From Lentisphaeria bacterium (lineage in GTDB: Bacteria; Verrucomicrobiota; Lentisphaeria; JABSQK01; JAWLHB01): a DNA stretch of 64,000 nucleotides. The position numbers were made by a program, and so were the translations under genes. Each line of letters begins with the position of its first letter. Positions within the stretch are counted from its first letter, which is position 1. Under the pieces are notes generated by a model. That model worked only from the letters and a program-made list of their open reading frames with translations. It did no database searches and was not told the origin of the DNA. The DNA lies in contig JAWLHB010000018.1 in assembly GCA_041690595.1 (NCBI GenBank), positions 62,001-126,000 of the forward strand, in the 5' to 3' direction. Shown one piece after another: positions 1-64,000 of the stretch.

Positions 1-2199
1 GCCTGTCACAACGACGGTTTCGGTTCCTCGGCCCAATTCCCGCAGGTCATGCGCGGCTGTGGCCTGGCCGGAATCCGGGGCATGTCGTACTGCTGTCCGG
101 AGCTACCTTACTGGCGGGGACTGGATGGAAGCACCGTCGCCGTCCTCAAGGATCCACCCGGCGTCACCCTCTTCTACGACCACTGCTATCATGAACCCTG
201 CCGTGCCTGCGACGGACAAGGCTGCGACAGCTGCGAAGCCACCGGCCTCGACCTTCCCCAGAATGTCTATCCGCCCTTCGAACCTCCACCCGACAGCGCC
301 TTCAACGACGGCATGGCGATGTACAAGATCTGTTCCGAAGAGATGCTGCCGCCATCCTGCATGACGGAGTTGATGGCGACGTGGGAAGCAGCAGGCATAT
401 CCTGCCAATGGGGCACCAACCGCGCCTTCGACGACCTCTTCCGCCACCAGCTTGACGCCGTCGATCATGCCCCCGCCGATCAGATCTCCGCACGCGTCGA
501 GAACAATCCCGTGCAGACGGGATGCTACGTGAGCCGCAGTCGCATCAAGCAGCTGGCGCGTCGCTGCGAGGCTCTCTTCTACAGCTGGGAACGCGCCCTG
601 GCACTGACCGCTCCCGCCGCCCTCGACGATGATCGATGGACCGCCTTTTTCCTCGAACTGCCCCTCTATTACTTTCACGACGCCATCACCGGCACCCATC
701 AGGACGAGGCGTACGTGGAACTGATCGACCGCATGCAGGAGATGCTGGCAGGAGTTGACGCCTTTGGCCGTTCGGCCCTCTCGTCAGACCAGCCCGAGAA
801 GCCGCTCTGGTGCTTCAATCCCAGCCATCGGCGCTTGCCGTTGCGGGTGACCCTGCCTGACGAGGAGTGGCGATCCGCCCGCCCGCGGGTGGCGCTGCTG
901 CCCGACGGTCGCCGGGCCCCGGTCGTGCTGCCGCTGCATCCCGACGCGCCGAAGATGCCGCTCCTGCCCAGCCGTCTCATCGCGGCGGTGGGACCCAACG
1001 CCCGCACTCGGCCGGACCGCATCGAGCCGGTGATCGAGGTGCCGGAGCTGTCGCCGCTGGAGTGGTCCCGCATCGAGTTGGTCGAAGGAAAGCCGCCCCA
1101 GCCGCTGGAGGGGGATGTGATGGAAAACCGCTGGCTGCGGGTGGAACTGGGCGATCATGGCGTCAAGGCGCTGGAGCACTTGGCGAGTGGTGTGCGCCTG
1201 GAGCCGGAGCTGCCGCTGGGCCATCTGCTTTGCGAGGAAGACGAGGGAGACCCCTGGGGCACGCGCAAGATATGCACCTTCAGCAAGGAGCTGGCGCGGT
1301 ACACGCATCGGCTCGGCGGGTTGCGCTGCGACGGGTACAGCGAAGTCTATTTCGTCGGCCGCTACGAGCCAAACCTCCCCTTCGGCCGGGAGGAGGACCC
1401 CGCCATCTTCGCTCTGGAGTGGTACCTGACCGTGCGCCTCCTCGACGACGCGGAGCGGCTCGACTTCCAGGTCGAGCTCTTCTGGAAGAGCGCCAACCGA
1501 CGTATTCGGGCTTGCTTTCCGGTTGGCGCCCAGACGGATTCCGCCTGGTATTCGATCCCCGGCGGCTGGCTGGAACGACCGCGCTACGAACAGACGGAGC
1601 GCTGCCTCTGGAGCCCCGGCGGCGATTGGCCGGCCGTCCATGCCGTGGCCACCCAGCCCGACGGCACCGGCCTGGGATGGGCGATCGTCAATCATGGAAC
1701 CCCTTCGGCTCGCGTGGCCGATGGCAGCATCGATATCACCCTGCTGCGCTCGCCCGGCTTCGGGCACTGCCTGGAACGGTATGCCCAAAGCTATCCGATG
1801 CCGACCAGCGGCATTCGCGATGGCGGATGGCATCTCTTCACCTTCTCCCTTCTGCCGCATCACGGTCAGACCGATCTGTCGCGACTCATGGGGACCGCTG
1901 CCGCGCTCAACCTGGCCCCGCCCCTCGTCCATGCCGCGGCCCAACCTCGCGCCACCCGCCTCGAGCTCCAGGCCGAGGACGCCGAACTCCTGGCAATCAA
2001 GCGCCCCTTCGATGGGGGAGACGGCCTCATCCTGCGCCTTGCCAACATCAGCCCGAAACCCTCCACCTTCACCTTGAACGACGTATGGCAGGTGGCGGAA
2101 ACCGACATGCGCGAGCGCCCAGCTACGGCGGCGGCGCCCGCCGGCACCCTCACCCCATGGCAGATTCGCACCATGCGCCTGACCGCACCTCAAGCATGA
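1..2199 (+). CDS. Glycoside hydrolase family 38 (alpha-mannosidase-like), 5' end outside the window
   Basis: Frame is open from base 1 (ACHNDGFGSSAQFPQVMRGCG, resembling the GH38 nucleophile motif D-x-FG-x-S-x-x-x-PQ). Middle-domain motif FHDAITGT. C-terminal ITLLRSP and DGGWHLFTFSLLPH motifs. Confidence 0.8.
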   Translation, partial: ACHNDGFGSSAQFPQVMRGCGLAGIRGMSYCCPELPYWRGLDGSTVAVLKDPPGVTLFYDHCYHEPCRACDGQGCDSCEATGLDLPQNVYPPFEPPPDSAFNDGMAMYKICSEEMLPPSCMTELMATWEAAGISCQWGTNRAFDDLFRHQLDAVDHAPADQISARVENNPVQTGCYVSRSRIKQLARRCEALFYSWERALALTAPAALDDDRWTAFFLELPLYYFHDAITGTHQDEAYVELIDRMQEMLAGVDAFGRSALSSDQPEKPLWCFNPSHRRLPLRVTLPDEEWRSARPRVALLPDGRRAPVVLPLHPDAPKMPLLPSRLIAAVGPNARTRPDRIEPVIEVPELSPLEWSRIELVEGKPPQPLEGDVMENRWLRVELGDHGVKALEHLASGVRLEPELPLGHLLCEEDEGDPWGTRKICTFSKELARYTHRLGGLRCDGYSEVYFVGRYEPNLPFGREEDPAIFALEWYLTVRLLDDAERLDFQVELFWKSANRRIRACFPVGAQTDSAWYSIPGGWLERPRYEQTERCLWSPGGDWPAVHAVATQPDGTGLGWAIVNHGTPSARVADGSIDITLLRSPGFGHCLERYAQSYPMPTSGIRDGGWHLFTFSLLPHHGQTDLSRLMGTAAALNLAPPLVHAAAQPRATRLELQAEDAELLAIKRPFDGGDGLILRLANISPKPSTFTLNDVWQVAETDMRERPATAAAPAGTLTPWQIRTMRLTAPQA

Positions 2200-2478
2200 T
2201 CAGAAGGTGACCTCAAAACCCGTTTCGGTTCCCTTCACGGCAACCTCCCTCACCTTGAAGTCGCGGACGAACGACAAGGCCGGACCTTCGTGGATACGGC
2301 GCTGAAAGGTGTCGAGCGCCTTCGGCTCGCCCTCGACTTCCATCTCCACGCTGCCATCCCCACGGTTTCGAACCCAGCCCGTGAGGCCGAGACCCGTGGC
2401 CGTCTGGCGGGTGAAGTGGCGGAATCCCACCCCTTGGACCCGACCATTCACTCGGATATGAAAACGTTTCTCGCTCAT
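2200..2478 (-). CDS. acyP: Acylphosphatase
   Basis: 92 aa with GRVQGVGFR and GWVRN signature motifs. Confidence 0.95.
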   Translation of the reverse strand: MSEKRFHIRVNGRVQGVGFRHFTRQTATGLGLTGWVRNRGDGSVEMEVEGEPKALDTFQRRIHEGPALSFVRDFKVREVAVKGTETGFEVTF

Positions 2479-2609
2479 GGTTTAAGGGTAGCCTCGGGCC
2501 GCCGAAGATTCAAACCACCTGACGGGTGGAACGCAAGCGCTGGGCGCGTATCTTACAAGACTCCGCCACGGTGGTGGAGACGGGACGACTCTGACGGGGA
2601 CTAACTGGC

Positions 2610-3998
2610 GTGACACCAACTGGCAAAGAGAGGTATCTGGGGCCGCGGGGCTATGAACAGGCCACCTACCTGCTCAACTTCCAGCAACTGCTGATCATCG
2701 GACTCTTCCTGCTGGGTACCCTCATGCTCTTCGTCCGGTTCGAAACAGAGACGGCGCTGCTCATCGTCAACGCGGCCATCGCCTGCGTCTTTCTCATCTC
2801 GACCCTGTACCGGATGCTCCTCATCGACCGATCCCTGCGCCGTAGCGCGACCCTCGAGATTACCCAGGAAGAGCTTGATCGGCCGCGGGAATGGCCGCGG
2901 TATGTCGTCCAGGTGCCGCTGTACCGCGAACCGCACGCCATTCCCCACCTGCTCAGCGCTCTGGGCAAGCTCGATTATCCGAAAGACCGACTCACGATTC
3001 AGTTGCTCATCGAAGATGACGACGCGGAAACCAAGGCGGCGCTGACGAAGCATCGGATCGCACCGCCATTCACGGTTGTACGTATTCCCGTCAGCTATCC
3101 GCGCACCAAGCCCAAGGCCTGCAACGTAGGGCTGGCGGAAGCCGTGGGCGACTACCTCGTGATCTACGATGCCGAAGACCGCCCCGAGAGCAACCAGTTG
3201 AAGAAGGCGGTTGTCGCCTTCAGCAAGTGCGCCCCTTCCATCGCCTGCATCCAGGCAAAGCTAAACTTCTACAATTCGACGCGGAACCTGATCACGCGGT
3301 GTTTTACCGCCGAATACGCCATGTGGTTCGACCTCTGCCTGCCGGGCCTGGACGCGCTACGGGCGCCGATTCCGCTCGGCGGAACCTCAAACCATTTCCG
3401 CCTCGACGTGCTGCGGCGCCTGAAAGGATGGGACGAATACAACGTGACGGAGGATTGCGACCTTGGCCTGCGCCTCTTCATGGGCGGGTGGCGGACAAGG
3501 ATCATGGAATCCACCACCTGGGAGGAAGCATGCCCGCGTCTGCCATCCTGGATCAGACAACGTTCCCGTTGGGTGAAGGGATACGTCATCACCTATCTGG
3601 TGCACACCAGAAAGCTGGCTGACCAGACGCATAAGCTGGGCATTGGCAACAGTTTGCATTTTCACCTGCTCATCGGCGGCTCCGTCATCAGCCAGCTTCT
3701 TGCCCCCTTCTACTGGGCCATGGTGATTATCTGGCTCATCTACCGGCCGGAACAGCTTGGCGCCTACTTTCCCGGGCCGGTCTTTGCCATGGCGGCCATC
3801 TGCCTCTTCGTCGGCAATTTCTGCTTTATCTACAGCTGCGCCATTGCATGCGCCTGCCGCGGCTTCGGCGCCATTGTCAACTATACACCCCTCATGCTGG
3901 TGTACTGGATCGTGATGAGTCTGGCGGCTTGGAAGGGCACCCTTCAGCTCATCTGGCGACCCCACTATTGGGAAAAGACGCAGCATCACGAGAGCTGA
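2610..3998 (+). CDS. Membrane-bound processive glycosyltransferase family 2 (cellulose-synthase-like)
   Basis: Motifs PRTKPKACN, YDAED, GGTSNHF, TEDCDLG and QRSRW (QxxRW), with N- and C-terminal hydrophobic helices. Confidence 0.9.
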   Translation: MTPTGKERYLGPRGYEQATYLLNFQQLLIIGLFLLGTLMLFVRFETETALLIVNAAIACVFLISTLYRMLLIDRSLRRSATLEITQEELDRPREWPRYVVQVPLYREPHAIPHLLSALGKLDYPKDRLTIQLLIEDDDAETKAALTKHRIAPPFTVVRIPVSYPRTKPKACNVGLAEAVGDYLVIYDAEDRPESNQLKKAVVAFSKCAPSIACIQAKLNFYNSTRNLITRCFTAEYAMWFDLCLPGLDALRAPIPLGGTSNHFRLDVLRRLKGWDEYNVTEDCDLGLRLFMGGWRTRIMESTTWEEACPRLPSWIRQRSRWVKGYVITYLVHTRKLADQTHKLGIGNSLHFHLLIGGSVISQLLAPFYWAMVIIWLIYRPEQLGAYFPGPVFAMAAICLFVGNFCFIYSCAIACACRGFGAIVNYTPLMLVYWIVMSLAAWKGTLQLIWRPHYWEKTQHHES

Positions 3999-4063
3999 CG
4001 CTTCTTCCCCCTTTCGCCGCCACCCGGCCCGCTCCCGCGGCCGAAAAGCTCCTCCCCGAATGC

Positions 4064-4081
4064 TTTCAAAAGCTTTTGAAA
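4064..4081. promoter_or_regulatory. Perfect 18-bp palindrome, candidate protein-binding site
   Basis: TTTCAAAAG-CTTTTGAAA is seen directly in an intergenic region; its function is inferred. Confidence 0.4.
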
Positions 4082-4493
4082 TGCCGTTCCCCGCCCCACG
4101 CCGCAATGGATGCCACTTCCGCTCTCCTGGCGCGTTGCTCCGCCAAATTGAAAAAAATGATCTTACAATAACTTGGAATGTCTCCCAAATAGAGCTATCC
4201 TTGACTTATAGTGAGTATTATGGAGTCAGGCGCCGTAGGTGGGGTATATAACTGTTCGATGGTATCACCCTCTAGCAGGGAGATTGTGGTTAGACCAATC
4301 ATCGTTTGAAAGGTTGAGGTCGGCGGCGGACGACGTGCTACACGTCAGTTGCGGCTTGAGCCGGCACATGCGGTACCGAAGCAGGTAGTGATCCACTACC
4401 GAGGTTGGGGTTGAGTGGTCCATGATAGTTGCAAAATGTGTGTTCCCCAGCCAGAACATCATGACCTCAGGATGCACGAGAGGAGTAAAATCA

Positions 4494-4730
4494 ATGGCAA
4501 AGCGTAAGAAAAGACATGAACAGGAAGAAACACTGATGACTCTGGCCGATGTTGCGGTTTATCTGCAAATCGCCGAGCGTACCGTTTATCAGTGGGCACA
4601 ACGGGGGCAGATTCCCAGCTTCAAGCTCGGGAATGTGTGGCGCTTCAAGCGTACCGATCTGGAAAACTGGATCGAGCATCGCAAACGCGAGACTCCCCGC
4701 GCGATTCAGGAAATCCTGGCCGTCGACTGA
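4494..4730 (+). CDS. Excisionase-family (HTH_17) DNA-binding protein, MAD1-like
   Basis: LMTLADVAVYLQIAERTVYQWAQRGQIPSFKLGNVWRF matches the excisionase/HTH_17 pattern. AGGAG RBS lies upstream of the ATG at 4494. Confidence 0.88.
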   Translation: MAKRKKRHEQEETLMTLADVAVYLQIAERTVYQWAQRGQIPSFKLGNVWRFKRTDLENWIEHRKRETPRAIQEILAVD

Positions 4731-4750
4731 GTCGTCAAGCGAGATAGGAC

Positions 4751-4772
4751 AAGCGGCGACCTGGCGCCGCTT
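4751..4772 (+). terminator. GC-rich hairpin downstream of the HTH gene (possible weak terminator or processing site)
   Basis: AAGCGGCG-acctgg-CGCCGCTT forms an 8-bp stem; there is no real U-tract. Confidence 0.3.
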
Positions 4773-4941
4773 ATCGATGTCGCGAAGCGCACCGCTCCTT
4801 GGTGGCCACAAGTAGCTGATTCTGGCTTGTATTCCTCTCCACAACCTTTATGTTGCGGAGAAGAGAGTCTGATGGAGCTGGGGCTGGCGCCATGTTGGCG
4901 TGTGTCGGCTGGATCTGACTCTCCCCGTGGAGGAGAAGCAG

Positions 4942-7900
4942 GTGCGGCAGGTAGTGGGTGGCGAAGAGGTGGTGACGGGCCGCGGAGCTTTGGCCGCTCC
5001 GGTAAAGCCGGCGAGGGGATGGTTGCGCCTGGCGACCGGCATTCTGATCTACGTTGAAGAAGCCCGCATTCTCGGGCATAAGCTCGTCCTGCTCCTGCAC
5101 CGGGACTGGCCGGAGGCGGTCCTGGACGATGCGGACGGCAAGCAACAGCACTGGTGGATCGATGAGTGGCGGACTCGTCCCGCTCTGCGGCCCACCATCG
5201 AGTGGATGACGCGGCAGCTGCGGCAGGCTCTGCGTGAGGTGGGGCTGGCACGCGCGGCGAATGAAGCGCGCTGCATCTTCACGATGCGGGATGACATCGA
5301 TCCTCCCCGAGCGGCGGGGCTGTTGCCGGCCTCGGCCTGGGAATGCGAACTGGCGTGTGGAGCGGCCCCGGCATCCGTTGTGGAGGACTTTCTGCGCCCG
5401 CGATGGGTGAAGCCCGATCCCGGGCATGCCCATCGCCTGGAGTTGCTGCAGGCCGATGACGAACGGACGGTGCTGCAGGCGGCAGATGCGGCGGGGCTCA
5501 TGGAACGCTGGCGTTGCCGGCCGGTGGAACTGGCGGGAGAGCCGTCCCGGCAGCGGTGGGACTTTCTGGCCCCGCGCCTCGAACGGGCCACTCTCCATCC
5601 GCACCTGGCGACGGTACGCCTGGAGTGGCTGGAGTGGCTCGCCGTCGAACACATCCGGTGGCAGGACACCCTCAGCCTGGCCGCACTCCACGAGGTCGTC
5701 CATCTGACCGTTGCCGAGAAGCTGGAGGCCGTCCTGCAGGTGACGCAGGCCCTGGCGGCTCTGCACGACCTCGGGATTGTGCATCAGCAGGTCGATGCCG
5801 AGCGGGTGTTGATGGCGGACGACGGTGCCTGGCTCCACGATCTGGCCCTGCCGCTCGACCGCGACTTTCAGGCGGACGCCCTGCCGGCGCAGGATATCAC
5901 GGCGCTTGGCTCCCTGGCGGTGACGCTCTTCGCGCCATGCGCGGCGGCCTTGCCGGAAGTGCTGCAGGCATTCCTGGGGCAGTGTCGGCGGGGAGAAACC
6001 GGGTCGCTGGCGGCTCCTCTCTTCGAAGAGCGGTTGAGGCGCTGTGTGGAGCTGCCGGAACCGGCCGATTGGAGGCCAACCGCGGTGGCGGATACGGAGC
6101 CCGATGCGTTATTGGTTCCGGGAGAGCAGGTGGGCGATTATCGGGTGGTTCGCCACCTGAAGACGGGCGGCTTCGCGCAGGTGTATGAAGCCATGCACGA
6201 TCTCCAGGCCCTGCACTGCGTGCTCAAGGTGTATCACGCGTCGGCCGGTACTGACGATCTTCGTGAGGAGTTCCGCCTGCTGCGGAGCCTGCACCACCGT
6301 CACATCGGCCGGGTCTGGTGGAACGGGCGTCTCCCGGACGGCCGCCCATACCTGGTGTTGGAGTATCTGGAGGGTGAGGATCTGAGTCGCTTCGCATGGG
6401 GCGACGGCCAGTTGTCACTGGCGACTCTGCGCCAGATTGGGCTGGAGATCCTCTCGGCGCTCGACTATCTGCACGACCCCCTGGCGAGGGATGGCGCCTC
6501 GCAGGGGCGGGCGCTGTGTCATCGCGATGTGAAGCCAGGCAACATCCTGCTCGTACCTGGACGCGGCGCGGTGCTCATCGACTTCAATGTGGCGAGGGTG
6601 GCAGGCCGGCAGGATGGCTTCACCGGCACTCATCGGTATACGCCGCCGGAAGTGATCGAGGGCCGTCGGGCGTGGGATCCTTCGTGCGACCTCTTCGGGC
6701 TTGGTGTGACGCTCTATGAGTTGGCCTGCCGGCGCTTCCCCTTCGAGGGAGATGCACCCTCGCTGGAGAAGCCACCGCGGCCGCCCGAGGCGCCACCCGG
6801 GCAGCCGGCGTTGCCGGAAGCCTGGCGCTCCTTTCTGCGGAAAGCGGTTCAGCCGTCGGCAAGTCGGCGATTCACCGCCGCCTCGCGGATGGCGGCCCAA
6901 TTGCGCGCCCTCCCCGAGACAGCGGATAAGGCGGCACCCACCGCGACGGCAGGAGATCCGATAGCGACGCTGCTGACGGAGTGGGCCGCCGGCGCAACGT
7001 GGGCCGTGGATCGCCTCCATGTGGCGGGCTCCCTTGAAGAGTGGCTGGCAACCTGTGGTGACGGCGCCATTGTTGTGACGGGCCCCATGGGGAGCGGGCG
7101 TCGCACCTTGCTGCGGTACCTGTCGCGGCGATGCCCTTCCCATCGCGCCATCAACGCGGTAGGTTCGCCCGAACGCCTTGAACTGCTGACCGGCGCTGAG
7201 GGGCCGGTGATGCTGGCATGCGCCGAAGATGATGCGCCGGCCGCCATGGCGCGCGGCGGCGACAATGACCTCCTGATCAACCTTGGCAGGCGCGATCTCC
7301 TGGTGGGATGCGAGGGGGCGCCCCCTATGGCGGCACGGCTCCTGGAGAAGGTGGTGGAGTTGGCCCGGGACGCCGCTTCGACCATTTCTGGGGGGCTGCT
7401 GACCGCCAACCTGGCGGCGCTCTCGGATCCGCTGATTCGTGAGCGGCTGCTGGGCGCTCTTCGGCGCAGTTTCTGGAGCAGCCGCGAATCCCTCACCATC
7501 GGGCGGCTGGTCGGGGAATTGGTGCGGATGTTGGGGGCGGATGTTGCCGACCAGCCGCTGGCCATGCTGGAGCGTGCCTGGTGGCAGGGCTGGGGCGATG
7601 CGGCCTCCCCTTCCACGCTCGCCAGTCGGGAACTCGCGATGCAACTGCGCTATCTGCCGGTGGACCGGTTGCCGGCGCTGCGGGGGAGCCCTTGGGCGGA
7701 ATTGCTGCAGCAACGCTGGTGCGGGGCAACAACGACAGAGGAGCGGCGGCAGGTGGCGCGTTGGATCTCTTGCTGGCTCGCCATGGAAGGGGAGCCGGGC
7801 GGCGTCTTCGAGGACAGGCGCATCGCGGATTTCACGCGCCTGTTGCGTGGCGATCCTGAGCTTCTCGATGCAGCCACCAGGATGCTGAGAAGCTTCGCCG

Positions 7901-8094
7901 GTGAGTCCAAGTCGCGGATCGAACTGGCGAGGCCGGAGGATCCATGGGCTGAGCCGGCCCCCGCCGCCATGATCGTGCGGCCGGGTGCGCAGGCACCCAT
8001 CGTGCTGACGCTGCCTCTCTACGAATGGCTGTGCGACACGGCTCCGAACAGCGCGACGGTGGATGCGTTGGACCTATGGGAGGTGAAGCCATGA
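4942..8094 (+). CDS. Multidomain Ser/Thr protein kinase: degenerate N-terminal domain, pseudokinase, intact kinase and degenerate P-loop domain (MAD6-like)
   Basis: Intact Hanks kinase motifs KTGGFAQVY, VLK, HRDVKPGNIL, DFN, GTHRYTPPE and DLFGLG. An upstream degenerate kinase (IVHQQVDAERVL, DITALG) and a later Walker-A-like GPMGSGRRT. The GTG at 4942 follows GGAGGA; the ORF track opens at 4900. Confidence 0.85.
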   Translation: MRQVVGGEEVVTGRGALAAPVKPARGWLRLATGILIYVEEARILGHKLVLLLHRDWPEAVLDDADGKQQHWWIDEWRTRPALRPTIEWMTRQLRQALREVGLARAANEARCIFTMRDDIDPPRAAGLLPASAWECELACGAAPASVVEDFLRPRWVKPDPGHAHRLELLQADDERTVLQAADAAGLMERWRCRPVELAGEPSRQRWDFLAPRLERATLHPHLATVRLEWLEWLAVEHIRWQDTLSLAALHEVVHLTVAEKLEAVLQVTQALAALHDLGIVHQQVDAERVLMADDGAWLHDLALPLDRDFQADALPAQDITALGSLAVTLFAPCAAALPEVLQAFLGQCRRGETGSLAAPLFEERLRRCVELPEPADWRPTAVADTEPDALLVPGEQVGDYRVVRHLKTGGFAQVYEAMHDLQALHCVLKVYHASAGTDDLREEFRLLRSLHHRHIGRVWWNGRLPDGRPYLVLEYLEGEDLSRFAWGDGQLSLATLRQIGLEILSALDYLHDPLARDGASQGRALCHRDVKPGNILLVPGRGAVLIDFNVARVAGRQDGFTGTHRYTPPEVIEGRRAWDPSCDLFGLGVTLYELACRRFPFEGDAPSLEKPPRPPEAPPGQPALPEAWRSFLRKAVQPSASRRFTAASRMAAQLRALPETADKAAPTATAGDPIATLLTEWAAGATWAVDRLHVAGSLEEWLATCGDGAIVVTGPMGSGRRTLLRYLSRRCPSHRAINAVGSPERLELLTGAEGPVMLACAEDDAPAAMARGGDNDLLINLGRRDLLVGCEGAPPMAARLLEKVVELARDAASTISGGLLTANLAALSDPLIRERLLGALRRSFWSSRESLTIGRLVGELVRMLGADVADQPLAMLERAWWQGWGDAASPSTLASRELAMQLRYLPVDRLPALRGSPWAELLQQRWCGATTTEERRQVARWISCWLAMEGEPGGVFEDRRIADFTRLLRGDPELLDAATRMLRSFAGESKSRIELARPEDPWAEPAPAAMIVRPGAQAPIVLTLPLYEWLCDTAPNSATVDALDLWEVKP

Positions 8095-9791
8095 TGCCAG
8101 GCAGGACTGAACTCGCCCAGCTCTGGCGGCAATATCTGGCTGCCGGGGAGCCGGGAATCTGGCATTGGCAGACTGGACGGATGACACATCAGCCGGTCGA
8201 AGCTCCACCTTCCTTCCGGCAAGCCCAGATGGCACTCTGTTGCGGGCTCGACGGTACCGCCATGAGCCAGCTCGATGGTCGGCAGCCGGAGGTGCGCCGC
8301 TGGCGGGAGGCGTATGAAGGATGGTTGGCGTCAGCCGTGGGCATGTCGCGGCAACTGGAAGCGTTGGCGGTGAACGATGTGCGGGTGCTGGCGCCCGATG
8401 GTTCGCCGGCGGCCCTTCTGCGCAGCCCTCTTCATCCACTTCGCGTGCGGGAAGGGGCGCCGTCGGCACTGGTCGTGCCACTGGATCCGGTACGCGGCGG
8501 CTGCTACGCCGGGGAACTGGATGGCTGGGAGCTGTTTACAGTTCAGGAGGAAGGCGACCTGGCGCTCGATCCCGTTCCGTTGCTGCGCGACTACGCGGAA
8601 CGCCACGCCTGGCTCGATGAGATTGTCGTGAATCTGGCGACTGTGGGTGTATTGGAAACCGGCTGGCTGCAGCCGTTGCGCGAGCTGGCGGAGACGGGCA
8701 GTCAGCGGTGGCGGATGCGCTTCTTTGTGGCGGACGACTCTCGCGCGGCCCTGCCGACGGAGAGCGCCTTCCAGGTGTCGGCATTAGCGGATCTGGCAAA
8801 GGAGAGTTTTCCGGCGCACTTGGCCGTGATCGCGGGAATCACCACGCGTCGTCCCGCGCTCTTGCCGGTAGATGGAGCACGGTGGAAGGCGCATCGCCAA
8901 TGGTTGAGCCGACCACGTACCCCAACCTCCCAGGCGCGTTGGCAACACCACCTGCCGGGGCGGGGGACCGTGGCAACGCTGGCCGATTCCCTGACCGCGG
9001 GTTGCCTGGCGGGGCAGCTGACGGCGGCTGTGCCGGGGATCGATGTACGGGTGAAGCCGGAAGCCCGATCGCTGGTCGAGCTGCTGCGATTGCAGGTGGA
9101 CTGGACGATTGTCGCCGATCCCTGGGTGGGGGCGGAGCTTTTCGAGGCTCCCGCCACGGTCATGGCCGATGCGCCACTCCTTCTGCGGCGCGGAACCGGC
9201 GGAGAGAGCCCCCACCTGCTTTCGCGCCTCCCGCGGCTGGTCTGCGATCTCTTCGCGCGTCAACTGGCTGGTTGCGGAATGGAAGAGCTGGCGGAGCCAC
9301 TGCTGCTGGCGGCCCGTCGGTTGGCTCCAGACCTATTCCTGCGGACCGGACTGGATGGGCTGGCGGCGGCAGGCACCGCGGCGCGTCTCATGGAGTCCCT
9401 CGGCGTGCACGCCGCGAGCGCGGAAGCCTGCGGCACACACGGGGTGCGGGTGCTCCTTCTGGAAGACGGTTCGGCGGCTGCCTTCAGCTGGCGGACGCAG
9501 GTCACTGAACTGCCGTCGAATGCTCGCACATGGCTGATCGTACCCGAGGAACCCTGTGTCTGCCGTCAAGCCGGCGGGTCGATGGTCGTGATCGGCGGCG
9601 GCGGATTGCGAGCTCTTTGCCAGGGTGGCGACCTCTCGCTCCTGCTGGCCGCATGGCGCAAACCGGCTCCCCCGCCGCTGCTCTATCGACGACCTGCGCA
9701 CGAAACGTTGCGGGTCGCTGAAGAGCGCGCGAAATACGGGACGAAGTCGGATGCTCCAGCGCCCGACACGGACGCCGATCTGGACCATTAA
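8091..9791 (+). CDS. Hypothetical protein resembling the non-ATPase region of MAD8/DndH-type defence proteins
   Basis: ATGA overlap with the kinase stop. Motifs RSPLHPLR, YAERHAWLDEIVVN, FPAHLAVI and DWTIVADPWVGAELFE recall MAD8/DndH family blocks (from memory, unverified). Confidence 0.55.
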   Translation: MMPGRTELAQLWRQYLAAGEPGIWHWQTGRMTHQPVEAPPSFRQAQMALCCGLDGTAMSQLDGRQPEVRRWREAYEGWLASAVGMSRQLEALAVNDVRVLAPDGSPAALLRSPLHPLRVREGAPSALVVPLDPVRGGCYAGELDGWELFTVQEEGDLALDPVPLLRDYAERHAWLDEIVVNLATVGVLETGWLQPLRELAETGSQRWRMRFFVADDSRAALPTESAFQVSALADLAKESFPAHLAVIAGITTRRPALLPVDGARWKAHRQWLSRPRTPTSQARWQHHLPGRGTVATLADSLTAGCLAGQLTAAVPGIDVRVKPEARSLVELLRLQVDWTIVADPWVGAELFEAPATVMADAPLLLRRGTGGESPHLLSRLPRLVCDLFARQLAGCGMEELAEPLLLAARRLAPDLFLRTGLDGLAAAGTAARLMESLGVHAASAEACGTHGVRVLLLEDGSAAAFSWRTQVTELPSNARTWLIVPEEPCVCRQAGGSMVVIGGGGLRALCQGGDLSLLLAAWRKPAPPPLLYRRPAHETLRVAEERAKYGTKSDAPAPDTDADLDH

Positions 9792-11500
9792 GTTGTCGCG
9801 GACTCCTTGGCAACCGCGCGAAGCGGCAGGCTGCCGAAGGCTTTCCAGGTCTTGTAGCCGCCAGCCAGGTTCACGGCATCGAAGCCATGCTGCTCCAGGA
9901 GACGAGCGGCCAGATAACCCCGCAGGCCAATCATGCAGAAGGCGATGATCCGGCGGTCGGGTGGCAACTCGTCCAGGTGGTCGCGCAGCTCGTTCAGGGG
10001 AATGACGGTGGCGTCCGGAATGGTCCCGATAGCCAGCTCCGGCAGATTGCGGACGTCCAGCAGGAAGGGATTGTCACTCTGGTCTGGCAGCTGATCGGCA
10101 TGAATCTGACGATGATCTCCCCGCAGCACATTGGCCGCGACGAAACCGGCGTAGTTGACGGGATCCTTGGCCGAACCGTAGGGAGGCGCGTAGCAAAGCT
10201 CGAGGTGTTCGAGATCGTAGACGGTCATGCCGGCGCGCAGGGCAGTCGCGAGTACGTCGATCGCCTTGTCAATGCCGCCGGCACCGACGGCCTGGGCGCC
10301 CAGGATCCGACCGTCATGGTCGAAGAGGAGCTTGAGCGCCATCTTGCTGGAGCCGGGATAGTACTCCGCGTGATTGTTGGGGTGGACATAGATCTTCTCA
10401 TAGCGTCGACCCTGCGCCTTCAGCGTCCCCTCATTGAGGCCGGTGACGGCTACATCGAGATCGAATACCTTGCAGATGGCGGTGCCCTGCGTGCTGCGAT
10501 AGCTGCTCTCGCGACCGAAGATGACGTCGGCGGCGATACGTCCCTGGCGATTGGCTGGGCCAGCGAGGGGAATAAGGCCGTCGCCGCCGCCGTGCAGGGG
10601 GACCTCGACCGCGTCCCCCACAGCGTAGATGTTCGGATCGTTCGTCCGCATGTGCTCATCGACCTTGATGCCGCCGCGGGAACCAAGCGCGAGACCAGCC
10701 TGCACCGCCAGAGTCGTTTCCGGCTTGACGCCCACGGACATGATGACGAGGCTCCCCGTTACCTCGCTGCCATCCCCCATGACGACGGTCACCTTGTTCC
10801 CATCCTCGCGAATGGCGACGACCGCGGCTGACAGACGAAGATCCACCCCCTTGGCGCGAAGCTCCTGATGCAAAGGCGCGGCAATCTCCGGATCCACGGG
10901 AGTCATCACCTGAGGAAGTCGTTCGACCAGGACGACACTGACATTCCGGCGCCGCAGCGCTTCCGCCATCTCGAGGCCGATATAACCGCCGCCTATCACC
11001 ACAGCTCGTTCCGGCTTTTCGGTATCGATGATGCTCTTGATGTGATCCATGTCGGCCATGTTGCGCAGGGTGAGTACCCGCTTACTTTCAGCTCCGGGAA
11101 TGGGCGGGCGGACTGGTGCGGCGCCGGGGCTGAGGATCAGCGCGTCATAGCCTTCCCGGTACTCCCGGCCCGTCTTCAGATCGCGGACAACCAGTTCTCG
11201 GGCTTGGCGATCGATTGAGAGCACCTCTGAGCGGACGCGAACATCGATCCGGAATCGGCCGTACATGGACTCGGGTGTCTGCACGAGGAGGGCTTCGCGC
11301 TCGGGTATATCGCCGCCGATGTGGTAGGGAAGGCCGCAGTTAGCAAAGGAAATATCTTCGCCCCGTTCGAAGAGAATGATCTCGGCTTCTTCGGAGAGAC
11401 GTCGCGCGCGGGCGGCGGCGGAAGCGCCGCCGGCAACACCGCCAACGATGAGAAGACGTTTGCGTGAAGGCGAAGCGGAAGATGAACTGTCAGCATGCAT
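9788..11500 (-). CDS. CoA-disulfide/persulfide reductase with C-terminal rhodanese domain
   Basis: GGVAGGASAA FAD-binding motif, SFANCGLPY redox Cys, GGGYIGLE NAD-binding motif, YAPPY, rhodanese LLDVR...FCMIGLRG. Alternative start at 11542. Confidence 0.92.
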   Translation of the reverse strand: MHADSSSSASPSRKRLLIVGGVAGGASAAARARRLSEEAEIILFERGEDISFANCGLPYHIGGDIPEREALLVQTPESMYGRFRIDVRVRSEVLSIDRQARELVVRDLKTGREYREGYDALILSPGAAPVRPPIPGAESKRVLTLRNMADMDHIKSIIDTEKPERAVVIGGGYIGLEMAEALRRRNVSVVLVERLPQVMTPVDPEIAAPLHQELRAKGVDLRLSAAVVAIREDGNKVTVVMGDGSEVTGSLVIMSVGVKPETTLAVQAGLALGSRGGIKVDEHMRTNDPNIYAVGDAVEVPLHGGGDGLIPLAGPANRQGRIAADVIFGRESSYRSTQGTAICKVFDLDVAVTGLNEGTLKAQGRRYEKIYVHPNNHAEYYPGSSKMALKLLFDHDGRILGAQAVGAGGIDKAIDVLATALRAGMTVYDLEHLELCYAPPYGSAKDPVNYAGFVAANVLRGDHRQIHADQLPDQSDNPFLLDVRNLPELAIGTIPDATVIPLNELRDHLDELPPDRRIIAFCMIGLRGYLAARLLEQHGFDAVNLAGGYKTWKAFGSLPLRAVAKESATT

Positions 11501-11666
11501 GGCCTGGGTTTCCCGTGGTCGATGGGTTATGGTCGTCTCCACAATGACCCGCGAAGTCAGTTTAAGTTACAACTTTTTTGCCGCCCAGGGGAGCCTTGGC
11601 TTGAGGACTGGCATTCCTGGGGGGGATGGGTGTAGCGTACCGCAAGTGACAAACTACTGACAAAAG

Positions 11667-14267
<2,601 letters not shown>

Positions 14268-14276
14268 AGTCGCCGA

Positions 14277-15263
14277 TCAGAGGTGCACGACGCGCTCTTC
14301 GCGTACCGAGCGGATGGCGGCGAAGAGCATGGCGAGGGAGTGGAGATTGTCGCTGCTGTCAGTGAGCGTTGGCTGTCGCGAGCGGATGGCGTCGGCGAAG
14401 CATTGCCAGGTACCCCGCACGGGCGCCTCGGGAACGATGCGGCGGGGGGCGACACCCTCTTCGGCGCCGCGAAAAGTCTGGAGCTGCAGCTCTTCCCAGC
14501 GGATCGCCAGTTCGCCACGGCTGCCGGTGACGACGGCCGCGCAGCCGTAGCCAATCTGGTTCATGAGCGCGCGGGTCTTGCTGGTATAGCGGGCCACCAC
14601 CTGATTCGTCATGTCGATGAGCGCATAGGCACTGGTGGCGGTGGAGATGTGGCGCGCTTCCTCGTTGGAGGCCCAGGCCTTGGCGTAGACGCTGCGGCAT
14701 TCCTGCCCGCTGAGGTAGCGGATCAGGTCGAAGTGGTGGATGGCCAGGTCCTGCAGGATCATGTAGGGAAGCTTGCTGCGGTAGCCGACTAAAGCGGCCC
14801 CGGAATAGACGGACATGTCGAACTCGAGATGCTTGACGATGCCGATGGCGCCGCCGCGGATGAGCTGACGGGCCGTATACATGCTGGGGCTCCAGCGTAG
14901 CTGCTGGTGGACCATCAGGAGGCGGCCACGGCGCTGGGCCGTCTCATGCATGAGGCGCGCATCTTCGAGACTCTCGGCGAGGGGTTTCTCGCAAATGACG
15001 TCGAGCCCGGCTTCGAGCGCCTCGATGGTCAGCGGGGCATGAAAGGCATCGGGAGTGGCGATCAGGACCGCATCGGCCTGAACGGCTTTGCGGGCCTCCG
15101 TGAAGGAGGCGAAGGTGGGGGCGCCCGTTTCCTGGCGGAAGAAGGCCGCGTTCTCTTCGGCGATATCGACGCCGCCCACGAGGTTGAAGTCAGGTACTGC
15201 CTTGGCCGCCAGCCAGTCGTGCCGCCCCATTCCACCTAGTCCTACACATAGTAACCGAATCAT
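14277..15263 (-). CDS. Gfo/Idh/MocA family oxidoreductase
   Basis: N-terminal VGLGGMG Rossmann motif, IATPDAFH, CEKP and DLAIHHFD. Confidence 0.9.
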   Translation of the reverse strand: MIRLLCVGLGGMGRHDWLAAKAVPDFNLVGGVDIAEENAAFFRQETGAPTFASFTEARKAVQADAVLIATPDAFHAPLTIEALEAGLDVICEKPLAESLEDARLMHETAQRRGRLLMVHQQLRWSPSMYTARQLIRGGAIGIVKHLEFDMSVYSGAALVGYRSKLPYMILQDLAIHHFDLIRYLSGQECRSVYAKAWASNEEARHISTATSAYALIDMTNQVVARYTSKTRALMNQIGYGCAAVVTGSRGELAIRWEELQLQTFRGAEEGVAPRRIVPEAPVRGTWQCFADAIRSRQPTLTDSSDNLHSLAMLFAAIRSVREERVVHL

Positions 15264-15361
15264 CCGTATACCCCTCCGCTGATGAATGAAAATCTGAACG
15301 GTTCACGACAATATCTCACCGCCGGGCAAAAGCAACAGAGCTGGCGCGGGGCGTGTCCACC

Positions 15362-16147
15362 TCAATCTTTCCGAAGGCGAAGGTGCAGGAAGTACGAGAT
15401 GACCTGGGCATCTTGGATCGCGGGACAGCGGCTGACCGCCTCGTCGGACGGGCGGGGTTCCTCCAGCCGCTCCAGAAGGTAGCCGCTTGCGATGATGAGG
15501 TTGAGCCACTGGCTGAGCGTGCGGGTGAAGCGGGGCACCTTGAACTTCGGGAAAGAGGCGGTGACTGCCTCCGGGGCGGAACTGAAGCTCCACTCGGCGA
15601 TCTCGCCATTCTGGTCGCGATAGTAGTCGCCCACTTCGATCGCATAGGTGAGCCCCCGGTCATCACGAAGATTCCGGCGATGCGGCGTGTCGAAGCAGGG
15701 ATGGCAGATCGAAAACTGGAAGAAGGCTCCCGCTTTCAGGATGCGCCTGACTTCCGCCAGGACGAGATCGGTCTCCGGGATATCCATGAGGCTCATGGTG
15801 GCGATGGCGAAATCGAAGGAACCATCGGCAAAGGGAAGCTCCAGGGCACTGGCGACCCGATAGTCGATCCCAAGCGGCTCACGAACCTCCTCTGCCCTGG
15901 CGTGGTCGATGAAGCGCTCGGAAATGTCGATGGCGCTCAGCTGCGCTCCGCGCCGGGCGACATGACGCGTGGTGTAGCCTTCGCCGCAGCCGATGTCGAG
16001 GCCGCGAAGCCCCTGAACCTCGGGGAGCATCGCCAGAAAGGCTGGAGCATTCAGATGGTCCCGGTAGACGTCATACCCCGCGCGAGCCAGGTGCGTCCAC
16101 GCATCCGCATTGCCATTCCAGTAGCGGCCCACTTCCCGATGATCCAC
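15362..16147 (-). CDS. Class I SAM-dependent methyltransferase
   Basis: LDIGCGEG motif I, AIDIS, LPFADGSFD, RILKAGA and HPCF. Confidence 0.9.
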   Translation of the reverse strand: MDHREVGRYWNGNADAWTHLARAGYDVYRDHLNAPAFLAMLPEVQGLRGLDIGCGEGYTTRHVARRGAQLSAIDISERFIDHARAEEVREPLGIDYRVASALELPFADGSFDFAIATMSLMDIPETDLVLAEVRRILKAGAFFQFSICHPCFDTPHRRNLRDDRGLTYAIEVGDYYRDQNGEIAEWSFSSAPEAVTASFPKFKVPRFTRTLSQWLNLIIASGYLLERLEEPRPSDEAVSRCPAIQDAQVISYFLHLRLRKD

Positions 16148-16173
16148 TGCGCATCCTCTGCTGAAAGGTGGTG

Positions 16174-17583
16174 TCAGGCTGGCAGGAGCCGTTCGAGCCG
16201 CATGCCGCGGGAGGCCTTGATGGCGACAACGCCGCTGGTGGGGAGCTGGCTGTGCAGCCAGTCGCGGGCATCGGGCACCTGCTCGAAGACGATGCAGCCG
16301 CCCAACTCGCCGGCCGCGCGGGCCATCTCCGGTCCGATCGCGACGATGGTGCCGGCGGGCAGCCGGCGCCTTGCATACGAGATTATTTCGCGATGAAAGT
16401 CCTGCACCTGTTCGCCCAGCTCGAGCATGTCGCCCAGACAGAGGATGAGGGGCTGGTCAGGCTTTACAGCGAGGGCCAGCCAGTCGATCAGCGCCCGCAT
16501 GCTGTCGGCATTGGCGTTGTAGGCGTCGTTGATCCAGTGCACCCCGTCGCGCTCGGTGATGGCCATGCGCATGCCGGGCAGGAGGAGCTTGGCGAGCGCG
16601 GCGGCCGCGGCGGGCAAATCGACGCCGAGGCGCAGGCCGGCAGCAAGCGCAAGTCCCCCATTGGCAGCCTGGTGCGCCCCGTGGAGTGGCCACGAGACTT
16701 CCACGGGCGGCTGGTCGCCGAGACTGGCGGTGAAGCGGGAGCCCTCCAAGTCACCGCTGACGTAGGTGACGCGGAGATCGGCATCGGGCCGCGACCCGAC
16801 GGTGATGGTTCTGCCGGCGGGGAGCAGGTCGGCCAGAATCGGTTCCTGAGCAAGCTCCCGCGGGAGGATGGCCCAACCATCGTTGAGGGCGAGGGGTTCG
16901 AAGATGGCCGCTTTTTCGCGGCGTACGCCTTCGATGCTGCCGAGCCCTTCCAGATGGACGGGGCCGATGCTGGTGAGAATGGCAATGTCGGGTTGGACAA
17001 GGCGGGTGAGGATGGCGATTTCCCCGGGCAGGCTGGTGCCGAGTTCGAGGACCGCGATACGATGGTGGAGACGGAGCTGGAGGAGGTTGCGGGGAACCCC
17101 GATCAGGTTGTTGGTGTTGCCTTGGGTGGCAAGCACGGCATCGACGCCGACGGCCGCGCGGGCGATGGCGGCCACCATTTCCTTCGTGCTGGTCTTGCCG
17201 CTGCTGCCCGTGATGGCGATCACGCGGAGCTTGTCGAAGCGGCGCCGGTGAGCATGGCCGAGCGCCTGGTAGGCGGCGAGGGTGTCGGAGACCTGGAGGC
17301 AGGGGACCGCGGTGGCGAGACAGCGATCGAGAAGCGCATGCGACGGGCGACGATCGACGATGAGGGCGGCGGCCTGATGATCGAGCGCCTGGGAGAGATA
17401 ATCGTGGCTGTCGTGGGTCTCACCGCGATAGGCGAGGAAAAGCTCGCCCGCGGCGATGGCGCGGCTGTCCATGGAGACGGCCTGAACGCCGCCGGCCTCT
17501 TCGCCCGCGGGCGGGACGAGCCAGCTGCCTTCGGTGATCGTCAGCAGCTCCTGCCAGGTGAAGAGAATGGGGGAATCAGACAT
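16174..17583 (-). CDS. murF: UDP-N-acetylmuramoyl-tripeptide--D-alanyl-D-alanine ligase
   Basis: DSR, ITGSSGKTSTKE, GNTNNLIGVP, ELG, INDAYNAN, GDMLELG and KASRGMRLE motifs. Confidence 0.95.
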   Translation of the reverse strand: MSDSPILFTWQELLTITEGSWLVPPAGEEAGGVQAVSMDSRAIAAGELFLAYRGETHDSHDYLSQALDHQAAALIVDRRPSHALLDRCLATAVPCLQVSDTLAAYQALGHAHRRRFDKLRVIAITGSSGKTSTKEMVAAIARAAVGVDAVLATQGNTNNLIGVPRNLLQLRLHHRIAVLELGTSLPGEIAILTRLVQPDIAILTSIGPVHLEGLGSIEGVRREKAAIFEPLALNDGWAILPRELAQEPILADLLPAGRTITVGSRPDADLRVTYVSGDLEGSRFTASLGDQPPVEVSWPLHGAHQAANGGLALAAGLRLGVDLPAAAAALAKLLLPGMRMAITERDGVHWINDAYNANADSMRALIDWLALAVKPDQPLILCLGDMLELGEQVQDFHREIISYARRRLPAGTIVAIGPEMARAAGELGGCIVFEQVPDARDWLHSQLPTSGVVAIKASRGMRLERLLPA

Positions 17584-18289
17584 CGGCGGGCTCCCGCGTT
17601 GAGCCGGCAAGCGGCCGCAGAAGGGGCGGCAGCTCGGCCAGCGAATGGATGATGGCGTCGGGATGCCCGTCGCGGATATCCTGACCGTGGTTGTAGCCGT
17701 ACGGCAGGCAGATCACCGGCCAGCCGGCATTACGCGCCGCCTGGATGTCGTTCACCGAATCACCGACGAAGATGCAGCGGGAAGCGCCGGGGGAGAGGAT
17801 GCGGGCGGCGTGGAAGAGCGGCGAAGGATCGGGTTTCTTGAGGGGCAGGGAGTCGCCGCCGAGGACCACGCCGAAGTAGTGGCGAATGGCCAGCTTGTCG
17901 AGCAGCGCCTCCGTAAAACCGATGGGCTTGTTCGTAACGACCCCCAGCTCAAGACTCATGCGACGCAATTCGGCGAGGGTCTCCGCGGCCTCTGGGTAGA
18001 GGCAGGAGTTGTCGGCATAGCACCGCCCGTAGATCTCGTTGAAGAGTTCTCTCGCCTGCGCCATGATCTCCAGATCGGGAGATTGACGACGGGCATGGCG
18101 AAGCGCCCGTTCAAGCAGCTTGTCCATGCCGTTGCCCACCCAGATACGTACATTGTCGGCGCCACTGGGTGGGCAGTCGAGCGCATGGAGCATCGTGTCG
18201 ATGGCGTAGGTGAGATCGGGGAGGGTGTCGACCAGCGTGCCATCGAGATCGAAGAGAACGATTTCGGCATCAAAACGAGGCTGAATCAT
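17576..18289 (-). CDS. gph: Phosphoglycolate phosphatase (HAD family)
   Basis: FDLDGTLVDT, VVTNKP, GGDSLPLKKPDP, VGDSVNDIQAA and YGYNHG motifs. Confidence 0.88.
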   Translation of the reverse strand: MIQPRFDAEIVLFDLDGTLVDTLPDLTYAIDTMLHALDCPPSGADNVRIWVGNGMDKLLERALRHARRQSPDLEIMAQARELFNEIYGRCYADNSCLYPEAAETLAELRRMSLELGVVTNKPIGFTEALLDKLAIRHYFGVVLGGDSLPLKKPDPSPLFHAARILSPGASRCIFVGDSVNDIQAARNAGWPVICLPYGYNHGQDIRDGHPDAIIHSLAELPPLLRPLAGSTREPADV

Positions 18290-18416
18290 GAGGAGAAAAG
18301 GGCTCGGGTGCGGGTGGGAGGATGAAAGCATACCGTAGACAGCGGGGGGAGCAATTGCAACAGCTGCAACGACAGGAACCAGGCGACACGTATCTGTACG
18401 CCAACACGGAGTCCTC

Positions 18417-18860
18417 ATGAGCCCGGAGCGCAAAAGCCGTATAGGAATGAAGACGATCGCGGAGCACCTGGGGGTCTCGGTCTTGACGGTCTCCATGGCC
18501 TTGTCGAACCACCCCGACGTCGCGGAGCAGACAAGGACGCGGGTCTACGACGCGTGCCGCGAATTTGCCTACTCGCTGCCGGGACACCGCCGGCCCCTTG
18601 CCACTGCCGGGGAAAATCGCCCGCCTTGGGATGGCGCTGACCGGGTCGACTCTGGAGAAAGAAAGCTCGATGGATTTCACGCACCGGCTGGTGCTGGGTG
18701 CGGAGGCACAGGGCATGGCGATGCAGATCGGGGCGATCGATTGTCGGGACGACGATGCCCGCATCGTGGAGTTTCTGCGGCGGCAGGCGGCAGAGGTGGA
18801 TGCGCTGCTCGTCTTCGGGTTCGTGAAGGCGGCGCACCCGCAAGCGCTGGATCATGAACG
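18417..18860 (+). pseudogene. Frameshifted, truncated LacI-family regulator
   Basis: LacI HTH (MKTIAEHLGVSVLTVSMALSNHPDVAEQTRTRV) in the 18417 frame. The sensor-like continuation (KIARLGMAL...EVDALLVFG) lies in the 18565 frame. Similarity fades near 18860, far short of a full LacI. Confidence 0.7.
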
Positions 18861-19050
18861 GTGGCAGGATAGCCTCGCCAGCTTGCCCAGCCACAAAACT
18901 GGCGTATCCCCACCATCCTGTCAATCCTCTCCGAAATCGCCTTCGGCTTTCTCTCACCTGCGCCGGAGCCACTGAACCGGGCTTGCGGAACGGCGGCTGG
19001 CGGGGCATACTTTATCCTCACAAGCACACCCCATCTGAAAGAGGCGCATC

Positions 19051-19461
19051 ATGTCAGAGATAGTCTTGACCTACGAGAGTGGCTTTCGCACCCGCGCGGT
19101 GCACGGCTCCGGTGCGGAGATCACCACCGCGGCGGCAAAGGAACATGGCGGCAGCGGCGACGCCTTCTCACCCACCGACCTGCTGGCGGCATCGCTGGGA
19201 TCCTGCATCCTCTCCATCATCGGAATCATCGGTGAGCGGAAGCGGATTGATATCGAAGGGGTCCGCGTCACCGTGACCAAGGAGCTGAGCAAGACGCTGC
19301 CCGCGGAGATCGTGCGGCTGGCAACCCATGTGCACCTGCCGAAGGAGCTGGAGCCCGCCGATCGACAGCGGCTGGAGAAGGGGGCCACCGGATGTCCCGT
19401 GCATCATGCGCTACGCCCGGAAATCGAGGCCCCGATCACCTTCAGCTACGGCAGCCGCTGA
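19051..19461 (+). CDS. OsmC/YhfA-like protein
   Basis: GSGDAFSPTDLLAASLGSC and CPV, the two-Cys OsmC family pattern. Confidence 0.88.
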   Translation: MSEIVLTYESGFRTRAVHGSGAEITTAAAKEHGGSGDAFSPTDLLAASLGSCILSIIGIIGERKRIDIEGVRVTVTKELSKTLPAEIVRLATHVHLPKELEPADRQRLEKGATGCPVHHALRPEIEAPITFSYGSR

Positions 19462-19471
19462 GGCAAAAACG

Positions 19472-19500
19472 TTGACTTTGGCCGGGCATGGGTCCATAGT
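19472..19500 (+). promoter_or_regulatory. Sigma70-like promoter
   Basis: TTGACT-N17-CATAGT about 40 bp upstream of the 19539 gene, which has a GGAGG RBS. Confidence 0.5.
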
Positions 19501-19538
19501 ATCATAGTCCCAAAGGTCAAGTTTCAGCGACGGAGGAG

Positions 19539-20372
19539 ATGATCATGCCCGCCAGAATTCTTGCCACGCTGATGGCGTGCTTCGCCCTCCTGGTTACCGC
19601 GGCACACGCCGCGGATCCTTGGGCTCAAAGCGCCGGCTACGAACTCTCCATGTACGAGGAACTGGCCGAGTATGCGCGGCTCGATCCCGCCACTCGCGCC
19701 CAATTCCTTGATGTCTGGGAGGAGAAGCGGAAGGCTTTGGCCGCCTTCGACACTGAACATGCGGCGGAACTCGATGAAGTCCGTGGTGTGATGGACGCCG
19801 CCGAGGCAGCAACCGCCGCCGAGGCCATGGCGGAGGCGGAACCGGCGGAAGGCACCGAAGCCATTGTCCCTACTGGCGAGGAGACGGAGTTCCAGGCCGA
19901 AGCCGAGCCCGAGGTCGACCCGGCTGCCTTGAACGACGCGCGCCGCAAGTACCACGCTCTCCTCATGGCTCGGTACAAAATAGCCCGTCAGCATGATGCC
20001 GAGGCATTCAAGCTGGTGCCCCGGCGCGCCCTCGACAGCTTTCGTTCGGTTCTGCTCTGGCGGAGCATCAGCGAGCACTTCGAGCCCGCGCACCTCAACA
20101 AGGATCAAGTGGACCAGGCCAAGCTCGTTTGTGAGCGCGTCCTCAGCGTGAGCGCCACCCGCGGCAGCAAGTCGCCGGCGGAACAGGCCTACATCGAAAT
20201 TCGCAACAAGATCCTCACGAAGAATCAGCGCCTGCGCATGGAAGGCCTCCTGAACGATAACGCCAAGGCCGCGCCTCCTCCCCCACCCGTGACCAAAGGC
20301 GAGACCGAAAAGCGGGAACTCGGCTTCAAGGGAAGCACTCGCTCCGAAGGCGGCGGCTTGGGCAGTAAATAA
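19539..20372 (+). CDS. Secreted hypothetical protein (helical, acidic low-complexity linker)
   Basis: N-terminal signal peptide ending AHA-A, good RBS, typical codon usage. Confidence 0.7.
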   Translation: MIMPARILATLMACFALLVTAAHAADPWAQSAGYELSMYEELAEYARLDPATRAQFLDVWEEKRKALAAFDTEHAAELDEVRGVMDAAEAATAAEAMAEAEPAEGTEAIVPTGEETEFQAEAEPEVDPAALNDARRKYHALLMARYKIARQHDAEAFKLVPRRALDSFRSVLLWRSISEHFEPAHLNKDQVDQAKLVCERVLSVSATRGSKSPAEQAYIEIRNKILTKNQRLRMEGLLNDNAKAAPPPPPVTKGETEKRELGFKGSTRSEGGGLGSK

Positions 20373-20381
20373 CCGCGGCTC

Positions 20382-21620
20382 TCACGCCGACGGAGATTCC
20401 GGCACCGGCACCACCGCGGGCTCCGGTGCCTGCGCCTTCACTCGGCGCCCCATGATCCCAATCAGCGGAATCAGCAGCCAGAAGAGGAACGGCCCCACCA
20501 GGAAGACCATGCCGATCGACCACGTGCGCGCCACCCACTGACTCAGCAGCGGCGCCAGCAGCCACCCCACCGAGCGTGACGTCACCGACAGCCCCAGCAC
20601 CGTACCCCGCCGCGACTCCGGCGTCGTCCGCGACAGCCAGGACTGGAAGACAGGATCCATTCCCCCCGCAAAAAAGTACATCCCCAGCCGTGCGGGAAAG
20701 AGCACATTGAAGCTGCTCGAAAGACCGATCAGCAGAAGAAAAAAACCCGCCCCGAAGGCCGTGAAACGGCCAATCAGCCCCGGCGCCCAGCGATCCGCCA
20801 ATCGCCCGAAGACGAGCCCCGACAGCATCGCGCCGATCGCCCCCATCGCGTTCAGACCACCCGTCACCGACGCGGAGCCCTCCAACTGCCCGCCCCGAAG
20901 CTCCTGCACCAGCAGCGGAAACATCGCCGTATCGAATTGGGTGGCCAGCGCCATGGCAAAGAGGATGGTCAGGATCGGCAGGGACGGCCCCAACAGCCTG
21001 AAACGCAGCGACCAGCGTTCCCGCAGCGTCTGCCGCGCTCGCGGTGGCGCCACGAACTCCTCCTGCGCGAAAAGCAGGATGACCAGACCCGCGATCAGCA
21101 GCATCACTCCCGAAACCACGAAGGTGAAGCGGTACCCCACCGTATCGGCCAGGAAGCCGCCGACAAAGGCCGCCGTGGTCATCCCGGAAAAGACCGCCGC
21201 GCTCAGCCAGCCCATGGCGACCCCATGACGATGCTCCGGCGCCGTCGCCACCACCAGCGTCATCGACGCGGTGACCGTCCCCGTCAACGCCCCCTGCAGC
21301 ACCCGCAGCAGGATCAGCGTCTCCACGTTTTGCACCAGGGCCATCATCCCGATGATCACCGCCGCGCTGAAATTCGCCCGCAACAGCATCGGCTTCCGCC
21401 CATACCGATCGGCAAGCATCCCCCAGATCGGCCCCATGATCGCGAGCGGCAGGCAGGCAGCCGCCACGAAGATCCCCGACCAGAACTTGATCGCATCCGG
21501 CTCCGTCACCCCCAGCGTCTGAATATAATACGACGAAAAGGGCAGGGACATGCCGAAACCCATCAGTGAACAGAACTGAGAGATCCAGACGACCGCGAGA
21601 TTACGTTTCCAGTTTACCAT
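20382..21620 (-). CDS. MFS transporter, DHA1/MdtG-like
   Basis: About 12 hydrophobic segments, WKRNL N-terminus, motif A WGMLADRYGRKPML, and LRVLQG. Confidence 0.9.
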   Translation of the reverse strand: MVNWKRNLAVVWISQFCSLMGFGMSLPFSSYYIQTLGVTEPDAIKFWSGIFVAAACLPLAIMGPIWGMLADRYGRKPMLLRANFSAAVIIGMMALVQNVETLILLRVLQGALTGTVTASMTLVVATAPEHRHGVAMGWLSAAVFSGMTTAAFVGGFLADTVGYRFTFVVSGVMLLIAGLVILLFAQEEFVAPPRARQTLRERWSLRFRLLGPSLPILTILFAMALATQFDTAMFPLLVQELRGGQLEGSASVTGGLNAMGAIGAMLSGLVFGRLADRWAPGLIGRFTAFGAGFFLLLIGLSSSFNVLFPARLGMYFFAGGMDPVFQSWLSRTTPESRRGTVLGLSVTSRSVGWLLAPLLSQWVARTWSIGMVFLVGPFLFWLLIPLIGIMGRRVKAQAPEPAVVPVPESPSA

Positions 21621-21741
21621 GGGACAATCGAGTTAAGGCAAGAAACTACAGATCATCCACTATACATCCCCAATCTCGCCCGGCGGCCCGCCATGAAGAA
21701 AAAACAACCCCCTGCGCCCGCGTTCACGCCGAAATCGGCTC

Positions 21742-22764
21742 TCAGGACGAGGCGGGAATGGGCTTCAGATTCGCGACGGAGTCGCGTTGCACGAGCGCGA
21801 CGGGCACCACCGAACGACTCGCGGGGGCATCTTCCCCGCTGATCCGCGCCAGCAGCTTCTTGACCGCCAGACGTCCCATATCCTCTTTCGGCACGTTGAT
21901 CGTGGTCAGGCCGGCACGTCGAGCCTCGGAGACATCATCCATGCCGATGATGCTGAGATCCCGCGGCACCTGTTTCCCAAGGCGCCGAAGTCCCGCCATG
22001 ACGCCGAGCGCCGTGGCATCGTCGCAACAGACTAGCGCGGTGAACTCCCCGAGCTGGTCGATCAGCGAGTCGGCCAGCGCATCCGCCGCGTCTGCCCCCC
22101 CTTCCGTATCGAAGATGAAGCGCCGCTGCAGCTCCAGGTCGTGGTCGAAGATAGCCAGTCGGAAGGCATCGAACTGCTCCTTGGCCATGACCGTCTCGCA
22201 GTTGCTGTGGATATAGCCGATCTTCTCGTGCCCCATCTGCGTCAGGTGAGCCACGGCAAGACGCGCCGCTCGCGCACCGTCAGCAACGACGGCCTCGACA
22301 TCCTTCGGCGCATCGCCGATTGCCACCGCCGGCGTCTGATCCGTCCGGATGATCTCCAGCAGCCGCTCCCGGGCCGGGCCGAGCAGCAGCACCCCATCGC
22401 ACTTGTTGTCCCGGATCAGCGTCGGGCCATTGCGGTCCATCCGCGCTTCCGGCATCGCCAGAATCAGGTGAAAATCGTTCTGCGCCGCCTCCTGCTGGAT
22501 CCCATCGAAGATGGGGCCGAAAACAGGATTCGCAAAAACTCCGGCTATGCCCGCCGAAAGAAAGATACCGAGGTTGTGCGTGCCCGTCTGGTAGGAGATC
22601 TTTGGGCGCGGCCGGTACCCCATGCTCTTCGCCACCTTCAGCACCCGCCGACGAGTCTTCTCCGAAATAACCGGGGTAGAACGATTGTTGAGCACCACGG
22701 ATACCGTGGTTCGCGAAACCCCCGCCTTTTCCGCGATCATCTTCTGCCCGATTGATTCCGCCAT
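21742..22764 (-). CDS. LacI-family transcriptional regulator
   Basis: IAEKAGVSRTTVSVVLN HTH, VPRDLSIIGMDD, LTTI and C-terminal LVQRDS. Confidence 0.93.
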   Translation of the reverse strand: MAESIGQKMIAEKAGVSRTTVSVVLNNRSTPVISEKTRRRVLKVAKSMGYRPRPKISYQTGTHNLGIFLSAGIAGVFANPVFGPIFDGIQQEAAQNDFHLILAMPEARMDRNGPTLIRDNKCDGVLLLGPARERLLEIIRTDQTPAVAIGDAPKDVEAVVADGARAARLAVAHLTQMGHEKIGYIHSNCETVMAKEQFDAFRLAIFDHDLELQRRFIFDTEGGADAADALADSLIDQLGEFTALVCCDDATALGVMAGLRRLGKQVPRDLSIIGMDDVSEARRAGLTTINVPKEDMGRLAVKKLLARISGEDAPASRSVVPVALVQRDSVANLKPIPASS

Positions 22765-22776
22765 GCCCGTTTCCCG

Positions 22777-23694
22777 CTAGTTGATCTTGATCTGCAGCTT
22801 GTAGTCAAAGCTGCTGTAAGTGCCTTCCGGCACATGAATGGAGAAGCTGTACCCCTCGTACGGACAGGCCCCCGAATAAATGTAGGGCCGCATGACCGGC
22901 TCCTTTGTCTTCAGCTCCAACGAACGGCCCTCGCCCCACGGTCCCGTCACCTTTGCTTCGTCGGCAAGGCCCTTCCCCGCCAACTTGGCGCTCTTGGCGT
23001 ACTCATAGGTCACCGTCTCCTTCTTCCGCCCCTGCACATGACGGATCTCCACCTCGTACCCCTTGAACTGCGCTTCACGCTCACTCTGTTTCACGTGCGG
23101 CGGGAAAGTCGCCAGACGACGAAAGGAGGCGCCCATGCTTGCCCGGCTCTTCTTCACGTTCGAGCACTTCAAGCCCGTCACCACCGTGATCATGTCTCTT
23201 GTGAACTCATACGTTCTTTTCAGCTCCGCTTCGTCTTCGAGAATCGCCTCGAGGATCAGCTTGTTGCGTGGGTTGTCCTGCGGCTTGTATTCGCTCTTTG
23301 TCCGGATCATGTAGCGCGGCACGCTTTCGGGGCGGCCATGCTCATTGGTGATCGTGTACGCACCGGCCAGCGCGCCGCCAAGGTCGAATCGCTCGCCGAC
23401 CACCTTGTCGTCGCGATCCAGCATCTCGATCTCCAGCGCTCCGTCTTCCGTGATGTAGGCGCGATACTTGCCGCGCGAGTGATAGTAGGCATGATACCCT
23501 TTGCCTACTCCTTCCGTCAGCACCGGCAGGTGATAACGCTCGACACCACTCACCGTCCACATCCGCCGTTCATCCGGCTTGCTCGGTACGCGTGGCACAT
23601 CCGAACCATCGGCAAGCTCCGCGGCAGCCGGCAGTCCCAACGCGATCAGGATCAGGAGAGAGAAAAATGAGGTAAGGTAAGAGACGGACTTCAT
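22777..23694 (-). CDS. Secreted hypothetical protein
   Basis: Signal peptide MKSVSYLTSFFSLLILIALGLPAAA, AAGGAG RBS, no recognisable family motif. Confidence 0.7.
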   Translation of the reverse strand: MKSVSYLTSFFSLLILIALGLPAAAELADGSDVPRVPSKPDERRMWTVSGVERYHLPVLTEGVGKGYHAYYHSRGKYRAYITEDGALEIEMLDRDDKVVGERFDLGGALAGAYTITNEHGRPESVPRYMIRTKSEYKPQDNPRNKLILEAILEDEAELKRTYEFTRDMITVVTGLKCSNVKKSRASMGASFRRLATFPPHVKQSEREAQFKGYEVEIRHVQGRKKETVTYEYAKSAKLAGKGLADEAKVTGPWGEGRSLELKTKEPVMRPYIYSGACPYEGYSFSIHVPEGTYSSFDYKLQIKIN

Positions 23695-23789
23695 CGCTGG
23701 CTCCTTCGGAATCTGCCTGCCGCGCAGCCGCCGGACATCCAGCCGGGTACTGCCTGCAGGGGGGTTGACATGTATGAGCTTCACCTGTA

Positions 23790-23818
23790 ACTATAGGCAT
23801 CCGTCAGCCGGTTGTCCA
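23790..23818 (-). promoter_or_regulatory. Sigma70-like promoter for the 23694-21742 genes
   Basis: Minus strand TGGACA-N17-TATAGT. Confidence 0.55.
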
Positions 23819-23899
23819 GTTCAACGAACTAACCGATTTAGTAATACCTCCGAGCTTTGCCAGCGCGCCCCGCGCGGCCGTATCAGGCGGAAACCGGGA

Positions 23900-26218
23900 T
23901 CACAATGCGGGTGAGCCGGCTGGATAATGCCGGAAGTCGAGCCCCTCGAGCAGTCCGCTGCGCCAGGCGGGGCCAAGCCAGGTACCCAGACCGCGATGCA
24001 GCATCGCCACCGGCTTCCCCTCAAGCGTCGGCGCGATGAAGGCCAGGCTCTCCAGCATCTGCTCGAGAATATGCATCCCCGGACGAAGATGCCCGCTGCT
24101 CCCCGAGACTTGCCAGGCCGTCGTGAAGTAGAGCAGGATCATCTCCGGCACCACCGACTCCACCCCTCCTTCCAGCACCAGCCTTCCCACGCCTTCGGCA
24201 GTCTGCACCAGCCAGTCGGCCAGGGCGGCCTCATGCGTGACGGCCCACGTTGCCTGAACCCCCAGAGCGATACTGGCATAACCGAACGCCCCCTGTACCA
24301 TCTGGGTGAGAAGCGCCTCGTCCAGCGGATGTGCCGTCAAGGCCCGCGCCAACTCCAGCATGCCGTCGTGGAAACGTTTTTCGCGAGTGATGTCGGTCAG
24401 TGCCGCCAGGTGAAGAAGCGCCCAGCCAAGTTCCCGACTGAAGCCCCAGAAGCAGGCCCGCCGCTGTTGCTGGGAAAGCGCCCGCAGGATGAAATCCCCT
24501 TGATCCACGGCCACCTGGAGCGCATCGTCATCCCCCGACAGGCAGTACCACGCGAGTAACCCTTCCGCCCAGAGATGGCTCGGGTACGCGGTCGCGCGCT
24601 GATGGTCGGCACTGTGCGCCGGTGTCCCATGGTGCAGCAGCTCCGAGTCGGAGTAGGCGACAAAATCCACCTCGATGGCATGCCGGGCGAACCAGCGCAG
24701 CCGCTCCCAGTGCTCCAGGGAAGGCGCATCGCGCATGACCTCCCGCACCAGCGCCAGGATCGCGTCGTATTCGTTGTTCGCCCAGACCGGTTCATGCGTC
24801 AGGCTCCCGGACCATTCCGTCAGCGGCGTGTGGTTGCCGCTGCGAAACCAGGGATGCGACGTGCCGCTCAGCGGCCTGGTGCTGTGATTGGCGGCATACG
24901 TGCGGGTGTAGCCCATGTCGATGGTGTCGCCCAGTTCCCACATGCCGAGAATGGTCGGTAGCGTCCCCAGCTTGCGCAGATAGCGATGGAAGCGACGCGA
25001 AGTCGGCGGCTCGGCCGGAAGCATCAGCTCCGCCCCCCAGCACTTCCGGGTCGCATACCACTCCGCCGGCAGCCGCACTACGCAGCCATCCCGGCCACGC
25101 TCGGCCAGGCGGCGCAGCAATGGTGTCTCCGGTGGCGCCTCTCCCGGCGTGAACAGCAGATCCAGCCCCACCTCCCGCGATCTGCCCTGAAGCCAGCTCA
25201 GCGGCTCCGCCCAAGCAGGATGAAGATGCAGAGCCAGGCTCTCGTCGCCGACGGTCAGCGCCTTTGGGCACATCTCCCGGAAATCGCGCGGGGCGGCAGT
25301 CACCCACCCCTTCTCCAGCGCCAGCCCCAGAAACGGCTCCGTATGATCGGCTATGTCCGGCATGAAGAGCGGCCAGCCCTCCTCCTCCCCGAATACCGAC
25401 GTATCGGCCACATGCACCCGGGCATGCGCCGTGGTGGCCCGAAGCTCCACCGGCACCTCCGTCACGATCTCCCGCGGTCGACAGAGCAGCGTATGATTCG
25501 GCTGAAAAACATGGTGACGCGCGGCTGCCTCCGTCTGCCAGTGCAGCGCCAATCGCAACTCCCGCACGTTGTGCACCGGAACTCCGGGCAAGGCATGCGT
25601 CACCAGCAAACGCAGCATGACCTGTGACGAGCCGGCAAGCACCGCTGCCCGCAGGCGAAAGTCGAAGAGCCGTACCCCCTTTTCCGTAACTAAGCCGCCG
25701 CTCACTTCACCCTCGACGCGAACCGGGCCCCATTCACGAACCCGCGTGCTCCTCCCCCCTGGCGAAAATGCCGCCACCGGATGCCCCTCTACAGCGGCGA
25801 CGGCGCTCATGGCGGGCACTGCCGTTACGATCTCACCCCCCTGCCGGATCCATTCGACCGGGCTGGCGCCCTCCGCCGCAAGGCGGATGGTCAGGTCGCC
25901 GGTGCCAAGTTCGATCCCCCCCTCCGTCTCGCGTATCCAGGCAGGGACGGGCGGGGCATCTCCCACTTCCCGGTGCAGCTCGGCCGTGCCGGAACGATCC
26001 GCCAGCCCCTGCAACTCCAGCCAGCGCACCGACCCATCCGCCCAGCTTACCAGCGGCCGCGCCTGGAGCGCGATCCCATCGGTCGCGCCGGCCAGCCGAA
26101 GCGACCATGCATCCGTTGGCAAAGCCTCTCCTTCAGGCAGGGGCAGCGAAAAGCGGAACCAATCGGGAGAGCCTTCCTGCCGAGGCCTCACGCTCAGGCG
26201 AGGCAGATTACCTTTCAT
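23900..26218 (-). CDS. PcRGLX/YetA-like (RIFT barrel plus alpha-toroid) putative polysaccharide lyase/hydrolase
   Basis: N-terminal FSLPLPEG...QARPLVSWADGSVRWL, GMWELGD, WANNEYD, H-x-W-x-EGL-x-x-WY-x-LSGD and RELGW motifs recall this family. Confidence 0.6.
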   Translation of the reverse strand: MKGNLPRLSVRPRQEGSPDWFRFSLPLPEGEALPTDAWSLRLAGATDGIALQARPLVSWADGSVRWLELQGLADRSGTAELHREVGDAPPVPAWIRETEGGIELGTGDLTIRLAAEGASPVEWIRQGGEIVTAVPAMSAVAAVEGHPVAAFSPGGRSTRVREWGPVRVEGEVSGGLVTEKGVRLFDFRLRAAVLAGSSQVMLRLLVTHALPGVPVHNVRELRLALHWQTEAAARHHVFQPNHTLLCRPREIVTEVPVELRATTAHARVHVADTSVFGEEEGWPLFMPDIADHTEPFLGLALEKGWVTAAPRDFREMCPKALTVGDESLALHLHPAWAEPLSWLQGRSREVGLDLLFTPGEAPPETPLLRRLAERGRDGCVVRLPAEWYATRKCWGAELMLPAEPPTSRRFHRYLRKLGTLPTILGMWELGDTIDMGYTRTYAANHSTRPLSGTSHPWFRSGNHTPLTEWSGSLTHEPVWANNEYDAILALVREVMRDAPSLEHWERLRWFARHAIEVDFVAYSDSELLHHGTPAHSADHQRATAYPSHLWAEGLLAWYCLSGDDDALQVAVDQGDFILRALSQQQRRACFWGFSRELGWALLHLAALTDITREKRFHDGMLELARALTAHPLDEALLTQMVQGAFGYASIALGVQATWAVTHEAALADWLVQTAEGVGRLVLEGGVESVVPEMILLYFTTAWQVSGSSGHLRPGMHILEQMLESLAFIAPTLEGKPVAMLHRGLGTWLGPAWRSGLLEGLDFRHYPAGSPAL

Positions 26219-28691
26219 GAGACAGCGCTCCCGCCGGCACCAGCAGCGGGTGACCCGGTCGGCCAAGCAGAGAGGGTACATTCAGGAAATAACACTTGGC
26301 GGAGGTGGCCGGATTGATCAGCCATACCTGCGCTTCCGCCCCTTCCACCGGAATCACGATACACCTCAACTCCGCATCCTCATCGGCAACGGTGAAATCC
26401 CGCCGCCCTGGCCAACCCGGCGCCTGCAGCGACAACCTGCCGTCAGTCTTGACCAGCAGCCGCTCGGTCCCGGCAGGCACGTACAGCGCCGCCGGACCAT
26501 AGAACCGGATCATGGGATGCGCTTCTTCCGAAAGATCGAGCGCTACGTGCCACAAGGCTGGGAAATCCGGCCGATAGTCCTCACCGCCCGTGACGTGAAA
26601 GCGATAGTCGCCCGCCGCGGGAAGCTCGATCGGCACCGTAAAGGTCGCATAGTCGTACCGCTCGCTGGTCTGCACGCTCCGGCGTCCCTCCCAGACATCC
26701 TCGCCGGCTTCATCCGTCACGGTCACGATGTAAACATGGCGCACCCCCTCCATCGGCAGATCCAGCACCAGCGGCGCGCCCTCCGGAACGCGCACCAACC
26801 ACTCCGAATTCCCGCGCAGGAAGCCGCCCGGCTGCACCGGTTCGTCCAGCTCGTCCAGCCCTTCCACGATCGTCAATGGGCCGGCAAAATGGCGGCGGCG
26901 GCTATCCGGAGGCGTGGCCTCCAGATCCTGGGCGAAGATCGCCATCAGCGCCTCGTCCGAAAGCGCTTCGGCCACCTTCCAGACAGCTTCAGGATCCTTG
27001 AAGTGCCATCCGTCCGCAAGCGGCCGAAGCACGGGATCCCCGCTGTTCACAAGGCGGCGCTGCAACGCATAGGCGTGAACGATACCCCTTTCGCGTGTCT
27101 GCCAGGTAAAGATGAGCATCGGTTTCAGCGCCGCATAGGCGCCCTCGCGATCGCCGGCCGCGCGCGCATCCTGCCAATCCCGGTAGAGAAGCGCATAATG
27201 GAGCAGCACCACCATGTCCGTCAACCGCGCCTGCACGTCCGGCGCCGCATCTTTGGCCTCCTCCATGGCCTGCCCCAACTGTCGGAACCAGAGGTGCAGC
27301 GCGTGCTGCGTCAGCTCCTGACTCTCCTCCCACATCTCGTAAAGTCGCTTCATGCTCCCCGCGGCCGGACCGTAGGCGTGGCGGAACCAGTCGTCATACA
27401 GCGCTTCGGCATCGGCCGCTGGATCCCAGAGCAGCTGCGCCGCGACCGTCGTGGCCGGCCCCTGCGCCCCCCAGTTGATGTTCATCTCCGCGTTGTAGGC
27501 GACCGCGCCCCAGTCGCGGAACCGGGGTATCGCCTCCCGCACATAGCTGAAACGGGCGCCGCGCGAGCGTCCCGGCAGCCCCCAGTCCCACGCCTCCACC
27601 CCAAGGTAATCACGAATCCCGATCGCGGTGACCGTCTCTCGCCAGCGCTGCACCAGCTCGTCCAGCGTATAATTCGTCTTGTTGAAAGCCGTCGCCACCT
27701 GCACATACACGTTCGGCTCTGCCTTCACCTTCTCCGGTGGCAGACGGTGCGAGGCATACACGTAGAAACTGACCACTGCGTCGGGGAACTCCGTTCGCAA
27801 CGACCGAGCTACATGGTTGGCCAGATACAGCACCTGGTCCGATCCATTGCCCAGCGCCTTGCAAGGCTCGCAGAAGCAGGCGACGCTGCTGTCGTTCGGA
27901 TCCATCGACACGCACCAGGCCAGCGGATTGACCGCCTTGTCCGCCCGCAGCTCCGCGAGCTTGTCCGCGGCAAAGATGCGCGCCACCTCGGGGTTCGAAT
28001 AGCAGAGACTCTGGTACCGATCGAAGGGGAGACGCTCCCCATCTTCCTTCATCGCAAAATACTCCGGGTGCGCTTCGAACTCCGCCGCATGCTTGCCGAC
28101 GGTGTTCGGATAGGTGTGCCCGCTCTTGAAGGGGGCCACGCCTCCCAGGCGGTTGCCCTCGCACCAGCGGCGATAGTCCGCCGAAAGCACCTCCCGCGAC
28201 GGATCGATCCCCGGACCATACGCGTACCAGATATCCCGGTTGCCAAAGTGCGGCTCGGTGACAACATTCAGCTCGGGCACCGTCAGCGACGCCTGGTTCG
28301 GGACGACCGTCCAGCGTTCTCCCGGCTGCAACCAGCGCACTCCGAGCCGGTAAAGGAGATCATGCACCCCGTCGTGCACCGCCTTGGGGCTGTTGCCGAC
28401 AATGTCCAGCCCCCCATCGTGCGTGTGAAGCAGGTAGGCTGCCGCACCCAGAGTCGCCAGCCGCGGCTCCTCCGTGCCCAGCGCCAGCCGGATGACCGGC
28501 GCGCCGGCCGCCGCTTCTCTGGGCAGCGTCGCTCCCGTCATGCGCTCCACGTACTCCGCCAGCGCATCCGCGCTCTTCAGCAGCTCTTCAGGTGCGTGAA
28601 CTGCGGCCACCGCCTCGCCATTCTCGGTGACACGAACCGCCGCCCCGCTCAAGAGCGGCAGCAGCGCCATCAAAACTATCCAGAATCGCAT
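26208..28691 (-). CDS. Secreted DUF4838-domain glycoside-hydrolase-like protein
   Basis: Signal peptide, GH20/67-like N-domain (LAEYVERMTGATLP, LGVRWLQPG), HPEYFAM, LCYSNPEV, SMDPND, C-x-C-x-x-C and LLWDP motifs. Confidence 0.75.
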   Translation of the reverse strand: MRFWIVLMALLPLLSGAAVRVTENGEAVAAVHAPEELLKSADALAEYVERMTGATLPREAAAGAPVIRLALGTEEPRLATLGAAAYLLHTHDGGLDIVGNSPKAVHDGVHDLLYRLGVRWLQPGERWTVVPNQASLTVPELNVVTEPHFGNRDIWYAYGPGIDPSREVLSADYRRWCEGNRLGGVAPFKSGHTYPNTVGKHAAEFEAHPEYFAMKEDGERLPFDRYQSLCYSNPEVARIFAADKLAELRADKAVNPLAWCVSMDPNDSSVACFCEPCKALGNGSDQVLYLANHVARSLRTEFPDAVVSFYVYASHRLPPEKVKAEPNVYVQVATAFNKTNYTLDELVQRWRETVTAIGIRDYLGVEAWDWGLPGRSRGARFSYVREAIPRFRDWGAVAYNAEMNINWGAQGPATTVAAQLLWDPAADAEALYDDWFRHAYGPAAGSMKRLYEMWEESQELTQHALHLWFRQLGQAMEEAKDAAPDVQARLTDMVVLLHYALLYRDWQDARAAGDREGAYAALKPMLIFTWQTRERGIVHAYALQRRLVNSGDPVLRPLADGWHFKDPEAVWKVAEALSDEALMAIFAQDLEATPPDSRRRHFAGPLTIVEGLDELDEPVQPGGFLRGNSEWLVRVPEGAPLVLDLPMEGVRHVYIVTVTDEAGEDVWEGRRSVQTSERYDYATFTVPIELPAAGDYRFHVTGGEDYRPDFPALWHVALDLSEEAHPMIRFYGPAALYVPAGTERLLVKTDGRLSLQAPGWPGRRDFTVADEDAELRCIVIPVEGAEAQVWLINPATSAKCYFLNVPSLLGRPGHPLLVPAGALSHER

Positions 28692-28705
28692 ATGGCTTTC
28701 CTTCC

Positions 28706-31159
28706 TCAATCGTTGGTCTTCAGCCGCAACAGGCGGCAGGATCGTGACGGTACCTCGAACTCCACTCCCGCTCCTTCCAGCGCATGGCGGGTTGTCTCGC
28801 CAAGCGTCTCTCCGGTCAGGGCATTCTCCCAGCCGTACGCCTCGTCGAGCAGACCCGTGAAGCGCAGACGCAGCGCCATCGGGCTCGCCGAATAGTTGAA
28901 GAGCGCCACCAGCCGGTCGCGCCCATCGTCGCTGCGCAGCAACTGGACATGGTCATGGTAATACTGTACCTGCGGCCGCCATACAAAGCGCGACAGGAGG
29001 TTCTGGGCCAGCTCCGTCGCGACGTGCAGCTTCACCTCACCCGCCGGTTCCACCGACAGTTCCAGGCTGCGATCCAGCCCGCTGGCCAGGTAGGGCTGAA
29101 GCTGGATCAGCTCCGTGACCGCCTGCCGAATCGCGGCAAATTGCGCGCCGTCGAAGCAGTCACCGCGAAAGAAGGAGATGCCCTTGCCGCCGCCCAGCGC
29201 GGTCAGCAGGGTGATCAGCCGGGTCATGTCCGGCCGCAGACTGGCCTGGCGGTAGCGCGGAAACTCGTTGACGGTCTGTGCAACCGGGGTGATCAGGCAG
29301 GCGTCGACGGCCCGCCCCGACTGCACCGCGAATCGCTGTACCGTCGCCAGGGTCGGCAGCACGGACTTCATCCCGCCGGGCACTTCGTAGCAATAGTGGC
29401 TGGCGTAGATGGCATCCGCAAAGGTCGCCAGCTCGCGGATGCTGTGCCTCGCACCCCGCGGATCGTACCAGTATGCGGGAAGATCCGCCGCGGAAGCCAG
29501 CGCCAGGTACTTCAACTCCGGATTGACCCCCAGCATCTCCTCTTTCACCCGCGTCAGCAGATCACGGTTGCGTCGCCGTCCAAACTCCCGGTAGGCTCCC
29601 GCCAGCCGCCCGTCCGGCGCGACATCCGACCGGCTGACCGCCTCTCCGCTCTCTGCATGAAAGAGGCTCAGGCAGTTGTCGCACCAGCACCAGACCGGCG
29701 CACATTCGTAGTCCACGCAGAGCCCGTCTATCCCTTCCAGCGCCGCGAAATCGCGAGTTCGCGCGAAGTATTTGCCCAGCTCCGGATGATCAGCCTGCTC
29801 CAGGATCGCCAGTGGGCAGAAATCCCGCTCCAGCAGCTCACCATGCTGGTTGACGGCCGCCCACTGCCGCGTCGCATCCGTCACGCTGAAACCGTGCCCG
29901 AACCAGCCAAATCGGGGCACGACATCGAAACCGCTCTCCTTCAGCTCCCGGTTCACCGCGCCATCGTCGCCCGTGAAGACGTGGTCAAAGCCCGCGCCCC
30001 GCAGCATGTCGATGTAGCTGCGCCGGGCCGCATCACCTTCCGGGACATTGCCGCCCCACAGGCTGAGGTGAAAGTCGAGCGCTTCCCGCCCGGCCACCGG
30101 CTCCAGAGTGATCCCCCGAAGTGGATAATCGCTGGTGCGGAATGCCACCCCGTCGGCCGTGTACCAGGCCCGCAGCTGGCCATCCTCGAAGCCTGCATCG
30201 GCCTGCATGAAGAGTCGGACTCCCTGCGCGGAATGGGGCGTTTCGTAGTGTATCAGCCGGGCGATCGGCACCACATGGAGGCTCCCCCCTTCCACCTCCC
30301 GCGACGCCAACTGGTTACCGGCAAGATCGAAGAGGCTGACCGGGGATTTCGTCCATACATGGAGAAGGATCTCGCCCGCACCCTTCTCCCGCGGCAGCGT
30401 CGCGAAGAAGTTGTACTCCAGCGGGATGCCCGCCAGCAGGGTTATCCGGTTATCCGTCGCCACCACCGGCCACAGCTGGGTCTCGACCCCTTCGCTGAGA
30501 CCGTAGTAGAAGAGGGGCGCAGGCGGCGGAGAAACCGTGGCGGAGAGCGCTTCGGCAAACTCCCATTCCACCGTATCGATGAGCACGAAAGGCCAGGTAG
30601 CCGCGGCAAACGCATCCGTCAGGTTCGTGATCGTGAGCCGATTCTCCCCTGCCTGGAGCACGCCCGCCGGCACCGCTATCTCGCGCTGCTCCCAGCCGAC
30701 GTAGTAGCGCTGATTCAGCCCCATTTCCGGCGCCCGGTTGCGCGGGAAGGTTATCGCTTCGCCCAGCTTCGTGCCGTTAAGCGCAACTTCCACGGCATGC
30801 ACCTGCTGGTGGCGGTCGTTGAGCCCCGTCACGCGCAGGGTGCTGCCGCTCGCCGGAGCCGCGTCGAGCCGGAAGATCAGGGTCATCGTCGCATGGTCGC
30901 TCCCCTGGCCGGTCAGCACGCCCTTGGTGCGCTGAATCGTCTGCGGCCCGGCCTTCCACTTGCCCGCTTCGAGGGCGATCGGCGTTCCCTCGAAGGCGTT
31001 ATGGAAGCAACCATGGAAGAGAGCGTCGTCGAGCAGCCAGCTCTTGTCGGCGAGCACCACCGGCGCGGCAGCCGGCGCGGGTGGAAGCTCATTGCTGGAT
31101 GTCATCATGGTGGTGATCACCAGTAGAAGTGCACTTATGCGGATGGTGCTATAGAGCAT
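28706..31159 (-). CDS. Secreted hypothetical protein with a probable TIM-barrel glycoside-hydrolase-like domain
   Basis: N-terminal hydrophobic leader, beta-sandwich-like region, FCP and DGLCVDYE...CWCDNCLSLF motifs typical of GHL/GH42-like barrels. Confidence 0.55.
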   Translation of the reverse strand: MLYSTIRISALLLVITTMMTSSNELPPAPAAAPVVLADKSWLLDDALFHGCFHNAFEGTPIALEAGKWKAGPQTIQRTKGVLTGQGSDHATMTLIFRLDAAPASGSTLRVTGLNDRHQQVHAVEVALNGTKLGEAITFPRNRAPEMGLNQRYYVGWEQREIAVPAGVLQAGENRLTITNLTDAFAAATWPFVLIDTVEWEFAEALSATVSPPPAPLFYYGLSEGVETQLWPVVATDNRITLLAGIPLEYNFFATLPREKGAGEILLHVWTKSPVSLFDLAGNQLASREVEGGSLHVVPIARLIHYETPHSAQGVRLFMQADAGFEDGQLRAWYTADGVAFRTSDYPLRGITLEPVAGREALDFHLSLWGGNVPEGDAARRSYIDMLRGAGFDHVFTGDDGAVNRELKESGFDVVPRFGWFGHGFSVTDATRQWAAVNQHGELLERDFCPLAILEQADHPELGKYFARTRDFAALEGIDGLCVDYECAPVWCWCDNCLSLFHAESGEAVSRSDVAPDGRLAGAYREFGRRRNRDLLTRVKEEMLGVNPELKYLALASAADLPAYWYDPRGARHSIRELATFADAIYASHYCYEVPGGMKSVLPTLATVQRFAVQSGRAVDACLITPVAQTVNEFPRYRQASLRPDMTRLITLLTALGGGKGISFFRGDCFDGAQFAAIRQAVTELIQLQPYLASGLDRSLELSVEPAGEVKLHVATELAQNLLSRFVWRPQVQYYHDHVQLLRSDDGRDRLVALFNYSASPMALRLRFTGLLDEAYGWENALTGETLGETTRHALEGAGVEFEVPSRSCRLLRLKTND

Positions 31160-31162
31160 TGA

Positions 31163-31789
31163 TCAGCGGCTCGCGTAACGGACGGCACTGAAGCGCACCG
31201 GCATGCGCGAGGCCATGTTCTGGACGGGAATGAATTCGGCATGACCATCGGCAAAGGCCCATGGCAAGCCCTTCGACAAATGACGCGGCAGCTGGTTGTT
31301 GCTGGGCAGCCCATACAGGGTGCGCCCAAGCTCGCCGGAAAGTGCTATGTTGACATTCGGCCACAGGGTGATCCAGCAGCAGCTGATGATCGGCGCATTC
31401 TCCGTCGGGATGCTGAATTCCGAGAGCTTGATCGCCGCCCAGTCCTGAGTGCTGTTGCTGCGTACTTTCTCATAGATCCCGTAGCTGCCCCGGATCGTGG
31501 AAAAGACCGACGTGTACGGGCAGGCCCGATTGTCGATGCCGTACGCTCCGAGGTACGGCTCGAACCCATAGTAATTGCCGCTCGAATAGTCGATCGGGCA
31601 ATGCATTTCGTCATGCTCATCCGCGTACAGCATCCAGCCCATCGACATCTGCTTGATCCCGTTGATGCAGCTGATGTCCCGTGCTTTGCCCCGCGCCGCG
31701 CTCAGCGCCGGCAACAATAGACTGGCCAGAATGGCGATTATCGCCACCACCACGAGTAACTCTATGAGTGTGAATGTCCGTTTCATCAT
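31163..31789 (-). CDS. Prepilin-type N-terminal cleavage/methylation protein with H-X9-DG motif (DUF1559-like pseudopilin)
   Basis: [28 protein letters not shown]-terminus and [16 protein letters not shown]-terminus. Confidence 0.92.
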
Positions 31790-31817
31790 GGAACCCTCTT
31801 TCTTGTTCTGGTCTTGT

Positions 31818-32942
31818 TTACCTGGGTGCGGCTGTCGAGCCGCGCTCGATCAACCGCGTTGACAGCATGGTGACGGTCCCCGCCTGCACCTCCCCACGCA
31901 TCTGGCGCAGCAGAAGCTCGATCGCTTCCTCACCGCTCGCGAACAACGGATTGTGCAACGTTGTCAGCGGCGGATCGCTGCACGCCGCTTCCGCCAGATC
32001 GTCTACCCCAACGACCGACAGCTCCTCCGGAATGGAGATCCCCAGCTCATCGGCCGCGTCCAGAATCCCGATCGCCCGCCGGTCCGACGCGGCAAAAATC
32101 GCCGTCGGTGGCTCCGGCAGCGCCAGCAGACGCCGACAGGCCTCCACGGCGTGCTCTTCCAGACCGCTTGGCTCCACGATCGTGTACTCCTCCCGCAACG
32201 GCAGGTTCAGCAGCGCGTGCGCATCGCGATAACCCGACAGCCGAAGCCCCATCGAGTACCGCTCCGGATCGCCCACAATCAGGCCGATCCGCTTGTGGCC
32301 AAGACCGGCCAGGTACCGCACCACCGAAAGCGCACCGCGCCGCGAGTCGATCAGCAGCCGGCTGCAGTAGTCGACCCGCGCATAACAGTTGATCGCCACC
32401 ATCGGCACGTTCAGCTCCGCCAGCCCCGCCAGCACGACCTCCGGCAGAAGCTCCTCATGCAGGATCAACCCCGCCGCTTCGCCAAGCATCGCCACCAGGT
32501 GGGACGGCGACGCCTCCGGATCCAACGCCACATTCGACTTCAGCACCAGGCCGTGACGAAACGCCCCCTCCACCAGCCCTTGAAAACGGCGCAGCCGTGG
32601 CTGCCAGTTCACCTGCCGTGGCGAAGCCGACTGCGACGGCGTCAGCCCAAGAACATAGACCGCACCCGATCGTGGCGCTGCCTCTTCCGGCGCGGCTGGT
32701 TGCCCGCTGACGAAGGTGCCGTGTCCCTGACGACGCACGATCAGTCGCTTGCCGCGCAGCACCTCCAGCGCCTGCCGCACCGTCATCGCCGTAATCGACC
32801 ACTCCGTCGCCAGCTGCCGCTCCGACGGCAACTGCTCCCCCACACGATACTTCCCGCTCAGGATCGCCTCTTCATAATGCCGCGCCACCGACAGGTACTT
32901 CGGCAGGCCGGGCTCAAAGATCGACAACGGGTTCGACATCAT
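31818..32942 (-). CDS. GntR-HTH / LacI-type sensor regulator (AraR-like)
   Basis: LPSERQLA...TVRQAL...RRQGHGTFV GntR HTH, and a LacI-type C-domain ([26 protein letters not shown]). Confidence 0.92.
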
Positions 32943-33137
32943 ACGTCCAGTAGAGGTTGTGGCGAAGACATCTATAGGTATAGTGCAGTGAGGAGAAGAA
33001 AGCAAGACAACTATCAAAAACTCTGCTCCCGCCCGCAAGACAGATTGCAGCGGGACTGGTCAATGACGCCTTTGGCGCGTATGGTGCTACATTCTCTGAT
33101 GTCACACGACGAATCCCTGGAGCGACGCATTCAGCCC

Positions 33138-33491
33138 ATGTCCACACATCCCGCCACCACCAGTCGCGATTCCTCCCGGCGCTATCTGCGTAGCGGCTCG
33201 CTGCTGGGCGCGCTCCGGGAGATGCCGCCCGCCCTCCTCGAGGTGGCCACCAGCGAGGGCAGATGCGTGCAGATCTCCAACATCTCCGATCAGCTTGCCT
33301 TCAAGGTCATGGTCGAAGTCCTGGCAGAAAGCGCCGTCGGCGCCATCCTCCTCGACGACAACGACATCGACATCTGGCCCGGCGAGACCCGCTCTCTCTT
33401 TCCCATCGGCGGCGGCAATCTGCCGACCGCCGGCCGCATCCGCATCCACGGCTGGAATATCTCCCCCCAGACCGTCGACCTCGCCTCGTAA
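33138..33491 (+). CDS. Small standalone Ig-like domain resembling the C-terminus of GH2 beta-mannosidases
   Basis: VQISNISDQLAFKV...DDNDIDIWPGETR...IHGWN resembles the SDN-x-x-x-L-x-PGE...GWN end of GH2 enzymes. Start is uncertain (33063-33138). Confidence 0.55.
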   Translation: MSTHPATTSRDSSRRYLRSGSLLGALREMPPALLEVATSEGRCVQISNISDQLAFKVMVEVLAESAVGAILLDDNDIDIWPGETRSLFPIGGGNLPTAGRIRIHGWNISPQTVDLAS

Positions 33492-33513
33492 GCCCCTCCG
33501 TAGGAATACGACC

Positions 33514-35001
33514 ATGCCAAAGCGTCCCCATATCATCATCTTCAATCCGGATCAATGGCGCGCCGATGTCATGGGACACCTCGGCAACGCCGCCGCCATC
33601 ACCCCTAATCTCGACCGTCTCGCCGCGGAAGATGGGGTCTCCTTTCGCCACGCCTTCTGTCAGAACACCGTCTGCACACCGAGTCGCTGTTCCTTCATGA
33701 CCGGCTGGTATACCCATGTGCGCGGCCACCGCACCATGCACCACATGCTCCACCCTGAGCGCGGCGAAACCAACCTCCTTCAGGTGCTCAAGGAAAACGG
33801 CTATTACGTCTGGTGGGGAGGCAAGAACGATCTGGTACCCGGCCAGGATGGATTCGGCGACCACTGCTCTCTCAAGTACAAACCCATCGGCGACGTCAAA
33901 CCCATGTGGCAGAGCGACCGCGAGGCGCAGTGGCGCGGCGATCCTGAAAGCGACACCTGGTACTCCTTCCACGTCGGCTGCATCGACAAGGGCGACGCGA
34001 CTTATTATCGCGACAGCGATTGGGCCAATGTCGAAGGAGCCATCGAGCTGATCCGCAACTACAGCGGCGACGAGCCCCTCTGCATCTTCCTTCCTCTGAC
34101 CTATCCCCATCCCCCCTATGGCGTGGAGGAGCCCTGGTTCTCCGCCATCGACCGCAACCTTCTGCCGCCCCGCGTACGGGCGCTGGAGGATTGGCGCGGC
34201 AAACCGGCAATCCTTCATGGCATCTGGGAATACCAGCGCATGCAGAGCTGGAGTGAAGAACGCTGGGACGAGCTGCGCGCTATCTATTATGGCATGTGCG
34301 CGCGCCTGGATCACCAGTACGGCCTCCTCGTCGAGGCGCTCAAGCAAAGCGGCATCTATGACGACAGCGCCATCTTCGTCTTCGCCGATCACGGTGACTT
34401 CACCGGCAGCTATGGCCTCGTCGAGAAGACGCAGAACACCTTCGAGGATTGCCTCTCCAACGTTCCCTTCCTCGTCAAACCACCCGCCGATGTACCCGTC
34501 GCCCCCCGCGTCTCCGATGCCCTCGTCGAGCTGATCGACTTCACCGCCACCGTCTACGATCTCACCGGCATCGATCCCGGCTACGACCACTTCGGCAAGA
34601 GCCTCCTCCCCCTCCTCGCCGGCGATACCGATAGCCATCGCGATGCCGTCTTCTGCGAAGGCGGACGCCGCCCCGGCGAGCGCCAAGCCATGGAAATGGA
34701 AAGCGGCGGCGCCGGCGGTAAGAGTTCCATCGGCAAGTACTGGCCCCGACTTCGCCTCCAGCAGACCGACGACGCCCCTTACCACAGCAAAGCCGTCATG
34801 TGCCGCACCCAACACTTCAAGTACGTCTGCCGCTATGGCGAAAGTGACGAGCTGTACGACCTCCGCCGCGATCCCGACGAGGTGCTCAACGTCATCGACG
34901 ATCCCGATTACCGCCCCCAGGTGATCACCCTCCGAGAGCGCATGCTCCACTTCTTCCTCGAGACCGCCGACATCGTCCCCCGCGACACCGACAAGCGCTG
35001 A
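33514..35001 (+). CDS. Cys-type (formylglycine-dependent) sulfatase
   Basis: PHIIIFNPDQWR, CTPSR, GKND, PHPPY, DHG and ELYDL-x-x-DP-x-E motifs. Confidence 0.93.
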   Translation: MPKRPHIIIFNPDQWRADVMGHLGNAAAITPNLDRLAAEDGVSFRHAFCQNTVCTPSRCSFMTGWYTHVRGHRTMHHMLHPERGETNLLQVLKENGYYVWWGGKNDLVPGQDGFGDHCSLKYKPIGDVKPMWQSDREAQWRGDPESDTWYSFHVGCIDKGDATYYRDSDWANVEGAIELIRNYSGDEPLCIFLPLTYPHPPYGVEEPWFSAIDRNLLPPRVRALEDWRGKPAILHGIWEYQRMQSWSEERWDELRAIYYGMCARLDHQYGLLVEALKQSGIYDDSAIFVFADHGDFTGSYGLVEKTQNTFEDCLSNVPFLVKPPADVPVAPRVSDALVELIDFTATVYDLTGIDPGYDHFGKSLLPLLAGDTDSHRDAVFCEGGRRPGERQAMEMESGGAGGKSSIGKYWPRLRLQQTDDAPYHSKAVMCRTQHFKYVCRYGESDELYDLRRDPDEVLNVIDDPDYRPQVITLRERMLHFFLETADIVPRDTDKR

Positions 35002-35124
35002 CTCGCCGCGATTGTAGCCTCGACAGGCCCGACAATACGGGAGCCCCCGCCCGGCCGTTCCCCGGACATTCTTCTTCTTAAGTCCACCCCCCCTCCGCCC
35101 CCAGTGCCAGCTCAATGCGAGAGG

Positions 35125-35171
35125 CGTCCTCCGAACGGCTATTGGGCCGTTTCCAACGGCCCTGCCATTGC
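35125..35171. repeat. Left arm of a ~50-bp imperfect inverted repeat (REP-like)
   Basis: 35153-35171 is the exact reverse complement of 35929-35947. Contains the internal hairpin GGGCCGTT-tcc-AACGGCCC. Confidence 0.85.
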
Positions 35172-35235
35172 GCGCACCCTGGGCACGCCACTCGCCTGAG
35201 TGGCCCCGGCGTTGGACCACGGCTAGCTCCTTCGA

Positions 35236-35826
35236 TCACTTGTCCTTGAGACGCCTGACTGCCGGAATCTCGGCGACGCCTTCTTCCTCTATTGCGTTCA
35301 TGACCAATTCCGCCAACCGTGCACTCGCCGCCTCGAAAACCTGCACCGCTCCCTTGTAGGACTTCGGATCCTCCTCCCGCAGCAGGCCAAGTATGCAGAA
35401 GTCGCGCTCGCGTTCCATGCGCAAACCGAAGACGTACGTCTTGTCACCTGAAGAAACAACGGCCTTAACCATAAATTGCACGCCGAAGTGTTCGACACCC
35501 TGCAGGTAGTGACCGAAATGCCGCGTCGATTGCAGTTCGGTCACAAAATTCGCTATTCGCTCTCTGTCAGTGACGACAATATCTTTCCCTATCGTGTACA
35601 CATCGTCCTGTCCATAGAAGAGCGGCCCCAAACGAACCTGGTCGATTGTCCCTGCATCGACGGCTAACCACTCGTCATGTATGGCTTTGTCCCTTTGCGA
35701 CGTTATCCACATGTCGCGTGCCATAAAGAAGATACCCACCAGTATGACGAGCACCAGCGACACGAAGATGATAACGTCGGTGCGCCTTGATCTACCTGTC
35801 CGTGGAATGGATGTCTTGCTATTCAT
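35236..35826 (-). CDS. Hypothetical single-pass membrane protein, lower GC than its neighbours
   Basis: 196-aa ORF with N-terminal TM VIIFVSLVLVILVGIFFM and its own promoter upstream. Confidence 0.7.
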   Translation of the reverse strand: MNSKTSIPRTGRSRRTDVIIFVSLVLVILVGIFFMARDMWITSQRDKAIHDEWLAVDAGTIDQVRLGPLFYGQDDVYTIGKDIVVTDRERIANFVTELQSTRHFGHYLQGVEHFGVQFMVKAVVSSGDKTYVFGLRMERERDFCILGLLREEDPKSYKGAVQVFEAASARLAELVMNAIEEEGVAEIPAVRRLKDK

Positions 35827-35884
35827 CGGTAGCTTAAGGATAGTAGGTACGCCAATTCATCTGATAAGTATGGTAGTTGACAGT

Positions 35885-35913
35885 AGGCTATCTCAGCGAA
35901 ATCCCGCTGTCAA
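35885..35913 (-). promoter_or_regulatory. Sigma70-like promoter for the 35826 gene
   Basis: Minus strand TTGACA-N17-TAGCCT. Confidence 0.55.
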
Positions 35914-35928
35914 CCGCATCTTCGATTG

Positions 35929-35978
35929 GCAATGGCAGGGCCGTTGGGGCCAACAACCCAATCGCCGCTCGGAGAACG
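35929..35978. repeat. Right arm of the ~50-bp imperfect inverted repeat
   Basis: GCAATGGCAGGGCCGTTGG plus a 26-nt outer block matching the left arm with 5 mismatches. Confidence 0.85.
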
Positions 35979-36076
35979 GAAGGATCGACGCGGTAGAAGC
36001 AACACCGAATGGGGTTGATAGGTGGGCGGGAGTTTACCCAGTCCGTCGGTGAACGGACGTTCCGGATGGAGAGGTT

Positions 36077-36109
36077 GCCCCTGCGTTGCCAAGGGGGCAC
36101 CGCAGGGGC
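36077..36109. terminator. Strong GC hairpin just downstream of the 36132 stop (terminator or REP-like stabiliser)
   Basis: GCCCCTGCG-t-TGCC-aaggg-GGCA-c-CGCAGGGGC; no U-tract. Confidence 0.45.
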
Positions 36110-36131
36110 TCGTCGGGAATGAGGATGGGAT

Positions 36132-37418
36132 CTACAGCTGGATGGGTTCGCGCACGCGCTGGCGTACGCGGGTCTCGTAGTCGGCGATGTCGATGACGGT
36201 GCCGGTTTTGCGGGCTTCCTCGGCGGCAAAGGCGAGGAGGTGACCGTCGAGCGACATCTTCACCGGGGTAAGGATGTACTGTGGGTCGCGCGTGCGTACG
36301 GCATCGACAAAGGCATCCATGATGATGCGGTCGCCGCCGCCATGGCTGCCCTGCATGCCGTCCGGCCGCACTTCACGCGCGATGCGCGGGTTGAAGCTCC
36401 AGGCATGAATGATGCCTTTGTGCCAATCGAACTCGATCTCGCCGTTGTCGAGGCTGATCTTGGTGATGCGGCGTTCGAGGTAGTTGTGGCCGATCATGGA
36501 GAAGGAGGCGGTGACGCCACTGGCGAACTCGATCTGCACGACCTGATTGTCGACCACGTTGTTGTCGCAGCGGAAGACGCAGCGGCCAAAGCGGTTGGTG
36601 TGGAGGAGCTCGCGCAGGTGCTGCTTGTCGCGCACGACGCCCATCTGGCGAATATAGGCTGGATCGGCATCGGCGCCGAAGTAGAGCTTGAGGACGTGGT
36701 AGGGGCAGGTGCGGTAGGCGGGGCATCCATCAAGGCAGCGGGCCGGCGCGCCGGCGGGGGCATTCTCTTCGCGGAAGTAGTTGAGCGAGCCGAAGGAGCT
36801 GACGCGGGTTGGCGGGCTGTCGACCAGGTAACGGAGGATATCCATGTCGTGGCAGCTCTTCGCGAGGATCATCGGGGTCATGCTGTCGTTGTTGAAGAAG
36901 CCGCGGACGAAGGAGTGGGCCATGTGGCTGTAGGCGAGGTTCTCGCTGTGCTGAATGGCGACAATCTTGCCGTACTCGCCGGAGTCGAGGAGGCGCTTGA
37001 TGGTGTCGTAGGCGGCGATGTAGCGCATCTGGTGGCAGACAATGAAGACGCCCTCGTACTTGCGGGCGGCGTCGCAGATGCGGACCACCTGCTCGGGCGA
37101 GCAGCCGAGGGGCTTCTCGACGAGGATGTGATAACCCGCCTCGATGGCGCGCAGAACGGGCTCTTCCCGCTCGGACTCGAGGGTGGCGATGACCACCGCG
37201 TCGGCGAGTTTGCCGGCGGCGAAGAAGCTCTCCATGTCGGCGAAGCGATGCGCCTGGGGGATCTGATGCTGATCGGCGAATTGCAGCCGCTTGGCGTCGT
37301 CAGGTTCGACAACCGCAACGAAGTTGGCGCGATGGGGCATCTCGATTGCGTAGTTGCCGAAGATGCCGCGGCCGCGATTACCGGCCCCGATCAGGGCCAT
37401 GGTGACTGCTTCGCTCAT
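36132..37418 (-). CDS. Gfo/Idh/MocA family oxidoreductase (long, Cys-containing subtype)
   Basis: IGAGNRG, VEKP, HSFVRG, LAKSCHDMD, GRCVFRCDNNVVD and HGGGD motifs. Confidence 0.92.
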   Translation of the reverse strand: MSEAVTMALIGAGNRGRGIFGNYAIEMPHRANFVAVVEPDDAKRLQFADQHQIPQAHRFADMESFFAAGKLADAVVIATLESEREEPVLRAIEAGYHILVEKPLGCSPEQVVRICDAARKYEGVFIVCHQMRYIAAYDTIKRLLDSGEYGKIVAIQHSENLAYSHMAHSFVRGFFNNDSMTPMILAKSCHDMDILRYLVDSPPTRVSSFGSLNYFREENAPAGAPARCLDGCPAYRTCPYHVLKLYFGADADPAYIRQMGVVRDKQHLRELLHTNRFGRCVFRCDNNVVDNQVVQIEFASGVTASFSMIGHNYLERRITKISLDNGEIEFDWHKGIIHAWSFNPRIAREVRPDGMQGSHGGGDRIIMDAFVDAVRTRDPQYILTPVKMSLDGHLLAFAAEEARKTGTVIDIADYETRVRQRVREPIQL

Positions 37419-37594
37419 GATGATTACTCTACCTCTGCTGATGAAAGGGGGAAGGATTAACGGATTCCGCGTGCCGGATACGAAGCGGGTATGAACGGCC
37501 CCTGACAGACTGCAAGCCGGTCATTCGGGAACTGTGCACTTTACCCCGGCTGGGCCACGTTGGCAAGCGCTTCGCTCAAAGGCCGGCTGCCCGC

Positions 37595-40000
37595 CTATGC
37601 CAGATGCCAGGCAGCCCGATGGCCGAAGGGAGTGAAGTCGATCCCCAGCTTGACGAGGTCGCAGGTCAGCTCCTCGAAGATGAGCAGCTCGTTGTCGTCG
37701 CGCAGTTTGTCGAGGGGAAGCCAGAGCGATTGCTGTGGGCCGAGCTTCCAGTACCGACCGACATTCCAGCCGTTGAGCCAGACGGAGCCCTTGCCGGCCG
37801 CGGCGAGGTCGAGGCGCACGGCGCCATCGAAGTCGTCAGGAGCAGAAAAGGAGCCGCGGATCCATCCCGGCCCGCTGAAGGCTCCGCCGGCGGGTTGCCA
37901 GCCGGTGAGGCGGGGGTCTGTCCACGTGTCGAGGGTTTCATCGGCGGCGACGCCGGCGCGCATCCGCCAGCCGGTCATGTCGGCGCCGTTGAGCCAGATG
38001 GGGCCATAGAGTCCCTTTGGCTCACAGAGCGGAATGTCGAATTCGGCGCCGCTGTTGAACATGCCGAGATTTTCGACCAGCAGGCTGACGACGTGCTCTC
38101 CGGCGGCAAGCGAGGGCATGAGGTTCCAACCCAGGTTGGTGCCGCTGCCGCGCGCTCCCAGGTAGCGGCCATCCACCCACGCATGCATGCGGTCGGCGGC
38201 GCCGCTCAGGCAGATCATCTGCGGGCCGCTCTCGGCGACCTGGAAGCGGCAGCGGTACCAGGCCCAGCCCTGGCCATGGCCGAAGGCGATCAGCGGCTGG
38301 GGCTCTTCCGCGGCAAACCAGCCGCTGTCATCGAAGTCCGGGGCGAGTTCCGGCAGAGAGTGGCTGACGGTGATCCCGTCGAGCGGCGCACGAAACGGCT
38401 CGGCCGGCGGCTGGAAGGCGGGAGTGACGCTGGTGAGGGCGCCATCGCCATAGCGCCAGCAGGAGCTGGGCTCGCCGGCGCTGATCTGAAGGTGGAGGCT
38501 GCCATCGCGCACGGCGACATCCTCGATACGATCCGGGCCGCCGACAAGGGCGACGGGAGCGCCGGGCATGTCGATACGCCAGCAACGCTCGATGGCGCGG
38601 TCGTTGAGGACGAGTATGGGGAGTCCATAGTGATCGTGGAGGGCGGGCGCATCGTCAACGGGGACCTGGACCGTGAGTTCACCATCGGCAAAGCGGACGG
38701 AGCCATTGCTGCCGGCCCGGCCGAAGAGGACCAGGGCCGGGGAGGTGGCGAAGAGCTGCAGGTCGCTTTCGACGAGGGTCTGGCCACCGGGGAGCCGGAG
38801 TTGGGATGGCTGCCAGCGGACGGCCCCGGCGGGAATGGATTGGTCGACGCACGCCTGATCCTTTTCAGCTTCGGCAATGGCGATCTGCTCGCTGCTGCGG
38901 TTGAGCAGAAAGGTGCAGGTGCCGTCTGGCCCGCGGCGGACGGTGCGCAGAAGGGCGGCTGGGTCGCCGCTTTCCTCGGGCATGCCGGCGGTGGCGAGTC
39001 CGCAATGGACGAGTGGGGCCAGGCGGTTCTTCATGAGCTGGTACTTGCCGCTGAAGCGGCCGTCGTCGAGAACGGGAGCGCCGGGGCCGTAGAGGGTCGT
39101 CATGAAGTTGTCGGAGGAGCAGATGGAGCGGCCGTGCCAGTAGCCGAAGTGGGAGCCTCCGGAGAAGACGAAGGCGGTCAGCCCGCCGGCGCCACCGGCG
39201 GCGATCTCGAGGGCGCCGTTGAGGGCGCGCTGATCATCCATGGAGGCGGTGGCGTGGCGTCCCCACCAGTCGAAGGCGGCGATCCAGTATTCGGTGATGA
39301 AGAGAGGCGCATCGGGCTGCATGGCGCGGGCGCGTTCGAGAATGCGGAGGCCGTTGCCGCCGAAATTGCAGCACATCTGGATGCCGTCCCAGCAGCTGGG
39401 GCGGAGCCTGGCGAAGTTGATGAAGGAGTCGCAGGTGATGATGGGTACGTCGATGCCGCGCTCGCGAAGGGCATCGCGGAGGTGGTAGATGTAGTCGGCC
39501 TCCTGGGCCTCGCCATAGTGGCCGTATTCGTTCTCGACCTGGGCCATGATGACGGTGCCGCCATGGCTGGGTTGAAAGCGGGCGAAGATGGGGACGATGC
39601 GGTCAAACCAGCGGTCGACGGCAGCGAGGAAGCGGGGATCGGCGGTGCGCGGCCGGATGCCCGGCTCGCGGATCAGCCAGGGGGGCAAGCCGCCGGCCAG
39701 CCATTCGTTGCAGATGTAGGGGCCGGGACGGGCAACGACGTAAAGCCCCAGTTCCGTCGCGATCTCGAGAAAATGCTCGACATCCCGATCGCCGGAGAAG
39801 TCCCACTGGCCGGGGGTGATTTCGTGGTAGTTCCACGGCATGTAGACGGAGACGGCGTTGAAGCCGGATGTCTTGAGCTGGACGAGGCGGCGGCGCCACT
39901 CTCCCCTGGTCAGCTTGAAGTAATGCATTTCGCCGGAGAGCAGCCAGACGGGCTGGTCGTCGATCCGGTAACTGTTGGCATCAAAGGAGACGTGGGACAC
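37595..40000 (-). CDS. Glycoside hydrolase family 35 beta-galactosidase
   Basis: SGEMHYF, WNYHE, RPGPYICNEW, QVENEYG, TEYW, LVENLG and GKGSVWLNGWNVGRYW motifs. Confidence 0.92.
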   Translation of the reverse strand: MSHVSFDANSYRIDDQPVWLLSGEMHYFKLTRGEWRRRLVQLKTSGFNAVSVYMPWNYHEITPGQWDFSGDRDVEHFLEIATELGLYVVARPGPYICNEWLAGGLPPWLIREPGIRPRTADPRFLAAVDRWFDRIVPIFARFQPSHGGTVIMAQVENEYGHYGEAQEADYIYHLRDALRERGIDVPIITCDSFINFARLRPSCWDGIQMCCNFGGNGLRILERARAMQPDAPLFITEYWIAAFDWWGRHATASMDDQRALNGALEIAAGGAGGLTAFVFSGGSHFGYWHGRSICSSDNFMTTLYGPGAPVLDDGRFSGKYQLMKNRLAPLVHCGLATAGMPEESGDPAALLRTVRRGPDGTCTFLLNRSSEQIAIAEAEKDQACVDQSIPAGAVRWQPSQLRLPGGQTLVESDLQLFATSPALVLFGRAGSNGSVRFADGELTVQVPVDDAPALHDHYGLPILVLNDRAIERCWRIDMPGAPVALVGGPDRIEDVAVRDGSLHLQISAGEPSSCWRYGDGALTSVTPAFQPPAEPFRAPLDGITVSHSLPELAPDFDDSGWFAAEEPQPLIAFGHGQGWAWYRCRFQVAESGPQMICLSGAADRMHAWVDGRYLGARGSGTNLGWNLMPSLAAGEHVVSLLVENLGMFNSGAEFDIPLCEPKGLYGPIWLNGADMTGWRMRAGVAADETLDTWTDPRLTGWQPAGGAFSGPGWIRGSFSAPDDFDGAVRLDLAAAGKGSVWLNGWNVGRYWKLGPQQSLWLPLDKLRDDNELLIFEELTCDLVKLGIDFTPFGHRAAWHLA

Positions 40001-40025
40001 GGGTAGTGCTCCGGGATAGAGAGGA

Positions 40026-43000
40026 TTAGTTGCCCGCGATGGGCGGATAGATTTCGAGGCGGATGCTCTGCAGATCGACGTCGTTGCCGAGGTAGGGAAT
40101 GCTCATGAAGTTGAAGCCGTAGAGCTGCAGCAGGTTGGTGGCGCCGGGCTGGAGCCAGCGGTCGATACGCTGACCGAGAGGCTCCCAGTCTTCGGTGCGG
40201 AAGAAACCGGTGCGGTTGATGATCGTGCCGGACATCTGGCGCTCATAGCTGCCGAAGCGCTTTTCGATGACGAGGCGGACAGGGTGGTCGGCCCATTCGG
40301 CGGGGATGTCGACGTTCCGCTCAATGCCGAAGAGCTTACCCTTGTACGGGAGGGCGAGGGTGCCTTCGTTGCGTCCCCAGTCGATGATCCGGCTCCATTC
40401 GCCGTCGAGTTCAAGTATGGCGATGGGAGCCGGGAGGCGGCGCAGGTAGAGGGTGCCGATAGGGCCGCGATCGACCCCTTTGCCTTCGACGGCGAGGGCG
40501 ATGTCGAGGCTGCCGGTGGCAGCGGCGGTGGTGACGTCGAAAGCGAGGGTGCCATGGGGGCAGTCGGCGACATGCTCGCCGTTGATCCAAAGGCGGGCTT
40601 TGTCGCGGATGCCAAACTGCCAGTAGTTCTCCATGCCGAGGATGACGCGGCTGCCGCTGCGCCAGTCGGTGGGGATGTCGACGCGCTGGCGGTAGCGGAC
40701 AAGGCTGGCATCGGGCCAGCCGCGGGCGCGCCAGGAGCCGAGGTCGGCGGTAATCGCCCCTTCTGTGTCGCCGTCGAGCCAGGCCTGCTCATCGCTGGTA
40801 GGATCGATCTGGACCTGCCAGCCGCTGAAGAGGCCGATGCCGGCTTCGCCGAGGGAGTCGGCAAGCGCGGCGGCTTCGGCGAGGATGTCGTCAGCGCGGG
40901 AAGGAGGGATGGGTTCGAGTGCCCGCCAGGCGCGCTGCTGCACGGCCAGCCAGTGGCGTGGTGCTTCGAGGCCGACGTTGTCGCGGAGAATGGCGAACTG
41001 GCGCACCTGGTAGGGGGAGAAGGTCTGCTCGCCGAGGGAGAGGCGGCCATCGGCATGGCTGGTGGCCACGTCGGGCGAGTCGGGGGCGTTGGGCTCGACG
41101 GCCGGGGCAGGGGCGAAGCGGTCGATGGCCAGATTCGCGACGATGCGATCCTCCAGCGTCCAGCTCTTGTCGCGGATGCCGACGGCGCTGGCCAGATAGA
41201 CCTCATAGAGGCCGTTCTTGCTTTCGCGCCGCTCGAACCAGATGCGCTCTTCACTGGTGTGGGTGTCGCGCGTGAGCCCTACGCCTTCGAGAAGGCTGAC
41301 GAAGAGGGCCTGCTTTTCGGCGTCGTTGAACCAGCGGCCGTTTTCATCCTTGAAGCGCAGAAAGAAGGGGGTGCCGACGAGGATGAGGCGGCCGCGGCCG
41401 ACGCGGATCTCGGCGATGGCCATGGAGCCGTCTTCCCAGGTGGCGATGGGGGTGACGTTACCTGCCGCGCTTTCGATGGCGATGGCGCCCGTATAGGCGT
41501 TGTCGAGGTAATCGATGGCAACGCCGCTGCCTTCACAGCTCTTGCCGCGGAGGCTGGGGAAGAGCGATTGTTCTTCGGTGAAGCGGATGGGGGCGGTCGG
41601 CCATTTGTGCGGATTCTCGTCATTGAGGTAGCGATTGGCGACCTTGAGGCCGAACCGGCGATGCAGCGGCCAGACGTCGCGTTCCATCGGAGTGTGCTGC
41701 CCGGTGTGATGCTGGGCGATATAGGTGCCGCCGCCGGCGACGTAACGGTAGATCGCGTCGACCATGGCGTCGTCCATGACGATAGTGGCACAATCGAGGA
41801 GAACGGGGAGGTGATCGGCGCGCCCCTCTTCCATGGCGGGACCATCCACCAGCACGGGTGTGAGCCCGATCGAGGGGAGCGGCCCGCGGCTGAGGTCCCA
41901 GTTCCAGATCTGGCTGTTGGCGTAGCGCATGTTCTGCCGGACACTGCGCAGCAGGCCGACGCGCGCTTCAGCAAAGTCGATCTTGCCGAGGGTCGCCAGG
42001 AGCGAGGCATTCTGGGTCCACCATTCCACGACCTTGGGGTAGCGCCAAAGTTCGCGGTTGAGGTCGAAGACATAGTCGTGGCAATCCTGGCTTTCCCAGA
42101 AGATGTTGGCGAACATGTTCTGCGTGTCGCGCGGGTTGGTCATGGCGCCGCCGGGTTCGCTGCTGCCGGGGATGCCATAGAGGCGGGAGTAGCCCTTGTA
42201 GTGCATGGGACGATACCAGCCGCCCTCACCGGTGAGTTGGGGATAGCCGCCGTAGCGCTGGAAGAGAACCATGGCGTCGGACTGAAAGAGGAAGGGGGTC
42301 ATCACCTTGATGGGGCGATTGGGATCGACGCTGCGCATGGTCTTGAGGAAGGTGATGAGCGTCTGCTGCTTCTCCCAGCTCAGGTAGTCCTGCCAGTCGA
42401 GGTAGCGCTGGTTGAGGTGCGGATCGGAGAAGGGAAAGCTTTCGCCCTCGGTGTCGCTCAGGAAGACGCGATAGGCGATGCGTCCGCCATTGGAGTAGAT
42501 GACGAAGTCGTTGCTGCCAGCGTGCAGGATGTCGGTAACTTCGATCTGGGCGTGGCGCTCGATGTGGTCGGTAATGTCGCGCTTCTGGCGGCAGATTTCA
42601 CTGCCGTTGACCCAGATGGTCAGTTCGCCACCGACATGCTCGGTATAGGGCATGAGATGGAGCCAGATGCGCTTGCCGGTCTGCAGCAAATCGGCGGGGA
42701 GATCATGGGAGAAGCGGATCCAGAGGGGGTGGATGCGGGAGTTGTCCCACTGGCTGAGCATGACATGGTCGTCGCGGTAGTTCTCGCGCCAGCCGGAGTC
42801 GTCGGTCGTTTCCAGATGATAGCCGGCCTCTTCTCCTTCGGCCAGGGAGCGGGGTTCCCAGCGCCATGGAATGTCGTCGAGATCGATGAAGGAGCCGCGG
42901 CGCCCGGCGAACCAGGCGGTGGAGGGATAAGGGACGTCGCTCCAGTCGCTGTAGGCATGGCGGTTGCCGGTGTAGGCGGTGGAAATGGTCGCCAGGCTGT

Positions 43001-43976
43001 ATTTCTTTTCGAGTTGCAGGTAGGCGGGAAAGCGCTGCTGGTAACCGGGTGGCAGCATGGCCGGATCGCTCTTGAAGAACTCGCCGTGCGGTTCCATCCA
43101 GGCAAGCAGATCGGGATCGTTGACGCGCTCGCGCATCATTCGGATCATCGCGGCCTGCACGACGGTGTGGACCTCGGGGGAGGCAACCTGTTCGTGGTTG
43201 TAGCCGCTGGATTCGAAGAACCGCCGGCCAATGAAGCCGTCGGGATACTTCTCGCCGTGATGGCCGGGCATGTGAGCGGAGTTGAACCAGGGTGGCTGGC
43301 CGCCGGCCCAGAGCATGTGCCGATAGGCTTTGCCCATGCCGTGAATCTGGGAGAGGGAGTTGTCCGTCGGGCTCAGGTCGATGACCCCGGGGGCCGGCTC
43401 ACTGGAGAGCCGCACATCGTGCAGGTTGACAACCGAGGGGTGCGCCTTCATCCATTCGAGCTGCTCCTCGGTCTTGGACGTCGCCATCCACCAGATGCCG
43501 ATACCATTATCGAAGTTGTCGAGCCAGCGCGGGTGAGCGCCCGCGGCTACCGGCTGCCAGGCATTCCCTCGCAAAACTTCCGCTGCTTGCCGCAGGCTCT
43601 CACGATCGGGAGCGCTGAGGATCCTGGCGGCAGCACCGTCAACTGCCAGAAGCCAGTAGCCCGCGTGTCGGACTTGAACAATGGTCCCGCCGATGCCGGG
43701 CAGCGGTTCAGCCGTGGCGGTCGCGCCGTAGCCAAGCAGGTCGGCGAGGTACTTGCTGGCGACGATGCCGGCCGTGCGCTCATCCTGGCAGGTGAAGGTG
43801 ACAAGCGCCACCTGACCGGCGGCTGTCTGCCAGAGGCTCCCCTCCATCCCGACGCGGCCATATCCACGCAGATCGACCGGCCCTTCCCGGCTGGTGCGCA
43901 GGAGGGTCGCCTCGGGCGGAGCGGCGAGGGCGGATGCGGCGACGGCAAGGAGAAGAAGGAGGAGACGCTGGATCAT
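40026..43976 (-). CDS. Large secreted glycoside-hydrolase-like protein (GH42-like barrel, trimerisation-like and galactose-binding-like domains)
   Basis: Signal peptide, WMEPHGE, RYVAGGGTYI and VGRGRLILVG (trimerisation/GATase-like), and repeated sugar-binding-type segments (LWINGEHV). Family is uncertain. Confidence 0.6.
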   Translation of the reverse strand: MIQRLLLLLLAVAASALAAPPEATLLRTSREGPVDLRGYGRVGMEGSLWQTAAGQVALVTFTCQDERTAGIVASKYLADLLGYGATATAEPLPGIGGTIVQVRHAGYWLLAVDGAAARILSAPDRESLRQAAEVLRGNAWQPVAAGAHPRWLDNFDNGIGIWWMATSKTEEQLEWMKAHPSVVNLHDVRLSSEPAPGVIDLSPTDNSLSQIHGMGKAYRHMLWAGGQPPWFNSAHMPGHHGEKYPDGFIGRRFFESSGYNHEQVASPEVHTVVQAAMIRMMRERVNDPDLLAWMEPHGEFFKSDPAMLPPGYQQRFPAYLQLEKKYSLATISTAYTGNRHAYSDWSDVPYPSTAWFAGRRGSFIDLDDIPWRWEPRSLAEGEEAGYHLETTDDSGWRENYRDDHVMLSQWDNSRIHPLWIRFSHDLPADLLQTGKRIWLHLMPYTEHVGGELTIWVNGSEICRQKRDITDHIERHAQIEVTDILHAGSNDFVIYSNGGRIAYRVFLSDTEGESFPFSDPHLNQRYLDWQDYLSWEKQQTLITFLKTMRSVDPNRPIKVMTPFLFQSDAMVLFQRYGGYPQLTGEGGWYRPMHYKGYSRLYGIPGSSEPGGAMTNPRDTQNMFANIFWESQDCHDYVFDLNRELWRYPKVVEWWTQNASLLATLGKIDFAEARVGLLRSVRQNMRYANSQIWNWDLSRGPLPSIGLTPVLVDGPAMEEGRADHLPVLLDCATIVMDDAMVDAIYRYVAGGGTYIAQHHTGQHTPMERDVWPLHRRFGLKVANRYLNDENPHKWPTAPIRFTEEQSLFPSLRGKSCEGSGVAIDYLDNAYTGAIAIESAAGNVTPIATWEDGSMAIAEIRVGRGRLILVGTPFFLRFKDENGRWFNDAEKQALFVSLLEGVGLTRDTHTSEERIWFERRESKNGLYEVYLASAVGIRDKSWTLEDRIVANLAIDRFAPAPAVEPNAPDSPDVATSHADGRLSLGEQTFSPYQVRQFAILRDNVGLEAPRHWLAVQQRAWRALEPIPPSRADDILAEAAALADSLGEAGIGLFSGWQVQIDPTSDEQAWLDGDTEGAITADLGSWRARGWPDASLVRYRQRVDIPTDWRSGSRVILGMENYWQFGIRDKARLWINGEHVADCPHGTLAFDVTTAAATGSLDIALAVEGKGVDRGPIGTLYLRRLPAPIAILELDGEWSRIIDWGRNEGTLALPYKGKLFGIERNVDIPAEWADHPVRLVIEKRFGSYERQMSGTIINRTGFFRTEDWEPLGQRIDRWLQPGATNLLQLYGFNFMSIPYLGNDVDLQSIRLEIYPPIAGN

Positions 43977-43979
43977 GGC

Positions 43980-45959
43980 CTATTGCTCCGTTGGCAGCGT
44001 GGCGCGGAAGGGCACCGCCGGGAGGCCGGCGCCGTTGTAGAGATCGGCGGCGGGATCGTTATCCCACGCGTAACGAACCGCGACCGGCTGCGCGATACCC
44101 TCGGCGGTGAGCTTGACGGTATCTCCATCGATGACGGCGCTGGCCCAGACGAAGTTGCCGTCGGCTCCGGCGATGGCAAAGCCGTCGAGGGTCTCGTCGG
44201 CAGCCTTGAGGCCGCCATTGGCATGATCGAAGGTCAGGACAAGCGCGTTGCCGTCAGCGCGCATGTCGCGGAAGACGGGGCCGCTGTAGGGGATGTCCTC
44301 GCCATGGGCGATGGCGCGGGCGGCGAGGGCGAGGCGGCGGCCGACTTCCTGCTTGTTGCGGGGGTGAATGTCTTTGGAGTCGCCGATGTCGATGGCGAGA
44401 GCCAGCCCGGTCTTGGGGAGGGAGGCGGCGGTCATGGCCTGTGCTTCACGGAGCTGCGCCCAGGCGGTGTCGCGGGGCGTATCGCCGCGATCGCGGAAGT
44501 TGGCGAGTTGGACGATGAGGAAGGTGAAGTCGCCAACGCCCCAGCGGCTGCGCCAGTCGTTGATCATGGTTGGGAGGAGGGTGCGATACTGCTCCGCGCG
44601 GCCGGCGTTGGATTCGCCCTGGTACCAGATGGCGCCAGTGATGGCGTAGGGGATGAGGGGGGCGATCATGGCGTTGAAGAGGACCGTCGGGCGATTGGGG
44701 GAGTCGGGGTTGCTGGGACGCTGCGGCAGCTCGTACTCGATCTTGTAGCGCCACTCGCCGGCCAGGGGCAGTGCGGTCGCGGTTTCGCCATCCAGTTCGA
44801 CCTTCATGCTCTCACCGGGAGCGCCCCACAGCCCGCCCTGTCCGGCGGCATCGAAGACGCGAATGGCGATGACGTTGGGGCCGGCCTTGACCAGCTCCCC
44901 CGGCACCTTGTATTCGCGCGGAACATTCCAGAAGCTCGTGTCACGCTGACGCATGTTGCCGGCCTTGCCGACGGGCTGCCCGTTGAACCAGGTCTGGTCG
45001 ACTTCGTCGATGGGCCCCGGGCGCAGGACGATCGGCTTGCCGGCCCACTCGGCGGGGATCTCGATGGTCTTGCGGAACCAGACGATGCCGTCGAGGTTGG
45101 GATGGCCGCGCTCTTCCCAGTTGGCGGGCAGCACCATGACGGGCCAGTCGCTGTCGGCGACCGTGGGAGGGGCAAAGCCGTCAGCGATGGTGAGATCGTC
45201 TTCGCGGTCATAGATGGTCTTGAGGCCATTTTGAAAGGCCTGCATGCGTTCGGTGTAGGTGATCTTGGCAGCGTCGATCTTCTTCTGGTCTTCCAGCAGG
45301 CTATCCAGGGCACCGGTGAACTCGGGCAGGTTGGCGCGAAGGGCGGGGGCGCTTGTCCAGGCTTCGGCGATGGTGCCGCCCCAGGATGTGTTGATCAGAC
45401 CGATGGGGATGCCAAGGTCACGGTGCAGGTCGCGGCCGAAGAAATAGCCGACGGCGCTGAAGCCGCGGGCCGTGGCGGGGGTGCAGGGGCGCCAGTCGCC
45501 CTTGCAGAGCGCTTGCGGTTCCGTGGCGGTGGAATTCGGTACAGTGAAGAGACGGATGAGGGGATAGTCGGCGGCGGCGACTTCCTCGCCGCTATTGATG
45601 GAGTTAGCCAGTGGCCATTGCATATTGGACTGTCCAGAGCAGATCCAGACATCGCCTACCAGCACGTCCTCGAGGACCACTTGCTCCTCACCGCTCCTGA
45701 CGGTGAGCGTACGCGACTCGGCGGAGGCGGGCATGGCAGCCAGCTTCACCTGCCAGGTACCATCGGCACCGGCGGTGGCAGTGTAGCCTGCGCCGGCAAA
45801 GGCGACTTCGACGGTCGCCCCGGCGGTCGCCCATCCCCAGACCGGGAGTTCGAGATTGCGTTGCAGGACCATGTGGTCGCTGAAGGGTGAAGCGAGCTTC
45901 AACTCCGCGCGCGCCAGACCAGTGAGCAGGATGAGGGCCAGGACGATGGTACGATGCAT
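43980..45959 (-). CDS. Sialate O-acetylesterase (SASA/SGNH) with an inserted sugar-binding domain
   Basis: FSDHMVLQR, GDVWICSGQSNMQW, WGGT, WYQGESN, DIHPRNKQEVG and VRYAW motifs. Confidence 0.92.
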   Translation of the reverse strand: MHRTIVLALILLTGLARAELKLASPFSDHMVLQRNLELPVWGWATAGATVEVAFAGAGYTATAGADGTWQVKLAAMPASAESRTLTVRSGEEQVVLEDVLVGDVWICSGQSNMQWPLANSINSGEEVAAADYPLIRLFTVPNSTATEPQALCKGDWRPCTPATARGFSAVGYFFGRDLHRDLGIPIGLINTSWGGTIAEAWTSAPALRANLPEFTGALDSLLEDQKKIDAAKITYTERMQAFQNGLKTIYDREDDLTIADGFAPPTVADSDWPVMVLPANWEERGHPNLDGIVWFRKTIEIPAEWAGKPIVLRPGPIDEVDQTWFNGQPVGKAGNMRQRDTSFWNVPREYKVPGELVKAGPNVIAIRVFDAAGQGGLWGAPGESMKVELDGETATALPLAGEWRYKIEYELPQRPSNPDSPNRPTVLFNAMIAPLIPYAITGAIWYQGESNAGRAEQYRTLLPTMINDWRSRWGVGDFTFLIVQLANFRDRGDTPRDTAWAQLREAQAMTAASLPKTGLALAIDIGDSKDIHPRNKQEVGRRLALAARAIAHGEDIPYSGPVFRDMRADGNALVLTFDHANGGLKAADETLDGFAIAGADGNFVWASAVIDGDTVKLTAEGIAQPVAVRYAWDNDPAADLYNGAGLPAVPFRATLPTEQ

Positions 45960-46082
45960 GAGCAAAACTCCCCGAGATTGGTGGTGTATGGGCGCAGCAG
46001 TCATTACAATACTTACATTAACGACCAGTCGGCATCGTGCAAGCTTGCGTGGAATGAAATCTTGCCAGGCACCGCCGATCGC

Positions 46083-46937
46083 TCAGGCCTGAGCCAGGAG
46101 CTGGCGGACGATAGCAGCGTTCATGGCGACCTGGTCGAGATGCTTCTGGAACATGCCGACATCGACGGGATCGCCGGGCTTGATGTGGTCGAAAGCCCAT
46201 TTGAAGGCGTCGCGGACGCTTTCGGGGGTGGCGCACTTGCGGCTGGCGGCGAGGATCTTGTAGGCGATGCAAGGCTTGTCGGTGGCCTGGATGAAGCGGC
46301 AGATGACCTCGCGATCGGGGTCATCGAAGGGTTCCTTGACACGTTCGCCGCCGGCAAGGAGGCTCATGCGCTCGACCTTGGCGAGATTGTAGAAGCAGGT
46401 CATGTAGAAGTCGACATCCCAGCCGTTGTCTTCGACATAGTGGAGGATTTCGGGCATGTGCGCGGCAATGCCGACGAGTTTGCCGGTATCGCGGATCGCC
46501 TTGAGATAGTCGCGGACCTTGGCGAAGGAGCCATCCTTCCAGAATCTGTCGCTCATGGAGCCATGGTGGTAGATGGCGATGGGGTCGAGTTCGGCGGCTT
46601 CACGGATGTTGACGAAGGGGTCGGGATGCTCGCCGGCGGTCTGGCAGATCCAGTGCATGGTGCCGCCGCGCTCACGGTAGGTGCGCACCAGATTGTAGAT
46701 GATCTGGTCGGCGCGCGACTGCATGGTGTTGATGCCGTGGCGTTCGCAGGTGAAGAGCAGGTCGAGGCTGTTTTCGAGGGTGTGGAAGTCGCGCATGTCG
46801 GTATCGGCTTCGGCATCGACATGGGAATAGCCACGGATCGGATTACCGCCGACGATGAGGCGGGTGACGCGATGCGGCCCCAGGGCGATTGTGGGCAGGA
46901 GAGCGGCGGAGGCGGAAGTTGGCATGTCGGGACTCAT
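46083..46937 (-). CDS. Conserved hypothetical protein, aldo/keto-reductase-like barrel
   Basis: VTRLIVGGNP, GKLVGIAAH and KPCIAYKILAA motifs; ATGA overlap with the upstream gene. Confidence 0.65.
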   Translation of the reverse strand: MSPDMPTSASAALLPTIALGPHRVTRLIVGGNPIRGYSHVDAEADTDMRDFHTLENSLDLLFTCERHGINTMQSRADQIIYNLVRTYRERGGTMHWICQTAGEHPDPFVNIREAAELDPIAIYHHGSMSDRFWKDGSFAKVRDYLKAIRDTGKLVGIAAHMPEILHYVEDNGWDVDFYMTCFYNLAKVERMSLLAGGERVKEPFDDPDREVICRFIQATDKPCIAYKILAASRKCATPESVRDAFKWAFDHIKPGDPVDVGMFQKHLDQVAMNAAIVRQLLAQA

Positions 46938-49900
46938 GGGGTTGGCGTGAGTGCTTTGGCTTGCCAGGATGCGGTGGCCGTTTGGCCGCTGGCCAGCTCG
47001 CGCACGGTGGCGGTACAGGAGATGGCCTTCTCGTTGTAGGCGATCGGCCGCGCAAAGCGATACTCGCCATGACGCAGCGCCGCCACATGAGAGAAATCCA
47101 GCACCTGGCCATCGGCATCGTGGATGGTCAGCTCCAGAGGTACAATGCCCGGGATCAGCGCGCCCCCGGCATCGGTCAGGCGGGCGATCAGGGTGACTTC
47201 GCTCTCGCTGGTCTCGACGCGCAGCTCCAGGTTAGCGATAGGCCTGGGGAGCATCATGAAGAGCGCGCCGCCCGCGGCCTGCAGCTGATGGCGCAGACGC
47301 AGGAACTCTCCCGCCGCTTCTACGGGAAGCTGCCGATGGCTGAGCAGATCGTAGACCGTGCCGCCGAGTTGCCGGTGCAGATCGAGCTGGATCTCCTGGG
47401 CGATGCCATCTTCCAGCACACGCGAGAAATGGCCGTAATGACGACCGGGCCGGCGCAGATCGTTGACCGCCACGACGTAGTTGGCCCCTTCGGCCTGCAG
47501 GGTGTTGAGGTAGACGGAGCTGGAGTCGACCTTGACCTCCGTGTCGACCGCCGAGGCGATCTGCTCGCGCAGCCACGTCTGGTCGGGGGTGAGTTCGGCG
47601 GCGAGTTCTTCGGCGTATTGCTCCATGCCTTCGAGGTAAAGGGGATGGGTGCGGTTGCCGTAGAGCGCCACAAGTTCCTGGTCTCTGGCGGTGATCTTTT
47701 CGCGGCGCGACGCGGCGTCGACGTGCTCCAGGCGCCGGGCATCTGGCCAGGAAGCAGGAAAGACGCCATCGACAATGAGGATACCGCCCGCCTGCTGCCA
47801 GCGGCGAATGGCGCCGGCGGCTGGTTCGGTGATCACCGCGCTTTCGGGAATGAGCAACACTCGGTAGTTCGCCAGCAGGTCGTCCTGCCCGGTGAAGTCA
47901 TCGTCGAAGAGTACGTCGTAGGGAAGGGTGAGCTGACGGATGGCGCCGGAGAGGGGGCTTCGGTAGGTCCAGCGGATCTCCGAGAAAAGCTCACCGGCAA
48001 AGGACATATAGACGGCAATCTGCCGCGGCCGATTCCGCCAGACGGGCAGCAGCCCCGCCAGCGGGCGCACGACCTCGTTGTGCAGGCGCGCGACCTCGTC
48101 CTTCAGCTCCGGGATGAAGAGAAAGAGGCTCGACTTTTCGCCATCGACCTTGATCCCGGCGCGAGCGGTCCGCCAGTCGGGGGTCGGTCCCAGCTCCGCG
48201 TCAATTTCTTCCTGGGTGTTCTTGTCTCCCTTCTCGATGGCGCCGAGGAGGTTCCAGTAGAGCATGTGCTGCATGGGTCGGGCGAGGCAGTGCCAGACAG
48301 TTTCGCGGAAGAGGTGGGGGGTGGGCATGCCGCCATAGGGAGCGGCCATGTTCGGCTTGAAGAGGAACTGCGGCATGCTGTTGTACAGCGCCCGGGTTCC
48401 GCGGGTTTGAGCCGCCAGCCGCTCCTGCACCATGACCGCGACGGTGGGCTCCGGATAGTAGAACCACTCTTCGAGGTAGTCCTGCTCGACAAAGGGCTTG
48501 ACGGATGGGCGACGCAGCGACGGCTCCACAATGGTGCGCACGTGCGGCAGCTCCTCATGGAGTCGGCGGGCCATGGTTTCGTTGAGAAAGACTTCGGTGC
48601 CGGCTTCGTAGTGCCACCAGCGATGGAAAGCCAGGAAGGGATCGTCGAGTGGCAGAATACCGTCCGCCGGCGGCTCGATGCCGACGCCTCGGGGCGAGAG
48701 CCGCCCCATCGGGTGCAGGACGGTGAAATGCTTGTCCGGCGGCAGCTCCAGAGCGCGCCAGCGATTCAGATCCAGGCCGAAACGCTCCCGCACGGCCTCC
48801 ATGGTGGCTGGGCGAAAGTCGGGCGTGTGTATCCACTGGTGCTCGGAATTGAGGATCAGGAAGCGGACATCGGGCATGAGTTCGAGCTTGTCGATAGCCT
48901 CGTCCAGCTTGGTGTCGAGATCGGCCAAGGCGGCGGGATCACGCTGGTCGATCTGGGCCGGCTGGCCGCCAAGATCGTGGAAACGCGCCGCCTCGTCGGC
49001 GACGTGGCCCTCCATGCGCAGATGGCTGGTGACGTACATCCCCTGCCGCACGATCTGCTCGATGGGCTGCGGGTCGAGACCCATGACGCCGGTGCTGGTC
49101 ACACCCACCTCGTTCAAGCTCGGAGAAATGCCGCTCCAACTGATCACCTGCGTGGTGGAGAAGGGGCGCCGCGGCGGCAGGATCGTGATCTGCCGCTCGA
49201 TGACGGCGCGACGCTCGCCACTCTCGATGACAATGCGGGCCTGGTAGTCGCCTGTAAGCAGACGCGCGGGCGACCATGGTAAACGGACGCTCACCACGGA
49301 GCCGTCCGGCAGCGACTCGGGCAGATTGCCCCGCAGCAGGAGCAAATCGTCAAGGTGCAGCTCGACCTTTACCTGCGTGAGAGGGGCACCGGAACGGTTG
49401 GTGAGATCCAGATGCCAATGGCGCTCGCGATCGTCTCTGGCGAAGGAGGAGATCGGCTCGAGATCGGCGATGGTCAGTTCGTTGGGTACGGCGGCGGCGG
49501 CGGATTCGGCTCGTGCCGCCAGACTTGCCACCTCGTCGTTGGTGAGCGCCCTCTCCCAGACCATCACATCGTCGAAGGCGCCATCGGCGCGTACGGCGGG
49601 GGAGAAGTTGGTGGCGACACCGCCGATGACGATGCGCCCGGCAATGGGCGCCGGTGGGACACCGCTCATGGTGGCGCTCTCCTGTCCATCCACGAAGAGG
49701 CTGACGGCATCGTCCTGCCAGCGGACCGCCACATGGTGCCACTGACCGACAGTCAGCGGCTTGGAAGCCTGCTTGGTCTGAGAGTTGAGGAGCACGAGCT
49801 GGAGGAGCTTGTCCTGGCGCACGTCGATGCGCATCGGTTCGCTCCAGCCATGACCCGCGCCGATGGTCATCAGGTTGCGCCAGGCGACACTGCCCTGCAG

Positions 49901-50887
49901 CTTCACCCAGAAAGCGATGGTTCCGGGGCGGCCGGCGCGGGCGCTGTCCAAGTGGAGGATTTCGCCTGCACGGGAATGACCGCCGGGAATCCAGGTGGAG
50001 GCGGACTGGCGGCCCGCATAGCCGTCGTGGGCCTCGAGCATCATGGCGTCGAGAAGCAGGGTCCCCGGCTTGGGAAGGGTGACGACGAGCTGGAGCGGAT
50101 AACTCTGGCTGGTGGCATCGGGATCGGTGATAAGAATCGGCTCCGGGTGTTTCCGAAGATGAAACGGCAGTTCGATGCGCTGCCACCCCTCGCCCAGTTC
50201 CACATTGCTTTCAGCCACGATGACGGGGCGCGGCTTGGGCGCGCCGTCCGTGTCGGCAAGGAGATCTTCAATCTCATCAGCAGCCGCCGGTACGATGGTC
50301 TCCACCCGCAGTTGCACCGCTTGCCCGATACTGCCACGGAGGTAGATCGACCAGACGTGCGGCGCCTCCAGCCCCACCGCCACGCCGGGTATGGCAACGG
50401 TGGCGCCAGCCTGGCTGCCGACAAGCCGAAGCGCCTGCCCCTGCAGACCCGCGAAAGAATCCACTTTGCCTCCGCTTGCCGACACGGCCAGATCATCGAG
50501 GGCGGCAACATCCGCCGGCAGGAGGTTCTGGCTGGACTGTGGGGTGCTGGCTGCCCGGCCATGCTCGATGAAGATGGCCTCGCCGAACTTGCCCGGCACA
50601 TAGCGGGGATGATTGCGCGGAACAAGCGTGAGGTCGGGAAGGGACGCCAACGAGCCGCGATCGAAGCGAGCGGTCCCGCTGGTGCTGCCACCACCAAGAG
50701 TCAGCAGGTGACGATCGAAGGTGAGGCTGTCGCGGAGCCCCTCCAGAAGCGCCGCATCGAGCGCCTGCTCATGGCGCGTCGCCTGCGCGTCCGGCAACTG
50801 GCGGGGCGGGTCGGCGACAATTTCGGCGGAACGGGAGAGCATGCATCCGGCAAAGGCGAGAAGGAGAATGAGGCGGATCGATGGCAT
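46934..50887 (-). CDS. Large secreted protein with a LamG-like jellyroll and a glycoside-hydrolase-like region
   Basis: Signal peptide MPSIRLILLLAFAGCMLSRSA, LamG motifs GTIAFWVK, WHHVAV, LFVDG and FDDVMVWERALT, and a C-terminal trimerisation-like segment. Confidence 0.75.
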   Translation of the reverse strand: MPSIRLILLLAFAGCMLSRSAEIVADPPRQLPDAQATRHEQALDAALLEGLRDSLTFDRHLLTLGGGSTSGTARFDRGSLASLPDLTLVPRNHPRYVPGKFGEAIFIEHGRAASTPQSSQNLLPADVAALDDLAVSASGGKVDSFAGLQGQALRLVGSQAGATVAIPGVAVGLEAPHVWSIYLRGSIGQAVQLRVETIVPAAADEIEDLLADTDGAPKPRPVIVAESNVELGEGWQRIELPFHLRKHPEPILITDPDATSQSYPLQLVVTLPKPGTLLLDAMMLEAHDGYAGRQSASTWIPGGHSRAGEILHLDSARAGRPGTIAFWVKLQGSVAWRNLMTIGAGHGWSEPMRIDVRQDKLLQLVLLNSQTKQASKPLTVGQWHHVAVRWQDDAVSLFVDGQESATMSGVPPAPIAGRIVIGGVATNFSPAVRADGAFDDVMVWERALTNDEVASLAARAESAAAAVPNELTIADLEPISSFARDDRERHWHLDLTNRSGAPLTQVKVELHLDDLLLLRGNLPESLPDGSVVSVRLPWSPARLLTGDYQARIVIESGERRAVIERQITILPPRRPFSTTQVISWSGISPSLNEVGVTSTGVMGLDPQPIEQIVRQGMYVTSHLRMEGHVADEAARFHDLGGQPAQIDQRDPAALADLDTKLDEAIDKLELMPDVRFLILNSEHQWIHTPDFRPATMEAVRERFGLDLNRWRALELPPDKHFTVLHPMGRLSPRGVGIEPPADGILPLDDPFLAFHRWWHYEAGTEVFLNETMARRLHEELPHVRTIVEPSLRRPSVKPFVEQDYLEEWFYYPEPTVAVMVQERLAAQTRGTRALYNSMPQFLFKPNMAAPYGGMPTPHLFRETVWHCLARPMQHMLYWNLLGAIEKGDKNTQEEIDAELGPTPDWRTARAGIKVDGEKSSLFLFIPELKDEVARLHNEVVRPLAGLLPVWRNRPRQIAVYMSFAGELFSEIRWTYRSPLSGAIRQLTLPYDVLFDDDFTGQDDLLANYRVLLIPESAVITEPAAGAIRRWQQAGGILIVDGVFPASWPDARRLEHVDAASRREKITARDQELVALYGNRTHPLYLEGMEQYAEELAAELTPDQTWLREQIASAVDTEVKVDSSSVYLNTLQAEGANYVVAVNDLRRPGRHYGHFSRVLEDGIAQEIQLDLHRQLGGTVYDLLSHRQLPVEAAGEFLRLRHQLQAAGGALFMMLPRPIANLELRVETSESEVTLIARLTDAGGALIPGIVPLELTIHDADGQVLDFSHVAALRHGEYRFARPIAYNEKAISCTATVRELASGQTATASWQAKALTPTP

Positions 50888-50947
50888 CGTGGATTCCCTT
50901 TGAGTTGGCGCTATACCGGCGCGTGGAGGTGCACCGGCCCATCCAAG

Positions 50948-50976
50948 AGTATACCCACCTATCTCACCCCATGCAA
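50948..50976 (-). promoter_or_regulatory. Sigma70-like promoter for the 50887 gene
   Basis: Minus strand TTGCAT-N17-TATACT. Confidence 0.6.
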
Positions 50977-51411
50977 AGCAAAGCTGCCCGACGGTTCGGT
51001 CATCCGCGGAAGGGCGGCCTGCGCATGCCTCATGATTGGCGTCTTCCACGACGTAGCGTCCACCTGATCGCTTGTCCACAGTGTAATCGCCATGGCGCGA
51101 CCAAGCTACCCGCTGCAGTTCATGCATGCAGTAAGCTCTCGTCGTCGGCACAAGTACCGTAAATCCCACTCGTTTATTCCTGTCTCTGATCGGTAGACTT
51201 GAAGCTCGGCTCTCACGTTTCGCCTCGCGGGCGCTTGGTCGATGTACTGCCGCGGTTCAGTAAGCGACGCAGGAGGTTTCCGTATTGACAGGTCCTTACA
51301 GCCTTCCTCATAATCAGCGGGTCGCGGGTTCACGTCCATCCGTGTCAAGTCCTGAAGAAAAGTTGACACATTTTGATACAGGGTGTTCTTACGGTTCTAC
51401 TTCGACTCCCT

Positions 51412-54400
51412 TCACTGCTTCAGAAGCCGTGTGACCTTCTCTACGCAGGCACTCATGTTTTCCCGTAGCTCGAAGACCCAGAAGCGAACAACTCGCCACC
51501 CGGCAGCCTGCACAGTGACGTCACGCCAGAGATCGTCGGCTTTGCGCCGTCCGGCGGAAGCATCCCAGTGGAACTGTACGCCATCCACCTCGATGTCGAT
51601 CTTGTGCGACGGAATGGCCAGGTCGAGGTAGCGGCCGACGAGGGGGTACTGGGAGACGGTATCGATACCTGCTTGCCGCAGTGCCTCGTACAGGGCCCGC
51701 TCCCAAGGAGACTGAAAATCGACACCTGCTGGAGGGCGAGGGGGCTGGATGTCCGCGGCCAAAGCCTGCAGGTGAGCTATGCCGCTCTCTTGGCAGGCCT
51801 TTCGATTGCCGACGACGTGCAGAACAGCACGAGCCCGGCTCGCAGCGACATTCATCAGATTGCGGTTCTCGGCATCACCGATCGCCCACCTTGCCCCCTT
51901 CGGGAGGCCAGGCTGGAACACGGGGCTGAGGTAGATGACATCGCATTCGCCGCCCTGAAAGGCGTGTGCGGTTGAGCAGACGATACCCAGCGCTTTACTC
52001 TGCTTCTCCGTAATCCTGTGGCTGAGCAGCTGCCCAATGCGTTGGGCTTGCTTCACGAACGGGGAGATGATGCCCACGCTTCCCTGAAAGTCCTGCGACA
52101 CCAACTCCGCAACCAGTTCGCGGATGCGCTCGGCTTCGATCTGACAGGTAGCGCCCCTGCCTGCCCCGACTGCCTCACCTTCGACATCGGTCCAGAGGAT
52201 ACCGGCTTTGGCGCCGGCAGGCACTTTCAGCTTGCCTTCGTCCGTCAGCACGCGCAGGGTGCCACTGTAGAAGGTGTTGTTGCAGTATGTCGCGATGTCT
52301 GAGTGACAGCGGAAGTGGTCCTTCAGCTGGACCCGGGACAAGGCCTCGAATGGCGCATTGTCGGCAGCATCGAAGAGGCTGAACTGCTTGTAGTCATAGG
52401 CAACCCCCTCGCGCGCCGTCAGTCCATGCCGCTCCATGAGCAGGCGGTTGCGCGTACTGTGAAGCGTGATGACGGGCCGGAACTGGTGTGGATCGCCGAT
52501 GATCACGGCGCGCTTCGCGCGAAAGAGCACTGGTAGAAGGGCGGGGATTTCACACTGGCTGGCTTCGTCGATGATGGCCACGTCTACCAGGCCTGCACCA
52601 AACGGCAGCGCGTGGCGGGCGGAGAGGGCCGTGACCGCCCACATCGGGAAGGCGCGCAGCAGACCAGCGATCTCTTCCTCAAAGAAGCGCTCCCACTGCA
52701 TGCGCGCATCGTCAGAGAACTCGGTTGCGTTGCGGTTGGCGAGGATGCCGCGAATCTGCATCAGCCGGTGGCGCTGGTCCTGGCTGAGCTCAGAGCTGCG
52801 ACTGGCCAGCATCGCCTTGAGCAGAGGTTTCGCTTCGTCAGCGATCGCCGTATTGAGGCGCTGAAATTCTGCTGTCAGCTCGGTGAGCGGCTCGCGCTGC
52901 CGTGCCTCGTCCTCAAGGGCCGCGATCTTGTGTGTCAGCTGCGCTAGGTCACCGCAGCACGTGAGCCGCTCCGTGCAGACACGCAGGTCATCCAGCAGCT
53001 CGGGCAACGGGGCCATGGGACGCACTGCTGTCTCGATGGCTGCCAGAAGCTGCCGTTGCTCATCCAGGTACGCCTTCAGCTTCTTCCGCTTGAGCAAGAT
53101 CCAGCGCCACCGCTGCAGGTGGCCAAGCAGGCCTGCGGTTGCCGCCTGGTCGGGGGGCGAGAGTGTTTGCAGTGCTTCCGCGACCGCATGATAGTCCCCT
53201 GAGCGCTGCTTCGCGATCGCCGCAACACCTGCCGGTAGCAGTGCCTCCAGATCCTCACAATCATGGCTGACGCGACCGAGTTCAACCTCGATCTGACTCC
53301 AGCGCTCAGCGCGTTCCATAACCTTCTCGCGGGTCGCAGTCAAGGCACTGACGCGATTCGAGCGGTGCTGCAACTCCTGACCGTCACTGTGAGCATGCAC
53401 ATTGTTGAGCAGGATTCTAACGGCCTGGTGCCAGGTGAAGGTCGTGCCGCTCTCCTTGTCGGCTTGGCGAAAGATCAGCGCGTCGCCGTCGACGAGATCG
53501 TTGGTGCGAGGCACGACGGCATCGATCGCCTTATGGTTCTTGCTCGAGAATACGGCTGTCTGGCGTTGCCATGTCAGGTTGGCCAGCAGTGCCGCGGCGA
53601 CCTGGGATTTGCCGGTTCCTGGCGGTCCTGTGATGACTGTCAGGTCGCCCTGGACTGCCGCCCGGACGGCGGCTTCCTGCTCATCATTCAGGGGCAGAAA
53701 GGGGGCGGCCACAGGGGGCTGTTCGCTCACCGGATCACCCTGCTCACGCAAGGGGGGGAAGCCGAGAAAGAGCGGACGAAGGCTGGTGCGGTTCAGCGCA
53801 CTGTCCGGCACCGCCTTGAGCTGCCGAAGCTCCCGCAGCAGCCCGGCGCTGTACTTGACGCGTTTGTCGGTATAGATGACGGCGCAGTTGTGGATGCCGC
53901 TTTCCAGCTTGCTCACATCCAGGATCGGCAGCGTGTGCGTGGGGTTCAGCCCTTCGCCCTTGATCAGGTTTCCGACGAAGGTTCGCAAGGCGTTGACGAC
54001 TGCCTGCAGCGACTGGCGGGAAAGCAGGCCGACAGCATCCTCCGCCTCGTCATCCTTCGCCAGCAGCCTGGCGTGGCGGAGAAACGGCTGGATCTGCTGC
54101 TTCTCCAGGTACTTCTGCAACCACTCGCTGTTCAGGTCGGCGTCGTCGAAATCGATTGCCAGTGACAGGCGATTGGACTCCGGCCGTTCCAGCAAGACCG
54201 GGATACAGCAGATCGGCAACAGAAGCGTGTCCTTGGCCTTCTTCCCTTTGCTGGAGAAACGCACTGCATGGACGGGGTAGCCGATATAGATCCCGGTGTT
54301 CTGGTCCGCGGAAAGTGCCTCCCGGAGGAAAGGTGCATGGTCGGGCAGCGTGGGGATGCGCAGCGTCGGCGACCCAGGGCTGTCACCCTCCGGCCACCAG

Positions 54401-54942
54401 GATCCGACAAGGTAGGGGACCATGAAACGCTGGTTCTGCTGCTCGGCGTACATCACCGTGGATGGACGCTCGTCCAGACGCACACAGTCGATGTAGTAGT
54501 TGACGGCACGGCGGAATACAGCCCAGGGTGAGTCAGCATCGCGAAGCTCGGCGGGCGTTGCTTCAGTGGGTCTGGAGGAGAGGCTGTCACCCCATTCGAC
54601 GGTGGCCGGAGCAACAGGAACCACAGGAGACGTGGCGTCGGGGCGTCGGTTTGGCGCGACCGCAGTGGCCATAGACGTTGCACCCGCGGCAGGTGCAGGG
54701 GAGAGGGGGCGTTGCGGAAGTTCTGGGGGGGAAAGCATGTCGCGACGCTTGCGCAGGCCTTCCTTCGTCAGCCGCCATCCATTGTTGTCGCTGGTGATCA
54801 GCTCCCGAGCCAGCAGCACGCGTAGCTCTTCTGTGACGCCGCGTAACCCCAGATGCTCACCACGTTCTCGGATCTCCGACATGCAAAGGGCACTCCCGTC
54901 CCGCGGCCAGCACTGCAGCAGAATTTCAGTCTTGTCAGCCAT
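51412..54942 (-). CDS. UPF1/DNA2-like SF1 helicase with N-terminal wHTH, internal coiled coil and C-terminal Vsr/DUF559-like endonuclease
   Basis: GPPGTGKS, DEASQ, GDPHQ, HFRCH, GIISPF, TAHAFQG and NVAASRA motifs. C-terminal SPWE...LDLA...IEVDGVQFH...RD...GWRVVRFW. Confidence 0.92.
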   Translation of the reverse strand: MADKTEILLQCWPRDGSALCMSEIRERGEHLGLRGVTEELRVLLARELITSDNNGWRLTKEGLRKRRDMLSPPELPQRPLSPAPAAGATSMATAVAPNRRPDATSPVVPVAPATVEWGDSLSSRPTEATPAELRDADSPWAVFRRAVNYYIDCVRLDERPSTVMYAEQQNQRFMVPYLVGSWWPEGDSPGSPTLRIPTLPDHAPFLREALSADQNTGIYIGYPVHAVRFSSKGKKAKDTLLLPICCIPVLLERPESNRLSLAIDFDDADLNSEWLQKYLEKQQIQPFLRHARLLAKDDEAEDAVGLLSRQSLQAVVNALRTFVGNLIKGEGLNPTHTLPILDVSKLESGIHNCAVIYTDKRVKYSAGLLRELRQLKAVPDSALNRTSLRPLFLGFPPLREQGDPVSEQPPVAAPFLPLNDEQEAAVRAAVQGDLTVITGPPGTGKSQVAAALLANLTWQRQTAVFSSKNHKAIDAVVPRTNDLVDGDALIFRQADKESGTTFTWHQAVRILLNNVHAHSDGQELQHRSNRVSALTATREKVMERAERWSQIEVELGRVSHDCEDLEALLPAGVAAIAKQRSGDYHAVAEALQTLSPPDQAATAGLLGHLQRWRWILLKRKKLKAYLDEQRQLLAAIETAVRPMAPLPELLDDLRVCTERLTCCGDLAQLTHKIAALEDEARQREPLTELTAEFQRLNTAIADEAKPLLKAMLASRSSELSQDQRHRLMQIRGILANRNATEFSDDARMQWERFFEEEIAGLLRAFPMWAVTALSARHALPFGAGLVDVAIIDEASQCEIPALLPVLFRAKRAVIIGDPHQFRPVITLHSTRNRLLMERHGLTAREGVAYDYKQFSLFDAADNAPFEALSRVQLKDHFRCHSDIATYCNNTFYSGTLRVLTDEGKLKVPAGAKAGILWTDVEGEAVGAGRGATCQIEAERIRELVAELVSQDFQGSVGIISPFVKQAQRIGQLLSHRITEKQSKALGIVCSTAHAFQGGECDVIYLSPVFQPGLPKGARWAIGDAENRNLMNVAASRARAVLHVVGNRKACQESGIAHLQALAADIQPPRPPAGVDFQSPWERALYEALRQAGIDTVSQYPLVGRYLDLAIPSHKIDIEVDGVQFHWDASAGRRKADDLWRDVTVQAAGWRVVRFWVFELRENMSACVEKVTRLLKQ

Positions 54943-57694
54943 CGTCGATTTTCCGCATGATGTTGACGAAGCCCGCCAGCGAGCCCCGGCTCTTCAGGAA
55001 GCTTCGTAGCTGTAGCGATAGTTCCAGCATCAGCTTTGCGCGATTTTGGGTCGAGGTGTTCTGGTTGGCATCTTGCGTTGCACGGCGTAGCGGCTCCCTG
55101 ATAGTCCAGAGCAGAGCCAGCAGGCGGGCGAGTAGCTCATCATCCGAGCACAAAGTTCTACATTGTCTTGGAGTGAAGAATAATGTCTGTTGGCGAAGGT
55201 GATCAGCGCATCGCTGCACCCTTTCGTCGGAGTACTGGAGAAACTCGGTATCGTAGCGTCGTCGACGAAGCATGAACAGAAGCGCGATGAGCGAATCTTT
55301 CATCCGGTTGCCGAAGTTGGGCCTATGCATTTCATACTCGATCAGTCTGCACAATCTTAGAATCAGAAATCGCACCGTGTCCGAGTCGGCGTGCTGAAGT
55401 GCATCAGGCCGATAGGTAACGAGCTTGCGCAGACCGTTTGCATACCAGCCGACGCTGTCCACATCTCGATCATCAAACACATCCAAGATCGCTAGTAACA
55501 TGGCTTGGTATTCGTCAGGATGGTGAAAGAGCTGGCCGCAGGCTGTCAGCTCTTCCTGCGCAAGGGAGCCTGGCTCCTGCTGGAGCTTGTCGACCAGATA
55601 CATCCGCAGCTTCGGAAAGGTCTCGCCTTGGTACGTCCAGGCGATAGCACGAATGAGCTTCAACCTGTTATCTGGAATCTGGGCAAAGGCGTAGTCCTCC
55701 TGCAGCTTAGTCAGATAGTCCTTGGCCTTCAGGCGGTCTGGGGGGAGCCCGTCGGTCATGCTGGACCCGAACGTATTCTGTCTTGCCAGGCTGTCCTTTC
55801 GGTTGGGGTCGTACCGTACGGCGCCGCACCGCTGGAAAAAGTAGTCCCCCAGCACCTTACCTAACGACTTCTCTTTGCCGCCAAGCAGAAGCGACGTCTC
55901 CAAATACCGATCCACATACGGCTCGAACAACTCCCACAGCGCCGGGTCGGGCTCTACGTCGGGCATGTCCGGCGGAAAGCTTCGTGGGCGCTCCCGGTTC
56001 AACGACTCCAGCGTCTTGTGAGTCGTTTGCATGCGGCTCCAGTCAAGCAACACATACCCGCCGGTAAACAGACGCTTATTGTGTACCTCAATGCGCGCGT
56101 GTCCCCGCGCAGGCTGCTGCGTTGGCCGAAGAACCAGCTCCTCCTGACGATCCGTGCTCACCTTGAAGACCTGTTTCAGCTCACGCAGGCGTTCTTCCTG
56201 CTGCATGCGCAGGAGAAAGCCCACGTGCTGCTCATGCTTGTTCAGGGAGAAGCCCGATTGATCATCTCCCACGTATGTGCTGTCACCATCCACCTCGGCA
56301 TCGGGTATAAGCTGTTTCGCGATGATGTCCTCAAACGTTGCCGACCCAGGATCCTTGTCCTGGACAATGATGTCCAGCTGGCGTAGCTGGTCGAGATAGG
56401 TAGGCTGCCCGAGTTGCGAGCGCTGGGCGAGCAGCACGCAGCCGCGGGCGACCATGTGGTCCGGGACACCGTCAGCAGCCTCGGTAGCACGCAGCATCGG
56501 CTGGGCAGGAAAGAATGCTTGATCCAGCTGGCGGCTGATGGTCGCTCCCAAGGTCGTGTCGTCGATGGGCAGGCAACTACCGGCGCCGTGCAGGAGAAAG
56601 CCGTCAGGCTTGGTCTGGTGGATCAGCTTCTTCAGCGCGACTGTCACCTGTGATAGCCACGAACTGCCGTCGTTACTCTTCTGGATGCCGAGAAGCTTGG
56701 CTACCTCCTTGGCCGCGGTGTCTGGCAGTTCATGGATCACCTCCCCAACTACCAGCGGCAGGTCATCCGGTGATATCTGCAGGTGCTGCCAGCCACGTTG
56801 TGTCGGCAGGAGGCAGGCTCGTTCGCTGGTGCCATTCGCTTTGGCGGACAGCAGCTTGTAGATTGCATCGCCCCCCAACGCGAGCGACCAGACAAGATCG
56901 CTGGTAGGGGGGATTGCATGGTAATCCAGCAGCCCTTCCGCCAGCACGAACGGCAATGGAAGAATCGGCTGGAAGGCACAGTTGTCGGCCCGGGGGAGAC
57001 GGCGGACCGGCACCAGGTAGCTTTGCCCTTCCCTGATGACCTGCTTCAGCCGAACCTTGCAGACGGTGATGCAGTCGTAGCGCACCTCGCATACGGCCAG
57101 GTGTTTGCCGTCGTACTGCTTGTGGAGATGCGCCGGCTGTGCTGCCCCCCAGGTCATGGCTGCCGCGATCGGCCGCCAAAGGAGCCGCGACTGTGGCCCC
57201 AGGGCCGCGAGCACATCCTCCTGGGCCCACTCATCCAGCGTATTGGGGACGGCCATCACCACCCGTCGCCTCGCCATGCTGTCGCGGAACGGCGCGAGGA
57301 AGCATTGCAGCAGATCGCGCACACGCACCTGGCGGTCAGCACCTTTGGCATCCTTATACGCATGCTCCCGTGTAGACTGCCCCATCAGGTAGCCATTGTC
57401 CTGAAGTACAGGCTCTTCACCCAGGAGATCCCACAGCTTCCACACCGGCAGTCTGGCTGCGTTACGGCCCACGCTCGCGTGCTGGCGCCAGCCATGACCG
57501 CAGTTCCATGGCGATGCCACAGACTCCGCATCGCACGCAGGGCGCAGGCCACGCTGCCAGGGCAGGACCACCAGGGGGCGGCTGTCCCCCCAACCTCGCC
57601 ACTCCACGGTCGCCAGGGGCGAATCAGCCTGCAGCAGGGGCTGCTGCCAGCTGTCCAAGTCGATGCCCATCACCGGTTGCAGATCGCTGTTCAT
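54935..57694 (-). CDS. Divergent Hsp70/actin-fold protein with a helical C-terminal region
   Basis: MGIDLD, VVMAVPNTLDE, RLLWRPIAAAM, LLHGAG and MVARGC occur in the order of the Hsp70 NBD motifs. Confidence 0.72.
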   Translation of the reverse strand: MNSDLQPVMGIDLDSWQQPLLQADSPLATVEWRGWGDSRPLVVLPWQRGLRPACDAESVASPWNCGHGWRQHASVGRNAARLPVWKLWDLLGEEPVLQDNGYLMGQSTREHAYKDAKGADRQVRVRDLLQCFLAPFRDSMARRRVVMAVPNTLDEWAQEDVLAALGPQSRLLWRPIAAAMTWGAAQPAHLHKQYDGKHLAVCEVRYDCITVCKVRLKQVIREGQSYLVPVRRLPRADNCAFQPILPLPFVLAEGLLDYHAIPPTSDLVWSLALGGDAIYKLLSAKANGTSERACLLPTQRGWQHLQISPDDLPLVVGEVIHELPDTAAKEVAKLLGIQKSNDGSSWLSQVTVALKKLIHQTKPDGFLLHGAGSCLPIDDTTLGATISRQLDQAFFPAQPMLRATEAADGVPDHMVARGCVLLAQRSQLGQPTYLDQLRQLDIIVQDKDPGSATFEDIIAKQLIPDAEVDGDSTYVGDDQSGFSLNKHEQHVGFLLRMQQEERLRELKQVFKVSTDRQEELVLRPTQQPARGHARIEVHNKRLFTGGYVLLDWSRMQTTHKTLESLNRERPRSFPPDMPDVEPDPALWELFEPYVDRYLETSLLLGGKEKSLGKVLGDYFFQRCGAVRYDPNRKDSLARQNTFGSSMTDGLPPDRLKAKDYLTKLQEDYAFAQIPDNRLKLIRAIAWTYQGETFPKLRMYLVDKLQQEPGSLAQEELTACGQLFHHPDEYQAMLLAILDVFDDRDVDSVGWYANGLRKLVTYRPDALQHADSDTVRFLILRLCRLIEYEMHRPNFGNRMKDSLIALLFMLRRRRYDTEFLQYSDERVQRCADHLRQQTLFFTPRQCRTLCSDDELLARLLALLWTIREPLRRATQDANQNTSTQNRAKLMLELSLQLRSFLKSRGSLAGFVNIMRKIDDG

Positions 57695-57695
57695 C

Positions 57696-59438
57696 CTACC
57701 GCACCAGCTCCAGCAGGCCAGTTGCATGTTCACGCAGAAGCTTCATCAGATCCCGGCCCCATTCGTCCGGCTTGCCCGGCGCCCGCAGACCGTGGACCTG
57801 CGTCTCCTCATGCTCCTCGCAATGCAGGGCATCGATGCCGCTGTAGGTGCCAGCATAGTCACTCAGCACCATGAGCCCGGCAAAGCGACACGGCACACTG
57901 TTACGCACTGCAGCTTTCTGGATGAGCGAGAGACGCTGGCTGGCGTCCCGGCACATGACCTGCAGATCCTCCTGCCACTGCGTGCGCAGTTTGCTTGAGT
58001 GCACGCCCCAGACCATGAGGCAAAGGTCTTGACGGTCGCGATGGTGAGAAAGGATCGAGAAGTGAATAGCAAAATCCACGCCCAGCACACCGACCCACGG
58101 CGCCAGATCGGTGCCCAGGTATTTTCTCTTCTCGGTCATCCCCGCGGGCTCCAGGCATTCGGCGACAACCTGGCGCCCCCGGTGCTCGATGATCAGCGGT
58201 CCTGGCCAGTCCACATCGGCCAACCAACGACCGTACTCGGGGCGCTGGCGAATCCACAGCTGGTGGTGATGCATACCGAGACGGCGTTGGTCATCAGTGA
58301 CCAGCCGGAGTACTGCGGCGGCGAGGTAGAGACGCACCGTCTCGCTCCACAGGCGTGACTGCCATGGCCAGACCGCGTCGGTGTCGTCTTCCTGTTGGAC
58401 AATACGCAGGTACCACTGCCACAGCTCCCGATACCCCGGGTCGTGTTGGAGCACGTAGTTGGGGGAAGGCACAATCTGCAGAGCCCCGACCGCCCCGAAC
58501 AACGGCTCCCGGAGCTGCCGCTGACAACGGCGCTGAAAAGTCTCAACCAGCTTATACTTCTCGTGTGTGTGGTGGCGGCGGTTGTCATGCAACCACTGGC
58601 CCGCCAGAACGACGCAGCGGCGTAGCATGTCCTTGAGAACCCGGTTCTCCAGCGTGTCGAAGTTCTCCTCCCGCTCGACGGCGAGGATGCGCTGCCGCCC
58701 GCCGGCTTTCTCGCTAGCCGTGCGGCCAGGCTGCCGGACCAGCCACTGCAGGCAAGCGGCGTCCACTTGCTGCACGCGCCCGATGGGCGCTTTCTGCCGG
58801 ACCCGGCTGAGCACGCGCCGGGGGTGCTCACACAACCGGAAGAGGCGCGTCGAAAACTCGTTTGCGACGCGCACAATGAGGCCCATCATCGGCTGGTCGA
58901 CACTGTTTTCCAGGCGCTCCGGCAGCTCGCGCCAAGGCAGGGGCAGCAGCGCCCTGTTCCCGGCGTTCGTACCAGACTCGCGGGCAATTGCCTGCTCTTC
59001 GGCGGTCCACCGTAGTTCCTGGGCATTCCGAACAAGATTGGAGAGAAAATCGTAGAGGGCCAGGTCTGGCGGCTTAGTGCTGACCTGAGCGTAACTGCGT
59101 ATGCGGGAGCGAGTAGGTCTCGCCAGATATCCATGCTGAATGATGTCCCACGTAGCCTGGCCACGAGAGTCCTGTACATGCAGGGTCTCCCCTGTAGTTG
59201 TGGGCCAGGGAAGATCGTATGACGAAAGCAGCTCAGTTCGCGTGCCAAATGGTGCACACCGCCGAGGAAGCCCAGCAGACGCGCCCGAAATCATGGGCTC
59301 GGCACCCTTTGGTAGGAGCGCAATTGCTGCTCCTCCCTCACATGTCTGTGGCAGAGGGCACCCAACGTCGCTCATCAGCTCCCGGATCAACTGCCAAGGC
59401 TGTTCCAGGACCCTAAGCAGGGACACTCTGCGCTCCAT
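57696..59438 (-). CDS. DUF2357 McrC-like protein
   Basis: FDTLENRVLK and PNYVLQHDPGYRELWQW blocks; lies directly downstream of the McrB-like gene. Confidence 0.85.
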   Translation of the reverse strand: MERRVSLLRVLEQPWQLIRELMSDVGCPLPQTCEGGAAIALLPKGAEPMISGASAGLPRRCAPFGTRTELLSSYDLPWPTTTGETLHVQDSRGQATWDIIQHGYLARPTRSRIRSYAQVSTKPPDLALYDFLSNLVRNAQELRWTAEEQAIARESGTNAGNRALLPLPWRELPERLENSVDQPMMGLIVRVANEFSTRLFRLCEHPRRVLSRVRQKAPIGRVQQVDAACLQWLVRQPGRTASEKAGGRQRILAVEREENFDTLENRVLKDMLRRCVVLAGQWLHDNRRHHTHEKYKLVETFQRRCQRQLREPLFGAVGALQIVPSPNYVLQHDPGYRELWQWYLRIVQQEDDTDAVWPWQSRLWSETVRLYLAAAVLRLVTDDQRRLGMHHHQLWIRQRPEYGRWLADVDWPGPLIIEHRGRQVVAECLEPAGMTEKRKYLGTDLAPWVGVLGVDFAIHFSILSHHRDRQDLCLMVWGVHSSKLRTQWQEDLQVMCRDASQRLSLIQKAAVRNSVPCRFAGLMVLSDYAGTYSGIDALHCEEHEETQVHGLRAPGKPDEWGRDLMKLLREHATGLLELVR

Positions 59439-61773
59439 ATCGCGTCTCCCTGTTAACCCCGCTCCACTGGAAGACCGGCAACTCTTTTGCTGCACCAAAC
59501 GCACTCAGGAGTTCTTTGTCCTCGGTTTGCTGGATGAGCGCCTTCATGGCGTCGAAGGCCACATGTACACCCTCAGCTCCAGTGTCCAACCCCAGCAGCT
59601 TCGGGATAAGCTTCTGTTCGATCTGGTCCGCCAGCGCGTGATTGAACTGCTCCGGTTGCTGGCTACCCGGGTAAGCAGCGACGTACGCCTCCACCGCATG
59701 CTGAATGCGGTAGCCGAACGGCCGGCCGATGCCCTGCATAGCACCATTCGCCTTGCCCAACGCGTCGCGAACCCGCTGGGCCTGGTCGGCCGGCATGGCG
59801 TGCTGCCGCCATGATTCCCAAGTCGACGCCTTCAGCCATTCGCTCCGTCCGAGACTTTCCATCTTCGGTGCGCGTTCAGTGGGTTTCTCCGGCTTACCGA
59901 AGCGCAATACATTGGCCCGGTCCACCACCTTGGGCGACAGCATCTGCGTCGTTTCGTCTTCGTTCATGGTACCCGCAAACAGAATGTTGGAGCCCACAAA
60001 CAAGCGCGTGGAGTGCTTCTTCGAGCCGACACCATTGCCATTGCCCGTTTCCGCAAAGGGGCCGCATTCGATCTCGATTTCGGCTTGCCGCCGTTTCTCG
60101 TCATCGCCCGGATCAAGTCCGCGCCGTACCTCCAGTTTGCTCAGCAGCTCGCTGAAATAGTACTCGATACGTGCCAGATTCATCTCGTCCAGCAGCACCA
60201 GCGCCAGCCCCTTCTGAAGGTCCCACTCAAGGGAGCCCTCCGCCGGCCTGCAGTTCCACTTATCCATCTGCCACAGCAGGCGGGCCAGCTCCGTCGCCTT
60301 GTAGCGGTTCTCCATGTAGTTGTAGAACCCAAACAAGTCCTGCGGGCCGTCCCATCGCGGCTGCACGGCCACATTCAGGAAGTGGATGCCCATGAAGTCC
60401 GCATACAGCCGCGGGAGCAGGCTCTTGCCGGTGCCGGAGATGCCGGCAAGCACTACCAGCGGCGATTGGTCGGCGATCTTCAGGCTCGTATGGAAGGCGC
60501 GTATCATGCGAGGGGAGAAGGCCAGCTCACGCTCCTGCAGCGCGTTCTCAAAGGCGCTCAGCAGCTCATCTTCGCCCTCGTGACTCCAAGCCAACGTCTC
60601 CTTCCCGGGCGTTATGTAGGGACGATGCAGGTCCTGTAGGCGCTTCTCCAGAGTCGGAGGCTCAACTGCCCGGCTCCAGTGTTCTAGCCGCTCAATGATC
60701 GCCTTATGCTGGCGCTCCGCCGCTTCCACAGCCGCTGCCAACTGCTTCAGTTCGGCCTGTTTACCACCAATCTGGCCCTGTAGCTCATGGCTCTTCTGAA
60801 TCAACTCCCGCTGCTCGCGCTCTGCGCGTTCTACCTTCTGCTTTAACTCCTCAAGTTGAGCTCGCGACTTCTCGATCTCCTCCCAGATTTCCGCAAGGCG
60901 CTTTTCGGATGTCTGAAGATCCAATTCCTTTTCATTCGTCAGTCTCTTCAGTGCGTCGAGACGGCCTGTAGCCAGCTCGCACTTCTCTTCAGTTGCCGTA
61001 AGGGTCGATGTGAGCTGGGACAGCCTTGCCTTACCATCCTCTAGCTCCGCCTGCAACGCACGGTTCTGTTGTTTCAGCGTGTGGTGCTCACGCGTAGCAC
61101 CATCCAAACGATCCTTGGTCTCCTGCAACTGTGCCCGCGATGTCTCGACGTCTTTCGATATCTCCGAAAGCTGCTTGCTGGCAGTCTGAAGGTCCAACTC
61201 CGCCTGATGCTTCTGCTTCTTCAGCTCTGCAACGGAGTTCTCGGCAGTCTGGATGTGCTCCTGCAAGCTATTGTGCTGCTCACGCAGGTCCTTCAGGTGG
61301 CGCTCTATAGAGTCTAGCTTTTCTTTTGAGTCGTTGCGGTCCTTGATCGTGTTCCGCAGTTCATCCTCCTCCTTCTGGCGCGCTTCCTGCGCCTTCATCA
61401 GTGCGGATTCTACCTCATCCAGAGCTTGGCGGGCGTTTTCGTGCTGGCTCTGTAGCTGTCCAATCTCGGAACGCAACTCGGCCAGCGTCATGCCGTTCTC
61501 CTCCAGCCACTGTTGCGCCTTTTCTGCCCGGTCCACCAGCTCCTGCTTTGCCTGTTTCTCGGCTCGATGGTCGCTCCTTAGCTGCTCCAGCGCCTGCCCC
61601 AGCCGCTCCTCTTCCGAAGAAAGGGCGCCCACCCGGCCCTCCAGCTCCTTGAGTTCCTTCCACTTGGGCATCTGCTGGCACAGGCGGAGGTACCAGGCGA
61701 ACATGCAAGCAGCAGCTATCAACGTAAAGCATGCTGCCCCGAGGGCGAGGTAGAATATCTGTACGGATGTCAT
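59413..61773 (-). CDS. McrB-family AAA+ GTPase with N-terminal TM helix and long coiled coil
   Basis: LAGISGTGKS Walker A, VQPRWDGPQDLFG, LLDEMNLARIEYYFS Walker B and GTMNEDETT...LSPKVVDRA (NxD signature). Confidence 0.92.
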   Translation of the reverse strand: MTSVQIFYLALGAACFTLIAAACMFAWYLRLCQQMPKWKELKELEGRVGALSSEEERLGQALEQLRSDHRAEKQAKQELVDRAEKAQQWLEENGMTLAELRSEIGQLQSQHENARQALDEVESALMKAQEARQKEEDELRNTIKDRNDSKEKLDSIERHLKDLREQHNSLQEHIQTAENSVAELKKQKHQAELDLQTASKQLSEISKDVETSRAQLQETKDRLDGATREHHTLKQQNRALQAELEDGKARLSQLTSTLTATEEKCELATGRLDALKRLTNEKELDLQTSEKRLAEIWEEIEKSRAQLEELKQKVERAEREQRELIQKSHELQGQIGGKQAELKQLAAAVEAAERQHKAIIERLEHWSRAVEPPTLEKRLQDLHRPYITPGKETLAWSHEGEDELLSAFENALQERELAFSPRMIRAFHTSLKIADQSPLVVLAGISGTGKSLLPRLYADFMGIHFLNVAVQPRWDGPQDLFGFYNYMENRYKATELARLLWQMDKWNCRPAEGSLEWDLQKGLALVLLDEMNLARIEYYFSELLSKLEVRRGLDPGDDEKRRQAEIEIECGPFAETGNGNGVGSKKHSTRLFVGSNILFAGTMNEDETTQMLSPKVVDRANVLRFGKPEKPTERAPKMESLGRSEWLKASTWESWRQHAMPADQAQRVRDALGKANGAMQGIGRPFGYRIQHAVEAYVAAYPGSQQPEQFNHALADQIEQKLIPKLLGLDTGAEGVHVAFDAMKALIQQTEDKELLSAFGAAKELPVFQWSGVNRETRYGAQSVPA

Positions 61774-63449
61774 TACGGGTTCTCCTCGCCAGCCGGCTGT
61801 TCAACGGGGGCGGCCTCCGCTGCCGCGGCTTGTCTCAGTGCTTCCAGTGCTGCTGCGAGCTCCTGCTTCTGCTTTGCCAGGCCCTCAACTTCATCCGCGA
61901 GCTGCTCACGCTGCTTGCGAATCTGGTTAAGCTCATCGCTTTCGGCTGTCTTCAGCACGCGCGACCTCGCCAGCTCGCTGTTGGCCAGTTCCAACTGCTG
62001 CTGAACGGTGGCCAGTCCCATCGCCTTGGCCTGCAGGGCATTCACATCGTCCTGGAGTGCCTGACGGCGCGCCACCAGCGCCCCCACCTCTCCAGCCGCT
62101 TGGCCCGACGCCTGCCTTTGTTCCTGGAGCGTATTGTTTGCTTCCGCAAGCTGCCGTTTGACTGCAGCGAGTCTATCCTCTTCAGCTTTCAGCATCTGCG
62201 ACACCGCCGCGAGCGCCTGCTGAGCTCGCTCCTGCTCTGCGACGGTGCGCTTCAGCGCCGCTTCCTCAAGACGCAGCGTCTCGACTCGGCTGCGGAGGGC
62301 TGTCAGCGTCTGTTCCTGTTCGCGCACCGCGTCCTGCTGCGTCTGCAGGGCCGTTGTCGCAGTGGCCAGCTGCTGTGCTGCATCCTGGGCGGCTTTCTGC
62401 TGTGCCTCAGCTCGGCTCTGCGCTCGCTCGGCCGCCTCCTCGGCTCGCGTCTTCTCCTCGCCGAGGCGGTGCACAGCGTCCGTCAGCGCTTCCTGTTGCG
62501 CCTTGCCTGCGGCAATCGCTGCCACCAGGCGGTCACGCTCCGTATGCTGTGCCTGCAGGTCCTCGCGGGTCTTCTCCAGCTCGCTGCTGACATCGGCAGT
62601 GGCCTTAAGCCGTGCCTCGCGGATAGCCTCGAGCTGTGCAAACTCCTTCTGCGCCTCGGCCACCTGCTGGGTCAGCTGTTTCAGCTCAGCAGCCTGCGAG
62701 GCGCGCGTCTCCAACTGCTCTTCCGTTTCAGCCAAGGCTGTCCGCTTCGCGCTGAGAGTCTCCTGAAGCTGTTGGTCGGTCTTCCGCAGTTCATCTACCC
62801 GCCCCTGCAGTTCCGCGGCAGCGGTCTCCAGCTCGTGCTGCGCTGCTCTTGCGCGTTGAGAAGCGAGTTCTGCATCCTTTTCTCGCGCTTCCGCGTCCTG
62901 CGCAGCAAGGCGTGCATCCTCCAGCTTTTGAGTCGCTTCGTCAACAGCGCGCTGAAGCCGCGTCAGGCTGTCATGGGCCTCCGCGGCGCTCTGCTTGCTT
63001 ACCGTGGACAGCTTCTGCAGCCTGTCCAACTCCACGAGTTGACTGGCGATCTCCTCACGCCGGCTAGTCAGGTGCTCACGGGCCGTCGCCAGCTCTGTCT
63101 CAAGGCGCGCCCGGTCGTCATCAAAGCGGGCCGACAGATCAGCCAGGCGCTGGTCACGCTCCTGCACCAGCGCTTGCAGCATGCTAAGGCGTTCGTCGCT
63201 GTGCTTCTGCCAGGCCTCCTGGTTGGCGCGTAGATTCGCCGCGTCCATGTCCAACTGGATCACGCGCTCACCCACCGTGGTCAGCGAGAAAACTGCAACG
63301 CCCGCTACCAGAAGAATGCCGAGAGCACCTGGCATCCAGGCTTTGCTGCCGCCTGGATCTGGCCTCTGTCCCGCCTCCCTGTGCGTGCCTGCACCATCTG
63401 CCGAAGGAGATGCCTTGTGCTGGTCCCCATAGTAGTCACCCTTCTCCAT
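61773..63449 (-). CDS. Single-TM long coiled-coil protein
   Basis: GALGILLVAGVAVFSL hydrophobic segment followed by ~480 aa of A/E/L/Q/R heptads. AGGAG RBS; TAATG overlap with the McrB-like gene. Confidence 0.85.
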   Translation of the reverse strand: MEKGDYYGDQHKASPSADGAGTHREAGQRPDPGGSKAWMPGALGILLVAGVAVFSLTTVGERVIQLDMDAANLRANQEAWQKHSDERLSMLQALVQERDQRLADLSARFDDDRARLETELATAREHLTSRREEIASQLVELDRLQKLSTVSKQSAAEAHDSLTRLQRAVDEATQKLEDARLAAQDAEAREKDAELASQRARAAQHELETAAAELQGRVDELRKTDQQLQETLSAKRTALAETEEQLETRASQAAELKQLTQQVAEAQKEFAQLEAIREARLKATADVSSELEKTREDLQAQHTERDRLVAAIAAGKAQQEALTDAVHRLGEEKTRAEEAAERAQSRAEAQQKAAQDAAQQLATATTALQTQQDAVREQEQTLTALRSRVETLRLEEAALKRTVAEQERAQQALAAVSQMLKAEEDRLAAVKRQLAEANNTLQEQRQASGQAAGEVGALVARRQALQDDVNALQAKAMGLATVQQQLELANSELARSRVLKTAESDELNQIRKQREQLADEVEGLAKQKQELAAALEALRQAAAAEAAPVEQPAGEENP

Positions 63450-63567
63450 CTGCTTCTCCTGAATAATCCCCCTACCATACGTGACCGCCGGTACGCATCA
63501 AGCGGGAGCGACCAATTTCCTCGATCTACCGCAAGATGAATCAACTGCATCTTCAGGCCACTCTACG

Positions 63568-64000
63568 TCACAGTTTTGCCAGCTCCAGGCGCTCTTTGCG
63601 GTGCTCGTAGTCGGGCATAACGCGGCGGAGAAGGGACCAGAACTCGGGACCGTGGTGGGGGTGCTTGAGGTGGCAGAGCTCGTGCACGATGACGTACTCG
63701 ATGCACAGCAGCGGTGCCTTCACCAGGTCCGGGTTCAGCACGATGGTTCCGGGGCGCGTGTAGCTGCCCCAGCGCTGCGGCATCTTGCGAAGCTTCACCT
63801 CCGGCAGGGGGATGCCCTCGTGGCGCAGCTTCTGGTGCTCGCGTTGGACCCGGTCGGCGAAGAGCGCCCGGGCGTGCTGGCGGTACCATAGCTCAACCCG
63901 CTGCGCGACCTTGCCGGCGTCCGTGGTGTCCTGCGTGTAGACGTGCAGATAGCGGCCGATCAGTTTTACCGCGGGTGCATCGGCCTGGTGCAGCTTGAGG
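63568..64000 (-). CDS. YgjP/DUF45 (SprT/M48-like) zinc metallopeptidase-domain protein, 5' end outside the window
   Basis: Frame is open to the window end. RWGS, YVIVHELCHL (HExxH), HGPEFW and MPDY motifs. Confidence 0.9.
   Translation of the reverse strand, partial: LKLHQADAPAVKLIGRYLHVYTQDTTDAGKVAQRVELWYRQHARALFADRVQREHQKLRHEGIPLPEVKLRKMPQRWGSYTRPGTIVLNPDLVKAPLLCIEYVIVHELCHLKHPHHGPEFWSLLRRVMPDYEHRKERLELAKL

Follow-up and report, generated by a model that had tools for sequence, protein, structure and literature searches.

The MADS system described from Pseudomonas aeruginosa SMC4386 comprises mad1 to mad8; in the available part of the report, defence needs mad2-4 and mad6-8, and MAD6, MAD7 and MAD8 are given as mandatory (bioRxiv 10.1101/2023.03.30.534895). 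For DndFGH, the accessible sections of PMC10853773 describe a constant eight-domain DndH core, a DndH module made of a target-recognition domain (TRD), an inactive methyltransferase and an REase, and the almost invariable retention of all three Dnd genes. A kinase fused to DndF is proposed there as a suicidal backup effector; in those sections, as in the corresponding parts of the MADS papers, this role of the MAD6/DndF-fused kinase is put forward without experimental proof. Stk2, as far as the available text of PMC11676413 goes, is a single kinase that acts in abortive infection.

Here we analyse a locus at positions 4494-9791 of a 64,000-nucleotide stretch of DNA (the window) from a Lentisphaeria bacterium. 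The locus resembles MADS in that a mad1-like HTH gene comes first and MAD6- and MAD8-derived genes follow in order, but mad2-5 and mad7 are absent, the MAD6 nuclease and Walker A are dead, and MAD8 is cut to about a third. It resembles DndFGH, as presented in the accessible sections of PMC10853773, in the layout of ORF2 (NERD, pseudokinase, kinase, P-loop kinase, lid, alpha+beta), in the TRD and inactive methyltransferase module of ORF3, and in the absence of modification genes; however, the DndG equivalent is missing, and ORF3 is without DndH's helicase-like, HTH and beta-sandwich front, its active REase and its HerA. A tandem pseudokinase-kinase after NERD, with a sensory C-terminus, is also found in PglW of type 2 BREX (PMC12839542, in part), whereas the C-terminus of ORF2 is DndF-type and no BREX genes stand at the locus. 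With Stk2, likened by its description in the available text of PMC11676413, the locus has in common a Hanks-type kinase as sole predicted enzyme and a proposed mode of action, yet it carries restriction-derived scaffolds. We tentatively favour the explanation, which we would put somewhat short of an even chance, that this is a sensor-plus-kinase abortive defence module.

Results

A sequence-only reading had described here an excisionase-type HTH, a gap of about 210 bp and two uninterrupted ORFs coupled by ATGA, and this layout is borne out on the + strand. The HTH ORF (4494-4730, 78 aa) encodes a MAD1-like, excisionase-type putative regulator. A spacer of 211 bp (4731-4941, +), in the position formerly held by mad2/mad5, separates it from ORF2 (4942-8094, +, 1050 aa), a reduced MAD6/DndF-type protein with a GTG start at 4942, a Shine-Dalgarno sequence GGAGGAG at 4929-4935, an uninterrupted frame and a TGA stop at 8092-8094; its 1050-aa product is present as an exact match in the protein collection. 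ORF3 (8091-9791, +, 566 aa), a MAD8/DndH middle fragment, starts at ATG 8091 in an ATGA overlap with ORF2, has GGAGGTG at 8079-8085 and stops at TAA 9789-9791. Base composition gives a chance probability of 1.5e-6 that the ORF3 frame is free of stops, and of 2e-8 for the 771 codons of ORF2 outside kinase-2. The spacer holds an 8-bp hairpin (4751-4772) that is no stronger than in shuffled sequences (z -0.33), unlike the spacer of the metagenome contig L092, which folds with z -4.15. Neither a sigma-70 promoter nor a terminator was found in 3990-5000.

The HTH ORF matches Pfam HTH_17 (E 3e-17) and PADLOC mad1 (E 1e-8). Its score against NCBIfam antiphage_MADS1 is borderline (79.5 bits, cut-off 80), and we counted it as a MAD1 in first position. 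It is 81% identical to the L092 HTH and 67% to mad1 of an intact MADS locus, L093. Assignment as a generic HTH-PTS regulator was considered and dropped, the class-level matches being 47-60% identical and lying in frames of 222-265 aa, against 67% for L093 mad1.

Judged by its sequence, ORF2 descends from MAD6/DndF and kinase-2 alone retains its catalytic motifs. An hhalign comparison of three reduced kinases with 12 full-length MAD6 proteins gave a probability of 100 over 849 columns. ORF2 has neither the full MAD6 architecture (NCBIfam MAD6, 210 bits, cut-off 460) nor that of full-length PglW (96 bits, cut-off 990). In the NERD nuclease remnant (4942-5421, aa 1-160, the 5' part of ORF2) the catalytic residues are lost: columns E66/D68/E81/K83, which do not vary among the 14 intact MAD6 proteins, read Y/E/L/R. 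This remnant is 14-16% identical to the nearest intact MAD6s (33-35% between intact pairs outside the closest sister), and its HMM match is not significant (E 0.02). Kinase-1 (5434-6051, aa 165-370) is a shortened pseudokinase in which the HRx motif reads HQQ, recognised by the MAD6 kinase-1 HMM with a domain E of 9.5e-14.

Kinase-2 (6115-6912, aa 392-657) is a Hanks-type Ser/Thr kinase, predicted to be active. It keeps K429, E443, H527-R528-D529, K531, N534 and D547-F-N, its catalytic columns matching all 14 intact MAD6 proteins, and it matches Pfam Pkinase with E 4e-35. It is the genome's best ORF for the MAD6 kinase-2 HMM (279.6 bits, against 216.6 for the runner-up) and shares 47% identity with its nearest intact MAD6, a level like that of intact pairs (41-45%) when the closest sister is set aside. 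The P-loop remnant (6946-7341, aa 669-800) has GPMGSGRR in place of the Walker A GxxGxGKT and has its Walker B segment deleted; the Walker A K and T, invariant in 14/14 intact proteins, are R720 and R721 here, and these columns are absent from the other two reduced kinases, P0005 and P0006. Identity of this remnant to intact MAD6 is 18-21%, against 45-68% among the intact ones (45-58% when the closest sister is set aside). The lid and alpha+beta C-terminal remnant (7342-8091, aa 801-1050) has lost its zinc cysteines, keeps the MAD6 R1056 column (R835) and is 20% identical to the nearest intact MAD6 (29-39% between intact pairs outside the closest sister). ORF2's own C-terminal part falls below significance against the MAD6 HMM when taken alone (E 0.06-0.1), and its homologue search returned only itself; the homology of this region comes from the trio profile and from the sister protein P0005, which matches the MAD6 lid region with E 7e-11. 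Atlas matches to the C-terminal part (0.79-0.81) are leads only. The loss of the NERD and Walker A residues and the retention of the kinase-2 columns agree with the earlier remark that only the kinase site is conserved in long open frames.

ORF3 is the top match to a MAD8-middle HMM among 12,540 genome ORFs, scoring 20.6 bits in four collinear segments, against 1.2 bits for the best of 301 null sequences. Together with the P0005 lid match, this supplies the profile similarity outside the kinase on which the sequence-only reading depended. The match places aa about 36-446 of ORF3 on MAD8 about 570-1130, a target-recognition domain and an inactive methyltransferase fold, followed by a low-confidence tail. 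The MAD8 N-terminal, nuclease and ATPase HMMs gave no match; the nuclease motif, the N-terminal module and HerA are absent. The REase D/E/K are present in 35/34/34 of 35 MAD8 proteins, and no [ED]xK occurs anywhere in ORF3. A structure model resembles Rossmann methyltransferases over aa 154-381 (best Foldseek match M.BseCI, E 4.4e-4; VIA Z about 12, rmsd about 3, about 145 residues aligned), but the model was built on the MAD8 alignment, so this fold match is not independent of MAD8 homology; the single-sequence fold has a pLDDT of 37. Direct family scans of ORF3 found nothing in PADLOC, Pfam or NCBIfam, and no homologues were found among longer proteins, in the Atlas or on plasmids. From the profile alignment and the model, our conclusion is that ORF3 carries the DndH TRD and a predicted inactive methyltransferase module.

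The translational coupling, seen at this locus and again in L092, would also suit a toxin-antitoxin-like addiction unit, in which a toxic kinase-2 would be neutralised by ORF3 or the pseudokinase, with autoregulation by the HTH. HipBST follows a comparable addiction logic with a different kinase fold. Strong conservation confined to the kinase and HTH, with weak constraint elsewhere, fits this reading as well, but a folded recognition module of 566 aa and a C-terminal part of 390 aa exceed what an antitoxin needs, and no mobile element is present for the unit to stabilise; we consider it distinctly unlikely.

As to the missing components, the earlier observation that the locus lacks methylase and specificity genes agrees with a six-frame search of it with profiles of 4 MAD2, 6 MAD5 and 7 MAD7 proteins, which gave no significant match; the spacer holds no remnant of MAD2/MAD5, and the locus offers no room for a MAD3/MAD4 pair. 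Genome-wide (97% complete), no orthologue of mad2, mad5 or mad7 turned up. For MAD7, PADLOC mad7, the L093 MAD7 and the 7-sequence HMM (best E 1) all failed to match at the locus or in the genome. The best genome matches to MAD2/MAD5 are partial, lie on other contigs (C83, C69, C5) and look like type I R-M subunits. The mad3 model matches generic ABC ATPases across the genome and also fires in 14/14 controls, while the NCBIfam MAD8 model matched nothing in the genome and no positive control either. A split MADS elsewhere in the genome was rejected, the PADLOC mad8/mad2 matches looking, on ORF inspection, like FtsK-type, ABC and type I R-M proteins. Nor does the locus form an F-G-H three-gene operon: the F-like gene runs straight into the H-like one through the ATGA overlap, leaving no G/MAD7 in the middle, DndF's intact Walker A and DndH's active REase and HerA/FtsK are lacking, and only the middle of MAD8, without its C-terminal ATPase, matches ORF3. 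Judged from this gene content, the locus falls outside both MADS and DndFGH in their present definitions; the proposed order of mad1-, mad6- and part-mad8-like genes, with mad2-5 and mad7 missing from the locus, stands on the HMMs, the tree and these searches.

The arrangement is not unique to this genome: L092, from a distant relative, has the same HTH-kinase-ATGA-partner order. The full arrangement is seen at two loci, one ending at a contig end, and a third reduced kinase exists besides; the family is rare, with three proteins seen. In the tree, the three reduced kinases group together as a single clade (99/99) within a MAD6 group of 17 rows (100/100), with kinase-2 terminal branches of 0.6-0.84 substitutions per site. 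The placing of GC-rich intact MAD6s (L095, L096) elsewhere makes compositional attraction unlikely; P0005 was flagged for odd composition. Locus L093 (mad1, 2, 5, 6, 7, 8) is one of the closest relatives whether the HTH or kinase-2 is compared. All three reduced proteins have complete kinase-2 catalytic columns and a common PEPADW linker, and their losses differ, the P-loop being wholly deleted in P0005 and P0006. The two ORF3 copies have the same MAD8 start position and a common deletion after the HPL motif, and are 29% identical over 130 aa. Between the two hosts a MreC-like gene is 55% identical, kinase-2 51% and the HTH 81%, which fits long vertical retention.

Searches of relatives returned weak negatives: only the genome itself for ORF3 (1/41), for kinase-2 (1/351, with the best 7 candidates per genome scored) and for the trio profile (1/401, with the best 2 candidates per genome, a search that missed the intact MAD6 of G214). 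A genome-contig scan gave 64 loci with a best identity of 36%, none having an HTH match or an ORF3 match at E<1, and none of 50 candidates on viral contigs was confirmed. In the literature searched we found no description of the reduced form; the supplements of PMC10853773 and the MADS preprint may list variants.

Strain variants comprise 39 non-synonymous and 30 synonymous changes and no stops (pN/pS 0.47-0.57, p 0.002-0.014). Indels were net in-frame (+3, +6), or compensating +1/-1 and gone at 88% likeness, and none was counted; a single-base gap at 5957, in a contig fitting only 5942-5973, was left uncounted. The pooled ratio is therefore below 1, at about 0.5, on the dN/dS-type check that the sequence-only reading had named; the interval for ORF3 taken by itself extends to 1.0-1.2. 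Together, the conserved kinase-2, the single clade, this ratio and the absence of stops make simple recent decay unlikely; constraint outside kinase-2 appears weak. Slow decay of a MADS system is a separate matter: only kinase-2 would be selected, perhaps useful alone, and the remaining parts would drift as passengers. The GC2 of ORF3 and of the ORF2 C-terminus, in the top 3% of long ORFs as under relaxed constraint, points this way, as do the shift to GC-rich amino acids, the ORF3 interval and the lineage-specific deletions. Against this, ORF3 and the C-terminus of each of the three kinases are still open despite the long kinase-2 branches, and none of the 69 variants is a stop, with pooled pN/pS below 1; we regard slow decay as improbable.

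The neighbours are a glycosyltransferase, a mannosidase, a CoA-disulfide reductase and a copper ATPase, which is not a defence island; 27 neighbours gave no defence-specific PADLOC match and no tRNA, and no flanking repeats or tRNA surround the locus. With dozens of other Hanks kinases in the genome, host signalling is plausible, kinase-2 phosphorylating a housekeeping or stress target with ORF3 and the pseudokinase as regulatory scaffolds. Housekeeping neighbours in both hosts without signs of mobility, kinase-2 divergence about that of a core gene, and an HTH paralogue (69%) standing alone on contig C3 without MADS genes are in keeping with it. Every component is of defence-system origin, however, and a search of 14 genomes of the same order did not find the locus, a patchier distribution than expected of a housekeeping regulator; on balance we think host signalling rather unlikely.

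Discussion

At the level of sequence we regard as established the descent of the genes, their order, the loss of catalytic motifs, the retention of kinase-2, the same order in L092 and a single origin. On the explanation that we favour, the sensor-plus-kinase abortive defence module would be what is left of a MADS/DndFGH restriction operon after loss of the methylase, the specificity subunit and MAD7, together with both nuclease sites and both ATPase motifs. With the nucleases inactive, the cell would no longer have needed the methylase and specificity genes. Since the kinase looks intact and the trio recurs in a distant relative, the remnant likely works by raising a kinase alarm and not by cutting DNA. 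The backup-effector proposal for the DndF-fused kinase and the Stk2 precedent count in favour of this explanation. So do these points: the parts downstream of kinase-2 stay open though the kinase does not need them, and constraint on kinase-2 is like that of intact proteins, other domains being about half as conserved, which makes the constraint domain-specific. Counted against it were the many other Hanks kinases, the non-island neighbourhood, the weak pN/pS, the high GC2 of ORF3 and the ORF2 C-terminus, the 29% identity of ORF3, the differing losses and the small number of loci, two.

Mechanistically, the HTH would regulate the locus. Translational coupling at both loci, and ancestors that are subunits of one system, suggest that ORF2 and ORF3 would form a complex. 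The recognition/inactive-methyltransferase module of ORF3, or the ORF2 lid, would bind foreign DNA or a phage anti-restriction protein, and the dead scaffolds would hold kinase-2 off until such an invader signal; switched on, kinase-2 would phosphorylate host proteins in a Stk2-like manner, leading to arrest or death of the infected cell. A more specific version, a restriction machine turned guard in which the MAD8 module and MAD6 scaffold are decoys that attract phage DNA or anti-restriction proteins and are linked to one kinase effector, seems to us doubtful. Were it true, this would constitute a new defence class that uses neither nuclease nor methylase, and the first case of a proposed backup effector left as the only effector.

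The rarity of the family, three proteins with two loci seen, limits how far its importance extends. The kinase is isolated here from every other catalytic part, so the backup-effector proposal becomes directly testable with three genes (5.3 kb). If the locus does not protect against phage, it would clearly illustrate how a defence operon can be kept for another use. If it does, a restriction system would have become a sensor-kinase system, one that the MADS/Dnd detection rules of today would miss.

Layout of the locus and its neighbourhood

Three genes make up the module, all on the plus strand, and they lie as the sequence-only reading had described them (an excisionase-type HTH, a gap of about 210 bp and two ATGA-coupled frames). 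ORF1, an HTH protein of 78 aa (4494-4730), is separated by 211 bp from ORF2 (1050 aa, GTG start at 4942), which overlaps ORF3 (566 aa, ending at 9791) by ATGA at 8091-8094; Shine-Dalgarno sites are clear in the sequence ahead of both ORF2 and ORF3. The host genome is 8.1 Mb and 97% complete, and the genes around the module on contig JAWLHB010000018.1 are metabolic and housekeeping ones, with no defence-specific PADLOC match among 27 neighbours, the matches obtained being generic ones (ABC, methyltransferase, sigma-54).

At 9788-9791 the stop codons of ORF3 and a convergent CoA-disulfide reductase/rhodanese gene overlap in TTAA, leaving no space for a terminator. Window positions 11667-14267 encode a P-ATPase of the copper type that carries three YHS domains in tandem. 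A cluster at 51415-61773 (minus strand), possibly an McrBC-like defence locus, combines two large ORFs that have no annotation with an AAA_11/AAA_12 helicase and a DUF2357 protein.

ORF1 scores 79.5 bits against the NCBIfam MAD1 model (cut-off 80). It shares 81% identity with the HTH of L092, a metagenome contig of like gene order, and 67% with mad1 of L093, an intact MADS locus. Matches in 6 of 350 other genomes of the class are weaker and lie within longer proteins. Since a hairpin follows the HTH gene both in L092 (2335-2430, strong, z -4.15) and in the window (4751-4772, not significant), the HTH may be transcribed separately from the kinase pair. A stand-alone paralogue of ORF1 on contig C3 of the same genome (69% identical; L010:9876-10100, contig position about 297,880) has strong hairpins (z -3.66) behind it and then what we take to be an iron-sulfur assembly-like gene, with no MADS genes nearby.

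ORF2 is a reduced MAD6 that keeps its second kinase

A search of 1.84 billion representatives gave P0005 (1011 aa) and P0006 (814 aa), both of them shortened proteins, as the best relatives of ORF2, with a full MAD6 next; alignment of this trio with 12 full-length MAD6 proteins spans 849 columns. Catalytic columns were checked against 14 intact MAD6. The NERD residues are lost, and kinase-1 is degenerate, its catalytic Asp varying already among the intact proteins. The Walker A K/T pair is R/R in ORF2 and deleted in P0005 and P0006, and kinase-2 retains all catalytic residues in all three.

Identity between ORF2 and its nearest intact MAD6, P0203, is 47% in kinase-2, and 16% in NERD, 22% in kinase-1, 21% in the P-loop and 20% in the lid and C-terminal part. 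When P0203 is compared with three intact MAD6s at a greater distance, the corresponding values are 41-45%, 33-35%, 29%, 45-58% and 29-39%, and P0203 and its close sister P0007 share 54-68% in all domains. The N- and C-terminal parts of ORF2 itself fall below significance against MAD6 sub-HMMs (E 0.02-0.1), which counts against MAD6 descent of those parts; for the C-terminal part, homology is carried by P0005 (E 7e-11) and P0006 (E 0.004), together with the joint alignment.

Tree building with 30 kinase-2 domains (27 picked from 63 scored rows, plus three class-level MAD6) places the trio in one clade (99/99) within a 17-row MAD6 group (100/100) that has no firm internal branching order; a quicker 47-row tree agrees. 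P0007, P0203 and L094, a metagenome locus, are nearest by tree path. The MAD6 kinase cassette is also fused to other C-terminal parts in P0009 (a ZorD-like Snf2 helicase), P0010, P0019, P0032 and P0036, and it therefore appears to move between defence proteins.

ORF3 corresponds to the middle of MAD8/DndH

PADLOC, Pfam and NCBIfam scans gave ORF3 no family name. With an HMM of the middle part of MAD8, made from 35 proteins, it ranks first of 12,540 genome ORFs of at least 200 aa (E 1.1e-4; next 0.19), matching in four collinear segments with 20.6 bits, where the best of 301 nulls reaches 1.2, and corresponds to MAD8 residues of about 570-1130. A structure model (pLDDT 60) based on the MAD8 alignment has an adenine methyltransferase as best Foldseek match (E 4.4e-4), and its residues 154-381 match Rossmann methyltransferases (Z about 12). 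PMC10853773 gives the order in DndH as helicase-like domain, HTH, two beta-sandwiches, TRD, inactive methyltransferase, REase and HerA. DptH is the source name of two MAD8 homologues. The nuclease D, E and K columns are retained in 35, 34 and 34 of 35 MAD8 proteins, respectively; ORF3 has no [ED]xK and is matched by none of the MAD8 HMMs for the N-terminal, nuclease and ATPase parts.

Missing genes and a second locus

The proposed partial mad operon stands: mad1-, mad6- and part-of-mad8-like genes are present in order, and mad2, mad5 and mad7 were not found in locus and genome searches. Three profile and protein searches found no MAD7 in the locus or genome, and the MAD2 and MAD5 models gave only partial matches on other contigs, resembling type I R-M genes. 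Type I R-M-like genes lie at L025:2877-10180 (contig C69) and L026:851-7038 (C83), the latter adjoining an ATPase-nuclease and UvrD-like pair that, we assume, resembles Gabija.

The three-gene arrangement, which the sequence-only reading had proposed to seek elsewhere, recurs in L092, one of seven metagenome loci retrieved: an HTH gene, a spacer and P0005 precede an ATGA-coupled gene that reaches the contig end after 175 aa. This gene matches the MAD8-middle HMM (E 4e-8), starts at the same MAD8 position as ORF3 and shares one deletion with it. Kinase-2 is 51% identical between the two loci, and an MreC-like gene (labelled by sequence reading; an SDR gene is syntenic) is 55% identical between the hosts, so that kinase-2 shows roughly the divergence of a core gene; this would fit vertical retention with relocation.

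L095 is a mad2-5-6-7-8 locus, and L094, L096 and L097 are short contigs with intact-type MAD6. L093 carries an intact mad1-2-5-6-7-8 locus (5018-20658, without mad3/mad4) and is one of the nearest intact relatives; immediately ahead of the locus lies a 530-aa protein, by its look a phosphatase fused to an ADP-ribosylglycohydrolase. Full-length MAD8 occurs in 3 of 350 other genomes of the class and in none of 14 of the same order, and the MAD6s of those three are not close to the trio in the tree. Their loci (L126, L127 and L128) are mad6-7-8 loci with two different MAD6 lineages.

Selection on the module

The stop-free frames of ORF2 and ORF3 are unlikely by composition. Variants were taken from four sediment runs of a single study, in which low-depth contigs represent related strains; 40 of 135 were listed for the locus, 29 of these in ORF2, and 40 of 49 for ORF3. 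Among those listed, ORF2 has 16 non-synonymous and 13 synonymous variants and ORF3 has 23 and 17, with no stops in either; only one of the listed variants lies in kinase-2. The dN/dS check suggested earlier gives a value below 1: pooled pN/pS for the listed variants, not scaled to control genes, comes to 0.47-0.57 (p 0.002-0.014); with only those present in at least two runs it is 0.42-0.50. The interval for ORF3 alone extends to 1.0-1.2. ORF3 and the C-terminus of ORF2 both rank within the top 3% for GC2 among 1,862 long ORFs. By these sequence measures, constraint outside kinase-2 is real and weak. Slow decay of the module is, to our minds, the least probable of the readings weighed here.

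A candidate sensor-kinase system

The module descends from MADS and DndFGH but, for want of several defining features, belongs to neither. Judged by its residues, it cannot mark, cut or pump DNA through the ancestral sites, and kinase-2 is its sole predicted enzyme. Our literature search found no description of such a reduced form, the main text of PMC10853773, as far as accessible, containing neither 'truncated' nor 'degenerate'; the available portions of PMC13662399 and the MADS preprint do not report testing the MAD6 kinase. A decoy role is conceivable, given that some phage proteins target DndFGH (PMC12345140). We consider it unlikely that the module serves host signalling, and an addiction module seems to us less likely still.

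PMC10853773 proposes that the parts remaining around kinase-2 are sensors and that the fused kinase is a suicidal backup. The reading that we tentatively favour as the most likely, at somewhat under even chances, is a sensor-kinase abortive system in which this former backup kinase would have become the only effector, a kinase-based abortive action for which Stk2 offers a precedent (PMC11676413).
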